From an archaeon (lineage in GTDB: Bacteria; Gemmatimonadota; Glassbacteria; GWA2-58-10): a stretch of DNA of 64,000 bases. The notes under the pieces are model-generated. The model was not told where the DNA came from, did no database searches, and saw only the letters and a list, made by a program, of their open reading frames with translations. The translations under genes were made by a program, and so were the position numbers. The stretch spans positions 4,215-68,214 of the forward strand of contig DATKXY010000098.1 in assembly GCA_035528795.1 (NCBI GenBank), written 5' to 3'. Positions 1-64,000 of the stretch are shown here, piece after piece. How positions within the stretch are numbered: the stretch's first letter is position 1; each line of letters begins with the position of its first letter.

Positions 1-851
1 CCCCAGAGCACGCTTTTTTTGGCTTCGTACTCGCTGCGCGCACCCAAGGCCCTCTGGACAATGGCCTGATTGCCGAGCCAGTAAGCCGGGGAAAGTACGA
101 ATGTAAGGCCGAAAACGACACTGGCCCAGCCTAATGGAGTCGCGGTATCCGCGGGAACTATCAGTTGAAAGTGATGCTCGAATTCAGGTCCCATAGCTGT
201 AACAGCGGAGATCAGTTCACCCCAGCCGCCGACTTTGAGCATCGCGATCGACAGGATGATAAAGCTGCCGAAAAAGAGTATCACGCACTGGATCGAGTCG
301 AGATAAACCACTGCGGCCAGTCCCCCGAAAAAGGTATAGATGCCCACGACCGTGGCGATGAGGATCACCGAAAACATGATCGGCCAGCCGCAGAGGATGT
401 GCATTGTCTTGGCTGCAGTGTAAAAGAAAATTCCGAGCATGAACAGGAAGAAGATACCCCAGATCAGGGCCACCAGGGAGCGGACGAACTGATTGTATCG
501 GAGTCCCAGGAACTCAGGCACTGTAAATACCTTGGAGCGCCAGTAATAGGGAACAAATATAAAGGCGGCCAATACCATTGCGGGAATGCAGCCGATCCAG
601 TCGAAATTGGATACCGCTATGCCGAAAGTGTAAGCCATGCCTGCCACTCCCACAAGCTCCAGGGCGCCGATATCCGAGACCACCATGGACATGCCGATAG
701 CCCACCAGGGCAGGTTCCTGCCGCCGAGGAAAAAGTCGGCATCGCTCTTGATGAACCTGCCGATCAAGGAGCCGGTAACCGTGATCCCCACAAGGTAAAC
801 AGTGATGATTATTACATCTATAGTGGCGAGTTTTCCGACAGCCAGTTCCAC
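1..851 (-). CDS. Sodium:solute symporter (SSF/SGLT-like) family transporter, N-terminal part. The 3' end runs off the left edge of the window.
   Basis: Absent from the ORF track because there is no stop inside the window. Reverse-complement translation from GTG at 851-849 (GAGGAG lies 4 nt upstream) reads VELAVGKLATIDVIIITVYLVGITVTGSLIGRFIKSDADFFLGGRNLPWWAIGMSMVVSDIGALELVG... It is multi-TM, and the LGGR..PWW..G.S opening is typical of SSF transporters. The listed + ORF 165..884 is its antisense shadow. Confidence 0.7.
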   Translation of the reverse strand, partial: MELAVGKLATIDVIIITVYLVGITVTGSLIGRFIKSDADFFLGGRNLPWWAIGMSMVVSDIGALELVGVAGMAYTFGIAVSNFDWIGCIPAMVLAAFIFVPYYWRSKVFTVPEFLGLRYNQFVRSLVALIWGIFFLFMLGIFFYTAAKTMHILCGWPIMFSVILIATVVGIYTFFGGLAAVVYLDSIQCVILFFGSFIILSIAMLKVGGWGELISAVTAMGPEFEHHFQLIVPADTATPLGWASVVFGLTFVLSPAYWLGNQAIVQRALGARSEYEAKKSVLW

Positions 852-1005
852 AAAGCTCCTCACAGGCTTAATTATTCTGTTTGATAGAAGCGGAAGATAA
901 GTCAGAAAAATAAAACATACTACCGGACAGTCAAGACTTTTATATTTTAACGCAGTTATTCATGCCCTCTTGTTCCATAACTACTGAGCCAGGATTGAAA
1001 AATTC

Positions 1006-1479
1006 ATGCCAAGCCCACTGGTAATCAAACCCCACCACTTTTTAGACATTATCCGGGATTTCGGGGCAGGCGTTGAGCATGAGCCTCACCCTTACGGTCA
1101 CGCCGTGCATCGAGTGGCCCGCATCCTGCGCGAAGATCCGGACACCCTTCTTCAATTGACTGCAAGCCACGACTCGGTCTGCGAGCCCTGCAGGAACCTT
1201 GTCAATGGTCACTGTCTAGACACCACTGACACTACGGGCCAGGAAATTTCCAAGGAAAGCTACAACCTGATGATCGATCGGCGCTATTTTGAAAGGCTGG
1301 GACTCAAGGAGGGGGACAGGCTGACAGCCCTGGAATTCTGCCGGCTCACTCTGAAACGTCTGGGTGACATTTACTCGATCTATCAGGAGGTCTCCATAGA
1401 AAAGACAGCCCGGCGGGAGAGAGATCTCAAGCGCGGGCTGAAAGAATATCTGAAAAAAGGCACAGGCGGAAAAGACTGA
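1006..1479 (+). CDS. DUF1284-like small Cys/His-containing protein (hypothetical)
   Basis: The pattern IKPHHFLD ... DSVCEPCRNLVNGHC ... DRRYFERLGLKEGD matches my recollection of the DUF1284 layout (RPHH, then C..C...G.C, then D..vl..LGl..G). No search was run. Confidence 0.45.
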   Translation: MPSPLVIKPHHFLDIIRDFGAGVEHEPHPYGHAVHRVARILREDPDTLLQLTASHDSVCEPCRNLVNGHCLDTTDTTGQEISKESYNLMIDRRYFERLGLKEGDRLTALEFCRLTLKRLGDIYSIYQEVSIEKTARRERDLKRGLKEYLKKGTGGKD

Positions 1480-1514
1480 AAAACAACCCTCTCCGGAGAC
1501 TGCTTGACTCAAGC

Positions 1515-3944
1515 TCAATCAGGGAAATCCGGAGGCAGCGTTTTAGTGGTCATGTATTCTTCCCAGAGCCTGCGTGTTTCCTCATCTTTCGGATTGCGGC
1601 CGACCCATTGGCTCAAAAAGGCCGAAGCCATCACCTTTTTACCCATAGCGTCGTATAAGCGGATTAATTTCTGAAAACCCAACTGAAAATAGGGATCCAC
1701 TTTGATCGATTCAAGCAGCATCTCTGTGGCCGGAATAGTGTCGGTTTTTTCCAGGGCTATCTTGGCCAAACCCGCCCATTTCAAAGGATCAGGGGGAAAT
1801 TTTTTGAAATAATTGGTCGCGTACTCTTTGGCTTTATCATAGTGCCCCGTGGAGGCGAACCTGGTGGCAAAGTTGAAAAGCATATTTTCATACTGGGGAT
1901 CGAAAAACACCAGCTGACGGAAATTCCAGTTAGCTGCATTTTCATCTTTCCGGCCAAGATAAGCCTCTCCCAATTGAAGATGAATCCGGGCATAGGACAA
2001 AAGCGGAGCAAGCCTGTCCTGCCGCAGAGCCTGGAGATCTTTGGCCGTGGAGTTATATTTGTACTCATCCCAAAGCAGCTTCGAGCATTTATTCATGTCC
2101 ACAGCAATAGCTCCAGGCTCCCTGCGCCAGAAATTCAAACTGTCGGCTGTAGCGAGAGTATCTTTTTCCAATAAACGCACCGCCAGACCCTGAAGGACAA
2201 GGTAGCGGTTCAGTCCCACCATATTTTCCACACCCAGCTTGTGCGAAAAATAAACCGGGCGGGTAAACCCATTGGCGCGCAAAATATCGATTATCGCTAT
2301 ATCCCGCACCAGAAACTGCGTATTGTTAGGATAAACCACCTCCAAGTCTCCGAACTGGAAAGACTGTTTCTGGGGCAGCCTTATCGGATAGAGCCGGTCG
2401 ATATAGCTGTCGTCAAAAGTCATCGCCACCGGCGGGGAAGACTTTTTAATTCTCTTAAGATAAGATTTGTCTGATAAAGAAAAGTAATTGATCAGCGACC
2501 TCTCTGATCCTTTAGAGACAAATTTATTTACATAGACTGCAGGATAATATTCTTCGTTATTTCTCAGTATCAGGATGCAGTCAGGCTCCAGCCCTTTCAA
2601 CTGGTTTTCAGCCAGGTCCCGGACTGCATAGTACCCTGACATATCTTCCGACTGCCAGCGGAAATAAATGAAAGACAGCTGCAGAATAACCAGGACAACT
2701 GTCAGGGTTCCCCCTGTCAATCTTACAAACCGGCTTGTCTGGAACTCCATTTTTCTTGCAAAACGCCCGAATAAAAGCACCAGATCCATTCTCAAGAAAA
2801 TAAGCCCCAGAACCACCCAGAAACCGGAGAGCAAAAATGTGAAAAGAAAAAGGCGGTCCAAATGCATGGGGTCATGCCTGATTGGATCAGGAAATTTGTC
2901 CCAGGCCTGCTCCAGACCCAGCTTAGGGTTCACCAGCCACAAGGTTGCCAAAACAGTAAATAACAGGAAGGCAAGAGCTGTCAGGCACAATTTCCTCTCA
3001 TGCTGCCAGAAACGCACCAGGGCATAGAGAAAGACTGCCAATATCACCGTCCCGCTGATCCAATGACCCGCCTGGCTTTTGAGATAAGTCCAAAAGAGCG
3101 GAACCTGGTACATAAAAAAGTTTGCATTGCGCGGCAGGGAATTGCGCAAAGCATCGAAATTGAAGGCATAGCTCCAGAAGTCTTTCTTGAACAATCCCAC
3201 CTGTCCGCCCAGCCCGGCATCCAGAACCGGCCGAATGGAAATGTACAAATAGATGCTCGAACCCAGGATGAAAAAACCGAGCATGGAGAACCACTTGGAT
3301 TTTAATATTTTTTTAACCTCTGTCCCTAAAATAAGGAAAGGCAGGAGGATTGCGGCGCTGAAAAGGAAGACGTGCTGCTGGCTGAAAGAGAGTCCCATGA
3401 GATATGCCCACAGAAGCATCATCAGCCCGGGCGAAGCGCAGCCCTCTTCAACCCTTACAATAAGCCAGAGAGAAAAAGTGAGGATAAGAAGGTTAAAGCT
3501 TTCCGGGCCGGCAGTCACCGCGCTGGCCCAGATTGAGGGCAGAGTGGCCGCAAAAACAGCTCCGGCCCCAATGATCCAACGGACGCTGGTCAGGGATTTA
3601 TCTTTCTCGGCCACCCCCAGTCTTGTAATCAGGCGGTCGATTAAAGCAAAAGAAATCGCAGCCGTGGCCGCCGAACTGAGAGCTGAAACGAGATTCACTC
3701 CTGTGGCCGGTTCGATATGCGCCGCCCACCCGAGAAGCGGAACGAGGAGGGCATTAAAAATTTTGGACAGAGAAAAACACGCCAGCAGATAAAGCAGGTT
3801 GCCCGGAGCTGGCGGAAGGCCGGCCAGAAGACTGTTGACCGCCCAGGAAGCCGCATCCCCGGGGCCAAGCGAAAGTGAAAGAGTGACAGCAAACAAGATC
3901 AAGGCCAGCAGGAAAATCAGCAGGGTTAATTTTGTTCTATTCAT
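1515..3944 (-). CDS. Large polytopic membrane protein, DUF2723 / PMT-type glycosyltransferase-like, with a C-terminal TPR-like soluble region
   Basis: 809 aa. The first ~430 aa contain about a dozen hydrophobic segments. The C-terminal third is soluble with TPR-like helical repeats (LGEAYLGRKDENAANWNFRQ..., TGHYDKAKEYATNYFKK...). Confidence 0.5.
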   Translation of the reverse strand: MNRTKLTLLIFLLALILFAVTLSLSLGPGDAASWAVNSLLAGLPPAPGNLLYLLACFSLSKIFNALLVPLLGWAAHIEPATGVNLVSALSSAATAAISFALIDRLITRLGVAEKDKSLTSVRWIIGAGAVFAATLPSIWASAVTAGPESFNLLILTFSLWLIVRVEEGCASPGLMMLLWAYLMGLSFSQQHVFLFSAAILLPFLILGTEVKKILKSKWFSMLGFFILGSSIYLYISIRPVLDAGLGGQVGLFKKDFWSYAFNFDALRNSLPRNANFFMYQVPLFWTYLKSQAGHWISGTVILAVFLYALVRFWQHERKLCLTALAFLLFTVLATLWLVNPKLGLEQAWDKFPDPIRHDPMHLDRLFLFTFLLSGFWVVLGLIFLRMDLVLLFGRFARKMEFQTSRFVRLTGGTLTVVLVILQLSFIYFRWQSEDMSGYYAVRDLAENQLKGLEPDCILILRNNEEYYPAVYVNKFVSKGSERSLINYFSLSDKSYLKRIKKSSPPVAMTFDDSYIDRLYPIRLPQKQSFQFGDLEVVYPNNTQFLVRDIAIIDILRANGFTRPVYFSHKLGVENMVGLNRYLVLQGLAVRLLEKDTLATADSLNFWRREPGAIAVDMNKCSKLLWDEYKYNSTAKDLQALRQDRLAPLLSYARIHLQLGEAYLGRKDENAANWNFRQLVFFDPQYENMLFNFATRFASTGHYDKAKEYATNYFKKFPPDPLKWAGLAKIALEKTDTIPATEMLLESIKVDPYFQLGFQKLIRLYDAMGKKVMASAFLSQWVGRNPKDEETRRLWEEYMTTKTLPPDFPD

Positions 3945-4017
3945 TTGCTCCTTAGCTCCTCATAAGTTCCACCTACTCGTCATTATTTTCTGCTGATCTC
4001 ACGTTAAAATCAACAGA

Positions 4018-4543
4018 TACTACTCAGGTCATAAAATTATTTACATCTATCCGTAAAGGAAATTTTTATTCTTCTTTTGGTGGCAAAAGAAGCAAAACCA
4101 TTTCTTTTTAAACAAAAAGAAACAAAAGTTAATCCTGGCACTTAAGTCTTTTACTCCGCTTCGCCAAGCTCGCCTGGCGCGATAATGCTGCGCAAAGGCC
4201 TGCCTGGGCGTTGTACATCTAATATGGCGATGATGGAAATTACTTGTCTTCTACACGCTCCAAGAACACGGGCCCCGGACTCCAGGGCTTCTTATAGCCT
4301 CTAGTTTCACCTGGGATGGCTTTATCATCCCAGGTAAATGCCCTCAAACCTCTTTTCGGTAGTTGTAAAAGTTTTTCTCTTGGGATATTTCAATCGTTGT
4401 TACGTAAAGTAAGCCGCTGGCGTCTTAAATGTAAAAATTGACACTTGGTAAATCATTCCTGCTTACTCGACTTTTATGAATAACCAAGGCTGAAGCATAT
4501 AAACAATAATACAAATGGAAACTATTTAATGCTCCCTATAGTA
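4018..4543 (+). repeat. Copy A of a non-coding repeat family of about 525 bp (MITE-like; TA flanks, short imperfect TIR)
   Basis: Aligns by eye along its full length with 57505-58040 (same orientation) and with 52555-53079 (inverted). Ends are TA|CTACTCAGGTCATAAAA ... AATGCTCCCTATAG|TA. No conserved ORF. Contains perfect hairpins such as CTTCTTTTG-GTGG-CAAAAGAAG, TTTCTTTTT-AAAC-AAAAAGAAA and ACCTGGGATG-GCTTTAT-CATCCCAGGT. Confidence 0.9.
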
Positions 4544-4608
4544 ACAGCTCGAAACCAGACAAAGCCGGGAAAATCTGTTTAAGGTTCCTGATCGGCAACT
4601 TTTATTTA

Positions 4609-5496
4609 TCACAATCTTGAGGGCACCGGAAAACGCGACGCCACCGCGACAGCACGCCGGACCGGGCCTACATCATGAACCCTTAAAATGTTCGCTCCTG
4701 AAAGGGTAGCCACTGTACATGCAGCCAGAGTGCCCTCCAGCCGCTCGGCAGGGGTCTTTAACCCGGCAAGAGCCATGAATGACTTACGGGACGGCCCAAC
4801 CAGAAGGGGCCTGCCCAGCGGTGCGAACTCAGACAAGCGGGAAATCAACTCATAGTTGCCGAAAGGGGATTTGCCGAAACCGATTCCCGGATCCAATGCG
4901 ATGCGTTCCCGGCCAAGGCCTGCTTCTTGCGCCCTGGCCAGGCCTCTTTCGAAAAACATGAAGATTTCGGCTATCATATTTTCATATTTAGTGTCTGACT
5001 GCATTGTCCGCGGCTCGCCGCGCATGTGCATCATTACATATCCAGCCTGAAGACCCGCCACGGTTTCGAGCATTTTTTCATCCAGCCGGCCTGCGCTTAT
5101 ATCATTGACCACGTGCGCCCCCTCTTCCACTGCAACCCGGGCCACCTCGGACTTGTAAGTATCCACTGAGATAATAACCTCAGGCAGTCTCCCGGCCAGC
5201 TCCCGGATCACCGGAATGACCCTCGCCGCTTCCTCTTTTGCGCTGACCGGAGAGGCTCCCGGCCTGGTGGATTCCCCTCCGACATCAATAATTTCTGCGC
5301 CCTCGGCTGCCATCCTCTCCGCATGATCGGCCGCTGCCCCTGAATCCTGAAACATCCCTCCATCATAAAAGGAATCCGGTGTCAGATTAAGAACGCCCAT
5401 CAGCTTTGGCAAACCGTCAAAAACGAGAGACTTGCCGTGACCGATAAGCCAGCGCCTGGAATCGGAAGGCTCAATTGTGTTTTTTTGCAAAATCAC
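4609..5496 (-). CDS. folP: Dihydropteroate synthase
   Basis: MGVLNLTPDSFYDGG and DVGGESTRPGA motifs. 295 aa. Sits next to ftsH, as in many bacteria. Confidence 0.92.
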   Translation of the reverse strand: MILQKNTIEPSDSRRWLIGHGKSLVFDGLPKLMGVLNLTPDSFYDGGMFQDSGAAADHAERMAAEGAEIIDVGGESTRPGASPVSAKEEAARVIPVIRELAGRLPEVIISVDTYKSEVARVAVEEGAHVVNDISAGRLDEKMLETVAGLQAGYVMMHMRGEPRTMQSDTKYENMIAEIFMFFERGLARAQEAGLGRERIALDPGIGFGKSPFGNYELISRLSEFAPLGRPLLVGPSRKSFMALAGLKTPAERLEGTLAACTVATLSGANILRVHDVGPVRRAVAVASRFPVPSRL

Positions 5497-5808
5497 TTGA
5501 AGCTCTAAAAGTGTGGTAAAAAACGCTTTCAGATGATCGAGCGTTCTGGCATCGTAAGAGCGATTCGCTAATCGCCCCTACATGTTATTGATATACAATG
5601 AGTTAGCACTATCTTTCAAGCGTCTTTTATTTCTCTCAAATAAGAATGGCTAATAATCAACACAACTCAAGAGTAAAATAGATTTTTAAAAAAATACAAT
5701 TAAAGGAGGGGAAAGCCCTCCTTGTGTTTAAAAACTTTTATTAAGAATTAAATTCTAAATTTCCCGGGTCATTTAATCGCCGACCGGGTACACCGGGCCA
5801 CCGAAGCC

Positions 5809-7977
5809 TCATCGAGGTTTCTCTTGACTGTCTTCCTCTTTCCGGGAGCCTGAAGACGCCGCTTTTTTCTCCCGCGCCGCTTTTTCACTGCTCTTGCTCG
5901 AGGCCGAAGATTCCAGCAAGCTTTTAGTTCCTTCCCCTACACTGCTTTCGGTTTGCCCGACACCGGACTTTGCCCGCACCCTGAAACTTTTCCTCGCTTT
6001 CACCCTGGTTCCGGCGGCTTTTAATGGAAGGGCCTTCTTTTTTTCAACCGGCAGTTTTTCCCCCGCAACTATGATATTGATCTCCTCCGCATCGAGAACT
6101 TCCCGCACCAGCAGGGCATCTGCCAAAGCATTCAGCTTGTCGCGATTGTTGCGCAGAATAGTCATGGCCTTACTGTAAGCATCGTCGATAAAATGCTTTA
6201 CCTCGCGATCTATCATGCGTGCGGTAGCTTCGCTGTAGTCCTGGTGCTGCGCGATTTCCCGGCCCAGAAATATCTGTTCCTGCTGTTTGCCGAAAGTCAG
6301 CGGCCCCATGGCTTCGCTCATTCCCCAGGTGCAAACCATCTTGCGGGCCAAATCCGTGGCCCGCTCAAGATCGTTACCGGCACCGGTGGTCATTTCCCCC
6401 AGCACGAGTTCCTCGGCGCACCTTCCGCCCAACAGAGCGGTGAGATTGTTCTGGCACCATTTTTTGGTGTAAAGGTGGCGGTCCTTTTCAGGCAGGTAAT
6501 GGGTGACGCCGAGAGCCAACCCGCGGGCTACAATGGTGACTTTATGTACCGGGTCGCTGCCGGGGGTCAATTTCTGGACCAGGGTGTGACCCGCTTCATG
6601 GATCGCGATCTGGCGTTTTTCTTCATCCGAGATCACCATGCTTTTACGCTCGGCTCCCATCATCACTTTATCCTTGGCATCTTCAAAATCCTGCATGGTG
6701 ACTTTTTCGCGGTTCCTTCTGGCAGCTAAAAGTGCGGCCTCGTTCACCAGGTTCTCAAGCTCGGCTCCGCTCAAGCCTGGGCTCCCCTTAGCCAGAACCT
6801 CGACATCTACATCATTGTCCACCAGTATATTTTTCAAATGTACCCGAATGATCCCCGCCCTGCCGCGGACATCCGGCCGGTCTACAACGATCTGACGGTC
6901 GAAGCGGCCCGGGCGCAAGAGCGCTGGATCCAATACATCCGGCCGGTTAGTGGCTGCAATCAGGATCACCCCCTCATTGGACTCGAATCCATCCATTTCC
7001 ACCAGCAACTGATTCAGTGTCTGCTCCCTTTCATCGTGTCCACCGCCCAAGCCGGCGCCTCTGTGGCGGCCGACCGCATCGATCTCATCAATGAAAATAA
7101 TGCAGGGGGCGTGCGACTTGCCTTGTTCAAAAAGGTCGCGCACGCGCGATGCCCCCACGCCGACAAACATCTCCACGAAATCCGAGCCGCTCATACTGAA
7201 AAACGGCACACCGGCCTCACCAGCCACGGCCCTGGCAAGCAGAGTCTTGCCTGTGCCAGGCGGACCTAAGAGCAGAGCTCCCTTGGGAAGCCTGCCTCCG
7301 AGTCTCTGAAACTTGCGGGGGTCCTTGAGAAATTCAATGATTTCCTGCAATTCATTTTTTGCCTCGTCACAGCCGGCGACATCCTCGAAGGTGAGTTTGG
7401 GCCTGTCACCGGAAAGCAGTTTTGCCCGGCTCTTGCCGAAAGAGAAGGCCTTTCCGCCGCCGGCCTGAATCTGTCGGATGAAAAACAGCCAAAAAATTAT
7501 CAGGGCCACCCAGGGCAGCCAGCCCACCAGACTGGTCATCCAATTTACAGCCGGCGGCATGCTGTTTATCTCTACCCCGGCTTTCTGGAGACGGTCCACC
7601 AGGGATGGATCTTCGAACGGCAGGTAAGTCGTAAAACCCAGCAGATCCTCTGTCGGGGTTCCTGTTTGCTGGCGCACATTAGCTGAGACCGATCGCATTT
7701 TACCTGTGATTTTTTTCTCCACTATGGTTATACTCTTTACCCGCCCTTCCTCCACATCCTGGATAAACTGGGAGTAGTTGATCTCTCGCACCTTCTCTTT
7801 TTGCGGCGAAAGAAAGTTGAACACAGTGATAGGCAGTAGAATCAACAACAACCAAAATGCGATGTTCTTGGACAGATTCCCGAAGCGCGGACCTTTGGAA
7901 GAAGGAGCGCCCTGCTTTTTTTTACGCTGTCCGGGTAACTTGTTGTCTTTCTTTTTGCCACCTTGATTACTGACCAT
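5809..7977 (-). CDS. ftsH: ATP-dependent zinc metalloprotease FtsH
   Basis: Walker A in AAA+ domain [23 protein letters not shown], Walker [10 protein letters not shown], zinc site HEAGH. N-terminal TM pair. Confidence 0.97.
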
Positions 7978-8198
7978 TTTTAGATCCTTTTACCACTAAA
8001 TTAAGACCTCTTTGATTAAGTCTGTGGTTGATTCCGAGAGGCAACGGAAACTATCCGTAACAACTACAGCGAGCTTCCATTGTACAAAGACCGGATGCAA
8101 CGATAATGATAAAAATATTTCACTGCTAAGAAGTTGAATATAATTTCTTTAAATTTAAGTGTCAATGATAGTTCCATAAATGCTCATTCCATAAACAG

Positions 8199-9653
8199 TC
8201 ACGAGCGCCGTGCCTGGATGATAAGGATTTTTTTTGTGCCGGCGCTCAAAGGAGCGATCTCCGAGCGGGCCACACCGCAAACCCATAAGACTTCGCCCTC
8301 CGAGTCACGAAAGACCGGCAATTTTGATCTCTGGCTTGCGGGAATCCGCTTCTCGCCGAAAAGCTTCTTCAACTTTTTTGTCCCGCCCAGCCCGAACGGG
8401 CGCATATTTTCCCCGGCGCGCCAGGCTCCTGCACTGAGTGGAAATTTCAGCAGATCGGAATCGAAACCCTCCTGGAATACTCCACCGGCGCCGCCTGTCT
8501 TTGAAAACTGCCCGGGACTGCCGCCGTCATACCGTTTTACTCTCAGCGCTATCTCCCACTGGGAGTCCTCCAGAATGAGACTCTTTTTATCTTCAGCCTC
8601 GAGTTTCGTGGTTTTCATCTCCGGCGCTATCCCGGGAGTCATTTTTTCACGAATTACTAACGTATTAAACTCGCGCATGACCGTAAGCCCTCCGGGCAGG
8701 TCGAGCCGTCCACCGCTGGGACCCTTGAGGATCAGGCGCTCCACGGCATTCAAAGGCCTGCCGGAAAGAATAACCCGCTGGGAGCTCAGCTCGAGCACAG
8801 TCCGGCGGATCAGATATCTCCTCAGGAGGGCCGGGGTTTGAGCCGCCTGAGAGCAGTCAAGCTTGAGAACACCGTCGTGCTCCTTTATTACCACCTGATC
8901 CATGATCAGGTTCACGCGCTCTTCCAAAGCCGCGCACAAGATCGAGGCTTCCTCTGCAAGGCTGACAAGATTGTCCGTAAAATGGGGATCGTATTCCTGT
9001 TCAATCCCGGGAATAACCTTGTGGCGGAGTCGGTTTCGCAGGTATTTATCGCTCAAATTGCTCGGATCCTCGGCATAGGGGATCTCGTTCAGGGCGGCGA
9101 AGTGTTCAAGCTCAGATCTTGAGAGCACGAGCAGCGGCCTGATCAGGCACCCGGAGCGGCTTGATGGCTGAATGCCCGCAAGCCCGAACAGGCTGCTGCC
9201 TGATAAAAGCCGCATGAGCACGGTTTCTGCCTGGTCGTCACGGTGGTGGCCTGTTGCCAGGCGGTCGCAAGCCAGACGGTCGGCGCAGTCCCAGAGAAAA
9301 GAATAACGGGCCAGTCTGGCCGCGTTCTGCAAGTTCATTCTCCCTATGGCTGCCAGAACCCCTACCTCAGCCGCCCCGGAAACAAAAGGAACCTCAAGGG
9401 ACTCGCAGCGCTTTCGCACCAGTTCCCCCTCAGCCCTGCTTTGTTCCCCGCGCAGCCTGTGGTCGAAATGCGCCGCTGTCAGGGAGAAACCTTCTCTCAC
9501 GGAGAGCCTGAACAAAATATCCAGCAGCACCATGGAGTCCAGGCCCGCGGACACTGCCGCCAGCACCTTTTCCCCGGGCCTTATCAGGGCCTTCTCCTTA
9601 ATAAAGCGGCTGACTCTGCCCACAAGCTCACTAGCCAGGTCTTTTTCAAGCAT
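8199..9653 (-). CDS. tilS: tRNA(Ile)-lysidine synthase
   Basis: PP-loop VSAGLDSMVLL (SGGxDS-type). 484 aa. Lies immediately upstream of ftsH, which is a conserved tilS-ftsH neighbourhood. Confidence 0.88.
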   Translation of the reverse strand: MLEKDLASELVGRVSRFIKEKALIRPGEKVLAAVSAGLDSMVLLDILFRLSVREGFSLTAAHFDHRLRGEQSRAEGELVRKRCESLEVPFVSGAAEVGVLAAIGRMNLQNAARLARYSFLWDCADRLACDRLATGHHRDDQAETVLMRLLSGSSLFGLAGIQPSSRSGCLIRPLLVLSRSELEHFAALNEIPYAEDPSNLSDKYLRNRLRHKVIPGIEQEYDPHFTDNLVSLAEEASILCAALEERVNLIMDQVVIKEHDGVLKLDCSQAAQTPALLRRYLIRRTVLELSSQRVILSGRPLNAVERLILKGPSGGRLDLPGGLTVMREFNTLVIREKMTPGIAPEMKTTKLEAEDKKSLILEDSQWEIALRVKRYDGGSPGQFSKTGGAGGVFQEGFDSDLLKFPLSAGAWRAGENMRPFGLGGTKKLKKLFGEKRIPASQRSKLPVFRDSEGEVLWVCGVARSEIAPLSAGTKKILIIQARRS

Positions 9654-9991
9654 TCAACTGCCTGCTTTCAAAGGGAAACGCTATCTAACTGATATTTTCG
9701 CTGTCTGATTTAAACTTAAATCGAATCAAGCAAAAAATTAATAAAAAATTATTTATCTGAATTTCAACCAGGCTGAGATATCTTTTCGGTTGACAATAGA
9801 AAACCGGACAGGGGACAAAGTATTTCCCGAACATTAGGCAGGAATGACGACGGGGAAGTTTGAGTCCAACAGCTTGATTGGATAGATACAGAAAGTCTAT
9901 CCGGCGATAGAAAGAACCGTGCCTGTTGTTAACCGGTCTTTTAATCCACTCAGTTCAATCAGTAACCTTTCGGGCTTTATTAACCGGCCCG

Positions 9992-10025
9992 GGGCGGGAA
10001 GACCTGAAATTTCCCGCCCTTTTTT
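9992..10025 (+). terminator. Strong intrinsic-terminator-like hairpin on the + strand with no annotated + strand gene upstream
   Basis: GGGCGGGAA (9992-10000), a 10-nt loop, TTCCCGCCC (10011-10019), then TTTTTT (10020-10025). Confidence 0.6.
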
Positions 10026-10112
10026 CGGGAAGCGGCCCAGGATAATATTAAATTTAATAAACCTTCATTTTGCGCCCTGGCTTAAGCCAGCTGACAAAAT
10101 CTCGATTCTTTA

Positions 10113-11027
10113 TTATAAAATCTTTGTCAAAGTAATCGCGATCATATTACCCTGAGAACGGTCTACTACGCCGAACTCCCAAAGACTCCTGGCCGAAAGA
10201 AAAAGCTTGGCGGAAGGGACGAACACGGAGACTTCAGGGCCGATCGCATAATTCCTGTCATGTACAGTCTTGTCCCAGACCACACCCGTGCCGCTGTCAT
10301 CGGTCAACTGCCATTGGCAGTATCCGGACAATCCTATGTCCCAGAATTTAGCCACTGTTTTGGCCAGGCCCCATTCGATAAGGAAATCACTACCGGGTTT
10401 CACCTTGGTTTCACTCTTTTCACTGTGCATCTCGGTCCGGCTGAGAACCGATGCCGACAAGGTCTTAGCCTCATCAAGGTAGGCAGTGCCTCCAAAAGTA
10501 ATCAGGAGGGACCAGAAATCCTGTCCCGGGGAAGCCGGCTTAGCTACATCATATTGCCCGATCGGAGCGTAAAAACCCAGACCAAATGCAGCATCATAAC
10601 GAGGTCCGTGCCAGGACAGGATAAACGGCTCCACGACAACATCCGCAAGTCCGAATTTATTGTCTTTAAGCCCCATTTTATCGATTTCCAGGTCTGTATT
10701 GATCAGCGGCACGATTACATCAAAAGCGTAATTAGCCCCTAAAATCTTTTTATCGGAAACATAGATAAATCTGTTTACCAGTGCGTAAACACTTACATCG
10801 AAGCCCACCGGCAGCTCATCGCCGTTTTTATCCGTTAACTTGTCGGAGTTATAAAAAGCATTGTAAAGACGCCAATAAAATCCTGGAGGCGGTAAAGATG
10901 CAGCCTTGATTCCCTCGACTCCGCAAACATAATGTCCTTTTTCCAACTGTGCAAAAGCATTGGAGAACAATGTTCCTGCCAGAACTGAGGCAACAAGCAG
11001 CACACCCGCGAGTTTACGCATTCTCAT
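10113..11027 (-). CDS. Outer-membrane beta-barrel protein, SphA / MetA-pathway (phenol degradation)-like transporter family
   Basis: Signal peptide MRMRKLAGVLLVASVLAGTLFSNAFA. The mature N-terminus GHYVCGVEGIKAASLPPPGFYWRLYN is typical of this family. Alternating beta-strand pattern, ending in ...ITLTKIL. Confidence 0.65.
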   Translation of the reverse strand: MRMRKLAGVLLVASVLAGTLFSNAFAQLEKGHYVCGVEGIKAASLPPPGFYWRLYNAFYNSDKLTDKNGDELPVGFDVSVYALVNRFIYVSDKKILGANYAFDVIVPLINTDLEIDKMGLKDNKFGLADVVVEPFILSWHGPRYDAAFGLGFYAPIGQYDVAKPASPGQDFWSLLITFGGTAYLDEAKTLSASVLSRTEMHSEKSETKVKPGSDFLIEWGLAKTVAKFWDIGLSGYCQWQLTDDSGTGVVWDKTVHDRNYAIGPEVSVFVPSAKLFLSARSLWEFGVVDRSQGNMIAITLTKIL

Positions 11028-11392
11028 ACCCCCTTTTGGCTAGAGAAAATGATGAAGTAACGGGGCTTCCAAAGTAAGTGTAAATTTGTTCAGACATTAT
11101 AATCCCCGGTATCAAGATAATCAAGAGATATAATCAGTAACATAAGCTGGAAGTAAATCTGGAGCCTGGATTAAATCCCGGTCTTTACAGCAAGAAGCTG
11201 TGAGTCCTGAAATTATTTGCCCGTCACAGATATGGAAATATATATTAACTTGATATTATACACAAAAGTTAGTAGAAAAGAATAAGTTTTCAGTCTTTCA
11301 AGCATTTGCTCTAGACCGGATAAATGGTTATCATAAAAACTTCCGGTCGCCGTTTGCTCATAATGGTCTGGAGTAGTGACAAGTTTCATGAA

Positions 11393-11648
11393 TAATCCGG
11401 GATTAATAAAATCATTAATAGTTGTAATCTATTTCCCCGGATTAAGCAGAGAGCATCTGAACGCCGTTGTTTGCCATTCAATGGCGGGTGGGTGTTATGT
11501 GGCGATTCTGGAGGCGGGCCGGCATTCTTTTTGCAGTAACCACAACAGCAGGAATTAACTCAGGATTGATCCAATGCAAAAAGAATGCCGGCCCACCCCT
11601 GTTGTGCGTAAAGATTAAAGTTTTCAATTACTTTAATAATCCGGATTA
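11393..11648. promoter_or_regulatory. Candidate regulatory region: two palindromes TAATCCGG(G)ATTA flanking a 20-bp-arm inverted repeat
   Basis: TAATCCGGGATTA at 11393-11405. Half-site CCGGATTA at 11437-11444. TAATCCGGATTA at 11637-11648. Perfect inverted repeat GGGCCGGCATTCTTTTTGCA (11516-11535) / TGCAAAAAGAATGCCGGCCC (11575-11594) with a 39-nt spacer. Lies upstream of the + gene at 11753. Confidence 0.45.
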
Positions 11649-11752
11649 AACACCAGGCGGTAAAACTTCAGCAGATATCGAACCAAATTTCAGCGACCGC
11701 GATTACGCGAGGTTATCTCGTTAACATAAACAATTACCGCAATTGCTTTAAA

Positions 11753-12850
11753 ATGCATTCTACTAGATTCTTCATCCCTTATAAATCCTTGAATCTACGC
11801 AAAGTCACGGCTCTGGGCTTGGCGCTAGGCGCACTCTTTAGCACATTTGAAGTGGTTCATGGCGAATACAGCATGCAGTCATTAAACGACAAAACTCTTA
11901 CAATGATTATTCCTGAGGAAAAATATTCTTTTCTCATTGCCGGGCATATTTACGGTACTCCAGGGGTTTTACAGGCTTCCACCTTCCTGGCTAACATTGA
12001 TCCGATAAACGAAAGCGAGGCCAGCTTTTTAGTGCTCCTCGGGGATATTTACTATAAAGGGGATAAGTTGCATTTAAGAAATTTTATCAGGACAATCAAC
12101 CAGATCGACTTTCCAGTATTCAATGCCCCTGGCAATCATTGTCTTACCGACCGTCGAACCTACATGGAACACTTCGGCAATACTTTTGGCACCTTACGAT
12201 ATGGAACCGAGCTATTCATTTTCATGGATTCAGAACTCGACAAAGGTAATATTTCAGGGGAGCAACTAGTCTTTTTGATGACTGCCGTAAAAAACGCAAT
12301 CCCGGACTCAAGTATCAAAAATGTTTTTGTTTTCAGTCATAAACTGATATGGTCTCCTGCATCAGGGTGGCTCAAACCGGTATTCGATCACTTGAACAGT
12401 CAAAGGGATTACCCGACAGGCGAGAATTTCAAGGCCAAAATACTCCCTCACTTGATCGAGTTGTCGCAGAAAAAAAATGTGTACTGTATTGCAGGAGATA
12501 TCGGGTGTCCCTGGTCACTCCCTTTATTTTTCGAGAAAAGTCCGGAGCACGATATCACATATGCTGCCTGTGGACTCGGCGATACGGAAAAGGATGCAAT
12601 GATAAAGGTCAGTCTGGATGGTTCAGGACGCGCTACGTTCCAGGCGTTTCCTCTCTCAGGCCAGGAATTAGAACCCCTGGAGACTTACAACACCGAATAC
12701 TGGCGCCATTATTTCGGGGTGACTCGCTACGGCACGAGAGCAGTCAGAGTATTGAAAAATAAGATTTTTTATCTTGGTGTAATTGCTGGAGTATTACTAA
12801 CAATACTCGCTTTGAGTGTGGTGAGATCGTTAATCAATATTCACCGCTGA
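11753..12850 (+). CDS. Membrane-tethered calcineurin-like metallophosphoesterase
   Basis: Motifs GDIYYKGD, APGNHC (GNH-type) and VFSHK. N-terminal signal/anchor and C-terminal TM segment (FYLGVIAGVLLTILALSVV). Confidence 0.7.
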   Translation: MHSTRFFIPYKSLNLRKVTALGLALGALFSTFEVVHGEYSMQSLNDKTLTMIIPEEKYSFLIAGHIYGTPGVLQASTFLANIDPINESEASFLVLLGDIYYKGDKLHLRNFIRTINQIDFPVFNAPGNHCLTDRRTYMEHFGNTFGTLRYGTELFIFMDSELDKGNISGEQLVFLMTAVKNAIPDSSIKNVFVFSHKLIWSPASGWLKPVFDHLNSQRDYPTGENFKAKILPHLIELSQKKNVYCIAGDIGCPWSLPLFFEKSPEHDITYAACGLGDTEKDAMIKVSLDGSGRATFQAFPLSGQELEPLETYNTEYWRHYFGVTRYGTRAVRVLKNKIFYLGVIAGVLLTILALSVVRSLINIHR

Positions 12851-13014
12851 AAGAATATCAGGGAGAACTTAAGGTCTAATCACGAACTCCTGATCGAATA
12901 TGACGATTAAACTTTCAGGCAGCCATTTTCGGAATTTAATACCGACATTTACGGCAGGATTGCTTTTCCATCAAATCTCCTCTGACAATCGAACCAACAA
13001 AAGGAAAATAAAAA

Positions 13015-13698
13015 ATGGGCAAGATCAAAACATTTCAACAGTTCCTGGCAACCTCCAGCCCGCAGATTCCCCTTGATGGTTTTGTGCTTAATTTGCTGAT
13101 GGCTTCGGTTCTGGCATTTTTCCTGAGTTATATCTATATCAACTATGGCAAGGCTCTTTCAAACCGGAGAGCATTTTCTCGAAATTTAGTGCTCCTTACG
13201 ATGACCACCATGCTGATCATTACGGTTGTCAAATCATCTCTGGCTCTCTCTCTGGGGCTTGTCGGCGCATTATCTATTGTCAGGTTTCGAACTGCTGTAA
13301 AAGAGCCTGAGGAGTTGGCCTATACATTTCTGGCTATTGCTATCGGCCTGGGACTTGGTGCCGACCAACGGCTGATTACCGTGGTGGCCGTGGCAATCAT
13401 TGCCGGAATTATTATTTTAAGAAATCAATTCTCCGGCCAGGAATATAACAATAATCTGCATTTGATAGTAAGCAGCCATAATCCGCAAAAAACCGAGCTG
13501 GAACAGATTGTCGAAACGCTGCGCAACTTTTTCCTGACTGTAAATCTGAAGCGGTTCGAAGAAGACGGGGAAAAACTCGAGGCAATTTTTTCAATAGAAT
13601 TTGAAACATTTAATAAGCTGAACGAAGCCAAACAGGCATTACAAAATCTCAACAGAGATATCAGTATTACATTTCTGGACAATGAAGGTGTTTTCTAA
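13015..13698 (+). CDS. DUF4956 family integral membrane protein
   Basis: Four TM segments, with the conserved core LSIVRFRTAVKEPEELAYTFLAIAIGLGLGA that I recognise as DUF4956. Its stop overlaps the next start (TAATG at 13696-13700). Confidence 0.7.
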   Translation: MGKIKTFQQFLATSSPQIPLDGFVLNLLMASVLAFFLSYIYINYGKALSNRRAFSRNLVLLTMTTMLIITVVKSSLALSLGLVGALSIVRFRTAVKEPEELAYTFLAIAIGLGLGADQRLITVVAVAIIAGIIILRNQFSGQEYNNNLHLIVSSHNPQKTELEQIVETLRNFFLTVNLKRFEEDGEKLEAIFSIEFETFNKLNEAKQALQNLNRDISITFLDNEGVF

Positions 13699-16292
13699 TG
13701 TTCTTGAAAAAAGCTGGTAAACAACGCAAGCTTATCTGCTTAAGCCGGTCATCACTTATTCTGATCTTGTGCTTTTATACTGTCTTGCTGTTTATCGGCG
13801 GCCTTTTTGCATACAGGAATGTCCGTATTTTTTACAGTAACGTGTTAAGCAAAAAGCAGCTGATAATAAACTGCTGCTGGATACCGGCTAATTATTTGAA
13901 AGGACTATTCGCCAGGCCGGAAAGATTAATAATCGATATCAAGTATAAAGATTATCAGAAATTAGCCTACAAACGGGAGATCGCTTTAGAAAGAGGAATT
14001 TTAATTACCGAGCCGGACGATTATGTTCCGGCAAAAATACGGCACGGGGATAAAACTTATAATGCGGATGTCCGGTTAAAAGGCGACTGGCTGGATCATC
14101 TTCAAAGAGATAAATGGTCGTTCAGGATTAAGATAAAAGGTGAGGACACAATTTTCGGGATGAAGGTTTTCTCTATCCAGCATCCGAAGACGAGAAGGTA
14201 TATTTATGAGTGGTTGTTCCATCAGGTTGCCGGGCGGGAAGGTTTAATCTCATTGAGATACAAATTTGTCAATGTCACGTTAAATGGTAAGAATTTAGGA
14301 GTTTACGCACTTGAGGAGCACTTTGAAAAACGGCTCATCGAGAACAATAGAAGATTGGAAGGTCCGATTATCAAGTTTAATGAATCAAATTTCTGGGCCG
14401 AAAGGCTGAATTTCGATTTGAATTACGACGGCCTGGATATCCCTGAAACAGGGTCTTATGGTTCCCTGCCGATCGATATGTTCCAGGAAAACAGAACATT
14501 CAATGATCCGGTACTGTTCAAAAACTTTGTCAATGCTCAGAATCTGCTCGAACAATTCCGGAGAGGCGCTCTTTCTGCAAATCAGGTTTTCGATGTCGAT
14601 AACTTTGCCAGATATATAGCCTTATGCGATTTGTTCGGCTCTTTTCACTCCCTGCGTGTTCATCAATTAAGATTCTACTACAATCCTGTCTTATCGTTAT
14701 TGGAACCGATTCCGTTCGATCTCAATGCAGGCGATAAACTTACCAGTCTTGCCGGCATTGCAATCGCCAATACCGATTTTTTTTCTGATCTGTTTAAGGA
14801 ATATTCTTTCTGGGAGACTTACCTCTCCGAACTCGAGAGATTTTCTGAGCCGGCTTTTCTAAATGATTTATTCCTGGATCTTGGCGATGAGATGAATGAA
14901 AACATTAACATAATTTACAGCGAATTTCCATGGCTCGACTTTCCGAAAGATCTCCTCTATCAAAACCAGGACTATATCCGGAAAGTATTGAGCCCTGTCC
15001 AGGGTCTGCATGCCTACTTCAACAAAAGCGGTGTGGACAGGATTACACTGGAGCTGGGAAATATACAGCAAATTCCGGTCGAGGTGTTGAATGTATCTTA
15101 TCAGGACTCAATCAGTTTTCGGGCAGATCATAGAATCATTCTGCCAGGTAAGACCCCATCACAACCTATTGCTTACCAAAATGTCGATTTCATGCTTCCC
15201 ACAAGCTATATCTGGTCAGATATCCTGATCGGGGGCTTGAAAATCAATTACAAGCTTTTAGGAACAAGCCGGTTGAGAAATGAAAGCGTTTTTGCCTGGT
15301 CTCATTTAGACAGCAGTTATGTAAAGAACGATTTCATCAGGAAACCATCCAATGCTGATCTGTCGCCCTTCCTGGAAATAGATGAAACAAATAAAAAGAT
15401 CACTTTCAAACCTGGAAAATGGACTCTCAATCAAAACCTGGTAATACCTGAGGGATACAAAGTAGCAGCCGGCGAAGGAACAGAGCTCAATCTTTCCAAC
15501 TCCGCCAAAATCCTTTCCTATTCACCGGTGGAGTTTATCGGTTCCATTGAAAACCCTGTCCTGATCACAGCGGATTCCTCTGGCCAGGGTCTGGTGGTTT
15601 TAAACGCGGCCCGGGAATCGACTCTCCAACATGTCCAATTCAGCAACTTATCTGTCCCGAAACAAGGCGGTTGGGAATTGACCGGCGCGGTTACTTTCTA
15701 CGAATCTCCCGTAATGATCAATAATTGTCTCTTTGCCGCTCAGAGATCAGAAGATGCCTTGCATATTGTCCGATCAAAATTCCGAATTGACAGCACCTCT
15801 TTTAAGCATGTCTCAGCAGATGCTTTCGACGCCGATTTTTCAAATGGCGAAATAATGAATTCTTCTTTTGTAAATTGCGGCAATGATGCTGTCGACGTAT
15901 CGGGAAGTGCTATCGAGATAAGCAATATTTACATTAACGGGGCTGGAGACAAAGGATTGAGTGCCGGTGAAAGCAGCCAGCTCAATGTAAAGCAGGCAGA
16001 AATAGTAAATGCTGAGGTCGGTGTTGCCAGCAAGGACAACTCAAAAGTGGATATTGACCTGCTCGATATACATGAGAGCGCAGTCGGTCTGGCAGCTTTT
16101 CAGAAAAAACCCGAGTACGGCCCGGGAATTTTATCGGTAACCGGTCTGAAAATAACCAATGTCAAGCTGCCCTACCTGGTTGAAGATAACTCGATAATAA
16201 TCGTGGATAAAAAGAGAAAAGATACAAACTGTAAGAAAGTTGAAAATATGCTTTATGGAGCGGTATATGGAAAGAAAAGCGGAACCCAATAG
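13698..16292 (+). CDS. CotH-family (atypical kinase fold) protein with N-terminal TM anchor and C-terminal parallel beta-helix repeats
   Basis: The block VRLKGDWLDHLQRDKWSFRIKIKG...FSIQHP...NGKNLGVYALEEHFEKRLIE is typical of CotH. The C-terminal ~250 aa show PbH1-like repeats (NSSFVNCGNDAVDVSGS..., INGAGDKGLSAGE..., VNAEVGVASKDNS...). Confidence 0.7.
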   Translation: MFLKKAGKQRKLICLSRSSLILILCFYTVLLFIGGLFAYRNVRIFYSNVLSKKQLIINCCWIPANYLKGLFARPERLIIDIKYKDYQKLAYKREIALERGILITEPDDYVPAKIRHGDKTYNADVRLKGDWLDHLQRDKWSFRIKIKGEDTIFGMKVFSIQHPKTRRYIYEWLFHQVAGREGLISLRYKFVNVTLNGKNLGVYALEEHFEKRLIENNRRLEGPIIKFNESNFWAERLNFDLNYDGLDIPETGSYGSLPIDMFQENRTFNDPVLFKNFVNAQNLLEQFRRGALSANQVFDVDNFARYIALCDLFGSFHSLRVHQLRFYYNPVLSLLEPIPFDLNAGDKLTSLAGIAIANTDFFSDLFKEYSFWETYLSELERFSEPAFLNDLFLDLGDEMNENINIIYSEFPWLDFPKDLLYQNQDYIRKVLSPVQGLHAYFNKSGVDRITLELGNIQQIPVEVLNVSYQDSISFRADHRIILPGKTPSQPIAYQNVDFMLPTSYIWSDILIGGLKINYKLLGTSRLRNESVFAWSHLDSSYVKNDFIRKPSNADLSPFLEIDETNKKITFKPGKWTLNQNLVIPEGYKVAAGEGTELNLSNSAKILSYSPVEFIGSIENPVLITADSSGQGLVVLNAARESTLQHVQFSNLSVPKQGGWELTGAVTFYESPVMINNCLFAAQRSEDALHIVRSKFRIDSTSFKHVSADAFDADFSNGEIMNSSFVNCGNDAVDVSGSAIEISNIYINGAGDKGLSAGESSQLNVKQAEIVNAEVGVASKDNSKVDIDLLDIHESAVGLAAFQKKPEYGPGILSVTGLKITNVKLPYLVEDNSIIIVDKKRKDTNCKKVENMLYGAVYGKKSGTQ

Positions 16293-16977
16293 TCCCGATT
16301 ACCGAATCGAGAGAAAATTCGTTATTCACGGGATTATATCCAAGGAGGTGGAATTTCTTATCAAGTCCCATCCGGCAGTGTTTACTGAGATATATCCTTT
16401 ACGGCCTGTGAATAACATATATTTCGATTCGATCAGCTTTAAAAACTACACTGAAAATATTGACGGTTGCCCTGCGAGAAGAAAGATGCGTATTCGATGG
16501 TATGGTGATTTGTTTGGATACGTCGAGAATCCTGTCCTGGAATTAAAAACAAAAAATGGGTTGCTAGGCAGAAAATATTTTTATCCATTAGATCCTTTTT
16601 ATATCCACGAGAAATCGAATATATCAGCAGTCCTGGATGCTGTTAAAAACATAGAACAAGAAAAAGCAATAAGACATGAGTTAAAATCTTTAAAACCTAC
16701 GATCCTCAATCATTACAATCGAAGATACTATCAGTCAGCGGATAGGAACTATCGCCTTACAATGGATACCGATGTCGAATATTTTCGGATAGGTAGTTAT
16801 AATAACAACTTCCTGCATAAAATAAACAACAAGACGCATGTAATTCTTGAATTAAAATATACCAGGGACATTGATCATAAGGCGGGATATATCACCAACT
16901 GTTTCCCTTTCCGGGTAACAAAAAATTCGAAATATGTCGAAGGTATTGAAGAGTTGTATTCCTGGCAGGCTATCTAA
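16240..16977 (+). CDS. VTC-domain (CYTH-like polyphosphate polymerase domain) protein
   Basis: The IERKFVI opening, and the RRKMRIRWYG and ILELKY strands, fit the VTC/CYTH tunnel fold. The start is uncertain (ATG at 16240, 16255 or 16267). All candidates overlap the CotH gene end. Confidence 0.6.
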   Translation: MKICFMERYMERKAEPNSPDYRIERKFVIHGIISKEVEFLIKSHPAVFTEIYPLRPVNNIYFDSISFKNYTENIDGCPARRKMRIRWYGDLFGYVENPVLELKTKNGLLGRKYFYPLDPFYIHEKSNISAVLDAVKNIEQEKAIRHELKSLKPTILNHYNRRYYQSADRNYRLTMDTDVEYFRIGSYNNNFLHKINNKTHVILELKYTRDIDHKAGYITNCFPFRVTKNSKYVEGIEELYSWQAI

Positions 16978-17013
16978 ATTATTTCTCCCAATAAAACTCC
17001 ACCCGCCCCAGGT

Positions 17014-17493
17014 CTATTTTTTATCCCTGGGCTCTTCCTTTTTCCCCAGGCATTCTTCCTCGTCATTCGTGATCTCTGCCGGCTTGCGCGGGTAGCTCAG
17101 GATAAACTGCTTGAGATACTCCCTTACGAAACACAGGAACCGCTCACAATCCGCGAGAAGAGAATGCGCCTCCCTGGCTGTGACTTTTATCTGGTCGCGG
17201 CGCTCTCCCTCATCACGGCTCCTGTAGCTGTGGTCTACGATCTGGCCGTATTCCTTGGGTATTTCGCCGCTCAGGACATAGTTCTCCTGAAAAGTTTGCA
17301 GCACTATCTGATGCTTTGGAGAGTCTTTCATTTTGAGGGCCAGCAGCGATTTAACCCCATAAAAATTGGCCTGATAAATGCGGTTAACCGAATCGGTTAC
17401 CTTTTCACTTTTCAGGAGAATCTCTGCATCCCCCTTGCTCTCGAAAGCACGCTGAACCCTGTATTTCGCCAGGTCGATAAACATATCTTTCAT
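17014..17493 (-). CDS. HEPN-domain protein (orphan, no adjacent nucleotidyltransferase partner)
   Basis: Four-helix pattern: AKYRVQRAFESKGDAEILL, RIYQANFYGVKSLLAL, KHQIVLQTFQENYV, SYRSRDEGER..VTAREAHSLLADCERF. This resembles the HEPN (PF05168-type) layout. No search was run. Confidence 0.5.
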   Translation of the reverse strand: MKDMFIDLAKYRVQRAFESKGDAEILLKSEKVTDSVNRIYQANFYGVKSLLALKMKDSPKHQIVLQTFQENYVLSGEIPKEYGQIVDHSYRSRDEGERRDQIKVTAREAHSLLADCERFLCFVREYLKQFILSYPRKPAEITNDEEECLGKKEEPRDKK

Positions 17494-17565
17494 GGTCGCC
17501 TCACCCCTTCCGCCTTGAATAGAGTTGGATCATTTTACTGTCCATAGGGAAACCGGACAGCCGGA

Positions 17566-20217
17566 TTACCCGGAAAGCTGGGCCAGGTTCTTCTCCAGCC
17601 GGGCCAGGGTCTCCAGGAAAGAGTCTCTTTTCCGGCGCTGCTTGTCAACCACCTCGGCTGGTGCGCGCTCGAGAAAATCGTGGTTGGCCAGCTTACTCTC
17701 GAGATCTGAAGCCTGAGCCCGCAGGCGCTCGGCTTCTTTTTCGAGTTTTTTTCGCTCGCGGTCCAGATCGATAAGGTCCTTAAGCGGCACAAAAATCTCC
17801 GTTTTGCCGATTACCGCCACTCCACTGGCCGCAGGCTTGCCTTCCTCCCCGATAAAATCGATCCGCTCGACCCGCGCCAGATCGTGGACAATCTGCGCAT
17901 GGCTTTCGATAATCCGCCTCGCCTCTATGTTTGCAGGAATTATTGCCAGATCAGCCCTCTTTGCCGGCGGCACGTTCATTTCGCTGCGGATGGTGCGTAC
18001 GGCGACTACCAGCTCCTGCAGGAACGCCATCTCGCGCTCGGCCTCGGGATCGGCTGAAGGGGATTCAAAATGCACCCAGGGCCTTTGGAAAATCGATTCT
18101 CCCTGGTGGGGCAGTTTCTGCCAGATTCCCTCGGTAATAAAGGGCATGAACGGATGAAGCAGGCGCAGGGAGGCTTCCAGCACGTACCACAAGACCCAGG
18201 CCATGCGCTCAGCCTGGGGTCCTCCTCCGGAGAGTTTGCCTTTGGAGAGCTCGATATACCAGTCGCAGTAGTCGTGCCAGATAAACTGATAGATCGCTCC
18301 GGCAGCGTCATTCAAACGGAAGGCATCCAGAGCTGCGCCGACTTCCCCGGCTGTTTGCTCGAGGCGGCTCAGAATCCAGCGCTCCGGCAGGTCTTCCCTG
18401 CCGAATACCGGGACTTGCAGAAGGTTCTGAGGCTCGAATCCCTCGGGAAAATTCATCAGTACGAAGCGGCTTGCATTCCAGAGCTTGTTGGCGAAGTTGC
18501 GTCCCAGATGGAACTTTTCCCGGGAGAGATATATGTCAGTGCCTGTGGCGGCGATCGAGATCAGGGTGAAGCGCATGGCATCCGCACCGAACTCCTCGAT
18601 AATCTCCAAGGGATCGATAGTGTTGCCGCGCGACTTGCTCATTGCGCGGCCTGCTTCATCCCTCACAGTACCGTGAAGGTACACATCGTAGAAAGGGACA
18701 TCGCCCGTGAACTCGAGGCCCGCCATGATCATCCGCGCAACCCAGAAAAAAATAATATCCGGGGCTGTAGAAAGCACGCTCGTGGGGTAGAAATTTTTAA
18801 GGTCCTCAGTTTCCTCAGGCCAGCCCAGGGTGGAAAAAGGCCAGAGCTGGCTTGAGAACCAGGTATCCAGGACATCCTCATCCTGGGCCAGAGTGTTTCG
18901 ACCGCAGCCCGGACAATTCTGCGGCGTAGTCTCGCTGACAACCTCCTCACCGCAAGCGCCGCAGTACCAGACCGGGATCTGGTGGCCAAACCAGATCTGC
19001 CGGCTGATACACCAGTCGCGGATATTTTCCAGCCAGTCGAAATAGATCTTTGTCCAGCGCTCCGGATGAAAACGCACGCGGCCCTGCTTGACCGCCTCAA
19101 TGGCCGGTTGGGCCAGGGGTTTCATTTTCACAAACCACTGGGTGGAAAGATAAGGCTCGATCATTGTATCACAGCGGTAGCAATGACCCACCGAATGTTT
19201 ATGGTCGCTTACTTTTTCGAGCAATTCTTGCCGTTCGAGTTGTTCGACCACCTGTTTCCGGCACTCGAAACGGTCCAGGCCCTTGAAAGGCCCTGCGCCC
19301 TCGTTCATGGTCCCGTCTTCCGCCATTACATTTACCTGTTTGAGCTCATGGCGCCTGCCGATTTCGAAGTCATAGGGATCATGCGCCGGGGTAACCTTAA
19401 CCAGCCCGGTGCCGAATTCCGGATCCACATGGCTGTCGGCGATTATCGGAATAATCCGGCCTACCAGGGGGAGTCTCAGCTTCTTGCCTACCAGGCGGCT
19501 GTACCGTTTATCCCCAGGGTTGACAGCCACTGCGGTATCCCCGAGCATTGTCTCCGGTCGGGTTGTGGCCACTTTGATCGAGCCGCCTCCCTCGGCAAAA
19601 GGATAATGGATATAATAAAGCTTGCCGTCTGTTTCCAGATGGTCCACCTCTTCATCCGCCAGGGCGGTCTGACACCTGGGGCACCAGTTAATGATATACT
19701 TACCCCTGTAGATCAGTCCCTTCTGATAAAGAAGTACGAATACCCGGCGCACAGCTCTGGAGAGCCCCTCATCCATGGTAAAACGGTAGCGGCTCCAGTC
19801 GCAGGCGCAGCCGATCCTTTTAAGCTGCCTGATAATAGTGTTCTCCCGGTCCTCTTTCCATGCCCAAACCTCATTCAGAAGAGCCTTGCGGCCCAATTGG
19901 TGGCGGTCCTTGCCCTCGGCGGCCAGTTTCTTTTCCACCACATTCTGGGTGGCTATCGCGGCGTGATCCACCCCGGGAACCCAGAGGGTCTCAAATCCCC
20001 GCATGTGTTTACTGCGAATGAAAATATCCTGAATGGTATTGTTCAGGGCGTGCCCCATGTGGAGCACCCCCGTTACATTCGGAGGCGGAATGACAATGGT
20101 GAAAGCCTCTTTATCGGCACCTGTTCTCGCCTTGAAATACTCTCTGGCTTCCCAGAACTCGTACAAATTGCTCTCGGCCTGCGATGGATCATACAGTTTA
20201 GCCAATTCTTCCGACAA
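17566..20217 (-). CDS. valS: Valine--tRNA ligase
   Basis: HIGH-type motif PPPNVTGVLHMGHA, KMSKS-type motif AMSKSRGN, C-terminal coiled coil. 883 aa. Confidence 0.97.
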   Translation of the reverse strand: MSEELAKLYDPSQAESNLYEFWEAREYFKARTGADKEAFTIVIPPPNVTGVLHMGHALNNTIQDIFIRSKHMRGFETLWVPGVDHAAIATQNVVEKKLAAEGKDRHQLGRKALLNEVWAWKEDRENTIIRQLKRIGCACDWSRYRFTMDEGLSRAVRRVFVLLYQKGLIYRGKYIINWCPRCQTALADEEVDHLETDGKLYYIHYPFAEGGGSIKVATTRPETMLGDTAVAVNPGDKRYSRLVGKKLRLPLVGRIIPIIADSHVDPEFGTGLVKVTPAHDPYDFEIGRRHELKQVNVMAEDGTMNEGAGPFKGLDRFECRKQVVEQLERQELLEKVSDHKHSVGHCYRCDTMIEPYLSTQWFVKMKPLAQPAIEAVKQGRVRFHPERWTKIYFDWLENIRDWCISRQIWFGHQIPVWYCGACGEEVVSETTPQNCPGCGRNTLAQDEDVLDTWFSSQLWPFSTLGWPEETEDLKNFYPTSVLSTAPDIIFFWVARMIMAGLEFTGDVPFYDVYLHGTVRDEAGRAMSKSRGNTIDPLEIIEEFGADAMRFTLISIAATGTDIYLSREKFHLGRNFANKLWNASRFVLMNFPEGFEPQNLLQVPVFGREDLPERWILSRLEQTAGEVGAALDAFRLNDAAGAIYQFIWHDYCDWYIELSKGKLSGGGPQAERMAWVLWYVLEASLRLLHPFMPFITEGIWQKLPHQGESIFQRPWVHFESPSADPEAEREMAFLQELVVAVRTIRSEMNVPPAKRADLAIIPANIEARRIIESHAQIVHDLARVERIDFIGEEGKPAASGVAVIGKTEIFVPLKDLIDLDRERKKLEKEAERLRAQASDLESKLANHDFLERAPAEVVDKQRRKRDSFLETLARLEKNLAQLSG

Positions 20218-20442
20218 TCTTGCCCCCTTGAACTGCCTGTCCTGCCGAATTTATCAGCAAATCAATAAATTAGCTCCAAAATTAATTAAGTCTGCCGGAC
20301 AGGTCAATTCTTTTAATCCCTGACTGAAACGGCAAATAACAATCAGCTCTTTTGCAGGTAATTTTGCAGGGATAAAGATTTCAGCGGCCTCAAAATAAAA
20401 AAACTATAGCAAAAAAGAACATAACCTTTTATTTTCATTTTT

Positions 20443-20472
20443 CTTGAAAAAGCCTGTCAAAAAATTTTATAA
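20443..20472 (+). promoter_or_regulatory. Sigma70-like promoter candidate for fhs
   Basis: TTGAAA (20443-20448), an 18-nt spacer, then TATAAT (20467-20472). Lies about 85 nt upstream of the GTG start at 20559, which is preceded by GGAGGAG. Confidence 0.45.
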
Positions 20473-20558
20473 TCTGTTCAGGATTACCTGCCCGAGATAT
20501 AAGGTAAAAACACAAAGATCGTTATAGCCAATAACAGAAATCAGAGCTGGAGGAGATT

Positions 20559-22235
20559 GTGTCCCGTTTCTTGAGCGACATAGAAATAGCCCAATCAGCC
20601 AGGATATTACCAATTTCACAGATTGCCCGGGAGATCGGGCTGAGCGATGACGATTTGGAGCTTTACGGCAATTACAAGGCAAAAATCTCCCTGGATGTTC
20701 TCAGGCGCAAACAAGGCAAAAACGGCCATCTGATCCTGGTCACAGCGATGAGCACCACTCCTGCGGGCGTGGGCAAGTCGACCGTGTCCGTGGGTCTGGC
20801 GCAGGCTCTCAGGCGCCAGGGTAAAAAATCCATGCTCTGCCTGCGGGAACCCTCGCTTGGGCCCTGCATGGGAATCAAGGGCGGAGCCGCCGGAGGCGGT
20901 TACTCGCAGGTAATTCCCATGGAAGACATAAACTTGCACTTCACCGGAGACATACACGCAGTCACTGCCGCGCACAACCTGCTTAGCGCCATGATCGACA
21001 ACCACATTCACCAGGGCAACCCTCTCGGTCTCAGCCCGCGGAGGATAATCTGGCCGCGCGCCATGGATATGAATGACCGCAATCTCCGCAATATCGTTGT
21101 CGGGCTTGGGGGGCCGCTCAACGGGGTGGCCCGCGAAGACCGCTTTGTGATCTCTGTGGCCTCGGAAGTGATGGCGATTCTCTGTCTCGCCGACAGCCTC
21201 CAGGATCTTGAAAAGAGGCTCGGACGAATCACGGTCGGTTATAACCACGACAGAGAGCCGGTTTATGCAGAACAACTCGAGGCCGCCGGAGCAATGGCAG
21301 TGCTGCTCAGGGATGCGTTCAAGCCGAACCTGGTGCAGACCCTGGAAAACGGTCCCGCACTCGTGCACGGCGGACCTTTCGCCAATCTCGCCCACGGCTG
21401 CAACAGCCTGGCGGCCACTCGTCTGGGTCTCAACCTCGCTGACTACATGGTTACCGAAGCCGGTTTCGGCGCGGAACTGGGAGCGGAAAAGTTTTTCGAT
21501 ATCAAATGCAGGTACGGTAATCTCAAGCCTGAGTGCGCGGTGCTTGTTGTCAGCGGCCGGGGGCTCAAATACCACGGCGGCCTGGCATTCGATCAAGTTT
21601 CAGCCGAAAACACCGGGGCCCTTCAAGCAGGCTTCCCCAATTTGGAGAAACAGATCGAGAATATCAGGGCTTTCGGCGTTCCGGTGGTGGTGGCCATAAA
21701 CCGCTTTCTCTCCGACACCAGGCGCGAGCTGGACCTGATAGCCGGACACTGTGAGAAACTGGGAGTCCCCTCGAGTTTCAGCGAAGTCTGGGAAAAAGGC
21801 GGAGAAGGCGGACTGGATCTTGCGGACAAGGTCATAGAGATAATTGCCGGGGGCAAGACGGATTTCCGTTTCCTTTATAACCTGGAACAGAGTATCGAAA
21901 ACAAGATAGCGACCATCTCCAGGGAGATGTACGGTGCCCAAGGGGTCGAATACACCCCTGAAGCCAGAAGAAACATTCAGAACCTCGAAAAGTTCGGTCT
22001 CGCCGGTTTGCCGATCTGTATGGCGAAAACCCAGTTCTCCCTGAGCGATAATGCGAAACTCCTGGGCCGCCCCACGGGTTTCAAGATCACCGTGCGCAAT
22101 ATCTTTCCTTCTTCCGGCGCGGGATTTCTGGTGGCCATGACCGGAGATATCATGACCATGCCGGGCTTGCCCAAAAAACCGGCTGCCACAGAGATCGGGT
22201 TAGATAAGGACGGCAGGATTTTCGGACTTTTTTAA
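20559..22235 (+). CDS. fhs: Formate--tetrahydrofolate ligase
   Basis: Opens SDIEIAQSA...I..IA. P-loop region [14 protein letters not shown]. 558 aa and collinear with Fhs throughout. Confidence 0.95.
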
Positions 22236-22433
22236 AGGCTTACATGAAAATCCCCAAGGGATTCTCGTTCGATTTGAATTTGGAAGCCTTGCTTTTCTGA
22301 AACCTTATTTGCGGTACAAGCTTTATAATAGACTTTGTGCCTGGTGCCTCTGTCCCTTCGTGGCTTCTGCGCCTCTGTTCCTTTTTACGCCTCAGCTTGA
22401 GTTAACGGGGAATTTTCATTCCTCGGCTTATCC

Positions 22434-22856
22434 CTAGCCAGGAACCTTGCGCCCCAGCAGAACCACCACAGCCAGGGCGCGGCTCCTGTCGTGGGAAAGC
22501 GATACGTGGGCCCCGGTGACACCCATTTTTCCTGCGTGCTGTTCGGTTTTACCGTTAAAACGCAAAAAAGGCCTTCCCAGCTCGTTGTTCCAGATCTCGA
22601 TGCCTTTCCAGTTCACCTCAGCGGTCCAGCCTGTGCCCAGGGCTTTCATCCCGGACTCCTTGGCGGCAAAGCGGGCGGCAAAATGCGGATAAGGGTCAGC
22701 TTTCGAGCGGCAGTATTCGATCTCGAGTTCAGTGAACACGCGGCGCTCGAAACGGGCTCCTGAGCGGGCCTCGAGCGCTCCCTTGATCCGCTCAATCTCG
22801 ATCGTATCAATACCTATGCCGGCTATACGCTCGGCCGGCAATTCACCCTGCTGCAT
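22434..22856 (-). CDS. acpS: Holo-[acyl-carrier-protein] synthase
   Basis: GIGIDTIEIERI opening, and FAAKESGMKALG (FAAKEA.xKA-type) motif. 140 aa. Confidence 0.85.
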   Translation of the reverse strand: MQQGELPAERIAGIGIDTIEIERIKGALEARSGARFERRVFTELEIEYCRSKADPYPHFAARFAAKESGMKALGTGWTAEVNWKGIEIWNNELGRPFLRFNGKTEQHAGKMGVTGAHVSLSHDRSRALAVVVLLGRKVPG

Positions 22857-23060
22857 TTTATGCGCTCCTCTCGCTAGGCTGACTCCTCAATTCGCGTCTC
22901 TACTTGAAAATATACGCCTAAGAGTAATATATTTCTTTCTGGACTTCTATTATAAAAGTTGGCCCTTGACAAAACTTAAAACAAACGCACCATTTGATCA
23001 ATAACGTGGGCCAGACCAGAAGAATTACCTTTGATACGGCACATTTGCAGGGGAAACCCC

Positions 23061-24521
23061 ATGACGGACGACAATAAAGAACTGTTCGGCCTTCCCGGCG
23101 AGGACAGAGGCTTTACTTCTTTTTCCCCCCTTGCCGACAGGATGCGGCCTTTGGAGCTCGAGGAGTTCGAGGGCCAGGAACATATTCTCGGACCCGAGGC
23201 CGTGCTGCGCCGCATGATCGAGTCAGACCACATTTCATCCATGATCTTCTGGGGGCCTCCAGGCAGCGGCAAAACCACCCTGGCCAGAATCATCGCCAGG
23301 CAAACCGACTCTGTCTTCGTGCATTTCAGCGCGGTGACCTGCGGGGTGAAAGATATCAAGACTGCGGCTGCCCAGGCAAGCGAAAGCCTTAAACTCTACC
23401 GCAGGCGCACCATACTGTTTCTCGATGAAATCCACCGCTTCAATAAGGCCCAACAGGACGCTCTCCTGCCCCATGTCGAGAAAGGCCTGATCACGCTCAT
23501 CGGGGCCACCACTGAAAACCCCTCTTTCGAGGTAAACAGCGCCCTGCTTTCCAGGGTCAGGGTTTTTGTCCTGAAGAGACTCGAAAAAAATCATCTGGAC
23601 CGGATTGTCGAGCGGGCCCTTACGGACAAGGAGCGCGGATTGGGGAAACAGGAGCTCGAGCTTGAGGATGACGCAAGGGAACTTCTTCTGGAAGCCACGG
23701 ATGGGGATGCGAGAATCGCACTTTCGGCCCTGGAGGCGGCCCTGCTGTATTTCGAAGAAGCCGGGCAGAAACCTGCTCCCCAGCCCGTTCAGAAAAAAAT
23801 CACCCGCGAGATAATAACCCAAGCCCTCCAGCGCCGGCTCCTTCAGTATGACCGCGACGGGGACCAGCACTACGATGTAATCTCAGCCTTTATCAAATCC
23901 CTGCGCGGCAGCGACCCTGACGCTGCCCTCTACTATATGGCGCGCATGCTCGAGGCAGGTGAAGACCCGCTTTTTATCCTGCGCCGGATGGTCATTTTCG
24001 CTGCCGAAGATGTGGGGAACGCCGACCCGCAGGCCCTGCAGGTGGCCGTAGCCGCTCATCAGGCTGTCTCTGTCATCGGCCTGCCCGAAGGAGCGATTGT
24101 AATGAGCCAGGCGGTAACCTACCTGGCCACCGCGCCCAAGAGCAACTCGAGCTATGCGGCCCTCAAAAAAGCGCAGGATATCCTGAAGAAACATCCGAGC
24201 GAACCTGTGCCCCTGCATTTGCGCAATGCGCCCACCAAGATCATGGAAGCCCTGGGCTACGGCAAAGGTTATAAATACGCTCATGATTTCCCCTTCCACT
24301 TCGCAGTGCAGCAGTATATGCCGGACGCCCTGAAAGGCACGAAGTTTTACGAACCTACCAGTTTCGGATTCGAGCGGGAAATCCGCAAGCGCCTTGAGTG
24401 GTGGGAGAAACTCCGCGGCCAGGCTGAAAAAGATGAAAAAAAGAAAAATACAACTGACAAAGGCCCAAAGGGACAAACCAGCTCAGACACTAATGCAAGA
24501 CCGAAGCCAGGCAGGGCCTGA
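23061..24521 (+). CDS. rarA: Replication-associated recombination protein A (AAA+ ATPase)
   Basis: [15 protein letters not shown] Walker [12 protein letters not shown] Walker B/sensor. MgsA C-terminal block [26 protein letters not shown] prefer the ATG at 23061 (AGGGGA upstream) over the TTG at 23031. Confidence 0.92.
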
Positions 24522-24710
24522 GGGAAATCCGCATACGCAAGTGCGTGAGAATGAGCGGGAACGTTATGGCTCCGGATGAAATCATGACTGTATTTTCAAG
24601 CGAGTTTTGAAAATAGTGAAGCCAATAACCTTAATCTCAAGAGCTTTGCGCCTCAGTGCTATAGTTCGAAAGTTCGGAGATGTATTTTATTCATAGTACA
24701 CGAGTCCTTA

Positions 24711-24806
24711 AATGCGGCTAAGCGGTCGCCCTCTGGCAGTTCCACGGATCCAGTTTATGCGGCGGGCGGAGAATGTCTTGAGCGCCTGCACTATTTCGGG
24801 CAATCC
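24711..24806 (-). pseudogene. Internal fragment of a RayT-type (REP-associated tyrosine transposase, IS200/IS605-like Y1) gene
   Basis: The tail of ORF 24708..24953 reads LPEIVQALKTFSARRINWIRGTARGRPL. This matches the conserved mid-region of RayT proteins (..IV..FK..S.R.IN..RGT.G..vWQ) and is then truncated. No HUH motif or catalytic Tyr region is present. Confidence 0.5.
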
Positions 24807-24813
24807 AGGAGTA

Positions 24814-24918
24814 GGGGCGGGTTTTAAACCCGCCCTCCCGGCTGTGAATAATCGTGACCTTTCAGGCGAATCGAACCACGGTGATAGCTCGTTAAGGGCG
24901 GGTTTGAAACCCGCCCCT
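24814..24918. repeat. Two REP-like GC-rich hairpins (GGGGCGGGTTTnAAACCCGCCC) beside the RayT fragment
   Basis: Hairpins at 24814-24836 (GGGGCGGGTTTTAAACCCGCCCT) and 24895-24918 (AGGGCGGGTTTGAAACCCGCCCCT). Confidence 0.7.
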
Positions 24919-25082
24919 ACCAGTAAAAATGTCTGGATTGAATAATACGTCATAATATTTATGAAATCATATACTTAGCCACTCTGTGCCTCTGTGCCTT
25001 TGAGCCTTTGTGCCTGCCCATGATATACCCGGGCTTATAATTTTCGAAGCGGATAGTAAAATCTAATGCAGGAAAACAGACT

Positions 25083-27044
25083 TTGACTATTGTCAGTTTT
25101 GTGGAAATAAGCCGCATTTTCGGCGGTGTCAGGATATTCGGGCCGGCTACAGGCATTATCCGCCGCGGTGACCGTATCGGGGTGGTCGGTCCGAACGGGG
25201 CCGGGAAAACTACATTCTGCAAGGTGCTCGCCGGGCTCGATACGCCTGATGAGGGCCAGGTGCACAGGGATAAGCTGCTGCGGCTGCACTACATGGACCA
25301 GGAACCCCGTTTCGAATCCGAACAGAGCGCTGTACTGGATGAGCTGTTGGCTTCCTGCAAAGATCTGAAAGAGCTCGAGCGCCGGATCGAGGATTATCAA
25401 GAGCGGCTTGACAGCGGCGAGAGGCTCGAGGCAGAGGATCTCGAGCGTTACGGCGACTGGCTCGAGCGCTTCAGGCGCCTGGATGGCTGGAACCTGAGGG
25501 CTCGCGCGGAAAAGATTCTTACCGGAGTAGGCCTGGGGGCCGATACATTTTCAATGCCTGTAAATTCGCTGAGCGGAGGCCAGAAGAGCCGCCTTGCCCT
25601 GGCAAAGGCCCTGATCGCAGAACCCGATCTTATCTTCCTGGATGAACCCACCAACCACCTGGATCTGAGAGCCATAGAGTTTCTGGAAAATTTTCTTCTT
25701 GAAACCTCCTCCAGCGTGGTGGTGATCTCCCATGACCGGGCTTTCCTGGAAAAAGTGACCGGGAAAACTATCGAAATCCTGGACAGCAAGGTGACTGTCT
25801 TCAACGGTAATTTCAGCGCTTTCAGTAAATGGGCCCAGGCCGGGGCTGAAAGTGCAGAGCGCACGAAAAAAAACTACGAGCGCAAGAAGGAAAAAATCGA
25901 GGACTTCATCCGGCGCAATATTTACGGCCAGAAAAGCAGGCAGGCCCAAAGCCGGAGGAAAATGCTCGCCCGTCTCAAACAGCCGCCCCAGACGCGAAAG
26001 GTGAGGAACGCTCCCAAATGGGACATCAACATTGACCGGCAGTCCGGGGAGCTGGTTGTCGAGGCCCGCGGCCTGACCAAAGCTTATCCGGGCCAGGAAC
26101 CCCTGTTCGAGAACATGGACCTCCTGCTCCTGCGCGAAGAAACCCTGGCTGTGATCGGAGACAACGGAACCGGGAAATCCACCCTGCTCCAGATCCTGGC
26201 CGGCAAACAGGCTCCTGACAGGGGCAGCATCGAGTGGGGACGAGATGTCTCGACCGCTTACCTGCCCCAGCATGTCGAACGCCCGGGCGACAGCCGGCGG
26301 ATACTCGATTACCTGGCCTGCGAGGCTCCGGAACTCACTCTGGGCCAGCTGCGCTCGTTTCTGGCGCGCTTTCTTTTTACCGGCGAGCAGGTGGAACAGC
26401 CAGTGGACAGCTTGAGCGAGGGTGAATTCAGAAGGCTCCTGCTTGCGGGCCTGATTAATTCGAAAGCCAACCTTCTGCTCCTGGATGAACCCACTAACCA
26501 TCTCGATATTTACAGCCGCACAGCGCTCGAGAACGCTATGGATGAGTATCCGGGCACTGTGGTGCTCGTGAGCCACGACAGAAAACTTCTCTCCCGGCTC
26601 GCTGACCGGGTCCTCGAATTTAACTCTCCAGGCCGGATTACCGGGGAGGGTGAAAAGGATAAAGTCATTGAATATGCGGGTGATTATTCTTATTATAAAG
26701 CACAGCGGGAAAAGTCGGAGCGCCCGGCAGCGGAAAAAATTGAAAAAAGGCCAGGCGAGCCTTCAAAAGAGCAGCAAGCCGGGAAACCGGATGCAGGCCG
26801 GGAAACCGGAGAGCGAGTACTCTCGAAGAACGAGCTGCGCAAGCTGAAAGAGCGGCGTGTGACGCTCGAGACAACAATCGCCGAACTGGAGGAACGCAAA
26901 GTCCGGCTCCAGATTGAGCTTGCCTATCCGGAGACTTACAAACAGGAAGGCCGGGCGGTCGAGCTTGCGGCCGGCCTCGAGAGTCTGACAGACCGGATAG
27001 ACCAGGCTTACGAGGAGTGGGAAGAGCTACTTGAGTATGATTGA
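25083..27044 (+). CDS. ABC-F family ATPase (two ABC cassettes, no TM domain, C-terminal coiled coil; Uup/YheS-like)
   Basis: Walker A GPNGAGKTTF and GDNGTGKSTL. Signatures LSGGQKSRLALAKAL and LSEGEFRRLLLAGL. Charged linker between the cassettes. TTG start. Confidence 0.88.
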   Translation: MTIVSFVEISRIFGGVRIFGPATGIIRRGDRIGVVGPNGAGKTTFCKVLAGLDTPDEGQVHRDKLLRLHYMDQEPRFESEQSAVLDELLASCKDLKELERRIEDYQERLDSGERLEAEDLERYGDWLERFRRLDGWNLRARAEKILTGVGLGADTFSMPVNSLSGGQKSRLALAKALIAEPDLIFLDEPTNHLDLRAIEFLENFLLETSSSVVVISHDRAFLEKVTGKTIEILDSKVTVFNGNFSAFSKWAQAGAESAERTKKNYERKKEKIEDFIRRNIYGQKSRQAQSRRKMLARLKQPPQTRKVRNAPKWDINIDRQSGELVVEARGLTKAYPGQEPLFENMDLLLLREETLAVIGDNGTGKSTLLQILAGKQAPDRGSIEWGRDVSTAYLPQHVERPGDSRRILDYLACEAPELTLGQLRSFLARFLFTGEQVEQPVDSLSEGEFRRLLLAGLINSKANLLLLDEPTNHLDIYSRTALENAMDEYPGTVVLVSHDRKLLSRLADRVLEFNSPGRITGEGEKDKVIEYAGDYSYYKAQREKSERPAAEKIEKRPGEPSKEQQAGKPDAGRETGERVLSKNELRKLKERRVTLETTIAELEERKVRLQIELAYPETYKQEGRAVELAAGLESLTDRIDQAYEEWEELLEYD

Positions 27045-28326
27045 GACAAAAGAAGAACCGCAGCGGGCAGTTCTTTTCGGCACTGACAGGCCGGAGAACA
27101 GGCTTTGGGGCGATGAACCCCTGGAGGAGCTGGGCCGTCTTGCGGAAACCGCGGGTGCGGTTGTGGTTCAACGGATTATTCAGCGGTCCCGGCGGATAAA
27201 CCCGTCCACTTATATCGGCCGCGGCAAGGCAGAAGAGATAAAACTGGAGATTGAAAAAAACGGGGCGGCTCTGGCTATTTTCGACGATGAGCTTTCGCCG
27301 ACCCAGGCCAGAAACCTCGAGCAGCTTTTCGAAGTCCAGGTTCTCGACCGCTCGGAGCTGATTTTAGACATTTTCGCCAGGCATGCGCGGACCACTGAAG
27401 CCAAGCTTCAGGTGGAACTGGCTCAGCTTGAATACCTGCTGCCCAGGCTCAAGCGGATGTGGGTCCACCTTTCGCGAATCCGCGGTGGAATCGGGCTGAG
27501 AGGGCCGGGAGAAACCCAGCTGGAGACAGACCGCAGACTGATTCAAAAAAGAATTACCGGGCACCGTCACAGACTGGCGAAAATCGCCACACAGCACAGC
27601 CTCAGGCGCAAGGGCCGCGAAAACATATTCAATATCGCTCTGGTCGGCTATACCAATGCAGGTAAATCATCCCTGATGGCCGGGCTTACAGGCTGGGAGG
27701 CAATTGTTCGCGATCAGCTGTTCTCGACACTCGACACCACGACCCGTAAGATAGAGCTTCCCGGCGGGCGGGAAGTCCTGCTTTCCGATACGGTGGGGTT
27801 TATCAGCCGGCTGCCGCACGACCTTTTCGCCTCTTTCAAGGCCACTCTGGAGGAGGTTTACGAAGCCGATCACCTGCTGATTGTGGTGGATATTTCCAAT
27901 CCCAATTACAGCGAGCGGATCCAGGTGGTGGAAGGGGTCCTGCAAGAGATAGGCGCCGGCTCAATCGAGCGGACTTTTGTTTTCAACAAGACAGACCTGA
28001 TCGAGGACCGCCAGGCGATTTTCAAGATAGCCGAGCACTATCCGGGAGCCGTTTTTTCCTCGGCGATCAAGGGAGAAACAGGGGTGAGACATGTCAGAGA
28101 CCGGATAGGGCTGATCATCGAGAATCAGGAGACCGAATTTTCGATCAGCCTCGATCCGCAGGAGGGCTGTCTGCTGGCCTCTTTCCATCGCCTGGGCCAT
28201 GTTATGGAGTGGAAGATGCAGGACGGGCGTGTTTCGCTGCGCGTGCGGATGCTGAAGCCGCTTGCCCAAAGGCTTCTTTCCGGAACCCCCTATGCCGGAC
28301 AGATCAGCGGAGGTAAATTTGATTAA
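27031..28326 (+). CDS. hflX: GTPase HflX
   Basis: HflX N-domain ([35 protein letters not shown]). G1 motif [11 protein letters not shown]3 motif DTVGFI. The start overlaps the ABC-F gene end by 14 nt. Confidence 0.92.
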
Positions 28327-29035
28327 ACTCGGCGTGAACATTGATCATGTAGCCACTATCCGTCAGGCCCGCCGCACCGTGGAACCGGACCCGGTGGCGG
28401 CGGCAGTGTTAGCTGAGCTTGGCGGAGCGGATGGCATTACAATCCACCTGCGCGAAGACCGGAGACATATTCAGGACCGGGACCTGGAAATCCTGAGACA
28501 GACAGTGCAGACCCGTCTGAACCTCGAGATGGCCGCCAGCGGGGAAATAGTGGAGATCGCCCTGCGAGTGCTTCCCGACCAGGCTACCCTTGTGCCTGAA
28601 AAGCGCCTGGAGGTAACCACAGAGGGAGGACTCGATGTGTTCTCGAACAGGAAAAACCTGGCTGTCGCAGCAGAAAGATTAAAGGCTGCAGGGATCAAAG
28701 TGAGTTTTTTTGTCGATCCTGTGGCTGAGATAATCAAATTGTCCAAAAAAATCGGCGCCGATGCAGTCGAGCTGCATACAGGCTCTTATGCCAACGCCCG
28801 CTCCGGGGGATCGCGGGCCTGCGAGCTTAAAAAACTTCAGGAAGCCGCCAGACTGGCCGCAGAGGAAGGCCTCGAGGTCATTGCCGGACACGGACTTACT
28901 TATACAAATATCCTGCCGCTGAAAACCATCCAGCAGCTCGAGGAGGTCAATATCGGCCATTCGATAGTGAGCCGCGCGGTGCTGGTTGGCATGGAGCGGG
29001 CGGTTCGCGAGATGAAAGAGCTCCTGGCGCCTTAG
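28319..29035 (+). CDS. pdxJ: Pyridoxine 5'-phosphate synthase
   Basis: [16 protein letters not shown] and HLREDRRHI motifs. I prefer the TTG at 28319 (GGAGGT 5 nt upstream), which overlaps the hflX stop, over the ORF-track start at 28262. Confidence 0.9.
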
Positions 29036-29076
29036 TCTGCCGGGAATCCTCTGTTGACATTGAATAAAAACACTGA

Positions 29077-29694
29077 ATGAAAAAAATGGTTGATTTCGGA
29101 CAGGCAGTGAAGTATTTAAAAGCCGAGATAGAAAGCAGGTTCGGCGATAAAGGGCTGGCCAGGCACTCCCTTTCAGTAGCTGAGTTTTCCCGCCGGCTCG
29201 CCGAATCCCAAGGCCGCCCGGACACGGAGCTTGAAAAAATCTACTTGGCCGGCCTGGCCCACGATCTGTTCAAGGGCTACGGTGCGGAAAGTTTGGAATT
29301 GCATGTTCAGGCTGAATCGGTTCCCGCTGATATTGAAACTTTGAGAATCGGGGGCGGGCTCCTGCATGGCCCTGCTGCTGCACACTATCTGCGCTCCAGG
29401 CTCGGGATAAGCGACACCGAACTACTGGCGCTGGTCTATTATCACACTACAAGCAGAGCCGACGCAAACAGGCTCGAAAAGATATTTTTCTGCGTGGATT
29501 ACCTCGATCCCGCCCGCGAGATGCGAAAAAGCGAGATGGATGCGGTTTTTTTACGCGAAAAAATAATCGAATCTCTCGATAAAGTTTACCGCGAGGTTCT
29601 CTACCGCAAGATTGTCCATACGCTGGCCAAGGGCAAAGCCTTGCACCCGAACGCAGTGGCAGCCTGGAACGAGAGCTGTTGCCAGCGGGTCTGA
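29077..29694 (+). CDS. yqeK: HD-domain bis(5'-nucleosyl)-tetraphosphatase, YqeK-like
   Basis: The series HSLSVAEF, LAGLAHDLFK, LLHGPAAAHYL and YYHTT is characteristic of YqeK-type HD hydrolases. Confidence 0.75.
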   Translation: MKKMVDFGQAVKYLKAEIESRFGDKGLARHSLSVAEFSRRLAESQGRPDTELEKIYLAGLAHDLFKGYGAESLELHVQAESVPADIETLRIGGGLLHGPAAAHYLRSRLGISDTELLALVYYHTTSRADANRLEKIFFCVDYLDPAREMRKSEMDAVFLREKIIESLDKVYREVLYRKIVHTLAKGKALHPNAVAAWNESCCQRV

Positions 29695-29718
29695 AATGTA
29701 GCCAGATGTGGAAGGACA

Positions 29719-29836
29719 ACTACTGCGGAGAGTATTAAATAGTTTCCATCGAAAAGAGGTTTCAGAGCAGCTACCTGGGGAAGAAAAAAAATTTCCTTTA
29801 TGGATAGATGCAAACAATTTTATGACCCGAGTAGTA
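29719..29836 (-). repeat. Copy D: internally deleted 118-bp derivative of the 525-bp repeat family
   Basis: Joins three blocks of the full element: one terminus (ACTACTGCGGAGAGTATTAAATAGTTTCC), a central block (GAAAAGAGGTTTCAGAGCAGCTACCTGGGG), and the other terminus (AATTTCCTTTATGGATAGATGCAAACAATTTTATGACCCGAGTAGTA). Confidence 0.8.
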
Positions 29837-29957
29837 AGTAAAAAAGAATATTGTTTTGATTTTTAACCGGACAAAAATCTTTTTCAGGGCTTGAGAATGC
29901 CCTGTGAGCCAAAAATAGAGGTTTGAAACCAACCATTAAACTTGAGATTCCGGCCTT

Positions 29958-30587
29958 ATGTCCGACAGCTCATTGAAAAAAAACCGTCAGAAGCACTTGA
30001 AAAATTTGCGCAAAGCGCAAAAAACCAGACAGCAGACCCAAAAAACCTCCTCCAGGAAACAGGCAGTCTCCACACACTCCAATCCCCTTGTCACTCTGGG
30101 TCTGGTGCTTAGCTCCGTTATTTTCGTCATTCTGTTAAGCTCAATGTTTTTTCAGTACAAAGGGAGCATTTGGACCCCTTCACAAAAAGCAGCCGGCCAG
30201 GAGGCGGTTCCGGTCTTTGTAGATCCCAGCACGGTCGAGGTGCGAATCTTGAACGGCTGCGGTGTCCCGGGAGCCGGCCGCACAATGTCCAGCCATTTGC
30301 GGGACCTGCATTTCGATGTGGTGAGCGCAGAGAACGCAGAAAACTTTTCCTATGAACAGACCCTGGTAATCGACCACTCTGGCCGCCCGGAAGTGGGCCA
30401 GGCCGTGGCGGAAGCCTTAGGCTGCAGCCGCCTGAGCGCAAACGTGGATGACATGGCCCTGGTAGATGTCACAGTGATCCTCGGCCAGGACTGGGAAACA
30501 TTTATAAAAGAGCCCAGGAAAGCCGGGAAATCGAACCGGATTCAGAAAGTACTCTCAAAAGCCAAATCGTTGTTGGGGATAGAGTAA
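29958..30587 (+). CDS. LytR_C (LytR/CpsA/Psr C-terminal) domain membrane-anchored protein
   Basis: Basic N-terminus and a single TM segment. VEVRILNGCGVPGAGRTMSSHLRDLHFDVVSAENAENFSYEQTLVI is typical of the LytR_C domain. Confidence 0.65.
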   Translation: MSDSSLKKNRQKHLKNLRKAQKTRQQTQKTSSRKQAVSTHSNPLVTLGLVLSSVIFVILLSSMFFQYKGSIWTPSQKAAGQEAVPVFVDPSTVEVRILNGCGVPGAGRTMSSHLRDLHFDVVSAENAENFSYEQTLVIDHSGRPEVGQAVAEALGCSRLSANVDDMALVDVTVILGQDWETFIKEPRKAGKSNRIQKVLSKAKSLLGIE

Positions 30588-30641
30588 GGATTTTAATCAA
30601 TTGACAATCAAAAAAGGAATTTTTGCTTAAACAGGGTGGCA

Positions 30642-30925
30642 ATGAAGAAAAGACAATTCAATAGACCTTCAGCTTGTTTGTCGGATTATGATTATACCGC
30701 GCCAGGCGCATAATTTGTAAAACTATCTGCACGTATAACCAGGAATGTTTGTTCGGTGAAATTGAGGATGAATTGATGTATTTGAATGATGCCGATCAAA
30801 TGACCCAATAGTGGTAGAAAGAACTATCCCGTAAATTTCCCTCAATATAAACAGACACACATATTATAATGCCTAATCATTTTCATGGGATTATTATCAT
30901 TGCGGGGCGGACCTTGATGGCCGCC
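30642..30925 (+). pseudogene. Decayed N-terminal half of a RayT-type Y1 transposase
   Basis: Reads MKKRQFNRPSACLSDYDYTAPGA*, then after a frame change IICKTICTYNQECLFGEIEDELMYLNDADQMTQ*W*KELSRKFPSI*TDTHIIMPNHFHGIIIIAG. It has the RayT pattern (DYDY..PGAYF.T.CT..R..LFG ... MPNH.H.II) with an HUH-like HFH. It also has at least one frameshift, three in-frame stops and no C-terminal half. Confidence 0.65.
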
Positions 30926-31030
30926 TTGATGGTTATAAGAATCAATATTGTTGGCTTAATATTGAATTTAGCGCACACGCAGATGAGCTATTAATATAGA
31001 ATTTAGGATTATTATAATTTTATAAAAAGA

Positions 31031-32122
31031 TCAAACTTTATTGCTAATTTCATAAAATGAAATAGTCTTTTTTAATTGATCTGCATATTTATATATGTCA
31101 TTTAGGTCATCAATCTTATATTTAATTTCTTTTTTGTTTTCTACAATAATTCCAATATATTTTTGGGGAGTGCTAAAATACAATCTGCAAATAGGCTTTC
31201 TGTTATTGTCATCAAGTAGTATTCCGAAATAACTTAATGTATCGCGCTGAAATACCCTATTAGGTTTGACAACTTCTCGCAAAATTGATTTAACAATAAA
31301 AAATCCTTCTGTTTCTTCTAACGTTGTTTCAATTTTACCTTTACGATAAAGTTCATCTTTTAATTCTTCATCTTTTTGTTCAGGTTTCTTTTCTTTATCA
31401 GAAATATCTTCGGCTGTCATTGCAGATTTTAATCTTTCATTTATTGTCTCACTAATAAATTGATTCAAAGCTTTTATAGTAATGTCGTAAAATTGCGCTT
31501 TTACCTTCTGTGTTAACCTTCCCGTATATACTTGTGAGGCAAAAAATTCAACGAAATCATCAGAAGGAGTTTTTAATTGATTTGCCAAAATATTTTTTAT
31601 ATGGCTTGTATATTTTAGTTCGCTTGCTGAACTCATTAATTCATCAATATCAAAAGAATTCTTGGTAAGTTTTTTTAGTTCTATTATGAATTGTTGTTGT
31701 ATGTCAAATATGTTAAATTCTAAAAATGGCTTTTCATCCATTTTATTTTTTTCTTCCAAATCAGTGTAAAATCTGTAAATCATTCCATTCGTAAGAACAC
31801 CTATTCTTGCTGATGAAGAAGTGAAATAACGAAATAATTGAGAAATTTTTTCTAAATCAAGATCAGTTCCAATTTTTTTGCATTCAAAAAGTATAATTGG
31901 TTTTCCATCTTTAATTATAGCATAATCTACTTTTTCTCCTTTTTTTATACCTACATCAGAAGTAAACTCTGGAACTACTTCTGTTGGGTCAAAAATATCA
32001 TATCCTAAAGCACTTATGAAAGGCAAAACAAAAGCATTTTTTGTGGCTTCTTCGGTTTTAATAAAGTCTTGTTGTTTTTCTATTTTTCTGGCTATTTCTT
32101 GGATTTTTTCGATGAAATCCAT
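31031..32122 (-). CDS. Stand-alone PD-(D/E)XK nuclease-fold protein, type I restriction enzyme HsdR N-terminal-domain-like
   Basis: EEATKNAFVLPFISALGYD...VDYAIIKDGKPIILFECKK gives a D...E-C-K catalytic pattern in the HsdR_N-type context. The gene is strongly AT-rich compared with both flanks. Confidence 0.55.
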   Translation of the reverse strand: MDFIEKIQEIARKIEKQQDFIKTEEATKNAFVLPFISALGYDIFDPTEVVPEFTSDVGIKKGEKVDYAIIKDGKPIILFECKKIGTDLDLEKISQLFRYFTSSSARIGVLTNGMIYRFYTDLEEKNKMDEKPFLEFNIFDIQQQFIIELKKLTKNSFDIDELMSSASELKYTSHIKNILANQLKTPSDDFVEFFASQVYTGRLTQKVKAQFYDITIKALNQFISETINERLKSAMTAEDISDKEKKPEQKDEELKDELYRKGKIETTLEETEGFFIVKSILREVVKPNRVFQRDTLSYFGILLDDNNRKPICRLYFSTPQKYIGIIVENKKEIKYKIDDLNDIYKYADQLKKTISFYEISNKV

Positions 32123-32227
32123 GATGCACCTCTTTTTTAGGTTTAGTATTTAAAACCTTTATAAGAATTATACATATCTTTAATTTTTAATGTCAAGAAA
32201 ATTATATCATTCCTTAATCAATCAAAT

Positions 32228-33142
32228 ATGGAGAATACCATGCCTCAAAAACCGATTGTGGTGATCGGAAGCTCGAACATGGACCTGGTGATAAAAACGA
32301 GCCGTATTCCCAGACCCGGGGAAACCATCCTCGGAGGGGAGTTCGCCATGGTGGCAGGCGGCAAAGGCGCGAACCAGGCAGTGGCTGCCGCGCGGTTGGG
32401 AGGGAATGTGTATTTCGTGGCCCGGGTGGGGCGCGACCCGTTCGGGGACAAGATGCTCCAGAACTTCCAGGCCGAGGGTATCACCACGGACTTTGTGATC
32501 CGGGATGAGGAACAATCCTCCGGGGTGGCGATAATCGTGGTCGATAAAGCCGGGGAGAACAGCATTGTTGTGGCTCCCGGGGCAAACGGGGTGCTGAGCC
32601 CTGAAGATGTCGAGGCTGCCGAACAGATAATAAAAACAGCCGATTCGGTGCTGCTGCAGCTTGAAATTCCCCTGGAAACCGTAGTGCGCGCGGTCGAGCT
32701 CTCTGCCAGGCATGGCACGCGGGTGATCCTGGATCCCGCTCCGGCCCGGGCCCTCGAAAAGGCGCTGCTCTCGAATGTCGATCTTATCACCCCGAACGAA
32801 ACCGAGGCCGAGATTCTGACCGGTATAGTCGGCACTGATGAAAGCTCAGCACGCCTTCAGGCTCGAGCTCTCAGGGAAAAAGGGGTCAAAGCAGTGCTCG
32901 TGACCAGGGGTAAGCAGGGATCTTTTCTGGATGATGGAGTCGAGGAGAGCGTATTCAGGACAGTCGAGGCAGACTCGATAGACAGCACCGCTGCCGGAGA
33001 CTGTTTTAACGGGGCGCTGGCAGCTAGACTGGCCACAGGGGCGAGCCTGCCCGAGGCAATCGAGTTCGCCTCCAGGGCAGCGGCTATCTCCACTACAAAG
33101 CTCGGGGCCCAGGACAGCCTGCCCAGCCTTGATGAGCTCTGA
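32228..33142 (+). CDS. rbsK: Ribokinase
   Basis: VIGSSNMDLV, GGKGANQAVAAARLG, and the anion-hole/ATP motif DSTAAGDCFNGALA. Confidence 0.88.
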   Translation: MENTMPQKPIVVIGSSNMDLVIKTSRIPRPGETILGGEFAMVAGGKGANQAVAAARLGGNVYFVARVGRDPFGDKMLQNFQAEGITTDFVIRDEEQSSGVAIIVVDKAGENSIVVAPGANGVLSPEDVEAAEQIIKTADSVLLQLEIPLETVVRAVELSARHGTRVILDPAPARALEKALLSNVDLITPNETEAEILTGIVGTDESSARLQARALREKGVKAVLVTRGKQGSFLDDGVEESVFRTVEADSIDSTAAGDCFNGALAARLATGASLPEAIEFASRAAAISTTKLGAQDSLPSLDEL

Positions 33143-33265
33143 AGGGGGCTTAAAGTAAAATATGAGATTCAACGCTTAAGATATTTTAATAAAACATTTT
33201 ATATTATTAATTTGAAACTTTCCTTGAAGCTCCCAACTTTATGCGCTGAGCCGCCATAGAACTTT

Positions 33266-33427
33266 TTAATAGTGAAAGAAAATATGATACAAAACATAAA
33301 ACCAGGATAAAAATCCATGGATGATGGCCCAAAGCACAGAGTGGTTGTAGCTGTATGAAATTACCATGGCCAGCACTGATCCGAATGTGACACCGGTTCG
33401 AACAATTTCCCTTCTGGTTGTGGACAT
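33266..33427 (-). CDS. Small two-TM membrane protein (hypothetical)
   Basis: MSTTRREIVRTGVTFGSVLAMVISYSYNHSVLWAIIHGFLSWFYVLYHIFFHY. The internal ATG at 33427 avoids overlap with the upstream gene. Confidence 0.4.
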   Translation of the reverse strand: MSTTRREIVRTGVTFGSVLAMVISYSYNHSVLWAIIHGFLSWFYVLYHIFFHY

Positions 33428-33476
33428 TTTCAACTCTTTTCTCTTATGTTGATAAAAACATTGTCCTGATAAAAAC

Positions 33477-34166
33477 TTATTTTCCGCGCTCAAGCCTCCT
33501 GAGATAACGCTTTTTTCTTCTGTCTTTCATTCTTTGAGCCGTCCCCTGCTCTGACTCACCCTGACTGATGGCTGAAGCGCTCTTTCTATCCAGCCCTCGA
33601 GGTTTCTCAGGGCTTTCGCTCTTCTCCTCCCGGTCCTTTACTCCGAAAGCCTCGAGCCAGTAAGCCTTTTCCTCCGGGCTCTGGCGGGGTGGTTTCTCAT
33701 TATTCGCACTCTCCCTTTCAACTCCCAGCCTCTTAGAATCTCCCTTTGCCGACTTTCCTCCAATTCTGCCAGCTAAAAAATTCCGCCAGAAATCCTCTGC
33801 GGAGATGACCTCTGTTCTTCGCACCCCGCTCAAGGGGCCCCCTACCCCGGCCCTGTCCGAGCTCACCACCCGGACATGGTCTCCCTGGCCTGCAAAACGC
33901 CTGCTCAGCTCGACCACGAGGCGATCCGCATCCTCTACGAAACGGACTGTCAGACCCGGATAAGAGCTGCCTTCAGGTGAAATGTTGACCGGGCTTGCGC
34001 TGTCATAAACCACCACAGCCCGCAGCCCTTTCCGGCCGGCAATATAAGCAGCCAGGACCCTTTCCAGCTCCCGGCGGCAGCTCTCCAGTCCCTGAGCCGT
34101 TTCAATTTCATAAAGCTCGGGAACCCTGCGGATCAGATTATAACCGTCGATCACAACAGTATTCAT
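33477..34166 (-). CDS. NYN-domain protein, YacP/Rae1-like
   Basis: VIDGYNLIRRVPEL opening and a VVYDS acidic strand. The C-terminal region is basic and low-complexity. Confidence 0.6.
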   Translation of the reverse strand: MNTVVIDGYNLIRRVPELYEIETAQGLESCRRELERVLAAYIAGRKGLRAVVVYDSASPVNISPEGSSYPGLTVRFVEDADRLVVELSRRFAGQGDHVRVVSSDRAGVGGPLSGVRRTEVISAEDFWRNFLAGRIGGKSAKGDSKRLGVERESANNEKPPRQSPEEKAYWLEAFGVKDREEKSESPEKPRGLDRKSASAISQGESEQGTAQRMKDRRKKRYLRRLERGK

Positions 34167-34253
34167 ATTCAGGTTTTCGACAATAAAGGGAATCAGGGCG
34201 AGTCAGGCCATGCCCTGATCAGAATAAAATCCGTAATCTAACAGCCATTGCTA

Positions 34254-35375
34254 TTATTCCCTGGTCTGCGCATAAACAGCATGACCGAGGCGCGCCAGGT
34301 TCAGCTTTTCAGCCTCGAAATCCCAGCCGCGGTGTCCCCCTCGCTGGTTGAGCCCCATTACTAGCACCATCTTTTTCTCAGGCAGAATAGCACAAATAGT
34401 GTGCGCTGCGCCTGAGAAAACAATTGCCTCCTCTTGCGGGAAAAGCCAGAACAGAAGGCCGTAATCGGGATCCGGCTCCCTGCCTGGAGGCTGGGTCCGC
34501 CAAGCTTCTGCTCTGAGTTCTGCCTTGAAAATCACCCTGTCCCCTGCTCTGCCCTGGTCAAGCCAGAGCTGGGCATAGCGCGCGATGTCCCGGATCGATC
34601 CATAAAGCCCGGAACCCGGGTAAGGCTTGGGCGCAAATTCGTCAGAGTAAGCGACATACGAGGAATCAAGACCATCACAGGTGTGCACGATATGCTCAGT
34701 GCTTTGTCCCTTGTTCAGATAGCCCACAGTTTCCAGGCCCAGGGGGTCCAGCACGCGCTCCTTGATCAGCACTTCGTAACGTTTCCCTGTGGCCGCCTCC
34801 ATCACCTGGCCCAGCACCCGCATCCCCAGCTCGGTATACAGAAAACTTTTCCCTGGCTCGTAATCCAGTGTGAGATCAAAAAAAGGAGGCTGGTCCAGGT
34901 ACTTTCTGGGCGGAGTGCTGTCCTGCGGCAAACCAGAGGTGTGGCTTGCCAGGTGGCGCACCAGGACCCTGCCGCGGTCGAATTTCCCTCCCGGACCCGG
35001 ACCGGTGAAATAATCCAGGTACCTGGACACCGGGTCATCCAGGCTGATAATGCTGTCTGTGACCAGGGAAAGAAGGACCGCTGAGCCGAAACCCTTGGAA
35101 ATAGAATAAAATGGGAAGCGCGAGAGGGCTGTGACCGGCTCTGCATCAGGTCCCCGGTGCGTTTTGCCGAAATATTCCTCGTAAACGGTTCTGCCGTCCA
35201 GCATGACCAGAGCGGCTCCGGCGCTGCAATCTGCGGAGAGTTTCATCCGGCTCTGCACGTGATGAGCGAGCATCCCGAACGCACCCCGGTCCGGTCTTTC
35301 TGCTTTCGGGGGCTCAGGTGCGGCACAGGAGAGGACAATCAAGAATCCGGCAATGGCAATCCCGGGCAGTTTCAT
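34254..35375 (-). CDS. Serine hydrolase of the beta-lactamase / PBP4* family, probable lipoprotein
   Basis: Lipobox-like signal GFLIVLSC. SxxK motif in FYSISKGF. 373 aa. Confidence 0.7.
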   Translation of the reverse strand: MKLPGIAIAGFLIVLSCAAPEPPKAERPDRGAFGMLAHHVQSRMKLSADCSAGAALVMLDGRTVYEEYFGKTHRGPDAEPVTALSRFPFYSISKGFGSAVLLSLVTDSIISLDDPVSRYLDYFTGPGPGGKFDRGRVLVRHLASHTSGLPQDSTPPRKYLDQPPFFDLTLDYEPGKSFLYTELGMRVLGQVMEAATGKRYEVLIKERVLDPLGLETVGYLNKGQSTEHIVHTCDGLDSSYVAYSDEFAPKPYPGSGLYGSIRDIARYAQLWLDQGRAGDRVIFKAELRAEAWRTQPPGREPDPDYGLLFWLFPQEEAIVFSGAAHTICAILPEKKMVLVMGLNQRGGHRGWDFEAEKLNLARLGHAVYAQTRE

Positions 35376-35524
35376 TTTGGCTCCGGCTGTAAAAGTATGA
35401 TTTTATAGACTCACATAAAGGAAAACAGGCATTAAAAAACTTAACTTTGTTTGGGAGATTAAGCAAAAAAATCATGCGTCAGGGAATGGGAGATACGGAA
35501 AAAGTGGTCCCTCAGGGCCGGCTA

Positions 35525-36298
35525 TCAATGGTTTCCCTGCACAACCAGCAGGGCTTCCTCGGCGAAAAGGTTGTCGCCCTCCTCAAGGGCCCGCACCTTG
35601 CCCTCAGCGAGCACGTGACCCTCGATAATGCTCACCTGCGACTCACCGGCCCAGGCCATAAAATCATCCACACTGCACAGGTGAATGTTGGGCGTATCGT
35701 ACCACGGATAAGGGAGTGATTCGAGAACCGGCATCCTGCCGCCCAGACCCAGCTCGAGGCGGACCCGCCAGTAGGCGAAATTAGGGAAGCTCACTATTCC
35801 CCGCTTGCCGACACGGAGCATCTCGGAGAGTACTTTCACAGGCTGGTGCACTGTCTGGAGGGTTTCCTCCAGAATAACGAAGTCGAAAAAGTTGTCCGGA
35901 AACCCGTTCAAGCCTTCATCCAGGTCCAGTTGTAGCACGGACACGCCCCGTGCCACGCAGTCGTAAACCTTTTCCGGGTCGATTTCAACCCCCTGGCCCT
36001 TCACACCACGCACCTTGACCAGTCTCTCAAGCAGCTCTCCATTGCCGCAGCCCAGATCGAGCACAGTGCTGCCCGGAGTGATAATCCGCTCGATAACCTC
36101 GTGGTCCCACCGCCTCCCGGGCTGCCTTTTAGCTCCCTTTGCGCCGGATTTCTCGGAGAGAAAATCTTCGATCAGACTGACCAGGCGGTCAGCAGAGAGA
36201 TTTTCAATGGGCTGCGAGTAGCGGCTGGCCCAGAGGCGCAAAAGCTCTGTCAGCCGGTCCGGGTGATTATTTCCGCTCAGGGATTTCTCCTCGCTCAT
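35525..36298 (-). CDS. metW: Methionine biosynthesis protein MetW, with an N-terminal extension of about 55 aa
   Basis: VLDLGCGNGELL SAM-binding motif and the diagnostic tail IVSFPNFAYWRVRLELGLGGRMPVLESLPYPWYDTPNIHLCSVDDF. The ATGA overlaps the metX stop. Confidence 0.85.
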   Translation of the reverse strand: MSEEKSLSGNNHPDRLTELLRLWASRYSQPIENLSADRLVSLIEDFLSEKSGAKGAKRQPGRRWDHEVIERIITPGSTVLDLGCGNGELLERLVKVRGVKGQGVEIDPEKVYDCVARGVSVLQLDLDEGLNGFPDNFFDFVILEETLQTVHQPVKVLSEMLRVGKRGIVSFPNFAYWRVRLELGLGGRMPVLESLPYPWYDTPNIHLCSVDDFMAWAGESQVSIIEGHVLAEGKVRALEEGDNLFAEEALLVVQGNH

Positions 36299-37530
36299 AA
36301 ATCACTCCGTCTGGAGAGGAAGTTGTGAATCAGACGGCCGAGAGCCTCGGTCTCCACCAGGAAGGAATCGTGCCCGTAGGCGCTGGGAACCATCACATAG
36401 GTCACCGGCTTGCCGTTCCGGCAGACCGCCATGGCCAGCTCCTTGCATTCTCTCGGCGGATAGAGCCAGTCAGAGGAAAAGGAGACAATCATGATCCGGG
36501 AATCGATCCTGCTCGCTGCCGCGGTAAGATCGCCGCCGCCCCACCTCTGGGCGGCATCATAATAATCCATGGCCCGGGTGATATAAAGATAGGAGTTGGC
36601 ATCGAAGCGCTCCACAAAAGAGCGTCCCTGATAGGCCAGGTAGCTCTCCACCTCGAACTCGATACTGAAACTGAATTCCGGAGCGCTTTTACCCTGCAGG
36701 CGGCGCCCGAATTTCTGGTACATCGCCTGGTCACTCAGGTAGGTGATATGGCCCAGCATACGGGCTGCGGCAAGGCCCTCGGCAGGCGGCGGCCCGTTAT
36801 AGAAATCACCGCCTCTGAAATTGGGGTCGTGCAGTATCGCATGCCGCGCCACAGCATTGAAAGCGAGTCCCTGGGGACTCAAACGGGCGCTGGCGGCAAG
36901 CACCAGCACATTTTCCACCCGACCGGGAAAAGCCAGGGCCCACTCGAGTGCTTGCTGGCCCCCGAGCGAGCCGCCGATAACAGCATAAACACGCTCGATT
37001 CCGAGATAATCCAGCAGCAGAGCCTGGAGTCTCACCCAGTCGCCGACAGTCACCAGAGGAAATCGCAGGCCGTATCTCCTGCCTGTTTCAGGGTTGATAT
37101 CCGCCGGGCCTGTGGTGCCGTAGCAGCTTCCCAGCACATTGGAACAGATAATATAGTAGCGGTTGGTATCCAGGGGCTCCCCAGGCCCGATCATCTCATC
37201 CCACCAGCCGGGTTTTCTGGTGCGCCACCTGCGCCCGGTCCTTTCGGCTTCGAGATCCCAGCCTGCAGCGTGAGCATCTCCAGAGAGGGCATGAACAATC
37301 AGAATCACATTGTCCTTTCCCGGACTCAGCCTGCCGTAGGTCTCATACTCCATGTCTATCTGGTCAACGTTCCCTCCGGCCTCGAGCTTGAAAGGCTTTC
37401 CCTGGTCGAGCAGACGGATCCGCTGGGCCCGGGTCCAGCCCACTGAGCCCGGGTGATCCGGACCCTTGACAGCTCTCCTTCTAGATTCCTGCCCGGGCTT
37501 GTCAAAAGCGCTTTTCAGTGAACGATCCAT
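36295..37530 (-). CDS. metX: Homoserine O-acetyltransferase
   Basis: Alpha/beta hydrolase with NVILIVHALSGDAHAAG and the nucleophile elbow GGSLGG. 411 aa. Sits between metY and metW. Confidence 0.9.
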   Translation of the reverse strand: MDRSLKSAFDKPGQESRRRAVKGPDHPGSVGWTRAQRIRLLDQGKPFKLEAGGNVDQIDMEYETYGRLSPGKDNVILIVHALSGDAHAAGWDLEAERTGRRWRTRKPGWWDEMIGPGEPLDTNRYYIICSNVLGSCYGTTGPADINPETGRRYGLRFPLVTVGDWVRLQALLLDYLGIERVYAVIGGSLGGQQALEWALAFPGRVENVLVLAASARLSPQGLAFNAVARHAILHDPNFRGGDFYNGPPPAEGLAAARMLGHITYLSDQAMYQKFGRRLQGKSAPEFSFSIEFEVESYLAYQGRSFVERFDANSYLYITRAMDYYDAAQRWGGGDLTAAASRIDSRIMIVSFSSDWLYPPRECKELAMAVCRNGKPVTYVMVPSAYGHDSFLVETEALGRLIHNFLSRRSDL

Positions 37531-37533
37531 GGA

Positions 37534-38850
37534 TCAGGACTCCTGACTCTTGGCCAATGCCTGTTCGAGATCGGCCAGGATGTCATCCGGATCTTCAAGT
37601 CCCACAGACAGCCTGACAAAATCATCCGTCACACCGCTGGAAAGCCTCTCCTCGGCTGAGAGCTGCTGGTGTGTGGTGCTCGCCGGATGGATGATCAGGC
37701 TTTTGGCGTCGCCGATATTGGCCAGATGGGAAAACAGCTTGACTGAATCGATCAGCCTGGCGCCTGCACTAAGGCCGCCTTTGATACCGAAACCAATGAT
37801 AGCTCCGGATCCATTTTTGAGAAACCTGCCGGCCCGCCGATGATCCGGATGGCTCTCCAGGCCGGGGTAATTCACCCAGGCGACCGCTGGATGCTTTTCC
37901 AGAAAACAGGCCACTTTGAGTGCATTCTCACAGTGCTTTTTCATCCTCAGGGGCAGGGTCTCGAGACCCTGAAGGAAAAGAAAGGCGTTGAACGGGCTGA
38001 TTGCCGGGCCGAGATCCCTGAGCAGCTGCAACCGGGCTTTGATAATGTATGCTATCCCTGGAACAACCGCATCCTTGTGATTACCGAAAGCTTGCCAGTA
38101 GCTCATCCCGTGATAGGAAGGGTCCGGCTCGACCAGCTCAGGGAACTTTCCATTGTCCCAGTTGAATTTTCCGCCATCGACAATCGCCCCGCCGATCGAG
38201 GTGCCGTGGCCGCCGATAAATTTGGTGAGCGAGGCTACCGCAATATCGGCTCCCACTTCGAAAACATTCACTAGCGGCGGGGGACTCACCGTGTTGTCAA
38301 TCACAAAAGGAATCCCGTGCCTGTGGGCCACCTCGCTGATTGCCGGATAATCATCCACGTTGTTTTTGGGGTTGCCGATCGTCTCTGTGTACAGGAGCCT
38401 GGTGTTCTGATCAATGGCCTGCTCGAAGCTGGCAGGGTCCGAGGAATCGACAAACCGGACCTCGATACCCATTTTCTGGAGCGTATAGCGGAAAAGGTTA
38501 TAGGTCCCTCCGTAAATATAGCTCGAGGAAACTATGTTCTGCCCGCATTTGGTGATATTGAGCACCGCCAGAGTGATAGCGGACTGTCCGGAAGCCAGTG
38601 CAAGCGCTCCGGTGCCGCCGTTAATGGCGGCCAGACGTTTTTCCAGAACATCCTGTGTCGGATTCATGATCCGGGTATAAATGTTTCCGAACTCTTTAAG
38701 CGCGAAAAGATTTGCCGCATGTTCAGAGGAACGGAAAACATAGCTCGTGGTCTGATAGATAGGCACAGCACGGGCGCCTGTAGCCGGATCCGGCTCCTGG
38801 CCTGCATGCAAAACCAATGTTTCCAGACCCCTGAGAAAATCACCGCTCAT
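37534..38850 (-). CDS. metY: O-acetylhomoserine aminocarboxypropyltransferase / sulfhydrylase (PLP-dependent)
   Basis: Cys/Met-metabolism PLP fold. [15 protein letters not shown] contains the PLP lysine. The [11 protein letters not shown] tail is present. Confidence 0.9.
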
Positions 38851-38894
38851 TTAAACTCCTCCTCTCAAGTGGGATTATCACATTTTTGGTAAGC

Positions 38895-39350
38895 CTAGAT
38901 TTCATAATTAAGGTTGAGCTCCGCTCTACGCACGTTCCATCTTTCCATAATATCGCTCAAGGTCGTCCCATCATAAACCAACTCCGTGACCTCTTTCACC
39001 TCCAGCCAGAAATCGTAAAAAGGGCACTGATCTTTTTTTTCACAGACAGCCTGCCCATCATTCGAGCTGACACAAGCTACCGGTGAAATGTCCCCATCCA
39101 CAAAACGCACAACCTCGCCGATAGTTATCAGATCAGGTTTGCGCGCCAAGTAATACCCTCCATCCACCCCACGGCGGCTCTCCACGAATCCGCCCTGGCG
39201 CAGCTCGTTCAAAATAACCTCGAGAAACCGCTTGGGAATTTTCTGCCTGGAAGCGACCAGCGCGATTTTAACCGGATGTGACCGCTGGTAATGGATCGCC
39301 AGCTCGTAAAGAGCTTTCAGGGCATAGTAACATTTATTTGAAATCTGCAT
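38895..39350 (-). CDS. Rrf2-family transcriptional regulator
   Basis: MQISNKCYYALKALYELA wHTH opening. Cys cluster CVSSNDGQAVCEKKDQC suggests an Fe-S ligand set. It is the first gene of the met operon. Confidence 0.85.
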   Translation of the reverse strand: MQISNKCYYALKALYELAIHYQRSHPVKIALVASRQKIPKRFLEVILNELRQGGFVESRRGVDGGYYLARKPDLITIGEVVRFVDGDISPVACVSSNDGQAVCEKKDQCPFYDFWLEVKEVTELVYDGTTLSDIMERWNVRRAELNLNYEI

Positions 39351-39839
39351 TTTTGATTTGGAAAAATTTATTGTTCATTAAATCAATCGGAATAATGTAC
39401 ATAATATTTTCTTTTTCCCTCTCTGTCAAGACAAAATTTAAGCTTGCTTGGAATTTCTTTTATCCGCCTGGATGAGCGTCTAACAGCGCAAAAGAAACGC
39501 TTTTTGCGGCAGCCATAGAGGATTCAAAGATCATTATTCTGATAAAATCCACACCCTTTAGACTTCTGAAAAATAGAGGCAAGGAGAATGTATAGAGATG
39601 AGTGTATCATGCTGACGGTGGTAAAGGCTTAGTAGAATACGGTGTGGTATAGGTTAAAAAAGCATACTAAGTCGAAGAGCGCTTATCAGGAATCAGTATT
39701 GGGATAAATAATTTTAATTTTTTCCTTGCGTGAGAAGCTCTAACAATAGATTATTTTATTAGTAAATTTCTTTTCAAAGAGGCATCGGATTCATCGGGAA
39801 GATTACATCTTCAAGAGAGATATCCCCCTGGAGGCTAAT

Positions 39840-41300
39840 ATGCATTCTGCTGAGGGGCATGATACTCCAGTAACTCAGAGTGATGCTAAACAAGCTTTTA
39901 AAGCAATATTCAGGAATAATATTTTAATTGGGAGCGAAGAGATACTTTCATCACAGATTGAAAAAATCGCTAAGGAAGGTTCTGATGATATAGATAAACA
40001 AAAAAAGGCTATTGCCAAGTATCAACAAGTGTTAAAAGAGCTAAGGATAAGGTTTGGAACCTTACTTAAAATGGATAATGTGTCCTTTCTTCTAGGAGCT
40101 GGATGCTCTATAGATGCAGGGGGTGTGTCCTTATGTTCTATTCCCTTAACTGTAGAAAAATCTATTTTAGAAAAAGGTTTTAAAAATGGTTCTCCTCTGC
40201 CATGGCTTCTACTTTTTTACGATCTAATTGATTATCTTACCGAATGTCCGAAATACCAGCCCAAAGATAGATTAAACTCGATTCAGAACCTCGAAGAGAA
40301 AGCAGAACCAAATATAAGTATAAAAGCAAATTTCGAACAATTTCTCTCGACTCTTTTTACAATCGTTGCTAGTACTATCGGAAACGAGATAACAATTTCC
40401 TTTAGTGAAGAAAAAAAGATTAGTATAAAACGTAATAATTTAAAAACCTTGATTGAACATTTGAAGGGAAGTCTTGTTTTAACTTGCAATCTCCCCACTC
40501 CAGAGTTAAAAGATTCCCTCATTATTCAGCGCCAAATGCTCAAGAAGTTGTTAACAAGGCCCCTTAATTTGCGGCGTGTTAATCTTTTCACACTCAACTA
40601 CGATACCCTTTTTGAACAGGCCGCTGACGATGTGGGGATTGTGTTGATTGACGGGTTTATTGGCTCATTGAAGAGGGTTTTTAGACCTGAGTCATTTGAC
40701 CAAGACCTCTACTTTCCTGCGCAGACAACAGAAGGTAATGTTCGAAGACTCGACCGTGTAATACATTTGTACAAGTTGCACGGTTCGATTTCATGGCATC
40801 GAGAAGAGCCAAAATGGGAAAATCCATATGGGTTATTTGCGACATTAGTTCAGCAGGATTATCCACAAAAAGATGTTGTGATATATCCTACTCCCCTGAA
40901 ACATGGACAAGTCTTAGGATTCCCTTACTCTGAAATGTTCCGAAGGTTTGCCTCAGCAATAGTTCAGCCCCAATCTGCACTGTTCGTCATTGGATATGGA
41001 TTTGGGGATGAGCATGTTATTGCCTTGATTAGACAGGCCTTATCTATTCCAAGTTTTACATTGGTAATTATTGATCCAAATCCGCAAAGTGCATTTGTGA
41101 AACAACTTGAAAAACAGCAAGATCAACGTGTGTGGATAGTGAAAGGTGATAGTTTAGGGACATTTTCGGGTTTTGTTAAATATCTCCTTCCTGATTTGCA
41201 AGAAGAAAAAATTATTGAAGCAGTGATGAAAACCTATAATGCCCTTAGTCCATCTAACATAGAAAAATCCACCCCTTCAAGTGATAACCCCGATGAGTAA
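39840..41300 (+). CDS. SIR2-family (SIR2_2-type) protein, effector component of a SIR2-HerA defence pair
   Basis: The series FLLGAGCSIDAGG, LFTLNYDTLFEQA, LYKLHGSISW and FVIGYGFGDEHV is the motif order I recognise for defence-type SIR2_2 domains. AT-rich gene. Confidence 0.75.
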   Translation: MHSAEGHDTPVTQSDAKQAFKAIFRNNILIGSEEILSSQIEKIAKEGSDDIDKQKKAIAKYQQVLKELRIRFGTLLKMDNVSFLLGAGCSIDAGGVSLCSIPLTVEKSILEKGFKNGSPLPWLLLFYDLIDYLTECPKYQPKDRLNSIQNLEEKAEPNISIKANFEQFLSTLFTIVASTIGNEITISFSEEKKISIKRNNLKTLIEHLKGSLVLTCNLPTPELKDSLIIQRQMLKKLLTRPLNLRRVNLFTLNYDTLFEQAADDVGIVLIDGFIGSLKRVFRPESFDQDLYFPAQTTEGNVRRLDRVIHLYKLHGSISWHREEPKWENPYGLFATLVQQDYPQKDVVIYPTPLKHGQVLGFPYSEMFRRFASAIVQPQSALFVIGYGFGDEHVIALIRQALSIPSFTLVIIDPNPQSAFVKQLEKQQDQRVWIVKGDSLGTFSGFVKYLLPDLQEEKIIEAVMKTYNALSPSNIEKSTPSSDNPDE

Positions 41301-43494
41301 TGATTTTGAAATTGGTCGGGTGGTTGCTATCGATACATCTCAGGTAACAATAGAGTTAAATCCTGACCTGAAAGCACTCACCCGCTCAACTTATGAAAGC
41401 ACTACTGAGATAGGACGCATTAACTCCTATGTAATCATTCCCGTAGGTGCCAGAAGAATTGTAGCAATGGTTACAAGAGTTGTGATGATGGAAGAGGCTG
41501 AAATTCGGACCGATAAAACAATGGTGACCCTTCCTTCAGCGCGGCGAATTATGAAGGCCACAATGATCGGAACTATTGACGGGGAAGAATTCACCCAAGG
41601 CATAGGGCTTTTCCCAGTTCTCGACTCACCTGTGTTAGTAGCAACAAAAAGTGACTTAGAAGCGATATTTGGCAAAAAAGAACACATAAGTAAGCCACCT
41701 GAACCAGAAAAACCTGGCTATTGTATTCCTATTGGTGAATCTGTTGTTTTCCCTGATTATCAAATCAAAATAAATCCTGATGTTTTTTTCGGAAAGCACT
41801 CAGCGATTATCGGCAGCACTGGATCAGGCAAGTCTTGCACGATAGCAACAATTATCCAATCAATAATTCTGAACAAGGAAGTCAAAAGTACCAGATTTAT
41901 TATTCTGGATACCAATGGAGAGTATAGAACAGCTTTCCAGAGAGAGAAACAAAATGATGAATGGGAAGATGATGATCCAAGGTTTCGTTGTCTTTATATT
42001 CCAACCGATCCCGTCAAAACGAAAGATAAACTTGTTATACCATATTGGTTTATGAACTCAGATGATTTTGTTCGATTATTTAGGGCAAAAGAAGGCTTAC
42101 AAGCGCCAGTTCTCCTTAGAGCTCTTAGATTATCCAGATCAAAAATTGCTGGAAAACCTGGAATATTAACCACGATAGAAGTATTGAGAATTTCTTGTAC
42201 TCAAATCATGGCTCACACCCAAAATGATACACCAACACAACAGTGGGCTATAGCAAAAAACATTTATGAGTGTTGTGAAGATTCTCTTAGATACAGAGAA
42301 GTATTTCCGGAAAATGTAAAAAACTTGGACAAAGCGTATGGTACTGATTTTTTTCTTGATTACGAAAATGCGATTAAACAGATTCAGAAAATTGCTCAAG
42401 AAGTATATGCCCCGGATGGGAAAAAAACTAACCAATCTCTTGGTGCTACTAGAATTCAACAAATACAAAACTTTATTAATCCAGTAATTGATGCACTTAA
42501 TAAAAAAATAACCAACGAACCTACTGGGGTTCCAGAAGTATCCTCGGATCAACCAATATTTTTTGATTGCCACTCATTTTTAGAAAGAAGTCTTGAAACT
42601 GCTATGCGGGAGGAAGCTGAATCAGGAAGTCCAGGGAGAATTCGTGACGCTTGTGGTCCTATGTTCTTACGCATAAGGCGATTTTTTGAAGATCCTAGAT
42701 TCAAGTTCCTTTTTGGTCAATTTCCGAATGCTATTTACGTTCTTGCATCTTTCCTTCGTGATATTCTTGGATTATTGCCTGGAGATAATAATCTCTCTTC
42801 TTACGAAAATGTAAAGAAAGAGGTTCTTCCCTTTTATGACCGTCAGAGATCGAATATTGAAAAATCTTTTAATGTAGTAGTCATAGACCTAAGTTTGCTT
42901 GCAGCCGAGGTTCTTGAAAATGTTACAGCCTTAATTGGGCGTTTGATATTGGAATTTTTACAGAGATTAGGAGATAAAAACATCAGTGGTTTTGACAGAG
43001 GTTCTTTTCCAGTAGTGTTAGTTCTCGAAGAAGCTCAAAATTACATCAGAGAATCAAGAGGGATAGAAGAGAAATCAATTTCGAGAGAGGTTTTCGAAAG
43101 GATTGCTCGTGAGGGTCGCAAGTATGGATTAGGCCTCGTGGTAGCTTCACAACGGCCAAGTGAATTATCTAAGACTGTGCTTTCGCAGTGCAATAGCTTT
43201 ATTGTTCATAGACTTCAAAATCCCGAGGATCTTAAATACTTTAGAGAGATTGTCCCAGGTATTTATGACCAATTGTTGAACCAGTTACCAGCTCTTGCAC
43301 CTCGCCATGCTTTGATTCTTGGTGAAAGTGTTCAAGCCCCTGCTCTGGTTTATATGAGAGAGTCTAATCCAATTCCGAGAAGTAAAGATCCGAAATTTTA
43401 CAAGCAATGGGTAGCGGACAAGCCTGAAATGCCTAATGTTGAAGCGATATGCCATAAGTGGGAGGGTAAGGATAGCCAAAAAAAAGAATCTTAA
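41293..43494 (+). CDS. HerA/FtsK-like (DUF87) ATPase, partner of the SIR2 protein
   Basis: Walker A AIIGSTGSGKSC, Walker B VVLVLEEAQNYI, then REGRKYGLGLVVASQRPSELSKTVLSQCNSFIVHRL. The ATG at 41293 overlaps the SIR2 stop by 8 nt. A GTG at 41281 is also possible. Confidence 0.8.
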   Translation: MSNDFEIGRVVAIDTSQVTIELNPDLKALTRSTYESTTEIGRINSYVIIPVGARRIVAMVTRVVMMEEAEIRTDKTMVTLPSARRIMKATMIGTIDGEEFTQGIGLFPVLDSPVLVATKSDLEAIFGKKEHISKPPEPEKPGYCIPIGESVVFPDYQIKINPDVFFGKHSAIIGSTGSGKSCTIATIIQSIILNKEVKSTRFIILDTNGEYRTAFQREKQNDEWEDDDPRFRCLYIPTDPVKTKDKLVIPYWFMNSDDFVRLFRAKEGLQAPVLLRALRLSRSKIAGKPGILTTIEVLRISCTQIMAHTQNDTPTQQWAIAKNIYECCEDSLRYREVFPENVKNLDKAYGTDFFLDYENAIKQIQKIAQEVYAPDGKKTNQSLGATRIQQIQNFINPVIDALNKKITNEPTGVPEVSSDQPIFFDCHSFLERSLETAMREEAESGSPGRIRDACGPMFLRIRRFFEDPRFKFLFGQFPNAIYVLASFLRDILGLLPGDNNLSSYENVKKEVLPFYDRQRSNIEKSFNVVVIDLSLLAAEVLENVTALIGRLILEFLQRLGDKNISGFDRGSFPVVLVLEEAQNYIRESRGIEEKSISREVFERIAREGRKYGLGLVVASQRPSELSKTVLSQCNSFIVHRLQNPEDLKYFREIVPGIYDQLLNQLPALAPRHALILGESVQAPALVYMRESNPIPRSKDPKFYKQWVADKPEMPNVEAICHKWEGKDSQKKES

Positions 43495-43839
43495 ATTATA
43501 TTTAAATTCCCTTTCTTCTTCTTCTATTTTTCACTTTAGTAATATCTCGGAAACCTCGCCTTTATCAATGTTAACTGCTACAATCCCTGATCCCTTTTCA
43601 AGCTGGGCAAGAATATACTAAAGTAAAGTGAAAAATAAGGCAGGAATAGCCTCAGTGCTCCAGGCCTAAGAGTCCAGGTAATTTTCCCTGTTCGCTGGAG
43701 CCCGGTGGACGAACACTCTCTCAGGCCGGAAAAAATCGCAGTCACGGCCCATTACCCTGCCAGGTATTTCTCTTCCTTGCTCGAATTAACATATGTTATC
43801 TGGGGAATCCAGCTTTTTTTGTCCGAAATTCAGGAATTT

Positions 43840-45585
43840 TCAAAAACTGGAAGCCTTTAACTCTTTGCCCGAGATCTGGAAAATCCTGGATAATGGAGGA
43901 TGGACAAAGAAATTTGCATTTTTAACATCAACTATCACTTCTCCGTCAACATTACCGGTGTCCAGGTTGACAGCAACAACACCACATTCCTCCTTCACTT
44001 TGGTCATTATGTACATATGATTCATTCCAGCAGACTTGAGGGAATATCTTTTACCACTACTACCAAAAAAATCTGTATTTTCCAATTTTTCATATGCACC
44101 AGCTCTAACCCCTGAACCTGCAAAACCGCTTAAAGCGCCTACAATAGCGCCTTCCAAGGCTGCTTTGCCCAGTCCCGCCCAAAACGATTCGTGGATTTCG
44201 AATTGTTCAAGAGACAAATTCCATTTTATCTCCCCGCTGGAAGTATCAATCAAACACACTTCCTGTGTTCCCATAACCGAGAGCCCGCTTTCCCTGATCT
44301 CCATTCTGGAGATATATTCCTTGAAGCTATCCAAAGAGGTCCTGCATATCTCTTTTCCATTCTCTTCAGCTACGAGAAACAGGCTGTCTCCAGCTAGCAG
44401 AGCAAGCTGGCTTTCAAGATAAAATAATCTTTGTGGAGAGCCGTTGAAGATAAATGGCGCTTCCCAGATTAAATTGCAATCAATCAGGCTGATATTAGAT
44501 AGATAATCTTCTCCAACAACATAAACATTATTCTCTCCGAATAAAGCTATAGAAAATCTTTTGCTATCATTTGGGAAAATCCATTTTAGCATGCCGCTAT
44601 TCCTATCAAACGCAGAGATTCTTTGATCTGCCACTAAATAAATAATATTTTCTTTCACAAAAAATTTATCCGGTTCGTTGGAGAATTTTATCGGCTCTTC
44701 CCAAAGCAAAGTCCCATCCGATAACCGGACAGCGTTTATAAAATCTCTTCCTTTGATATAGATGATGCCCTCATCAGCAGGATCATATTTATAAATTGAG
44801 AATGATTCATCATTATAAGAGGAAATCCACTTTGTACTTCCATGTATCTTATCGATAGCATAAAGTGATTTGGAAGATATTATATAAATACAGTTATTTC
44901 CATTATAATAATCCTGCGAAAATGATTTATTACAAAACCAATCAATTTGTCCTGTCTCGAGATCCAGCTTCCAGGGCTTATTGTAAACGAAATAAGCCGC
45001 TCTGTCTTCAATTGTCATACAAGCTGCAACATCAATAGGAAATGTCACCAGACCATATTTCGCTCCATGAACAAAAGATTTTTTAATCCCTTTATCCGGT
45101 ACAAAATCCTGGAAGGTTTTAATTTCGCCGGTCTTTAAATCATATGTAGTTAAAAAAATGTTTTTCATTTCCTGATCTTGTAAAATAAAACAACCTTTCC
45201 CGGTAGAATCAGGATATTTGAAGGATATCATTCTCCCTTCCAAGGGATCGGACTTAAGTATTTCCTTGCCATTCTCAATGTCTATAAAAGATACGGTTGT
45301 TGAAAAGCCCTTGCGTGAGAATATAGTTAATACAGGTATGTTTGGACGCCATAAGATACTGTCCACAGCATAAATATTCTCTTTTTTAAAAATAATATCC
45401 CCTGTATTTGAATCCACCAGGTAAAAATCCATTTTATCAGTAAGTAAAAGGTTTCCGGATTGGTTAATTTTCGTCCAACAGATATCCTCCCGGCATTTAA
45501 TCGTCCATAAGGAATCCGCAGCCGCAACAAAGGATGACACTTTTATCAGGAAGCATAGTGTTATTATTATCATTCTGTACATCAT
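43840..45585 (-). CDS. Secreted PQQ-like / BamB-like beta-propeller repeat protein
   Basis: Start at 45585 (GGAGGAG 4 nt upstream) gives the signal peptide MMYRMIIITLCFLIKVSSFVAAA. It has at least 8 repeats of the ..D..TG...W type (VDSNTGDIIF, DLKTGEIKTF, DLETGQIDWF, IDKIHGSTKW, LSDGTLLW, DRNSGMLKW, DTSSGEIKW, LDTGNVDG). Confidence 0.6.
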   Translation of the reverse strand: MMYRMIIITLCFLIKVSSFVAAADSLWTIKCREDICWTKINQSGNLLLTDKMDFYLVDSNTGDIIFKKENIYAVDSILWRPNIPVLTIFSRKGFSTTVSFIDIENGKEILKSDPLEGRMISFKYPDSTGKGCFILQDQEMKNIFLTTYDLKTGEIKTFQDFVPDKGIKKSFVHGAKYGLVTFPIDVAACMTIEDRAAYFVYNKPWKLDLETGQIDWFCNKSFSQDYYNGNNCIYIISSKSLYAIDKIHGSTKWISSYNDESFSIYKYDPADEGIIYIKGRDFINAVRLSDGTLLWEEPIKFSNEPDKFFVKENIIYLVADQRISAFDRNSGMLKWIFPNDSKRFSIALFGENNVYVVGEDYLSNISLIDCNLIWEAPFIFNGSPQRLFYLESQLALLAGDSLFLVAEENGKEICRTSLDSFKEYISRMEIRESGLSVMGTQEVCLIDTSSGEIKWNLSLEQFEIHESFWAGLGKAALEGAIVGALSGFAGSGVRAGAYEKLENTDFFGSSGKRYSLKSAGMNHMYIMTKVKEECGVVAVNLDTGNVDGEVIVDVKNANFFVHPPLSRIFQISGKELKASSF

Positions 45586-45646
45586 TTTACTCCTCCAGCA
45601 GAGAGGATAGAACTTATATGATAAAACTGAAACCGACATTTAACAT

Positions 45647-45836
45647 ATCAAAGTTGAAACCGTAAAAAATAGCCTTCTTTTTCGATTCTTAGCGAAAACT
45701 TTCTTTCTTTCTTTCGAGCTTTAATCGAGAGATTTCTATCGTTTCGGCGATAAATTATTACTCCTCATCCATTGTTAATACAGGATAAAAAATCTTTTTA
45801 CTCGTCTCTCCTTCCTTGTAAATGGTTACTGGAAAA
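45647..45836 (-). repeat. Upstream (leader/promoter) repeat, copy 1, about 190 bp
   Basis: Aligns by eye with 46867-47050. Shared blocks are AGCCTTCTTTT.GATTCTTAGCGAAA, TTTCGAGCTTTAATCGAGAGATTTCTATC, and GGATAAAAAATCTTTTTACTCGTCTCTCCTTC...TAAATGGTTACTGGAAAA. Begins 62 nt upstream of the start at 45585. Confidence 0.85.
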
Positions 45837-45996
45837 GTAGAAAGTGGAAGCCCAGTAAATCAGCACATATCTAGGGTCAGGGCATGCCCTCTCCCAGGTT
45901 TTGCAGTGATTTTATATGAAAATCTCATCTGGAAAGAAGAGCCTGTTTGCCGCACTCATTCCAGAAACAAAGAGAAAGAAATCTCGTGCTGCCGCG

Positions 45997-46812
45997 TCAA
46001 TGATTGGATTCACTAAGTGTATCGACAGGGCAATACACACGGGGAAGGTGAAATGTAGGACCACCAACTAATGTGGCTGTAATTTCTATTTCTTCCCCTT
46101 GACAGAGCTTTGCCCGAACATACACACCTTCTCTATCATTGTTACGTAAAATAATTGTTTTCGGGGAAACGGTTCCCCGAATGTTATCTCTAATGCTCAA
46201 TGTGTTTGGATCCAGAAGACTGAAAGTTGTTTCGCCAAAGCTAATGCTGTTATTAGCTTTTACTTCCACCATGCCATTGAGGCGAAACTCCAAAACTTCG
46301 ACTCCGATGCCAGGTTCCATGTCTACCAAACATGGAACACCGCTGCTTAGGATCCAGGGAGATCTACACAGATCGATTACGAGGAGACGGCTCTTTACTG
46401 CGTCTTGGACTGGCGTATCATCCACATTTTCAGAGATCTTCCTCAAGAGCTCCTCGTCGGTTAGCTGCCCAGTGGCAACCACACGGACAACCGATGCACT
46501 ATCTGTCATCGCGATCTCAGCAAGAAGCGACTGATCTGTAAGCTTTTTTACGGCAGCCTCGCGTACGGCATCGGCCTTGTCAGCCCTGGCAATTGAGCCC
46601 AGGACGCCCTGATCATCTATAAGTGCCGTAGCCTCAGCTCTTACCAGGGCATCAGGATTATTCCTGGCGATATCCTGAAGCTTCGCACAGTCCTTCTGTT
46701 TGCCAGCATCACAATTCTTAGCCAGCTTTGCGAGATCCGTTTTGGCCAAGCCAGGCATAATCCACAATGTAAGAATGATAAAAATAATTTTGAACATGAT
46801 TTTAAACATCAT
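45997..46812 (-). CDS. Secreted HEAT/PBS-lyase-like repeat protein with a C-terminal beta-rich domain
   Basis: Signal peptide MMFKIMFKIIFIILTLWIMPGLA. Repeats of the D..VR..A...L.DQ..L..IA type (DALVRAEATALIDDQGVLGSIA, DAVREAAVKKLTDQSLLAEIA, SVVRVVATGQLTDEELLRKIS). Confidence 0.55.
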   Translation of the reverse strand: MMFKIMFKIIFIILTLWIMPGLAKTDLAKLAKNCDAGKQKDCAKLQDIARNNPDALVRAEATALIDDQGVLGSIARADKADAVREAAVKKLTDQSLLAEIAMTDSASVVRVVATGQLTDEELLRKISENVDDTPVQDAVKSRLLVIDLCRSPWILSSGVPCLVDMEPGIGVEVLEFRLNGMVEVKANNSISFGETTFSLLDPNTLSIRDNIRGTVSPKTIILRNNDREGVYVRAKLCQGEEIEITATLVGGPTFHLPRVYCPVDTLSESNH

Positions 46813-46866
46813 GTACTTATCTCCGTTCTCCTTGAGTCTAACAATGTTCTACCCGCTATTTCTCAG

Positions 46867-47050
46867 ATCAAAATTGAAACAGGGAACGAGAGCCTTCTTT
46901 TCAATTCTTAGCGAAATCTTTTGTCCTTTCGAGCTTTAATCGAGAGATTTCTATCTTTCTGGATAAATTATCCTTCCTCATCAATGTTGAAAAAAGGATA
47001 AAAAATCTTTTTTACTCGTCTCTCCTTCATTATAAATGGTTACTGGAAAA
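46867..47050 (-). repeat. Upstream (leader/promoter) repeat, copy 2
   Basis: Paralogous to 45647-45836. Begins 55 nt upstream of the start at 46812. Confidence 0.85.
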
Positions 47051-47711
47051 TGACCTGAACTATGAATATTTAATTTATGTTAAAATATTATGGTATTTGT
47101 CAAGAAAAAAATCAAATTAATTAAAAAATATTTAGACATCTGTCAAATTTGATAAGAATTTGTAAAATTTTTTCTCTGATGCGCGGATCATACAGCATAT
47201 TCTTGACCATCATCTTGCTCATTTCCCGGATAGCCAAGGCTTGCCAGCTTTTTCCGGTCATCAATCCACCTCAAACGACCTCATCATATTGGCAATGCAG
47301 CCCTTATATTCAGGAATATCCTCTTTCCTGAGCATCGACCCGACAGCCTTGTCAGCGGCTTTCTTGTGATTTCCCATAATCCTTGTGGTTTACTTTCAAA
47401 ACCCATACAGAGAAAGACATTATTGTCCCTGCGCTGATAAATAAGGAAAGCAGCCGCTATTCCATTACCCAAAACACCCGGCTCTATGCATTGCTAGTGA
47501 TCAAGAACTTACAGCAAGCCGGGAATTAAGTTCTGACGGTCAGGTCTGATAACCAGCTCTTGAGGAGGACTTTTCAGGTTCTGCTGCTCTTTTAGCCGGC
47601 CCTTGGCCGGATTGACAAATCCTGGTACGTTTTTTATGTAAAAAGAACCATACTTGACCGGGTCACAACGTGCGACCGGAACAGGGAGGCTGGAAATTAC
47701 ATTGTTAGAAA

Positions 47712-47852
47712 TGAACTACCCCGCGGCAAGTGAGCGAGGTATCATAAGGTTGGTAATGATTATTTTCACCCCCGCCCCCCTGGGCGACCGCCGGTCGCCC
47801 CTACGGTTGGCTTAAGGGGCCGTTTACACCACAGCAAGCTGCGGGGAATTCT
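47712..47852. repeat. REP/MITE-like element of about 140 bp with inverted arms and a central GC palindrome
   Basis: Arm GAACTACCCCGCGGCAAG (47713-47730) against the reverse complement of CAAGCTGCGGGGAATTC (47835-47851). Central hairpin GGGCGACCG-C-CGGTCGCCC (47782-47800). Confidence 0.55.
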
Positions 47853-47983
47853 TTTCGATTAAAAAGATGGTTTTTGCCTGGGATTGGCTGATTGGAAAAG
47901 AAGGATCTGCAGATTAAACGTGCCTCTGTTTTTTATCCCGGGTTAAAAACGTTTAAACTTCCCCACACGTAATCACTCGGGGC

Positions 47984-49123
47984 TTATTCAGCTTTTGGGG
48001 CAGGAAGACAGATCGTGAAAATTGTGCCTCCTGTTTCCGGGCACCTGCAGGAGATTTCCCCCCCTGCCCTGACGACTATACCATAAGCTATTGATAAACC
48101 CAGTCCTTTATGTCTTTCATGCTCCTTGGTTGTAAAAAAAGGGGTAAATATTTTTTCACGATCCTCTTCGGGAATTCCCGGCCCGTTATTGGCAAATTGC
48201 AGGAAAACAGAGTTTTCATCCCGGTAGCTGGTGATCTCTATGGTTTTATGGTCTACATTTTCCAGGGCTTCGCGCGCATTAGTCAACAGGATTATCAGTA
48301 ACTGAGAAATTTGCAGCATACTTCCTTTAAAAACCACGTTATCCCCGAGCGATTTTTTCACCTCGATCTTCGACCCCACAAGAACCATTTTTAAAGTCTC
48401 TTCGATACATTCGTTCAAATCGCAAAGTTGGGAATCCGGCATGCTGATCAGCCCGGCAAATATACCCATCTCGTGCAAGATATTAGACACATTCGTGCTC
48501 TCTTTTTCCATCATTTCCACTATTTGCGGCGTTTCGGATAATAACTCCCCGATCGTTTTTTCGGATTCCCCTGGAGCCTCATCTTTTTTAGTCAGGAGAT
48601 ATTTTTCAATTCTGGAGAGATTGTTTTTTAAGGGGACCAGATTCCGGATGATACAGTTGACAGGTTCGCTAACCTCCCTGACCAGACCATCCGTGAGCAG
48701 TCCGAGATCGGCAAGCCTGGACATCTGGAATAATTTGGAGCGCTGCTCTTCCAGTTTTCTTTCCAGTCTGATCTTCTCCCGCAGGTGATTCAGCACAGCC
48801 ATGATTTCGTAAAAGTTTATCGGTTTGTGTAAAAAATAATAAGCTCCGTTGTTTAAGGCCTCGATAGCGGTATCCATGTCAGCGTAGCCAGTAAACATGA
48901 TGAAGGGAATATCATATTTTTTCTTGCAGGCTTTGAGCAATTCCAGACCGTCCATAACCGGCATCTTGATATCTGTCATCACCACATCAGGCAAATCCTC
49001 TTCAATCAGCTTAAAAGCCTCTTCCCCATCAGCCGCCACTTTTACGGAACAGTTCTCTTCGATGAGAAATCTGCTTACCACATTAAGTACTGCATTATCG
49101 TCATCAACCAACAGAATTTTCAT
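47984..49123 (-). CDS. REC-domain plus histidine-kinase-like (DHp + HATPase_c) fusion with a degenerate H-box
   Basis: REC domain: MKILLVDDD...DVVMTDIKMPVMDG...KP. DHp region: SRLADLGLLTDGLVREVSEPVNCI, where canonical kinases have ..AHEI.NPL. HATPase_c: LLTNAREAL (N box), NNGPGIP (G1, with N in place of D), IFTPFFTTK, GLGLSIAYGIV. Confidence 0.75.
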   Translation of the reverse strand: MKILLVDDDNAVLNVVSRFLIEENCSVKVAADGEEAFKLIEEDLPDVVMTDIKMPVMDGLELLKACKKKYDIPFIMFTGYADMDTAIEALNNGAYYFLHKPINFYEIMAVLNHLREKIRLERKLEEQRSKLFQMSRLADLGLLTDGLVREVSEPVNCIIRNLVPLKNNLSRIEKYLLTKKDEAPGESEKTIGELLSETPQIVEMMEKESTNVSNILHEMGIFAGLISMPDSQLCDLNECIEETLKMVLVGSKIEVKKSLGDNVVFKGSMLQISQLLIILLTNAREALENVDHKTIEITSYRDENSVFLQFANNGPGIPEEDREKIFTPFFTTKEHERHKGLGLSIAYGIVVRAGGEISCRCPETGGTIFTICLPAPKAE

Positions 49124-49936
49124 TTGACACCCTTATTCTTCTCCGGTCCGGTCAGCCGGTCCAAATTATAACGCCGTCATCTAGAGGAGGAGAATGAATC
49201 CCCCGTTTAGTGCTCTGACAAGTCGGAAATGCATAGTAACTTGCACACATAAAATGACTGAAAATGTCGAAGCTGTTAACAACAGGCTCTAGACTGCAGT
49301 CTGAAGGGGTGCAAAATCAAACTTACAGAGAATAGTTTACAATCTATAACCTGGACAAAGGTTGAAACCTTGGGGTTGCAACCCACTAGTCTATAGCCTG
49401 CAGTCTTTTTCTTTATAGCCTATAAACATGTGTAGAGTGGATAAAAAAGACTCAACCATGTAAATCAAATCTGTCACTGCACTTGATGGTTTTGTATAAT
49501 TGTAAATTCAAATTGTTCAAAAAGCTACAATAAAAATCAGGCCGAATCAATAGGTGAAAATACCAGTTGACCTGGATAAAAAAGCAGGAAACGCCATTCT
49601 GTTTATTTTTTATCCGAGCAAAGTGCGAGGCCTACTGATGCCTCATCACTGCCATAATCTCGCAACGCCCGGCTCTGTGACAGCATGCCAATAATTAGTA
49701 CAGGGCAAAAGTAATATAACTATCAAGCGGCAAATTAAAAATAGCTAACAGGGGTAGTTTTTGTTAGACGCAATAAATATTTATCGCAGCTTGAAAAAAT
49801 GCAAAAAATTCTTTATACTCGATAGCCGAATATAAAACCTTTGTTTTTTTCCGGTCTTACCAGACAAGATCAAGTTACATTTAAAGACCAACGCTTTCAA
49901 TCAGAATTTTTCTTCTTCACACTTCCGGAGGGATAA

Positions 49937-51067
49937 ATGAAATCCTTTCTTCTTTACCTGGGTATTATTGTCCTGGTGCTCTGGAACATCTCTATGGAGA
50001 CGCGGCTTGCCCGCAAGGCCGATCGGCCTTTCCAGCCGCCCCTGGACCTGCACGTGGCTGCTCGCGATACGGCCGACAGCGGGTTCAGCCGCGAATACGG
50101 TTTCTACATGCGGCCCTACTGCAATTTCTGGTCTGATGCCCATACCCACACTCACTTCGCCGACCTGTCCCAGGATGAGCGCGATAAAGAGCTTGTGATG
50201 CTCCACAATGCCATGTACGAGCTAGAGATAGTCAACTGCGCAGTGTTCTGCAAGACAGAGGCGGACCTGGCTTTTGTGGACTCCGTGGGTAAAGATGCGC
50301 CTGTGTGGTATGCGGAATTCAACGACCCGGATATCGAGAAGCTGCGTTACTACCACGAACGCTACCATATCCGAGCCGTGAAATTGCACAACACTCCGGT
50401 GTTTTACGGCGAGTTCAGGGGCGAAGAGGTCGAATTTCCCCTGGGCAGCGGCAAGATGAAGCCGGTCACTATCGAGATGATGGTCTCGCCGGAATGGATG
50501 AGCTTTTTCGGAGTCTGTGAAGAGCTGGGCCTGCCCGTGACCTGGCACACCAACAACCGCTACGGCCCCTCGCCTTACAATTTCGGGGGGGACAACAGCA
50601 AGTGCTGGGAGGCCCTGCCGTATGACAACTTTTATGTCCTCAGTTTGATCGAGCGCATTCTCGACACCTGTCCGAAACTGAGCCTGATTCTCTGCCACCA
50701 GGGCTTTATGGGTTACACAAGACTGGCCGAGCTATTCAAGAAGCATCCCAATCTTTATATCGATACCAGCGCAGGCTTTATGCTTCACGATGGAGACTAC
50801 CTCACAGACAGCGAGCGTGCGCGCATCCGCCCGTTTTTCATCACCTGGGCGGACCGCATTCTTTTCGGCACGGATGCCAACGCCTGGTGGGAGACTCCCA
50901 AGACCATAAGTGAACATGAAATCCGCCGGCATATCTACAACCATGTGCACCCATTCAAGCGTTTCATCCAGCAGCTTTACCTTCCCCAGGAAGTCTTGAG
51001 CAAGGTGGCCCATCAAAACTTCGAACGGCTGTTCAACATGCCGCCGGCCGGAGACTGGTTCTATTAA
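49937..51067 (+). CDS. Amidohydrolase_2-type (TIM-barrel metal-dependent hydrolase) protein with an N-terminal anchor
   Basis: HTHTHF (HxH metal motif), VKLHN, WHTN, CHQGF, IDTSAG and LFGTD occur in the order expected for PF04909-like amidohydrolases. Confidence 0.6.
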   Translation: MKSFLLYLGIIVLVLWNISMETRLARKADRPFQPPLDLHVAARDTADSGFSREYGFYMRPYCNFWSDAHTHTHFADLSQDERDKELVMLHNAMYELEIVNCAVFCKTEADLAFVDSVGKDAPVWYAEFNDPDIEKLRYYHERYHIRAVKLHNTPVFYGEFRGEEVEFPLGSGKMKPVTIEMMVSPEWMSFFGVCEELGLPVTWHTNNRYGPSPYNFGGDNSKCWEALPYDNFYVLSLIERILDTCPKLSLILCHQGFMGYTRLAELFKKHPNLYIDTSAGFMLHDGDYLTDSERARIRPFFITWADRILFGTDANAWWETPKTISEHEIRRHIYNHVHPFKRFIQQLYLPQEVLSKVAHQNFERLFNMPPAGDWFY

Positions 51068-51073
51068 AATTTT

Positions 51074-52378
51074 TTGTTGCCTGAATCTCTCACGACAAAA
51101 ACAGGATTCTTATCAATGGTCCAGAAAATACTCGATGCCCTCGAATCCGGGATTCTCTCAGCGGAAGAAAGCCTGAAAGCAGGTATGGCCTTAGCGCCCG
51201 GGACAATCGAAACTCTTGTCAGCGAGTTCGAGGAAGCTCTGGCTTACGGTGCGATGCCTCCCCGCAAGCGGGCGCTGAAGCTTGCTGAAAGGGCTGTTTA
51301 TTTACTGAAATCGCAGCAGGAGAAAGTCAGCGGGAAAATGTCCGACCTCCGGGCCCTAGCCCGCTGGAAGAGCCGCCTTTTCCAGGCGATGCTGCACCGG
51401 GAGGAAGCTTTGGAACAGGCGAAACATTTCGAGGCTTTGACTCTAAAAGACAGCCCGCCACTCGAGCTGGCCGAGGCGCTGATCTTTCTGGCCAAGGCCT
51501 GCTACTGGAGCGACAACCAGCGGGGAACGGTACTTTTCCAGCGCCGAGCGCTCGATCTTGTGGACCGGGAGCGCAAGCAGGGGGGACTGACCCATGAGGA
51601 TGAGATCCGCTTCAACAAGGAATACACGGTCTGGGCGTTCCGCTACGCCCAGAACACCTGCCGCTGGAGTGAGGCGTATAAGACTTTCGAGCAGGCCTAC
51701 CGGCTGGCGCATCGCTCAGGCGATCCGGGTTTGCTGAGCTCCACCCTGGTCTTATATGCAGAGGCCAGGATGTTCCAGGGGGACTGGGAGGGGTGTGAAA
51801 AACTGGCCGGTGAGTGCGTCCAGGCTGCACTCAAGGAGCCTGGAGGCCCGGGGAGCGACTATCCATTCTGGATCTGGGGCCGGGCGCTTGTGCATATTGG
51901 AAAAGCGGAACAGGCCGTGCCGGAGCTTCAAAAATCGATCAGTCTGGCCCGGAACATCGGGGATGCAGTCGGCCTTTCCGAGGCCCTGGTGAGCCTGGCT
52001 GAAGCCCACCTGGCGCTGGGCGAGAGTGATCAGGCCCAGTCCTGCGCATCCCAGAGCGAGGAGGTGGCCCGCTACGCCAGACTGGGCATAAACCTGGCCC
52101 AGATCAGGATCTGGCGCTCGTGGATCGAGATGGAGCTCGATTCGCGCTCGGCAGTCCGTCAACTGAGTCCCCTGCACCAGAGCCTGGCCGATTTCGAGCG
52201 CCTGGGCTGCCGCAGCGGATGGGCCTGCACGCTGGGGGCGCTCGGTCACGCCCTTGCTCTGGCCTCAGCCCCTATGAAAGCCAAGTTTTACCTCGAGCGC
52301 GCCTTTCAGGCTTTCAGGGAATGGGACATGCCCTGGCATGCTGCCCGCGCCGAGAAATCGCTTTCCCTGATAAGTTGA
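51074..52378 (+). CDS. TPR-repeat protein (hypothetical)
   Basis: All-helical, with repeated A..Y..A..L....GD-type units (WSEAYKTFEQAYRLAHRSGD, GKAEQAVPELQKSISLARNIGD, ESDQAQSCASQSEEVARY). An alternative ATG lies at 51116. Confidence 0.55.
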   Translation: MLPESLTTKTGFLSMVQKILDALESGILSAEESLKAGMALAPGTIETLVSEFEEALAYGAMPPRKRALKLAERAVYLLKSQQEKVSGKMSDLRALARWKSRLFQAMLHREEALEQAKHFEALTLKDSPPLELAEALIFLAKACYWSDNQRGTVLFQRRALDLVDRERKQGGLTHEDEIRFNKEYTVWAFRYAQNTCRWSEAYKTFEQAYRLAHRSGDPGLLSSTLVLYAEARMFQGDWEGCEKLAGECVQAALKEPGGPGSDYPFWIWGRALVHIGKAEQAVPELQKSISLARNIGDAVGLSEALVSLAEAHLALGESDQAQSCASQSEEVARYARLGINLAQIRIWRSWIEMELDSRSAVRQLSPLHQSLADFERLGCRSGWACTLGALGHALALASAPMKAKFYLERAFQAFREWDMPWHAARAEKSLSLIS

Positions 52379-52459
52379 GGAATGTCATAATACAAACTTA
52401 TTAGGCGCTTAAGCAGCGCATCGAAGAGACATTTTCGCCTAATCGATTGCATTTGGAAC

Positions 52460-52487
52460 GCCGGGGCGGTTCGCGAACCGCCCCGGC
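52460..52487. repeat. Perfect 28-bp GC-rich palindrome (REP-like, or a bidirectional hairpin)
   Basis: GCCGGGGCGGTTCG|CGAACCGCCCCGGC. No flanking T-run. Confidence 0.7.
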
Positions 52488-52554
52488 AACTAGTTGATAT
52501 ACTATGAGTTAACAATATATTGCAGGAGTCTTGCTATTTCTCTGCAATGGAAAT

Positions 52555-53079
52555 TACTACAGGGAGCAATAAATAGTTTCTATTTATATTGTTTTTATAT
52601 GCTTTAGCCTTGGTTATTAATATAAGTTGAGTAAATAGGAATGATTTACCGGATGTCGATTCTTACATTTAAGGCGCCGGCGACTGATTTATATAACAAC
52701 GATTAAAATACCCTTAGAGAAAAGCTTCTACAACTGCCGAAAAGAGGTTTGAGTGCAGCTACCTGGGATGATAAAGCTATCCCAGGTGAAAATAGAGGCA
52801 ATAAGAAGCCCTTAAGTCCGAGGACCCTGTTTCTGGAGCGTGTAGAAGACAAGTAATTTCCATCATTGCCATACTAGATGTACAACGCCCAGGCAGGCCT
52901 TTGCGCAGGCTTCCTGCGCACCAGGCGAGCTTGGCGAAGCGGAGTAAAGGACTTAAATGCCAGGATTAACTTTTGTTTCTTTTTGTTTAAAAAGAAATGG
53001 TTTTGCTTCTTTTGCCACCAAAAGAAGAAAGAAATTTCCTTTACGGACAGATGTAAATAATTTTATGACCTGAGTAGTA
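52555..53079 (-). repeat. Copy B (inverted orientation) of the 525-bp non-coding repeat family
   Basis: The reverse complement aligns end to end with copies A and C. Ends are TA|CTACAGGGAGCAATAAATAG ... TTTTATGACCTGAGTAG|TA. Lies between the convergent 3' ends of 51074..52378 and 53115..57261. Confidence 0.9.
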
Positions 53080-53114
53080 TTAATAACAAACACGCTTTCA
53101 AATCACCAAATCAC

Positions 53115-56100
53115 CTAATTTATCCGGATCATTGCGCGGGCTCTCTCCCCGCTCATTACCTCCGTAATCTCCACCACCCAGTCCCCTTTGGGATCGTTCA
53201 AAGCTGTCCGGAAAGAAGTGCTGCCGGAACTGTCGGTAATGTCCCGGTTCCCGCTGTAATAGCGCAAAATGCGGCCTGTCGGGTCAGTGACCACCACCTT
53301 GGCCACAGAGCGCAGGCTTCCCGCTCCTGCGGCGCTGAAATTGATTTTCACCTCCTCTCCGAGACCCGCTCCAGAGGGGGCCTTGAGCGCCAGTCCGCTG
53401 ATTCGGCTTCCCACCATGGCGAAAAGCCTGGGCACGCCTGGCTCGATCTCAGTTTCAAAGGCATCGCCGGCGCCCAGGTATCTCTTCCCGCGGACATCGT
53501 AAACAGCCGCATTCCGGCCCAGGTGCACGCACACCTTTTTCGCTCCCTCCATTTCCATTTCCGGCACCAGGCCCAGAAGCATCGTGGTGCCGTTATTGAA
53601 CAGGTAGCGCTCGCAGTCAGTAACCGGCTCGCCGCCCAGAGTGGTCAGCCGGACTTTTGGCCTGATACCGGCCGCCTCGAGCACTTTTGACATTTTCTCG
53701 AGCCCCGGAGCGCTCCTTCCCTCGCGCTTGTCCTCAGGATAGCGGTCGAGAAAGTAATTCAAAAAGTACGCCTGCCCTTTGCCGAAGCTGTTTTGTAACA
53801 GGACCGGACGGCCCTCTTCCGTAGCCAGCGCCCTGGCGCCTTTCAATAATAATTCCGGCTCGCGCATGGCGATAATATCCTGGCGGCTTGCGGCCCGGAC
53901 CTTGATCCCGAACACCTCCTCGAGCACCCGGGTTTTGCGGAAAGTGCAGTGCTCATCCATTACTCCGGGCAAGGCATCGGCAATCAATGTCCCGCCCCCT
54001 TGCACGAAAGCGCGGATCGCCTGCACCTCCTCATTGCTCAGGGCCACGCTCATCGGCAGGATAAAAACCCTGTAGCCCCTGCTGACCAGCTCTCCTTTTT
54101 CCAGTGCGCTGTAGGCCAGAAAATCGAACTGCAGGCCCGAGTCCTTGAGAATTTTCACCCAGCCGTCCCGGTCGTCCCCAAAACGGTTGAAAGTCTTGCT
54201 CGTGTTGTAGTTAACCTGCGCTGATATTTCACCATCCACGATCCACGAGCCGTGGATACTCGGGTAGGAATAGTGGATCGCAATCCCGTGGTTGTCAGGA
54301 GTGGCGAGCCCCACCAGCTTGCCGATCCCCTCGCCGCGCAGCTCCTGGAAACCGGGCACCATATCGCGGCCGCTGCCGCAGAGAGTAAGGTCCGGATCGA
54401 GGCACGAATACTGCCAGAATATGTAAGCTCCGCCGTTGCAGCCCTGGAACAGGTGACCGTAAAGGTCGTAGAACACCGACTTGCCAGACACGCCATAGCC
54501 CGAGCCCCCTGAAATCTTTATCTCAGGGTTGAAGCAGCGGTGAAAATCGAGCTGGTTCCCGTCAGTGTAAGCATTGAGGTGTTTCGTGTACTGGTTCATG
54601 CGGCTGTAGTCGCAGCCATTGTGCGAGCCGGAAATCTGGGTCCCGGAGTTGAGCAGTATTCCCTGGGGATCGAGCTTGTGCAGCTCATCCAGCACGAAAC
54701 CGTAGCATTCGGCGTAGCTTTTTTCCATAAAAGTGCGGTGGTCGGCCCAGGATGCGTAGTTTCCGCGGTCCTGCGCCTCATAAGTATCATCCGGGACCAC
54801 CAAGTCCCAGGAAGTGAAGCTGGTTCCCCACTGGGCGTTCAGAGCCTCCAGGCCGCCGTATTCCTCTTTCAGCCACTCGCGCATGGCCTCCAAGGTGTGG
54901 CCGGAGAAACAGATATCCACCGCGTCCTCGTAACAGGTCAATGACGGTTCCTCATAGACGTAATAGGAGAACGGTGAAAACGGGACCCAAGGGGTGACAA
55001 GCTCTTTAAGCTCGCGCTTGATCCGCTCCCGGTATTCAGGATCGTGAAGGCAGTACTCACGCACGAGAACCTTTTTATCGCGGGTTTCAGCGTATTTTTT
55101 CTTCATGCTGTTGTAGTAATTGCGCCGCGCTCCATCCGGGGACTCCTGGCCGCTGATACGGGTCTGGGCCTGCACGTAATAATTTGCGTGCTTGCAGAGA
55201 CTCAAGGGGTAGGAGGAAAGCGTGGTGACATTCAGCTTCTGGAGCTGACTGTCAATCACAGGCCAGATACCCGGGATAGGGTTCGGGCCGAAAAGGTACA
55301 TCACCACATCGAAATCATCCCAGACCACGGGCTGAAGGACAAAAACCTCGGCAATCTGCCGGTCCTGGCGCTTGCCGCTTTCAGCTACCGCGCAGTCTAT
55401 TCTGGCGAGCTTGGTCAGCACGCCGCCTGTAGTCAGGCTGAATGGAACCACGGTTTCGCTGTCAACCGTGACCGGGAGAGTCTTCCGGTCGATAAGCCGC
55501 TGGTAGTTGTCGTACAGGCTGAGCGTCACATCGCAGCGGCTCCTTTTTGCTGACTCAAGACGCAATTTTCCAGAGACCGGCTCGCCTGCCTTTACCCTGT
55601 CCATTTCAGGCTCGATCGCTAGAATGCTGACCTGCCTTTTTTTATCCACCACTACAGTGGCCCAGTCCAGGCAGTCTGCCCCGGACTTGAGCTGGAGATC
55701 GACAAAGTGGCGCCCGGCTCCCAGAGACAGGGGGAGCTGCAGATCCACGGTGGCATGCCATTTTTTCAGGGGAAGCCGCATCCAGCTTTCCTCCTCCCCG
55801 AAATCGCTGCTGATCCTGGCGAAAATGCTGTCCGAGGATGAGATACCGGAGAGGCTGGCCTTGATTCTATTGCCTGAGAGCTCACACCTCTCGATTGACG
55901 GACCGGGCTCCCGCCCGGCGGCCCAGACAACAGCGCGGGCCACCAGAGACCACATGTACTCATGGTAAGGGTAATTAAGCCCTGTCTCCCAGATATTGGC
56001 CACCTCCGGGATCATTCCGGCTTCCGGATAGCCGAAAGCTACCACCCTGCCCTGGCCCAGCTTTTTTACAGCCAGTACCGGGGCGCCGCTTCCGGTTTTC

Positions 56101-57261
56101 AGCAGCACCTCACCCGAGGCTTCACAGCGGGCCGCCCCGATCTGTCCCCAGGGAAAAGCCGCCAAAGGGACTCCCCGGGTGATATAGTGGTCTCCTGTTG
56201 CCTGCCACTGAGTATTGTTCCCCTCTTCATAGCTGGTCCCGACCCTGGTTTGAGACATTCTCTGGCCGATCTCTCTCAGATTGACCAGAGGGGAAATCTC
56301 CCACAGACCGGCTCCTTCCGGCTCCCTGCTGCGCGGATAAAAAAGCACCAAACCGGCCCCCTCTTTCACCCGCTTGACCAGATTCTCGCGCACCTCGGCC
56401 GGGAAGCTGTCCCAGGGTTGCACCGAGGGCCAGAGGATGACATCATACTTCGGACCATAAAGCAGATCATCGGCAAGATATGTGCAGGCCAGGCTGAAGC
56501 CGTCTCCTCCTCCCCGGCGCTGCTGGTAAAAATCCCCGAAACCGTACATGTTTGTGCCTGCCCGTCTGCCCAGCGTAGTGGCCTTGAAATTGAGCTCCAG
56601 GCGCTGGGCAAGCTCGATAACTCCCCTGCCATCCACCACAGGGGCCAGCATAAAGACCTTGATCGGACCGCCGCGAAAAGGCCGGGCCCACTCTGTGTGC
56701 GGAGTCTCCACTTTCATCGTGTAATCAACATCCCAGCGGCCGCGTTCCTCGAGGATCGGGTGAAAACGGTCCAGGGCGAAATAGTCCATGTAAAACCTGC
56801 CGGCCTGCGGAGAATAAATCTCGATCCATTTCATGCGGCCCAGATCAAGGCCTGTTGCCTGCTCGAGCTTTAGCTGAATGTGATTTGCACCCTTCTTTAC
56901 GGGAAAAGTTTTCGAAAAAGTGTCCGCGCTGTCAGCCAGAACCAGGCCCAGGGACGTTAGCTGCTCGCTCCAGACAAACGCCAGCAGGCTCCCGCGCCTG
57001 CGGCCAGTCAGCGGGAATATCAGTAAGCATGACCCATCCCCCGCCCTCAGGGCAGAGAACCTCGAGCGAATTGCTGCCCCAGAGCGGGAAACGGGTGGAC
57101 TGGCGGATCTCGACACCCTCGGATGTCTTGACCGCGGCAACCTGGGACTCATCCTCGAAACTGGCGAAAACACGAATCCGGTCCTGGGCCCGGACTGAAA
57201 TGACACTTAGAAAAAGAAAGACCGGAACAAAGGTCAGAATATACTTTCGCCGGACATTCAT
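53115..57261 (-). CDS. Very large secreted glycoside-hydrolase-like protein (GH42 / beta-galactosidase-trimerisation-domain-like region), interrupted by an apparent 1-nt frameshift near 56985-57010
   Basis: The main frame is 53115..57206. The ATG at 57261 (GGAGGGG upstream) with signal peptide MNVRRKYILTFVPVFLFLSVISVRAQD lies in a different frame (ORF 56932..57306). The segment FDFLAYSALEKGELVSRGYRVFILPMSVALSNEEVQAIRAFVQGGGTLIAD resembles the GH42 middle domain. Confidence 0.5.
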
Positions 57262-57504
57262 TTCAGCCCCTCCTGCAGGAAATGGTGAAGAGTGAAAAAC
57301 AGGCATTAGTTGAGAAATTATATAATCTGGATTATTTACAAAATTTGGTAGAAAGGATTAGGCTTTCGGTTTTTTAAAGCATTTGCTCCAGACCGGATAA
57401 GAACTGTAAGGCCATAGCATCCTATGCCCGTACAAGACAGGATTCAGTCATTCATGACGTTACGTGTCGCCCTGAAATAAATGAAAATAATCCCTTTTAG
57501 GTTT

Positions 57505-58040
57505 TACAACTCAGGTCATAAAATTGTTCACATCTATCCGTAAAGGAAATTCTTTTTCTTCTTTTGGTGGCAAAAGAAGCAAAACCATTTCTTTTTAAAC
57601 AAAAAGAAACAAAAGTTAATCCTGGCAATTATGTCTTTTACTCCGCTTCGCCAAGCTCGCCTACGCGCAGGAAGCCTGCGCAAAGGCCTGCCGGGGCATT
57701 GTACATCTAGTATGGCAATAATGGAAATTACTTGTCTTCTACACGCTCCAGAAACAGGGTCCCCGGACTTCAGGGATTTTTATAGCCTCTAGTTTCACCC
57801 GGGATGGCTTTATCATCCCAGGTAGTTGTACTAAAACCTCTTTTCGGCAGTTGTAAAAGCTTTTATCTCTGGGGATTTCAGTCGTTGTTATGTAAAGTAA
57901 GCCGCCGGCGCGTTAAATGTAAAAATTGACACTTGGTAAATCGTTCCTGCTTACTTGCCTTTCATGAATAACCAAGGCTGAAGCATATAAGAAATAATAC
58001 AAATTAAAACCATTTAATGCTCCATGTATTAAGACAGCTC
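57505..58040 (+). repeat. Copy C of the 525-bp non-coding repeat family
   Basis: Starts TA|CAACTCAGGTCATAAAATTG and ends ...AATGCTCCATGTATTAAGACAGCTC. The right end overlaps the last codons and stop (58029-58031) of the gene at 58029..58991. Confidence 0.9.
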
Positions 58041-58991
58041 CACTTTGTTTACTCTCAGCTCGTGGCTGCTGTCCCTGCGGGTGTACTCGTAATAGTACCA
58101 CAGAGTATTGTCCACGATCAAAGCGTCCATGTAGCGTATGCAGCCGTAAGGGCTCCGGATCCAGGGCCCGTCCGTGCTGACCCTTCTCCAGTGTTCGAGG
58201 TCGTGGCTCACGGCCACGCCGCAGTGCTCTTCGTACATGTCGTAAGCCGTGGTGCCGCCGTCGAAAAAGCCCACGTACACAGGCGGCAGATAGATAACGG
58301 AATTGATCCTGGCGCGGGCCAGGCCCCATTCGCCGGGAGCCCCTCTTCCGGGCTCGAAAACATACCGGAATTCTTTGAAATAGCGGCCGTCCGGGCTGGT
58401 CATCAGCCCAGTGGCGTCGCTCCCCAGAGGATGGCGCACCCCGTTCTCATCCTCATACCACTCCAGGCGCGGTTTGACATTCACAAACAAGTAATAGAGC
58501 CCGCCGACAATATAAGCCTTGGGGTCCTTGACCTGGCTGAGGCCGTATTCCTCAGGCTGGATCACTGTGCGATGGTGCCAGGGGTCGAAATCCCTGGGGT
58601 GGCCGGCCTCGATAAGATCCACGCGCCAGGGCCCGCCGCCTTTCTGCTGGTAGCTGATATACAGGCGCCAGATACCGCTCGGCGGGTCTTTAATCAGCGC
58701 GCCCACCTCGATAGACTCGGCATCGAGCTGCTCCTTGGCGGCCTCCCAGATATCCCTGAATACGAAACCGTCTTCCGATTCGGCAATCCGGCACTTGCCT
58801 CCTCTTCCCTTGCCCAGGGGTTTGCGCAGACGGTAGTAAAGGTAAAACTTTCCCTCCCCTGGATCGTAGATCACGTTATGGCCGCCGGCCCAGTAACCGT
58901 AACCCTCGCCTTCCGGCTCGAGAACTGTCGTGCCCTGCTCGGGATCGAACCTGGGCGGAACTCCGAAATAACGCTGGCCTGATAAGGACAT
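58029..58991 (-). CDS. Beta-propeller glycoside-hydrolase-like protein (GH32/43/130-clan-like), no signal peptide
   Basis: Repeated beta-sheet blades with the pattern W.G......D...G.fYLYYR ... VKDP....VGGLYYLFV ... SPDG. The family assignment is tentative. Confidence 0.35.
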   Translation of the reverse strand: MSLSGQRYFGVPPRFDPEQGTTVLEPEGEGYGYWAGGHNVIYDPGEGKFYLYYRLRKPLGKGRGGKCRIAESEDGFVFRDIWEAAKEQLDAESIEVGALIKDPPSGIWRLYISYQQKGGGPWRVDLIEAGHPRDFDPWHHRTVIQPEEYGLSQVKDPKAYIVGGLYYLFVNVKPRLEWYEDENGVRHPLGSDATGLMTSPDGRYFKEFRYVFEPGRGAPGEWGLARARINSVIYLPPVYVGFFDGGTTAYDMYEEHCGVAVSHDLEHWRRVSTDGPWIRSPYGCIRYMDALIVDNTLWYYYEYTRRDSSHELRVNKVELS

Positions 58992-59353
58992 CCAACCTCC
59001 CGCGATTCATATTTGGATTGGACTGGATAATAAAATCGTAATATCAGAAAATTTAGAGCAGAATAAGAAGATAATCAACAAGGATTATCCGAAACGAACA
59101 GAACGGCACGGCAAAATCCAGATAAAAATTGCAGTTATTCTTCATTCAGTTTATTATATTTTCCGGTTCGGGAGTCGAAACATAGATTGACTTTCCTGCC
59201 GCTTTTTTAATCAAAATCATTTCACCGGAGCTGCCAGGAACGCTTATTCCAAATAATTATCAAGCACTTTTGGACCGGGAACCAGGTTCAGCGTCCGGTT
59301 TCTGTTGGCGAATTCCGGATATTATCTTCTTACCCTTTTAAAAGGGGCCAGAG

Positions 59354-60775
59354 ATGAAGAAAAAATTTTCACAGCCTCCAGTCCGACCGATAAGCCGCCG
59401 CCGTTTTCTTGAAGCTTCAAGCCTCGGGCTGGCCGGTATGGCTGCCTCCAGTCTTATGCATAGTGAATCTCCCGCCGCTTCCGCCAATGCTGAGCAGCCA
59501 GGGGCCGGGCGCCCCAATATCGTGCTCCTGATTGCCGATGACACCGGCTGGAACGATGTAGGCTACCACCACTCTGAAATCAGTACTCCGAATATCGACA
59601 GGATGGCTGAAAAAGGCGTGGTAATGGACCAGTTCTACGCCTGCCCCACCTGCTCGCCGACCAGGGCTGCTATTCTCATGGGCCGGCCTCCCAGCAGATA
59701 CGGCATTCTGGCCCCTATCGCCGGGCGCAGCACCCTGTCTCTGCCTATCGGTGAGCCGACTTTGCCCTCCATCCTCGGTCGCGCCGGGTACAGGACCACG
59801 CAGATCGGCAAATGGCACCTGGGCTTGAAACCTGAGGTAGGCCCCCGCAAGTACGGTTTCGACAGCTCCTACGGGTACTTTCACGGGCAGATCGACCAGT
59901 ACACCCACATTTACAAGAACGGGGACCGGAGCTGGCATCGCAACGAAGAGTTTATCGATGAAAAAGGGCACGCCACTGACCTGATCGCCGCCGAAGCCGT
60001 AAGAATAATCAGTCAGGGCCAGGGCGAAAAGCCGTTCTTGCTTTACGTGTCATTCAGCGTGCCCCACTACCCGGTGCAGGAAGAGGAGCAGTGGGTCAAG
60101 CCCTATGAGGGTAAGATCGCCAATCAATCGCGCAGGCTCTATGCAGCCTCGATGACCCACATGGACGATGCGATCGGCCGGATACTCGAGGTCCTCGAGG
60201 AGAAGAGCCTGAGCTCCGGGACTCTGGTTATCTTTGTCAGCGACAACGGGGGCCAGAAAGACTGGACAGTCGGGGAAAACGAATACGACAACCGCCACGG
60301 CCCCTATGACCGCCTGGGCGACAACACTCCGTTCCGCGACTGGAAAGGCTCGGTGTATGAGGGCGGAATCCGCGTGCCTGCGGTATTCTACCGGCCCGGG
60401 GAACTCGCTCCGCGCCGGGTGACTGCTCTATCACATGTCATGGACCTGCTGCCTACCCTGGCCGCACTCGGGGGAGCGGTGATCCCCGCAGGTAAGATAG
60501 TCGAGGGAATCGATATCCGGCCTGCGCTCCAGGGCAATCCCCTGTCCAAAGAGCGGACCCTGTACTGGAACACAGGCAGTCAGCTTGCAGTCCGGCGGGG
60601 AGATTGGAAATTGATCCAGAACGGCCCGTCTCTTGATCAGGGCACAGTGGAGCTTTACGACATTGCCGAGGATCCTTATGAAAAAAAGGACCTGGCAGGC
60701 GAGAGGCTGACCCTGACAACCCAGTTAAGGGAGATCATGGCCGGTCAGAGGGCGCTGGATATTATCCCGGAATGA
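59354..60775 (+). CDS. Arylsulfatase-family sulfatase with a Tat-type signal
   Basis: Twin-arginine signal ISRRRFLEASSLGLAGMAA. NIVLLIADDTGWNDVGYHH. Formylglycine motif CPTCSPTRAAILMGR (C-x-P-x-R). GKWHLG. SDNGG. Confidence 0.9.
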   Translation: MKKKFSQPPVRPISRRRFLEASSLGLAGMAASSLMHSESPAASANAEQPGAGRPNIVLLIADDTGWNDVGYHHSEISTPNIDRMAEKGVVMDQFYACPTCSPTRAAILMGRPPSRYGILAPIAGRSTLSLPIGEPTLPSILGRAGYRTTQIGKWHLGLKPEVGPRKYGFDSSYGYFHGQIDQYTHIYKNGDRSWHRNEEFIDEKGHATDLIAAEAVRIISQGQGEKPFLLYVSFSVPHYPVQEEEQWVKPYEGKIANQSRRLYAASMTHMDDAIGRILEVLEEKSLSSGTLVIFVSDNGGQKDWTVGENEYDNRHGPYDRLGDNTPFRDWKGSVYEGGIRVPAVFYRPGELAPRRVTALSHVMDLLPTLAALGGAVIPAGKIVEGIDIRPALQGNPLSKERTLYWNTGSQLAVRRGDWKLIQNGPSLDQGTVELYDIAEDPYEKKDLAGERLTLTTQLREIMAGQRALDIIPE

Positions 60776-60891
60776 CAGGTTCGCGGTTTGACTGTCCGGG
60801 CGGATAAAACGGGGCTGGAGGCAGGTTTTCAGTCAGCCATTCATGGCGCTTCGCGTGGCCCGGAAAGAAACGAAAATATATAGACCTGTAG

Positions 60892-60911
60892 GGACACAGC
60901 ATGCTGTGTCC
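60892..60911. repeat. Perfect 20-bp palindrome (REP-like)
   Basis: GGACACAGCA|TGCTGTGTCC. Confidence 0.6.
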
Positions 60912-61024
60912 GTTCATTGTTCATTATTTAAACCAAGATATTCGACCAATTGGATATATATTTTCATAGCAGACAGTAAAAAGCCCGGCTTTGCATTAAA
61001 ATTCAGCGCAGCCAGGCTATATTC

Positions 61025-61100
61025 TGGAGGCGGCGGGCGGAATCGAACCGCCGAATAAAGGTTTTGCAGACCTCTCCCTTGGCCACTTGGGTACGCCGCC
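61025..61100 (-). tRNA. tRNA-Cys (anticodon GCA), CCA encoded
   Basis: The reverse complement GGCGGCG-TA-CCCAAGTGGCCAAGGGA-GAGGT-CTGCAAA-ACCTT-TATTC-GGCGG-TTCGATT-CCGCC-CGCCGCC-T-CCA folds as a cloverleaf. Anticodon loop is CT-GCA-AA. Discriminator is U73, as expected for tRNA-Cys. Confidence 0.9.
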
Positions 61101-61110
61101 TGAAATAAAA

Positions 61111-61186
61111 TGGAGCGGGAAACGGGACTTGAACCCGCGACATCCACCTTGGCAAGGTGGCGCTCTACCAACTGAGCTATTCCCGC
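61111..61186 (-). tRNA. tRNA-Gly (anticodon GCC), CCA encoded
   Basis: The reverse complement GCGGGAA-TA-GCTC-AGTTGGTA-GAGC-G-CCACC-TTGCCAA-GGTGG-ATGTC-GCGGG-TTCAAGT-CCCGT-TTCCCGC-T-CCA folds as a cloverleaf. Confidence 0.93.
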
Positions 61187-61306
61187 TCATCTTTCCGAGA
61201 GTTGGCTTGCTGAATAATAAAAACCCGCCATTTATTTGTCAAGTCCAAATTGCCGGAATAACCCGCGCTTCTGTTAAATCATGTTTCCAGACACGAAGAC
61301 GGCTGA

Positions 61307-61585
61307 GACGAATACTACGCGGCGGCGCGCAACGCCCTGGCCCGTTCTGATGTGGACCGGGTTACCGTCGTCTTCGACACGCGGGAGCAGGTACCCTAAG
61401 CATTAGAGACAGACTGTCCAGAGGCCCTCCGCCGCGCCCTCCCTGCTGGGGATTACTCCGTCGAGGGGCGTGAGTATTCCGTGGTAGTGGAGCAAAAGGA
61501 AGGGAGAGGGTCAACGCTCCGCTTCAGCGGCGCGCGACGTGAAGCGGAGCGCGTCTTTGTGCAGCCGCTTGTTAGCCGTTTATAA
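61307..61585 (+). pseudogene. Truncated ERCC4-type nuclease-domain gene remnant with an in-frame stop
   Basis: Reads DEYYAAARNALARSDVDRVTVVFDTREQVP*ALETDCPEALRRALPAGDYSVEGREYSVVVEQKEGRG... The blocks DTREQ.P, L..GDYSV.G and vvvE(R/Q)K match small bacterial ERCC4-domain proteins. It is only about 90 codons long and is GC-rich compared with the adjacent AT-rich gene. Confidence 0.45.
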
Positions 61586-62116
61586 AAAGGGTTCATTAGA
61601 ACACTCCTTCAAAATTGTTATCATCTTTTGCTTATCGATGCCATCGGCATATGTCGCAATATTCTTTGACAGAGCAAAAAAACAGACGCAATAAACCTTA
61701 TGCCCATCTTTACGCCTCTTTGAGTATTCTATATGATCAAACCCTAGATCCAACATTAGCTTTATGCCTGATTCAGAAGCTCCAATTGCATATATACTTT
61801 TTACTTGGGATGGTGTGCATATTCGTCTTATAAGTTCAGGAGTGTTCATAATGCACTTATACGCCGTAAGAGGATTTCCTTTGTCGCATTCTGAAAGGGC
61901 AACAAAACTTTCAATATAGAGCGAACTTATTCCCTCACTTTCTTGTGGTGAGTATAACGAATCACCTCGTATCTCTCTTTCGATAATTTCGCCATTAAGA
62001 AATCTTGTCAACGTCGCCATCTTTAGTGGAAGAATATCTATGTTCCCACAACGATGTCCATTTCGATCTTTAATTATGGAGAAACCAGTAGGATTGGCTT
62101 TAAACCATTCCAACAT
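61580..62116 (-). CDS. Hypothetical protein (possibly GNAT-like), AT-rich, possibly 5'-truncated
   Basis: 178-aa ORF. The frame stays open for about 45 codons upstream of the ATG (NQIFYPCNPRFRIYREHKHYSISPATEEDICWAAEAAERVYSGIDIIPSKL-M...) with no ATG/GTG/TTG. The ISPATEEDI... stretch resembles a GNAT N-terminus. Confidence 0.3.
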   Translation of the reverse strand: MLEWFKANPTGFSIIKDRNGHRCGNIDILPLKMATLTRFLNGEIIEREIRGDSLYSPQESEGISSLYIESFVALSECDKGNPLTAYKCIMNTPELIRRICTPSQVKSIYAIGASESGIKLMLDLGFDHIEYSKRRKDGHKVYCVCFFALSKNIATYADGIDKQKMITILKECSNEPFL

Positions 62117-62709
62117 GAGTTTAGAGGGGATAATGTCAATTCCTGAGTATACACGTTCTGCTGCTTCTGCTGCCCAGCATATATCTTCTTCGGTAGCTGG
62201 TGAAATGCTATAATGTTTGTGTTCTCTATATATTCGGAATCGCGGATTGCACGGATAAAAAATTTGATTTCACGGATAGCCCCTCCCCGCACATCCATTG
62301 CTATCCTGGCGGGGGTGGGGAACCGTGTCATCCGGGCAACATCCGTGTCATCCGTGATTCTGAGAACAGAAAATACCTGAAAATTTGTCAATAATGCGGA
62401 TTACAAAACTTCCGGTTCGAGTTCGTTCATAATAGACTAAAGGGCCTGAATCTTTTCCGTTTTTATTAAAGAGTTCTGGTCTTTTTACTTTTTCAGATTC
62501 AGGCTAAATTACAATTTAAACCGTGTCCACACTTGAGAATCGGTAATATGTAACTGAAATAAAATCTCATTGAATTCAAAGTATTTACAGATCAATTGAT
62601 TCTTTTTATTTTATAAAGTTCAATTTCTCAGGATTATACTCATCAAGCAAATCAAGCTTCTTCCGGGCAAGCTAAAATTATCAAGACGGTTATCGATCAA
62701 GGTCATTCG

Positions 62710-64000
62710 ATGTTGAACAGACTCAAATCATTATGGCTTAAACTGTACAAGGAGCTCATCTCTCCGCTGATCAAATTGATCAGCTGGTCGGAAAACCGCT
62801 CTTTTCTGATAGTTGCCGTTGCTATCGGGATCCTGGGCGGCTTCGGGGCGGTGCTGTTCCGCTGGCTGATCAGCGCACTCAAATTTGTTTTTTTCGGGCC
62901 GGGCGATAATCTGCTGGAGGTGGCCCTGAGCCTTCCCTGGTGGCAGAGAGCGGCCATTCCCGCTATCGGCGGGCTGGTTTTAGCCCCGTTCATCAGGTAC
63001 TTTGCCAGGGAAACCAAGGGCCATGGTGTTCCGGAAGTTATGGAGTCCCTGGTCTTGCGCGCCGGACGGATAAAGCCGCGGACCATTTTCACCCGGGCCA
63101 TGGCCTCGGCGATTACAATCGCCAGCGGCGGCTCGGTGGGCCGGGAAGGTCCGATCGTGCAGATCGGCTCGGCTATCGGCTCGACTGTGGGCCAGTTTCT
63201 CAAAGCTTCAGAAAGCAGGATGAGAACCCTGGTCGGCTGCGGAGCTGCGGCGGGTATGGCCGCGACCTTCAATGCCCCCCTGGGCGGAGCCCTGTTTGCA
63301 GTCGAGGTCATCCTGGGCGATTTCGGCCTGGCCCAGATCACTCCCATAATTATCTCGAGCGTGGCTGGAACCGCTATCTCCAGGTATTTCCTGGGCAATT
63401 TCCCGGCTTTCGAGTTCCACCCTCCCCCCATTGTAAGTCACTTCGAGCTGCTCTTTTACGCGATCCTGGGCCTGAGCGCCGGAATCCTGGCCTGGCTTTA
63501 TGTCACTGTCCTGTACCGCAGCGAAGACCTTTTCGAATCCATCTCCATTCCAGCCTGGATCAAACCGGCTCTCGGGGGACTGCTTGTCGGCTTGATCGGC
63601 ATCTGGTTCCCGCATGTTTTCAGCACAGGGTACGAATCGATTAATTTGGCTCTGCAAAGGAACCTGCCGCTTATCATGCTCCTGGCCCTGGCTTTTATCA
63701 AGCTGTTCGCCACCTCGATCACTATCGGCAGCGGGGGCTCAGGAGGCGTGTTCGCCCCGGCGCTCTTTCAGGGAGCCATGCTCGGCGGCTTCATGGGGGC
63801 CCTTTTCCACCTGGCTTTCCCGAACCTTACCGCCCCTTACGGGTCCTATGCACTGGTGGGAATGGGGGCCATGATTGCCGGATCCATGCAAGCGCCGATC
63901 ACAGTGATAATGATGATCTTCGAATTGACCAATGATTACACGATCATCCTGCCGGTGATGACCTCGAGCATTATCAGCACCCTGGTGGCCTACAGGCTGC
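62710..64000 (+). CDS. ClC-family voltage-gated chloride channel / H+-Cl- antiporter. The 3' end runs off the right edge of the window.
   Basis: Absent from the ORF track because there is no stop in the window. Translation from ATG 62710 reads MLNRLKSLW...GHGVPEVMESL...GGSVGREGPIVQIGSAIG...GAAAGMAATFNAPLGGALFAVEV...GSGGSGGVFAPALF...PITVIMMIFELT. These are the GxGIPE-like, GREGP and GxFxP selectivity motifs of ClC proteins. Confidence 0.88.
   Translation, partial: MLNRLKSLWLKLYKELISPLIKLISWSENRSFLIVAVAIGILGGFGAVLFRWLISALKFVFFGPGDNLLEVALSLPWWQRAAIPAIGGLVLAPFIRYFARETKGHGVPEVMESLVLRAGRIKPRTIFTRAMASAITIASGGSVGREGPIVQIGSAIGSTVGQFLKASESRMRTLVGCGAAAGMAATFNAPLGGALFAVEVILGDFGLAQITPIIISSVAGTAISRYFLGNFPAFEFHPPPIVSHFELLFYAILGLSAGILAWLYVTVLYRSEDLFESISIPAWIKPALGGLLVGLIGIWFPHVFSTGYESINLALQRNLPLIMLLALAFIKLFATSITIGSGGSGGVFAPALFQGAMLGGFMGALFHLAFPNLTAPYGSYALVGMGAMIAGSMQAPITVIMMIFELTNDYTIILPVMTSSIISTLVAYRL

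Follow-up and report, generated by a model that had tools for sequence, protein, structure and literature searches.

A non-coding, TA-duplicating MITE family of Candidatus Glassbacteria with a conserved and probably folded internal core

Results

Copies of the repeat in the window

The window (the whole stretch of DNA analysed, 64,000 nt) carries ordinary chromosomal genes, among them the tilS-ftsH-folP synteny, a sulfatase, a GH42-like protein and two tRNAs. It also carries three long copies of a repeat and one internally deleted derivative, all of which are present where an earlier examination of the letters alone (the sequence-only reading) had located them. With coordinates re-derived to exclude the flanking TA, the copies are:

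4018..4019, no strand: left TA of the target-site duplication of copy A (left-end TA in 35 of 38 copies)
4020..4541, plus strand: copy A, full-length, 522 bp, CTACTCAGG...CCCTATAG, between a TMEM260-like gene and folP
4542..4543, no strand: right TA of the target-site duplication of copy A (right-end TA in 36 of 38 copies)
29720..29834, minus strand: internally deleted derivative, 115 bp, composed of element positions 1-57, 312-341 and 497-527
52557..53077, minus strand: copy B, 521 bp, with TA at 52555-52556 and 53078-53079
57507..58029, plus strand: copy C, 523 bp, with TA at 57505-57506 and 58030-58031

The computed pairwise identities (89.5% for A/C, 89.7% for A/B and 88.7% for B/C) agree with the value of roughly nine in ten that had been judged by eye, and the homology of the window copies stops sharply at both ends (TA/CTAC...GTAG/TA, with slashes at the limits). 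The derivative has kept both termini and has lost the core together with the remaining sequence; it is flanked by TA on one side and by AA on the other. The site that hosts copy B is itself another short non-coding repeat. The worry that the copies might be assembly artefacts could be dismissed, as copy C and the derivative recur in independent assemblies of other samples at 99.96-100% identity, copy C being found in three such assemblies at 99.99-100%. Short-read contigs break inside the copies, and two Logan contigs end within the derivative, which is the behaviour expected of true repeats.

The element contains no conserved open reading frame (ORF). Stop-free stretches of about 46-52 codons, which are found in the core on both strands, shift frame at indels, the substitutions in the family show no 3-nt periodicity, and the core measures 187, 188, 190, 198, 201 or 213 nt depending on the subfamily, with differences that are not multiples of 3. 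The earlier statement that no protein is conserved therefore holds, and it extends to the ATG of the core, which opens no conserved ORF. We considered the conserved ATG of ATGGAAATT as the relic start of a transposase gene and rejected it: the subfamilies differ by non-synonymous changes, and the similarity further downstream does not keep the frame. Searches of Rfam 15 with a window copy and four other loci, at gathering and at permissive thresholds, gave no match for the element or its other subfamilies, in line with the earlier failure to recognise a described non-coding RNA; the best scores (E ≥ 0.2) belonged to unrelated eukaryotic or viral families and lay far under the gathering scores.

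Distribution of the family

Outside the window, we found at least 160 further copies in Candidatus Glassbacteria genomes and in sediment metagenomes. A 24-nt word of the core occurs in at least 38 stretches of the species-representative genome set, all of which come from Candidatus Glassbacteria metagenome-assembled genomes (MAGs) or from one MAG labelled Gemmatimonadales that alone accounts for about 29 of them, and a 23-nt word occurs in at least 115 stretches of JGI metagenomes. NCBI places Glassbacteria within the candidate phylum Glassiibacteriota. The viral contigs searched contained no copy. Many of the matches sit at contig ends. The copy number amounts to dozens per genome, far beyond chance.

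The 38 unique full-length copies of the subfamily present in the window have a median length of 521 bp and a mean pairwise identity of 88%. None of 86 unique copies lies within a long ORF, and these 86 show no clear orientation bias relative to the adjacent genes.

Termini, target site and empty sites

The ends of copy A form an imperfect terminal inverted repeat (TIR):

4020..4042, plus strand: left TIR of copy A, CTACTCAGGTCATAAAATTATTT, matching the reverse-complemented right end at 16 of 23 positions
4519..4541, minus strand: right TIR of copy A, whose reverse complement is CTATAGGGAGCATTAAATAGTTT

The match of 16 in 23, which bears out the imperfect repeat seen earlier, is a manual count on the consensus termini of the window subfamily. 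The TIRs of a second subfamily, about 18-20 nt long and reading RCCYGGATTATTCATAAAT, are clearer than those of the window type, and the termini of the two main subfamilies have an inner TCATAAAWT motif in common. Window-type ends read TA + CTACTCAGGTCATAAAAT...ATTTAATGCTCCCTGTAG.

Among the unique full-length copies, TA lies directly outside the left end in 35 of 38 and outside the right end in 36 of 38. The next outward base is T on the left in 33 of 38 and A on the right in 32 of 38, and beyond it the flanks are random. The copies are thus arranged as T-TA/element/TA-A, which points to a TTAA-like target of which the central TA is duplicated. A piggyBac-like duplication of the entire TTAA was discarded, the base following the left TTA being the element's own C.

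Empty sites were searched for by joining the flanks of every copy in silico with one dinucleotide kept and comparing the product with all fetched DNA. This yielded three exact empty sites, which show a 2-bp duplication. Copy B and its empty paralogue (L159:725-814) align without gaps once the element and 2 bp are removed, the junction aligning as TTATTAA-TA-ATTTCCATTG with TTATTAA-CC-ATTCACATTG. Likewise, the copy at L116 and the empty L097 align ungapped after removal of the element and exactly 2 bp. At L034:2176-2658, which holds a copy of the second subfamily, the filled site reads GCCTAT-TA/element/TA-GTTACC and intact repeats read GCCTGT-TA-GTTAAC, so that a single TA has been turned into two. 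The boundaries fall exactly where they had been proposed to lie, and the TA target duplication suggested by the window copies finds its confirmation in these sites and in the flanks of 35-36 of the 38 copies. L159 had also been considered as the orthologue of the copy B region; it is non-syntenic and represents a paralogous short repeat, which is still a valid empty site. Look-ups of strain-level empty sites through exact protein matches of flanking genes returned other assemblies that were all of the same strain, with the elements present and no insertion polymorphism in the one strain sampled.

Insertion sites in related species

In three relatives with 55-61% protein identity, the gene order ftsH-folP-TMEM260-like-DUF1284 is conserved. 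The gap between folP and the TMEM260-like gene spans 121-136 bp in these relatives versus 664 bp (136 + 528) in the window, where it holds copy A. The reverse also occurs: upstream of DUF1284 the closest relative has a copy of the element, and the corresponding gap in the window is just 121 nt long. Insertion sites vary between related species. The folP-TMEM260 intergenic regions were too diverged for a nucleotide alignment with the relatives, and the argument from size is the one that survives. A weak covariance-model match at 873-1019 of the window was examined as well and shows no homology to the copy that the relative has at that site.

Classification of the element and search for a transposase

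[quoted passage not shown] The present element is small, carries no transposase gene, has TIRs, leaves a duplication that is visible against empty sites, and occupies many unrelated loci that vary between lineages. Considering (i) the TIRs, (ii) the 2-bp TA duplication, (iii) the absence of coding sequence, (iv) the high copy number, and (v) the existence of derivatives that keep both ends, the element is a non-coding, TA-duplicating MITE, a non-autonomous class II transposon with the anatomy of a cut-and-paste element.

The enzyme that mobilises it was sought in several ways. The window contains no transposase gene, as had been reported for it. ORFs that recur within 2.5-3 kb of the cores of about 160 copies belong to ordinary paralogue families only (GFO/IDH/MocA oxidoreductases, sulfatases, symporters and sigma factors), with no tnpA, tnpB or IscB gene among them. 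A search for repeats of insertion-sequence size in 1.3 Mb of loci returned only orthologous stretches of related strains and a variant of the same family of about 700 bp. The search for an IS630-like transposase associated with these termini, which had been suggested earlier, was extended by tblastn to 1.4 Mb of partial genomes with IS630-like, mariner and IS5-like probes of approximate sequence, and gave a best E of about 0.6.

A 2-bp duplication is not strictly exclusive to IS630, as some IS5-group elements are said to give duplications of 2-4 bp. Insertion exclusively at TA, with duplication of the TA, is the hallmark of the IS630/Tc1-mariner group, as shown in vitro for ISY100 (PMC2170065). 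Since neither the window nor the 1.4 Mb of loci yielded a cognate transposase, a DDE enzyme of the IS630/Tc1-mariner superfamily is one that we infer from the TA duplication and the TIRs. Of the earlier assignment to an IS630/Tc1-mariner-derived MITE, the MITE and its TA duplication are borne out; the link to IS630 has these two features as its basis.

A non-mobile multicopy gene family for a structured RNA, in which the ends would form a closing stem and the TA would be part of the gene, is very improbable. The ends are able to pair mutually, the whole element folds somewhat better than shuffled sequences (z = -2.05 for the plus strand and -3.48 for the minus strand), and the core described below covaries, all of which such a family would display. 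It is contradicted by the exact empty sites with their 2-bp duplication, by nested insertions and sites that vary between related species, by the presence of dozens of copies per genome whose flanks are random beyond TTAA, by a derivative that retains both ends and not the core, and by ends and 3′ halves that are unconserved between subfamilies.

Subfamilies and anatomy of the core

Beyond the window subfamily, the element is recognisable at positions of about 38-275 only. Within this part lies a core of about 190 nt (element positions of about 53-242) that is common to all subfamilies. The features of the core in the window copies, and of one hairpin outside it, are:

4070..4259, plus strand: core of copy A, covariance model score 200.9 bits, common to all other subfamilies
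4071..4121, plus strand: hairpins H1 (CTTCTTTTG-GTGG-CAAAAGAAG) and H2 (TTTCTTTTT-AAAC-AAAAAGAAA) of copy A with their linker, the element's most conserved part
4172..4199, plus strand: variable hairpin H3 of copy A, between GCCT and AGGC, partly decayed in this copy
4233..4259, plus strand: conserved block ATGGAAATTAC...CTACACGCT of copy A at the 3′ edge of the core, whose ATG opens no conserved ORF
4309..4335, plus strand: large 3′ hairpin ACCTGGGATG/CATCCCAGGT of copy A, specific to the window subfamily
52837..53028, minus strand: core of copy B, covariance model score 200.8 bits
57557..57747, plus strand: core of copy C, covariance model score 198.8 bits

From 5′ to 3′, H1 is followed in the core by H2, a small hairpin (GCTY-nnnn-RAGS), H3 and the invariant block ATGGAAATTAC...CTACACGCT. 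Across subfamilies, H2 has the general form TTTCTTTTN-TAAC-N'AAAAGAAA. A candidate stem may form around the ATGGAAATTA loop.

The second main subfamily, of about 480 bp, has other termini (TA/RCCYGGATTATTCATAAAT...), another leader and another 3′ half, and carries the same core. Clustering resolved at least six types of 5′ module, which combine variously with two major 3′ modules, and some elements have two cores in tandem. The core has persisted while the termini diverged and the leaders and 3′ halves were replaced. A direct repeat shared by the leader and the core was evaluated as a second binding site of the IR/DR kind and was rejected, since it reached significance in the window-type consensus alone and failed to do so in the second subfamily.

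The prominent conserved hairpins might suggest a palindrome-associated, non-autonomous element of the IS200/IS605 type, moved as a single strand by a Y1/HUH TnpA and inserted 3′ of TTA without duplication; the hairpins would then be recognition sites of TnpA, or the core a guide-RNA scaffold of TnpB or IscB. Formally, the arrangement T-TA/element/TA-A can be taken for an insertion 3′ of TTA of an element that ends in TA, and the conserved loop ending in ATTAC bears what we take to be a loose resemblance to HUH nick sites. Yet both subfamilies have TIRs (about 20 nt in the second, 16 of 23 positions in the window type) and symmetric TA, and the hairpins, at a distance of 53-100 nt from the left end, have no counterpart at the right end. 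Furthermore, the core sits internally and on the left side alone, whereas the scaffold of a TnpB guide would be expected at the right boundary, next to the flank, no TnpA, TnpB or IscB gene recurs beside about 160 copies, and Rfam, including HEARO and related families, gave no match. We consider an origin of this kind hardly credible.

Covariation of the core

RNAalifold recovers the helices of the core. Covariation was quantified mainly on a model-guided alignment of 52 sequences, a procedure that favours the structure because the sequences are fitted to the model. In this alignment 98.0% of the cells are paired, compared to 41-58% when the partners are slid by 1-3 columns, and 101 cells carry double changes versus 28 ± 5 in shuffled alignments, none of 500 of which reached the observed value. 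Compensatory change affects eight pairs (three in H2, four in H3), with the small hairpin also contributing; the four pairs of H3 carry 5-23 double changes each. At its fixed position, H3 is occupied by at least eight unrelated stem sequences of 5-13 bp that are 96% Watson-Crick paired (44 copies), and a related lineage that lacks H1 shows an additional U-A to A-U flip in H2. H1 and a proposed long-range helix (CCAU/AUGG) are invariant, so that covariation supports H2, the small hairpin and H3 only.

Because the core survives the divergence of the rest of the element and its stems covary, we infer that it folds as a single strand, either RNA or DNA, and is under selection. The covariation signal is identical for an RNA and for folded single-stranded DNA. 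Counts of wobble pairs (7 G.T versus 5 A.C) are uninformative as to the strand, and scans for consensus promoters and terminators gave hits at chance level.

These results divide the sequence-only reading, according to which differences in the hairpins are non-compensatory and speak for a DNA-level mobile element over a conserved structure. The large 3′ hairpin of the window subfamily indeed shows one-sided changes only (36 copies) and is absent from the other subfamilies, whereas in the 5′ core H2 and H3 change in a compensatory manner across subfamilies. Mobile DNA stands and the exclusion of a fold does not; the element appears to be both.

Distribution of private and shared mutations

Variants common to several copies of the window subfamily are 2-3 times rarer in the termini and in the core than in the 3′ half, as expected if source elements must retain both. 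Private (singleton) mutations arise mostly after insertion and are therefore read as a record of behaviour in situ. Private divergence amounts to about 0.5 singletons per site over 36 copies. Relative to the reference rate, the TIRs accumulate singletons at 1.38x and 1.11x, and the leader and H3 are also at the reference rate. H1-H2 and their linkers carry two private mutations versus 21.7 expected (p = 6e-7, with 23 ascertained columns removed), which is a depletion of about ten-fold compared to the termini or to the rest of the element.

This depletion may be inflated by ascertainment or by assemblers that collapse rare variants in highly repeated stretches. The block at positions 217-245 (ATGGAAAT...CGCTCC), which is equally conserved, has nevertheless a near-neutral singleton rate of 0.75x, and such an artefact is thus not a sufficient explanation. 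As the TIRs, which are needed for mobility, decay neutrally while H1-H2 stay intact, the data suggest that H1-H2 are maintained in situ, whether by a function in each copy or by homogenisation. The strongest constraint appears to fall on the internal, putatively folded module and not on the termini that a transposase would bind.

It may be argued that the element is an ordinary MITE with a functionless core, the conservation of which reflects a recent master element, correction of palindromes by quasipalindrome template switching, and collapse by assemblers. All MITE hallmarks are present, the inner TCATAAAWT common to the termini of the two main subfamilies fits a single ancestral element, the low private divergence (about 0.5 singletons per site in 36 copies) indicates young copies, transcription signals are at chance level, and a derivative without the core exists. 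We nonetheless regard this explanation as unlikely. H3 has been swapped for at least eight unrelated stems and is still 96% Watson-Crick paired, and the adjacent single-stranded blocks are near-invariant, a pattern that is not predicted by drift. Correction of palindromes leaves the conserved loops and linkers unexplained, the core has been retained over several leaders and two 3′ modules and is sometimes present in tandem, and the assembler artefact is insufficient since block 217-245 is not depleted of singletons.

Discussion

Combining these findings, we favour a model in which the element is a TA-inserting MITE that is mobilised in trans and carries a selected, folded core, and we put the probability of this explanation, the best of those considered, at about three in four. 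In this model, a transposase encoded elsewhere would bind the imperfect TIRs and excise the element. The element would then insert at TA, preferably within TTAA, with a 2-bp stagger, the repair of which would duplicate the TA. The core, we speculate, may work once the element has inserted, either within a transcript or by providing a conserved host factor with a binding platform, and not in transposition alone; the retention of H1-H2 in individual inserted copies whose TIRs decay suggests that the module does something at this stage.

It is conceivable, though we hold it to be considerably less probable, that the core is an undescribed structured RNA amplified by TA-inserting MITEs, serving either as a trans-acting multicopy regulator of Glassbacteria or as a cofactor, made of RNA or of folded DNA, in mobilisation or retention. 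This reading would account for a core that is more conserved than the ends bound by the transposase and is maintained in inserted copies.

MITEs are the least studied of bacterial mobile elements, and a family with exact ends, a TTAA/TA target, empty sites, nesting and deletion derivatives adds a well-documented case. It may also help in annotating fragmented MAGs, since contigs often break at the repeat. If the core is an RNA, it would represent a new class of RNA spread by a DNA transposon; if it is an accessory site at the DNA level, it would constitute a new cis-requirement for IS630-type transposition. Literature searches returned no MITE described from Glassbacteria and no comparable family. 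The family is, as far as these searches and the sequence comparisons indicate, new, its unusual feature being an internal, apparently structured module that is better conserved than the termini.

Several known systems share parts of this organisation. Elements such as ISY100 and other IS630/Tc1-mariner members also choose TA, duplicate these 2 bp and end in imperfect TIRs of about 20-30 bp; for ISY100, 34 of 39 insertions in vitro occurred at TA (PMC2170065). These elements encode their own transposase with HTH and DDE/D domains, whereas the present element has no coding capacity.

For a MITE module that matters after insertion, the closest functional analogy is provided by the Correia/NEMIS elements of Neisseria, which are MITEs with TIRs, terminal TA and internal motifs, and whose transcripts fold (PMC2229807, PMC10969869). 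They contain an IHF site, promoters and stem-loops processed by RNase III (PMC2229807, PMC10969869). Correia elements differ in their length of 100-200 bp and in that it is their TIRs that fold into the RNA structure, whereas the fold proposed here is internal, independent of the TIRs and found across subfamilies with different TIRs; we saw no sequence similarity between the two. The QMITE1 and QMITE2 elements of Coxiella show that bacterial MITEs can give rise to small RNAs (Cbsr3, Cbsr13 and Cbsr16; PMC10969869). In those elements expression has been shown and conservation of structure has not, whereas conservation and covariation, both derived from sequence comparison, are what characterises the core described here.

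RUP of pneumococcus, the classic bacterial MITE of the TA-duplicating kind, is like the present element non-coding, intergenic and high-copy, with short TIRs, insertion at TA and TA on both sides (PMC2229807). For both elements, a transposase of the IS630 family is the presumed mobiliser in trans, the one proposed for RUP being IS630-Spn1 (PMC2229807). RUP differs in that it measures 107 bp, has TIRs that match an insertion sequence of the same genome and has no reported internal functional motif (PMC2229807), compared to the length of about 520 bp, the lack of a partner among the loci searched and the covarying core of about 190 nt of the present element. Nesting was seen in every form in the present family, with elements inside other repeats, other repeats inside elements and elements inside one another, and nesting into other repeats has been reported for pneumococcal repeats too (PMC10969869).

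Internal repetition and multiplicity of the core

In the consensus of the window-type elements, the subfamily to which copies A, B and C belong, the sub-terminal leader (GTTTACATCTATCC..GGAAATT..TCTTCT) and a stretch of the folded core (GTTGTACATCTAGTAT..GGAAATT..TCTTCT) form a diverged direct repeat. In copy A the two units lie as follows:

4036-4073 (element positions 19-56), leader unit
4209-4252 (element positions 192-235), core unit

For the window-type consensus, the score of this repeat exceeded those of all 500 shuffles; the same test gave no significant result in the second subfamily, which carries the same core between other termini. The repeat could be the trace of an old internal duplication or could provide a second, putative protein-binding site.

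Entire cores also occur in pairs. Two cores in the same orientation, 360-600 nt apart, are present at each of four fetched loci outside the window:

L018:4528-5698
L108:8324-9130
L110:4989-5766
L164

At L018 both cores lie inside a single element bounded by terminal inverted repeats. At this locus and at L033, 440-490 bp of a further, different repeat are inserted directly 3′ of hairpin H2.

A related lineage of repeats has no hairpin H1. Its members do not contain the short search word used for the database scans and were detected only by the covariance model of the core:

L007:932-1156
L034:1931-2162
L033:1616-2252

These repeats have hairpin H3 and the ATGGAAATTAC..TTTACACGCT block in common with the core and carry an H2 variant, GTTACTTTTG-TAAC-CAAAAGTAAC. 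The repeat into which the L034 element inserted probably belongs to this lineage as well.

Sites occupied by copies B and C

Copy B sits within a different short non-coding repeat, the parts of which are found at window positions 52423-52553 and 53080-53114 and read AAAGCGTGTT..TTATTAA..ATT..CATTG...TTGTTAACTC.TAGTATAT. A paralogue free of the insertion, about 73% identical, is located at L159:725-877, on an unrelated contig. This host repeat may be another MITE or a regulatory motif.

The last base of copy C falls within a reading frame:

58029..58991, − strand, 320-aa ORF

The TAA stop codon of this ORF (window 58029-58031) is composed of the TA duplication and the final base of copy C, which is T where the family consensus has G. 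As the inferred empty site (..TCT TAA AAC..) likewise had TAA, the TTAA target overlapped the stop codon of the ORF, and the stop is retained.

Other repeats and genes

The long intergenic region at window 11030-11750 contains several TAATCCGGATTAA-like palindromes and, at 11401-11384 (−), a sequence resembling the second-subfamily terminus (CCCGGATTATTCATGAAA); it may be a decayed, coreless element of a related family. Several more small repeat families, exemplified by AGCAGGGTGTTGAAATTTCATCG...CAATGTCCGG and a GC-rich palindromic repeat of about 85 nt, occur in the Glassbacteria loci (e.g. L005:6220-6300, L007:7000-7096 and L022:3168-3252). Since they often adjoin or nest in the MITEs studied here, Glassbacteria genomes appear to be unusually rich in MITE-like DNA.

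Two adjoining genes occupy a low-GC stretch (GC 0.37-0.39) of the window and are the gene pair known from the SIR2-HerA anti-phage defence system:

within 39840-43494, + strand, SIR2_2-domain protein, 486 aa
within 39840-43494, + strand, HerA/DUF87-FtsK-type ATPase, 737 aa

The window also encodes two tRNAs:

61025-61186, − strand, tRNA-Cys(GCA) and tRNA-Gly(GCC) in tandem

What the first reader, a model, noticed from the sequence alone, without database searches (positions are those of the whole stretch)
39840..43494. SIR2-HerA two-gene anti-phage module
- SIR2 component: ORF 39840..41300 shows the SIR2_2-type motif series (GAGCS, NYD, KLHGS, GYGFGDEH).
- HerA component: the overlapping ORF 41293..43494 is a HerA/FtsK-like ATPase. 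It has Walker A GSTGSGKS, Walker B LVLEEAQ and the ASQRP...HRL block.
- Organisation: the gene order, sizes (486 and 733 aa) and 8-nt overlap match the published SIR2-HerA defence system, in which HerA assembles with and controls a SIR2 NADase.
- Novelty: this is a known system type, not a new one. It is the clearest defence locus in the window and anchors the surrounding AT-rich island.
Basis: partly seen in the sequence, partly recalled or inferred. Interest (0 to 1): 0.65.

Follow-up and report, generated by a model that had tools for sequence, protein, structure and literature searches.

The report
SIR2-HerA anti-phage gene pair
Two overlapping genes in a foreign, AT-rich stretch of a bacterial chromosome encode a divergent but intact copy of the known SIR2-HerA anti-phage system, which most likely stops infection by destroying the cell's NAD+; it is a sound call but an ordinary one.

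Summary

Profile, sequence-to-PDB and fold searches all agree:
- ORF1 is a SIR2_2 protein whose nearest solved relatives are the SIR2 subunits of SIR2-HerA complexes.
- ORF2 is a defence-type HerA with an N-terminal barrel, a split RecA core and a helical insertion.

In 77 of 79 loci from other species that encode a SIR2 relative, a HerA gene follows directly on the same strand. The two proteins' divergence is tightly correlated (Spearman 0.93). About half of the close relatives are nested in Type I restriction-modification operons, which supports a defence role.

Caveats:
- Both proteins are larger than any solved homologue.
- Both score far below NCBI's equivalog cut-offs, so this is an untested, divergent clade.
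- Among solved structures, the HerA is closer in sequence to DUF4297-partnered HerAs.
- The ~10.5-kb low-GC stretch holds no other recognisable defence or mobility gene.

This is a new member of a known kind, of low to moderate interest.

The parts
39830..39834 (+). GGAGG ribosome-binding site, 5 nt upstream of the SIR2 start codon
   Evidence: Read directly from the sequence.
39840..41300 (+). SIR2 gene (486 aa), the predicted NADase effector
   Evidence: ORF. Pfam SIR2_2 7.4e-13. PADLOC SIR2 PDLC04084 1.7e-86, residues 47-473. Best PDB sequence match is E. coli Nezha SIR2 8j4u_A, 4.7e-35. The top 39 Foldseek matches are all SIR2 chains of SIR2-HerA complexes.
40095..40109 (+). GAGCS (aa 86-90), the Rossmann-fold NAD-binding glycine motif
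   Evidence: Position. G86, A87, G88 and S90 are invariant in alignment A1. Aligns with LLGAGAS of 8j4u_A.
40596..40604 (+). N253-Y-D255, two of the three putative catalytic residues
   Evidence: Position. N253 and D255 are invariant. Aligns with TNYD of 8j4u_A. By offset within the aligned stretch of 8w9l_A (query 245-403, chain 155-293) it should correspond to N163/D165, named as catalytic in Paenibacillus SIR2 (PMC11472057); that alignment was not read residue by residue.
40773..40787 (+). KLHGS (aa 312-316), with the catalytic histidine H314
   Evidence: Position. K312-S316 are invariant. Aligns with YKLHGS of 8j4u_A and 8yhx_G. Taken to be the counterpart of H212 in Paenibacillus SIR2, from motif conservation and the aligned range only.
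40992..41015 (+). GYGFGDEH (aa 385-392), a conserved SIR2_2 C-terminal core motif
   Evidence: Position. G385, Y386, F388, G389, D390 and H392 are invariant. Aligns with GFGFGDYH and GYGFPDEH in solved SIR2 subunits.
41293..41300 (+). 8-nt overlap ATGAGTAA between the SIR2 stop and the HerA start (translational coupling)
   Evidence: Read directly. The same start is used in the JGI and Logan gene calls.
41293..43494 (+). HerA gene (733 aa), a hexameric ASCE/RecA-like ATPase partner
   Evidence: Pfam DUF87 1.2e-20 and FtsK_SpoIIIE 3e-09. PADLOC HerA PDLC04102 1.1e-157, residues 5-715. PDB sequence matches 9c1m_M 4.6e-57, 8wiv_A 1.8e-42, 8j4u_M 4.9e-32. Top Foldseek matches are defence HerAs, then archaeal HerA.
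41308..41640 (+). N-terminal beta-barrel (aa 6-116), the expected docking surface for SIR2
   Evidence: All-beta in the AF2 model. The docking role is inferred from the Paenibacillus complex, where SIR2 alpha1 helices sit between HerA beta-barrels (PMC11472057).
41812..41835 (+). Walker A motif GSTGSGKS (aa 174-181)
   Evidence: Position. G174-G177 and G179-S181 are invariant; S178 is nearly invariant.
42100..42852 (+). All-helical insertion (aa ~270-520) splitting the RecA core, about 100 aa longer than in the best sequence-matched solved HerA
   Evidence: Helices H270-H519 in the AF2 model. Query 264-500 corresponds to only residues 227-367 of 9c1m_M. The Paenibacillus equivalent spans aa 228-396.
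43018..43038 (+). Walker B motif LVLEEAQ (aa 576-582)
   Evidence: Position. L578, E580, A581 and Q582 are invariant; E579 is nearly invariant.
43105..43215 (+). Conserved C-terminal ATPase block: AREGRKYG (605-612), ASQRP (618-622), HRLQN (639-643). Candidate arginine-finger and sensor residues.
   Evidence: Positions. A605, R606, E607, G608, R609, K610, G612, S619-P622 and H639-N643 are invariant; A618 is nearly invariant and Y611 is not in either list. Assigning individual residues to arginine-finger or sensor roles is inference.

Best explanation
The two genes form a co-transcribed, translationally coupled SIR2-HerA anti-phage system. It was acquired horizontally and now sits in the chromosome next to the metW-metX-metY-rrf2 methionine genes.

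**Proposed mechanism, by analogy with characterised systems.**
1. HerA forms a hexameric ATPase ring.
2. SIR2 forms a two-layered ring of 12-14 subunits that docks on the HerA N-terminal barrels.
3. In uninfected cells the SIR2 NADase is held in check by autoinhibition within SIR2 and by cellular ATP.
4. During infection a phage cue acts through HerA and releases SIR2. In other subtypes the cue is a phage DNA-replication or SSB protein, or DNA ends.
5. SIR2 hydrolyses NAD+ using N253, D255 and H314. NAD+ depletion stops growth of the infected cell and blocks phage production (abortive infection).

**Shown here.** Gene structure, family membership, intact catalytic motifs, conserved pairing and co-divergence, defence-type neighbourhoods in relatives, foreign base composition.

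**Inferred.** Complex formation, NADase activity, the trigger, and the abortive-infection outcome.
For: - **Intact ORFs.** 8-nt overlap and an RBS.
- **Profiles.** PADLOC SIR2 1.7e-86 and HerA 1.1e-157, near full length. Pfam SIR2_2 and DUF87 are above their gathering scores.
- **Solved relatives.** SIR2 matches only the SIR2 subunits of three SIR2-HerA complexes by sequence: E. coli 8j4u, S. aureus 8yhx, Paenibacillus 8w9l. Its AF2 model (pLDDT 69) ranks 39 such chains ahead of SPARSA, ThsA and DSR2 SIR2 domains. HerA matches defence HerAs by sequence and by fold.
- **Catalytic residues.** N253, D255, H314 and the Walker A/B motifs are invariant across relatives.
- **Pairing.** HerA lies directly downstream in 77 of 79 loci from diverse phyla. 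SIR2 and HerA pairwise identities correlate, Spearman 0.93 overall and 0.84 within the close clade.
- **Defence context in relatives.** 24 of 46 close-clade loci carry Type I R-M genes within 4 kb. In 16 of them hsdS ends within 125 nt of the SIR2 start (15 within 100 nt). Another relative sits beside an OLD-family nuclease and an SNF2 helicase.
- **Foreign composition.** GC3 is 0.29-0.32 against 0.63-0.72 in neighbouring housekeeping genes.
- **Mechanism as published.** PMC11472057, PMC11514289, PMC13434337.
Against: - No experiment exists for this clade.
- Both proteins score far below NCBIfam's equivalog cut-offs: SIR2_antiphage 158 vs 500 bits; HerA_antiphage_2 242 vs 850 bits. Identity to solved SIR2 and HerA subunits is only about 20-27% in fold alignments.
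- Published subtypes differ in which activities they use (helicase/nuclease versus nickase) and are not interchangeable (PMC13434337). Details of trigger and gating therefore cannot be transferred.
- By sequence, the HerA is closer to HerAs that partner the DUF4297 nuclease than to those that partner SIR2.
- The AF2 models are of moderate confidence. The SIR2 stretches 274-304 and 326-362 are below pLDDT 50.
- The window shows no neighbouring defence or mobility genes.
Confidence: 0.85

Rival explanations
1. It is a genuine SIR2-HerA defence system, but immunity in this clade rests mainly on DNA-directed activities of the complex (nicking, nuclease, translocation). NAD+ depletion would be secondary or absent.
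For: - Published subtypes differ. Nezha and Paenibacillus complexes have helicase and nuclease activities, and E. coli type III uses a HerA nickase as the first step (PMC13434337 and PMC11472057).
- Among solved structures this HerA is closest in sequence to HerAs partnered with the DUF4297 nuclease (9c1m 4.6e-57, 8xau 6.4e-48).
- It carries an enlarged helical insertion of unknown role.
Against: - The SIR2 NAD-binding and catalytic residues are strictly conserved across the clade, which argues that NAD+ chemistry is under selection.
- In every characterised subtype NADase is part of the output.
- No nuclease motif was identified in either protein.
Confidence: 0.1
2. It is a stranded or inactive copy. 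The clade normally works inside a Type I R-M operon, and the window copy has lost that context, so it is non-functional or merely decaying cargo.
For: About half of the close relatives are nested between hsdS and hsdR. The window has no hsd genes beside the pair.
Against: - Both ORFs are full length, with all invariant residues retained.
- Roughly half of the close relatives also lack R-M neighbours.
- Characterised SIR2-HerA pairs protect as two-gene units.
- The identical SIR2 protein is found in several independent metagenome assemblies (ENA, JGI, Logan), so it is maintained in a natural population.
Confidence: 0.04
3. It is a housekeeping pair: a HerA DNA-repair translocase of the archaeal HerA-NurA type, together with a sirtuin protein deacetylase.
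For: HerA also matches archaeal repair HerA (4d2i 8e-24; NCBIfam HerA_Thermprot 2.2e-33). SIR2 is the sirtuin superfamily.
Against: - No nurA, mre11 or rad50 gene lies nearby.
- Matches to defence HerAs are much stronger than to repair HerAs.
- SIR2 has only four scattered cysteines and no CxxC pairs, so it lacks the sirtuin zinc ribbon.
- Composition is foreign, distribution across phyla is patchy, and relatives have R-M neighbourhoods.
Confidence: 0.01

Closest known systems
E. coli SIR2-HerA / Nezha (PDB 8J4U, 8SU9, 8SUB, 8UAE)
   Same: - Same gene order (SIR2 then HerA) and the same two-gene unit.
- Its SIR2 is the closest solved relative of the window's SIR2 by sequence (4.7e-35, aligned over query residues 224-421) and by fold (TM about 0.53-0.65).
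- Shared GAG.S, NYD, KLHGS and G.GFGD.H motifs.
   Different: - SIR2 here is 486 aa against 415 aa, with an extra ~65-aa N-terminal region and a larger small-domain region. Only 24-27% identity in the fold alignment.
- HerA here is 733 aa against 610 aa. Nezha HerA ranks only fifth among solved HerAs (4.9e-32).
- Far below the NCBIfam equivalog cut-offs built around this type.
Paenibacillus sp. 453MF SIR2-HerA (PDB 8W9L, 8WIV, 8WLD) and S. aureus Sir2-HerA (PDB 8YHX, 8YHO)
   Same: - Same architecture: SIR2 ring plus HerA hexamer.
- The catalytic N-x-D and H motifs are conserved. Correspondence to Paenibacillus N163/D165/H212 is by motif and aligned range; that alignment was not read residue by residue.
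- HerA has the same layout of beta-barrel, RecA core and helical bundle.
   Different: - About 20% identity in fold alignments.
- The Paenibacillus C-terminal 'arm' and the S. aureus details of the alpha15 lid cannot be mapped with confidence onto a model of pLDDT 69-75.
DUF4297-HerA (PDB 9C1M, 8XAU, 8ZIQ)
   Same: Its HerA subunits are the closest solved sequence relatives of the window's HerA (4.6e-57, 6.4e-48, 9.7e-49), and top or equal-top by fold.
   Different: The effector is a Cap4-like DUF4297 nuclease, not SIR2. The window's upstream gene is unambiguously SIR2, so only the ATPase module is shared.
E. coli Sir2-HerA types I-III (PMC13434337) and S. thermophilus GAO_19 SIR2/HerA (PMC11514479)
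   Same: - These show that SIR2-HerA is a family of highly diverged subtypes (13-22% identity between types), each protective as a two-gene unit.
- S. thermophilus copies lie between or next to R/M genes, as do about half of this clade's members.
   Different: Sequences of these systems were not available here, so the distance to the window's pair was not measured. Phage SSB triggers and the nickase step are shown only for E. coli type III.

Membership tests
SIR2-HerA anti-phage system (Gao et al. 2020 'GAO_19' / Nezha family, broad sense) | Effector protein with a SIR2 (SIR2_2-type) domain | tested here: met
   Pfam SIR2_2 49.2 bits against a cut-off of 24.5. PADLOC SIR2 1.7e-86. PDB and Foldseek matches to SIR2 subunits of SIR2-HerA complexes.
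SIR2-HerA anti-phage system (broad sense) | Intact SIR2 NAD-binding and catalytic residues (G-A-G-x-S; N-x-D; catalytic H) | tested here: met
   GAGCS 86-90, N253/D255 and H314 are present and invariant in relatives. The motifs align to 8j4u_A and 8yhx_G. Correspondence to Paenibacillus N163/D165/H212 rests on the aligned range of 8w9l_A, not on a printed alignment.
SIR2-HerA anti-phage system (broad sense) | Partner is a HerA-clade ASCE ATPase with N-terminal barrel, Walker A/B and a helical insertion | tested here: met
   Pfam DUF87 75 bits against a cut-off of 23.2. PADLOC HerA 1.1e-157. The AF2 model shows the barrel at 6-116, the RecA core at 145-262 and 528-688, and helices at 270-519. 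Foldseek hits are HerAs. Walker motifs are invariant.
SIR2-HerA anti-phage system (broad sense) | The two genes are adjacent, co-oriented and conserved as a pair | tested here: met
   8-nt overlap. 77 of 79 loci have HerA directly downstream. Co-divergence Spearman 0.93.
SIR2-HerA anti-phage system (broad sense) | SIR2 and HerA assemble into a supramolecular complex that switches on NADase | not testable with these tools
   No multimer prediction or biochemistry was available. Inferred from PMC11472057 and PMC11514289.
SIR2-HerA anti-phage system (broad sense) | Confers phage resistance with infection-dependent NAD+ depletion | not testable with these tools
   Needs an experiment. Indirect support comes from the R-M and OLD/SNF2 neighbourhoods of relatives.
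NCBIfam equivalogs NF042942 (SIR2_antiphage) and NF042943/NF042944 (HerA_antiphage) | Whole-protein score at or above the curated equivalog cut-off | tested here: not met
   157.8 against 500 bits; 241.6 against 850 bits; 213.1 against 800 bits. The pair is related to these curated equivalog groups but is not a member of them.
DUF4297-HerA system | Effector gene encodes a DUF4297 (Cap4-like nuclease) protein | tested here: not met
   The upstream gene is SIR2, with no DUF4297 hit. Only the HerA resembles that system.
Archaeal/bacterial HerA-NurA DNA end-resection machinery | HerA encoded with nurA (often also mre11 and rad50) | tested here: not met
   Neighbouring genes are Rrf2, a beta-propeller protein, an unknown protein and a response regulator-kinase. 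Matches to repair HerA are weaker than to defence HerA.
Canonical sirtuin protein deacetylases | Zinc-ribbon small domain with two CxxC pairs | tested here: not met
   Only four cysteines (89, 99, 136, 216) and no CxxC pair.

The most novel reading that the evidence does not exclude
The clade to which this pair belongs has a ~470-aa SIR2 and a ~735-aa HerA with an enlarged helical insertion. About half of its members are nested between hsdS and hsdR. The novel reading is that this clade is a distinct SIR2-HerA subtype that is functionally coupled to Type I restriction. For example, its HerA might sense DNA ends or stalled translocating R-M complexes produced when restriction fails. The window's copy would then be a stand-alone derivative that has become independent of R-M.
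Probability: 0.1. Interest if true: 0.5.

Novelty: new member of a known kind. Interest (0 to 1): 0.25.

Why it matters
It adds one well-supported, uncultured-lineage example to a defence family that is already known to be widespread and subtype-rich.

Modest value lies in three points:
- **An untested clade.** It is abundant in environmental bacteria and also found in archaea. It scores far below the curated equivalog cut-offs and has no experimentally tested member that I could identify.
- **Modular pairing.** The HerA module here is closer in sequence to HerAs that serve a different effector (DUF4297). This is in line with modular effector exchange on a shared ATPase chassis.
- **Frequent nesting in Type I R-M operons.** Relatives of this pair are often found there, which gives a concrete system for testing cooperation between restriction and abortive infection.

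None of this changes current understanding.

Tried and rejected
- **A conserved third gene.** I clustered all ORFs within 4 kb of the pair in 77 loci plus the window. The only recurrent neighbours are Type I R-M genes (hsdM, hsdS, hsdR, sometimes fic), confirmed by Pfam. None occurs in the window, and no small accessory gene is widespread.\n- **Delimiting the island by synteny.** I searched the genome collection with the adjacent MetY. The best match is 77% identical and hits are scattered over many phyla, so there is no close genome to compare and the island borders could not be fixed that way.\n- **Signs of a mobile element.** There is no tRNA near the island and no convincing flanking direct or inverted repeats. 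Pfam on the island's larger ORFs found no integrase or transposase, and PADLOC found nothing in them.\n- **Carriage on phages or plasmids.** There is no phage match, and plasmid HerAs are at most 31% identical.\n- **RNA elements in or around the operon.** Rfam gave nothing at gathering thresholds apart from two tRNAs at 61 kb, and nothing at E<=0.1 in 39.3-50 kb.\n- **Promoter and terminator scans.** Counts over 39.3-44.0 kb were no different from shuffled sequence, so no transcription signals are claimed.\n- **Alternative HerA starts.** The GTG at 41281 and the ENA-called 668-aa version were rejected, because homologues conserve residues from position 1 of the ATG-41293 product.

Full report
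**1. The observation**

The + strand carries an ORF at 39840..41300 (486 aa, ATG start) and another that ends at 43494.
- The first ORF is preceded by GGAGG at 39830-39834.
- The second can start at GTG 41281 (737 aa) or ATG 41293 (733 aa).
- I take the ATG as the true start. Homologous HerAs align from residue 1, with D4, E6, G8 and R9 invariant. The JGI and Logan gene calls on identical DNA use that start. One ENA call truncates the protein to 668 aa.

Every motif listed in the finding occurs exactly once, at these positions:
- SIR2: GAGCS 86-90, NYD 253-255, KLHGS 312-316, GYGFGDEH 385-392.
- HerA: GSTGSGKS 174-181, LVLEEAQ 576-582, ASQRP 618-622, HRL 639-641.

**2. What the proteins are**

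*SIR2*
- Pfam gives SIR2_2 (49 bits, cut-off 24.5).
- The best PADLOC model, PDLC04084, matches at 1.7e-86. It covers residues 47-473 and 96% of the model.
- Against all PDB sequences, SIR2 matches only three distinct chains, each the SIR2 subunit of a SIR2-HerA complex: E. coli Nezha 8J4U at 4.7e-35, S. aureus 8YHX at 1.6e-23, and Paenibacillus 8W9L at 4.5e-13.
- An AlphaFold2 model (mean pLDDT 69, pTM 0.67) retrieves 39 SIR2-HerA SIR2 chains before any other defence SIR2 such as SPARSA, KomBC, ThsA or DSR2.
- The protein has four scattered cysteines and no CxxC pair, so it lacks the zinc ribbon of sirtuin deacetylases.

*HerA*
- Pfam gives DUF87 'Helicase HerA central domain' (75 bits, cut-off 23.2) plus FtsK_SpoIIIE.
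- The best PADLOC model, PDLC04102, matches at 1.1e-157. It covers residues 5-715 and 98% of the model.
- The AF2 model (pLDDT 75, pTM 0.71) shows an N-terminal beta-barrel (6-116). The RecA-type core is split into 145-262 (with Walker A) and 528-688 (with Walker B). An all-helical insertion (about 270-520) lies between the two halves.
- Foldseek returns defence HerAs first, then archaeal HerA.

*Conservation*
- In 16-sequence alignments of relatives at 49-66% identity, these residues are invariant: SIR2 G86, A87, G88, S90, N253, D255 and H314; most of HerA Walker A; L578, E580, A581 and Q582 of Walker B; and most of the AREGRKYG, SQRP and HRLQN blocks.
- N-x-D plus H is the triad named as catalytic in the Paenibacillus enzyme (N163, D165, H212; PMC11472057).

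**3. Is the pair conserved?**

- An alignment-driven scan of one genome per species found 79 loci that encode a SIR2 relative at 26-57% identity. They span Desulfobacterota-like MAGs, Acidobacteriota, Chloroflexota, Nitrospirota, Bacteroidota, Actinomycetota, Verrucomicrobiota (Methylacidiphilum) and the archaeon Ca. Syntrophoarchaeum.
- In 77 of them tblastn finds HerA directly downstream on the same strand. The distance between alignment ends is -7 to +117 nt in 76 of these and +328 nt in L067, where the alignment starts only at HerA residue 85. In the other two the contig ends first.
[quoted passage not shown] The two genes therefore diverge together as a unit.
- The two nearest HerA relatives in the protein database (65% identity) are also preceded by a SIR2_2 gene.

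**4. Context in relatives**

- Clustering of flanking ORFs gave only one recurrent theme, confirmed by Pfam: hsdM, sometimes fic, and hsdS upstream, with hsdR downstream.
- 24 of 46 close-clade loci have a Type I R-M gene within 4 kb. In 16 of them hsdS ends within 125 nt of the SIR2 start (15 within 100 nt). hsdR follows in 10 of 31 loci that have enough downstream sequence.
- Another relative lies beside an OLD-family nuclease and an SNF2 helicase.
- These are typical defence neighbourhoods. SIR2/HerA inserted between R/M genes has already been reported in S. thermophilus (PMC11514479).

**5. Context in the window**

- The window is chromosomal. It encodes FtsH, TilS, ValRS, formate-tetrahydrofolate ligase and MetW/MetX/MetY.
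- The pair sits in a low-GC stretch from about 39.35 to 49.94 kb, with GC 0.40 against 0.55-0.56 on either side. GC3 is 0.32 (SIR2) and 0.29 (HerA), against 0.63-0.72 in neighbouring housekeeping genes. Horizontal acquisition is the obvious reading.
- The rest of the stretch encodes a secreted PQQ-like beta-propeller protein, a 271-aa protein with no Pfam match and a response-regulator/HATPase hybrid. None has a PADLOC hit.
- There is no tRNA or convincing flanking repeat, and none of the larger ORFs scanned is an integrase or transposase.
- 'AT-rich island' is therefore correct, but 'defence island' is not supported.

**6. How it most likely works**

From the characterised systems:
- SIR2 forms a 12- to 14-mer ring that docks on the beta-barrels of a HerA hexamer.
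- Free SIR2 is autoinhibited. Binding to HerA activates the NADase allosterically.
- ATP acts as a brake, and phage proteins or DNA ends release it.
- The outcome is NAD+ collapse and abortive infection (PMC11472057, PMC11514289, PMC13434337).

The window's proteins have every sequence feature this model requires. Complex formation, NADase activity, the trigger and the phenotype are inferred, not shown.

Subtypes differ in their DNA-directed activities and their HerAs are not interchangeable. The gating details for this clade are therefore open.

**7. How it differs from what is known**

- Both proteins are longer than any solved homologue: SIR2 is 486 aa against 381-428 aa, and HerA is 733 aa against 562-696 aa.
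- The extra HerA length lies mostly in the helical insertion. Query 264-500 corresponds to residues 227-367 of 9C1M.
- Both fall far below the NCBIfam equivalog cut-offs.
- Among solved structures, the HerA is closer in sequence to DUF4297-partnered HerAs (4.6e-57, 9.7e-49, 6.4e-48) than to SIR2-partnered ones (1.8e-42, 4.9e-32, 9.4e-28). Its SIR2 is closest to Nezha SIR2. This is compatible with effector exchange on a shared ATPase chassis. I did not build the phylogeny needed to show it.
- No relative was found in phage records, and plasmid HerAs are at most 31% identical.

**8. Verdict**

The pair is a new, divergent and untested member of a known kind of system. Interest is low to moderate at 0.25.

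Noticed in passing
window 45633-45836 and 46853-47050 (minus-strand leaders): A block of about 200 nt is duplicated just upstream of two adjacent minus-strand genes whose products are unrelated: 43840..45639 (PQQ-like beta-propeller) and 45997..46812 (no Pfam match). The aligned regions are 80% identical overall, with 30- and 37-nt cores identical or differing at two positions. There are only two copies in the window and no Rfam match. It may be a shared promoter or 5'-UTR regulatory element.
   Followed up: partly
window 31031-32122 (-): A single 363-aa ORF has GC 0.28 and lies between genes of GC 0.53-0.60. It carries an HSDR_N / HSDR_N_2 (PD-(D/E)xK nuclease-like) domain and has no PADLOC hit. 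It looks like a one-gene foreign insertion, possibly a defence-related orphan nuclease.
   Followed up: partly
window 17014-17493 (-): A 159-aa HEPN-domain protein lies next to valS, at the edge of another low-GC block. It may be the toxin half of a HEPN/MNT pair. No partner gene was looked for.
   Followed up: no
window 11753-16977 (+): A low-GC (0.37-0.44) four-gene cluster: an unknown 365-aa protein, a DUF4956 protein, an 864-aa CotH-kinase/beta-helix protein and a VTC-domain protein. None has a PADLOC hit.
   Followed up: no
window 47051-47983: Roughly 0.9 kb lies between the duplicated leader and the response-regulator/kinase gene (47984..49123). It has no ORF of 90 aa or more and no Rfam match at E<=0.1.
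   Followed up: partly
L080 4649-6655 versus window 41293-43494: A public ENA gene call on identical DNA starts HerA 65 codons late (668 aa) and so removes part of the conserved N-terminal barrel. Database copies of this protein (P0121) are therefore N-terminally truncated.
   Followed up: yes
L083 4240-4608, 8196-8950 (relative in a Type I R-M operon): In the locus holding one of the closest HerA relatives (65% identity), extra small genes sit inside the hsdS-SIR2-HerA-hsdR operon. They are 122 aa upstream of SIR2, and 53 aa and 198 aa (faint Y1_Tnp hit) downstream of HerA. They are not widespread in the flank clustering and are absent from the window.
   Followed up: partly
window 41293-43494 versus PDB: The HerA ranks DUF4297-partnered HerAs (9C1M, 8ZIQ, 8XAU) above SIR2-partnered HerAs by sequence, while its SIR2 partner is closest to Nezha SIR2. 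This hints at effector swapping among defence HerA lineages. No phylogeny was built.
   Followed up: partly
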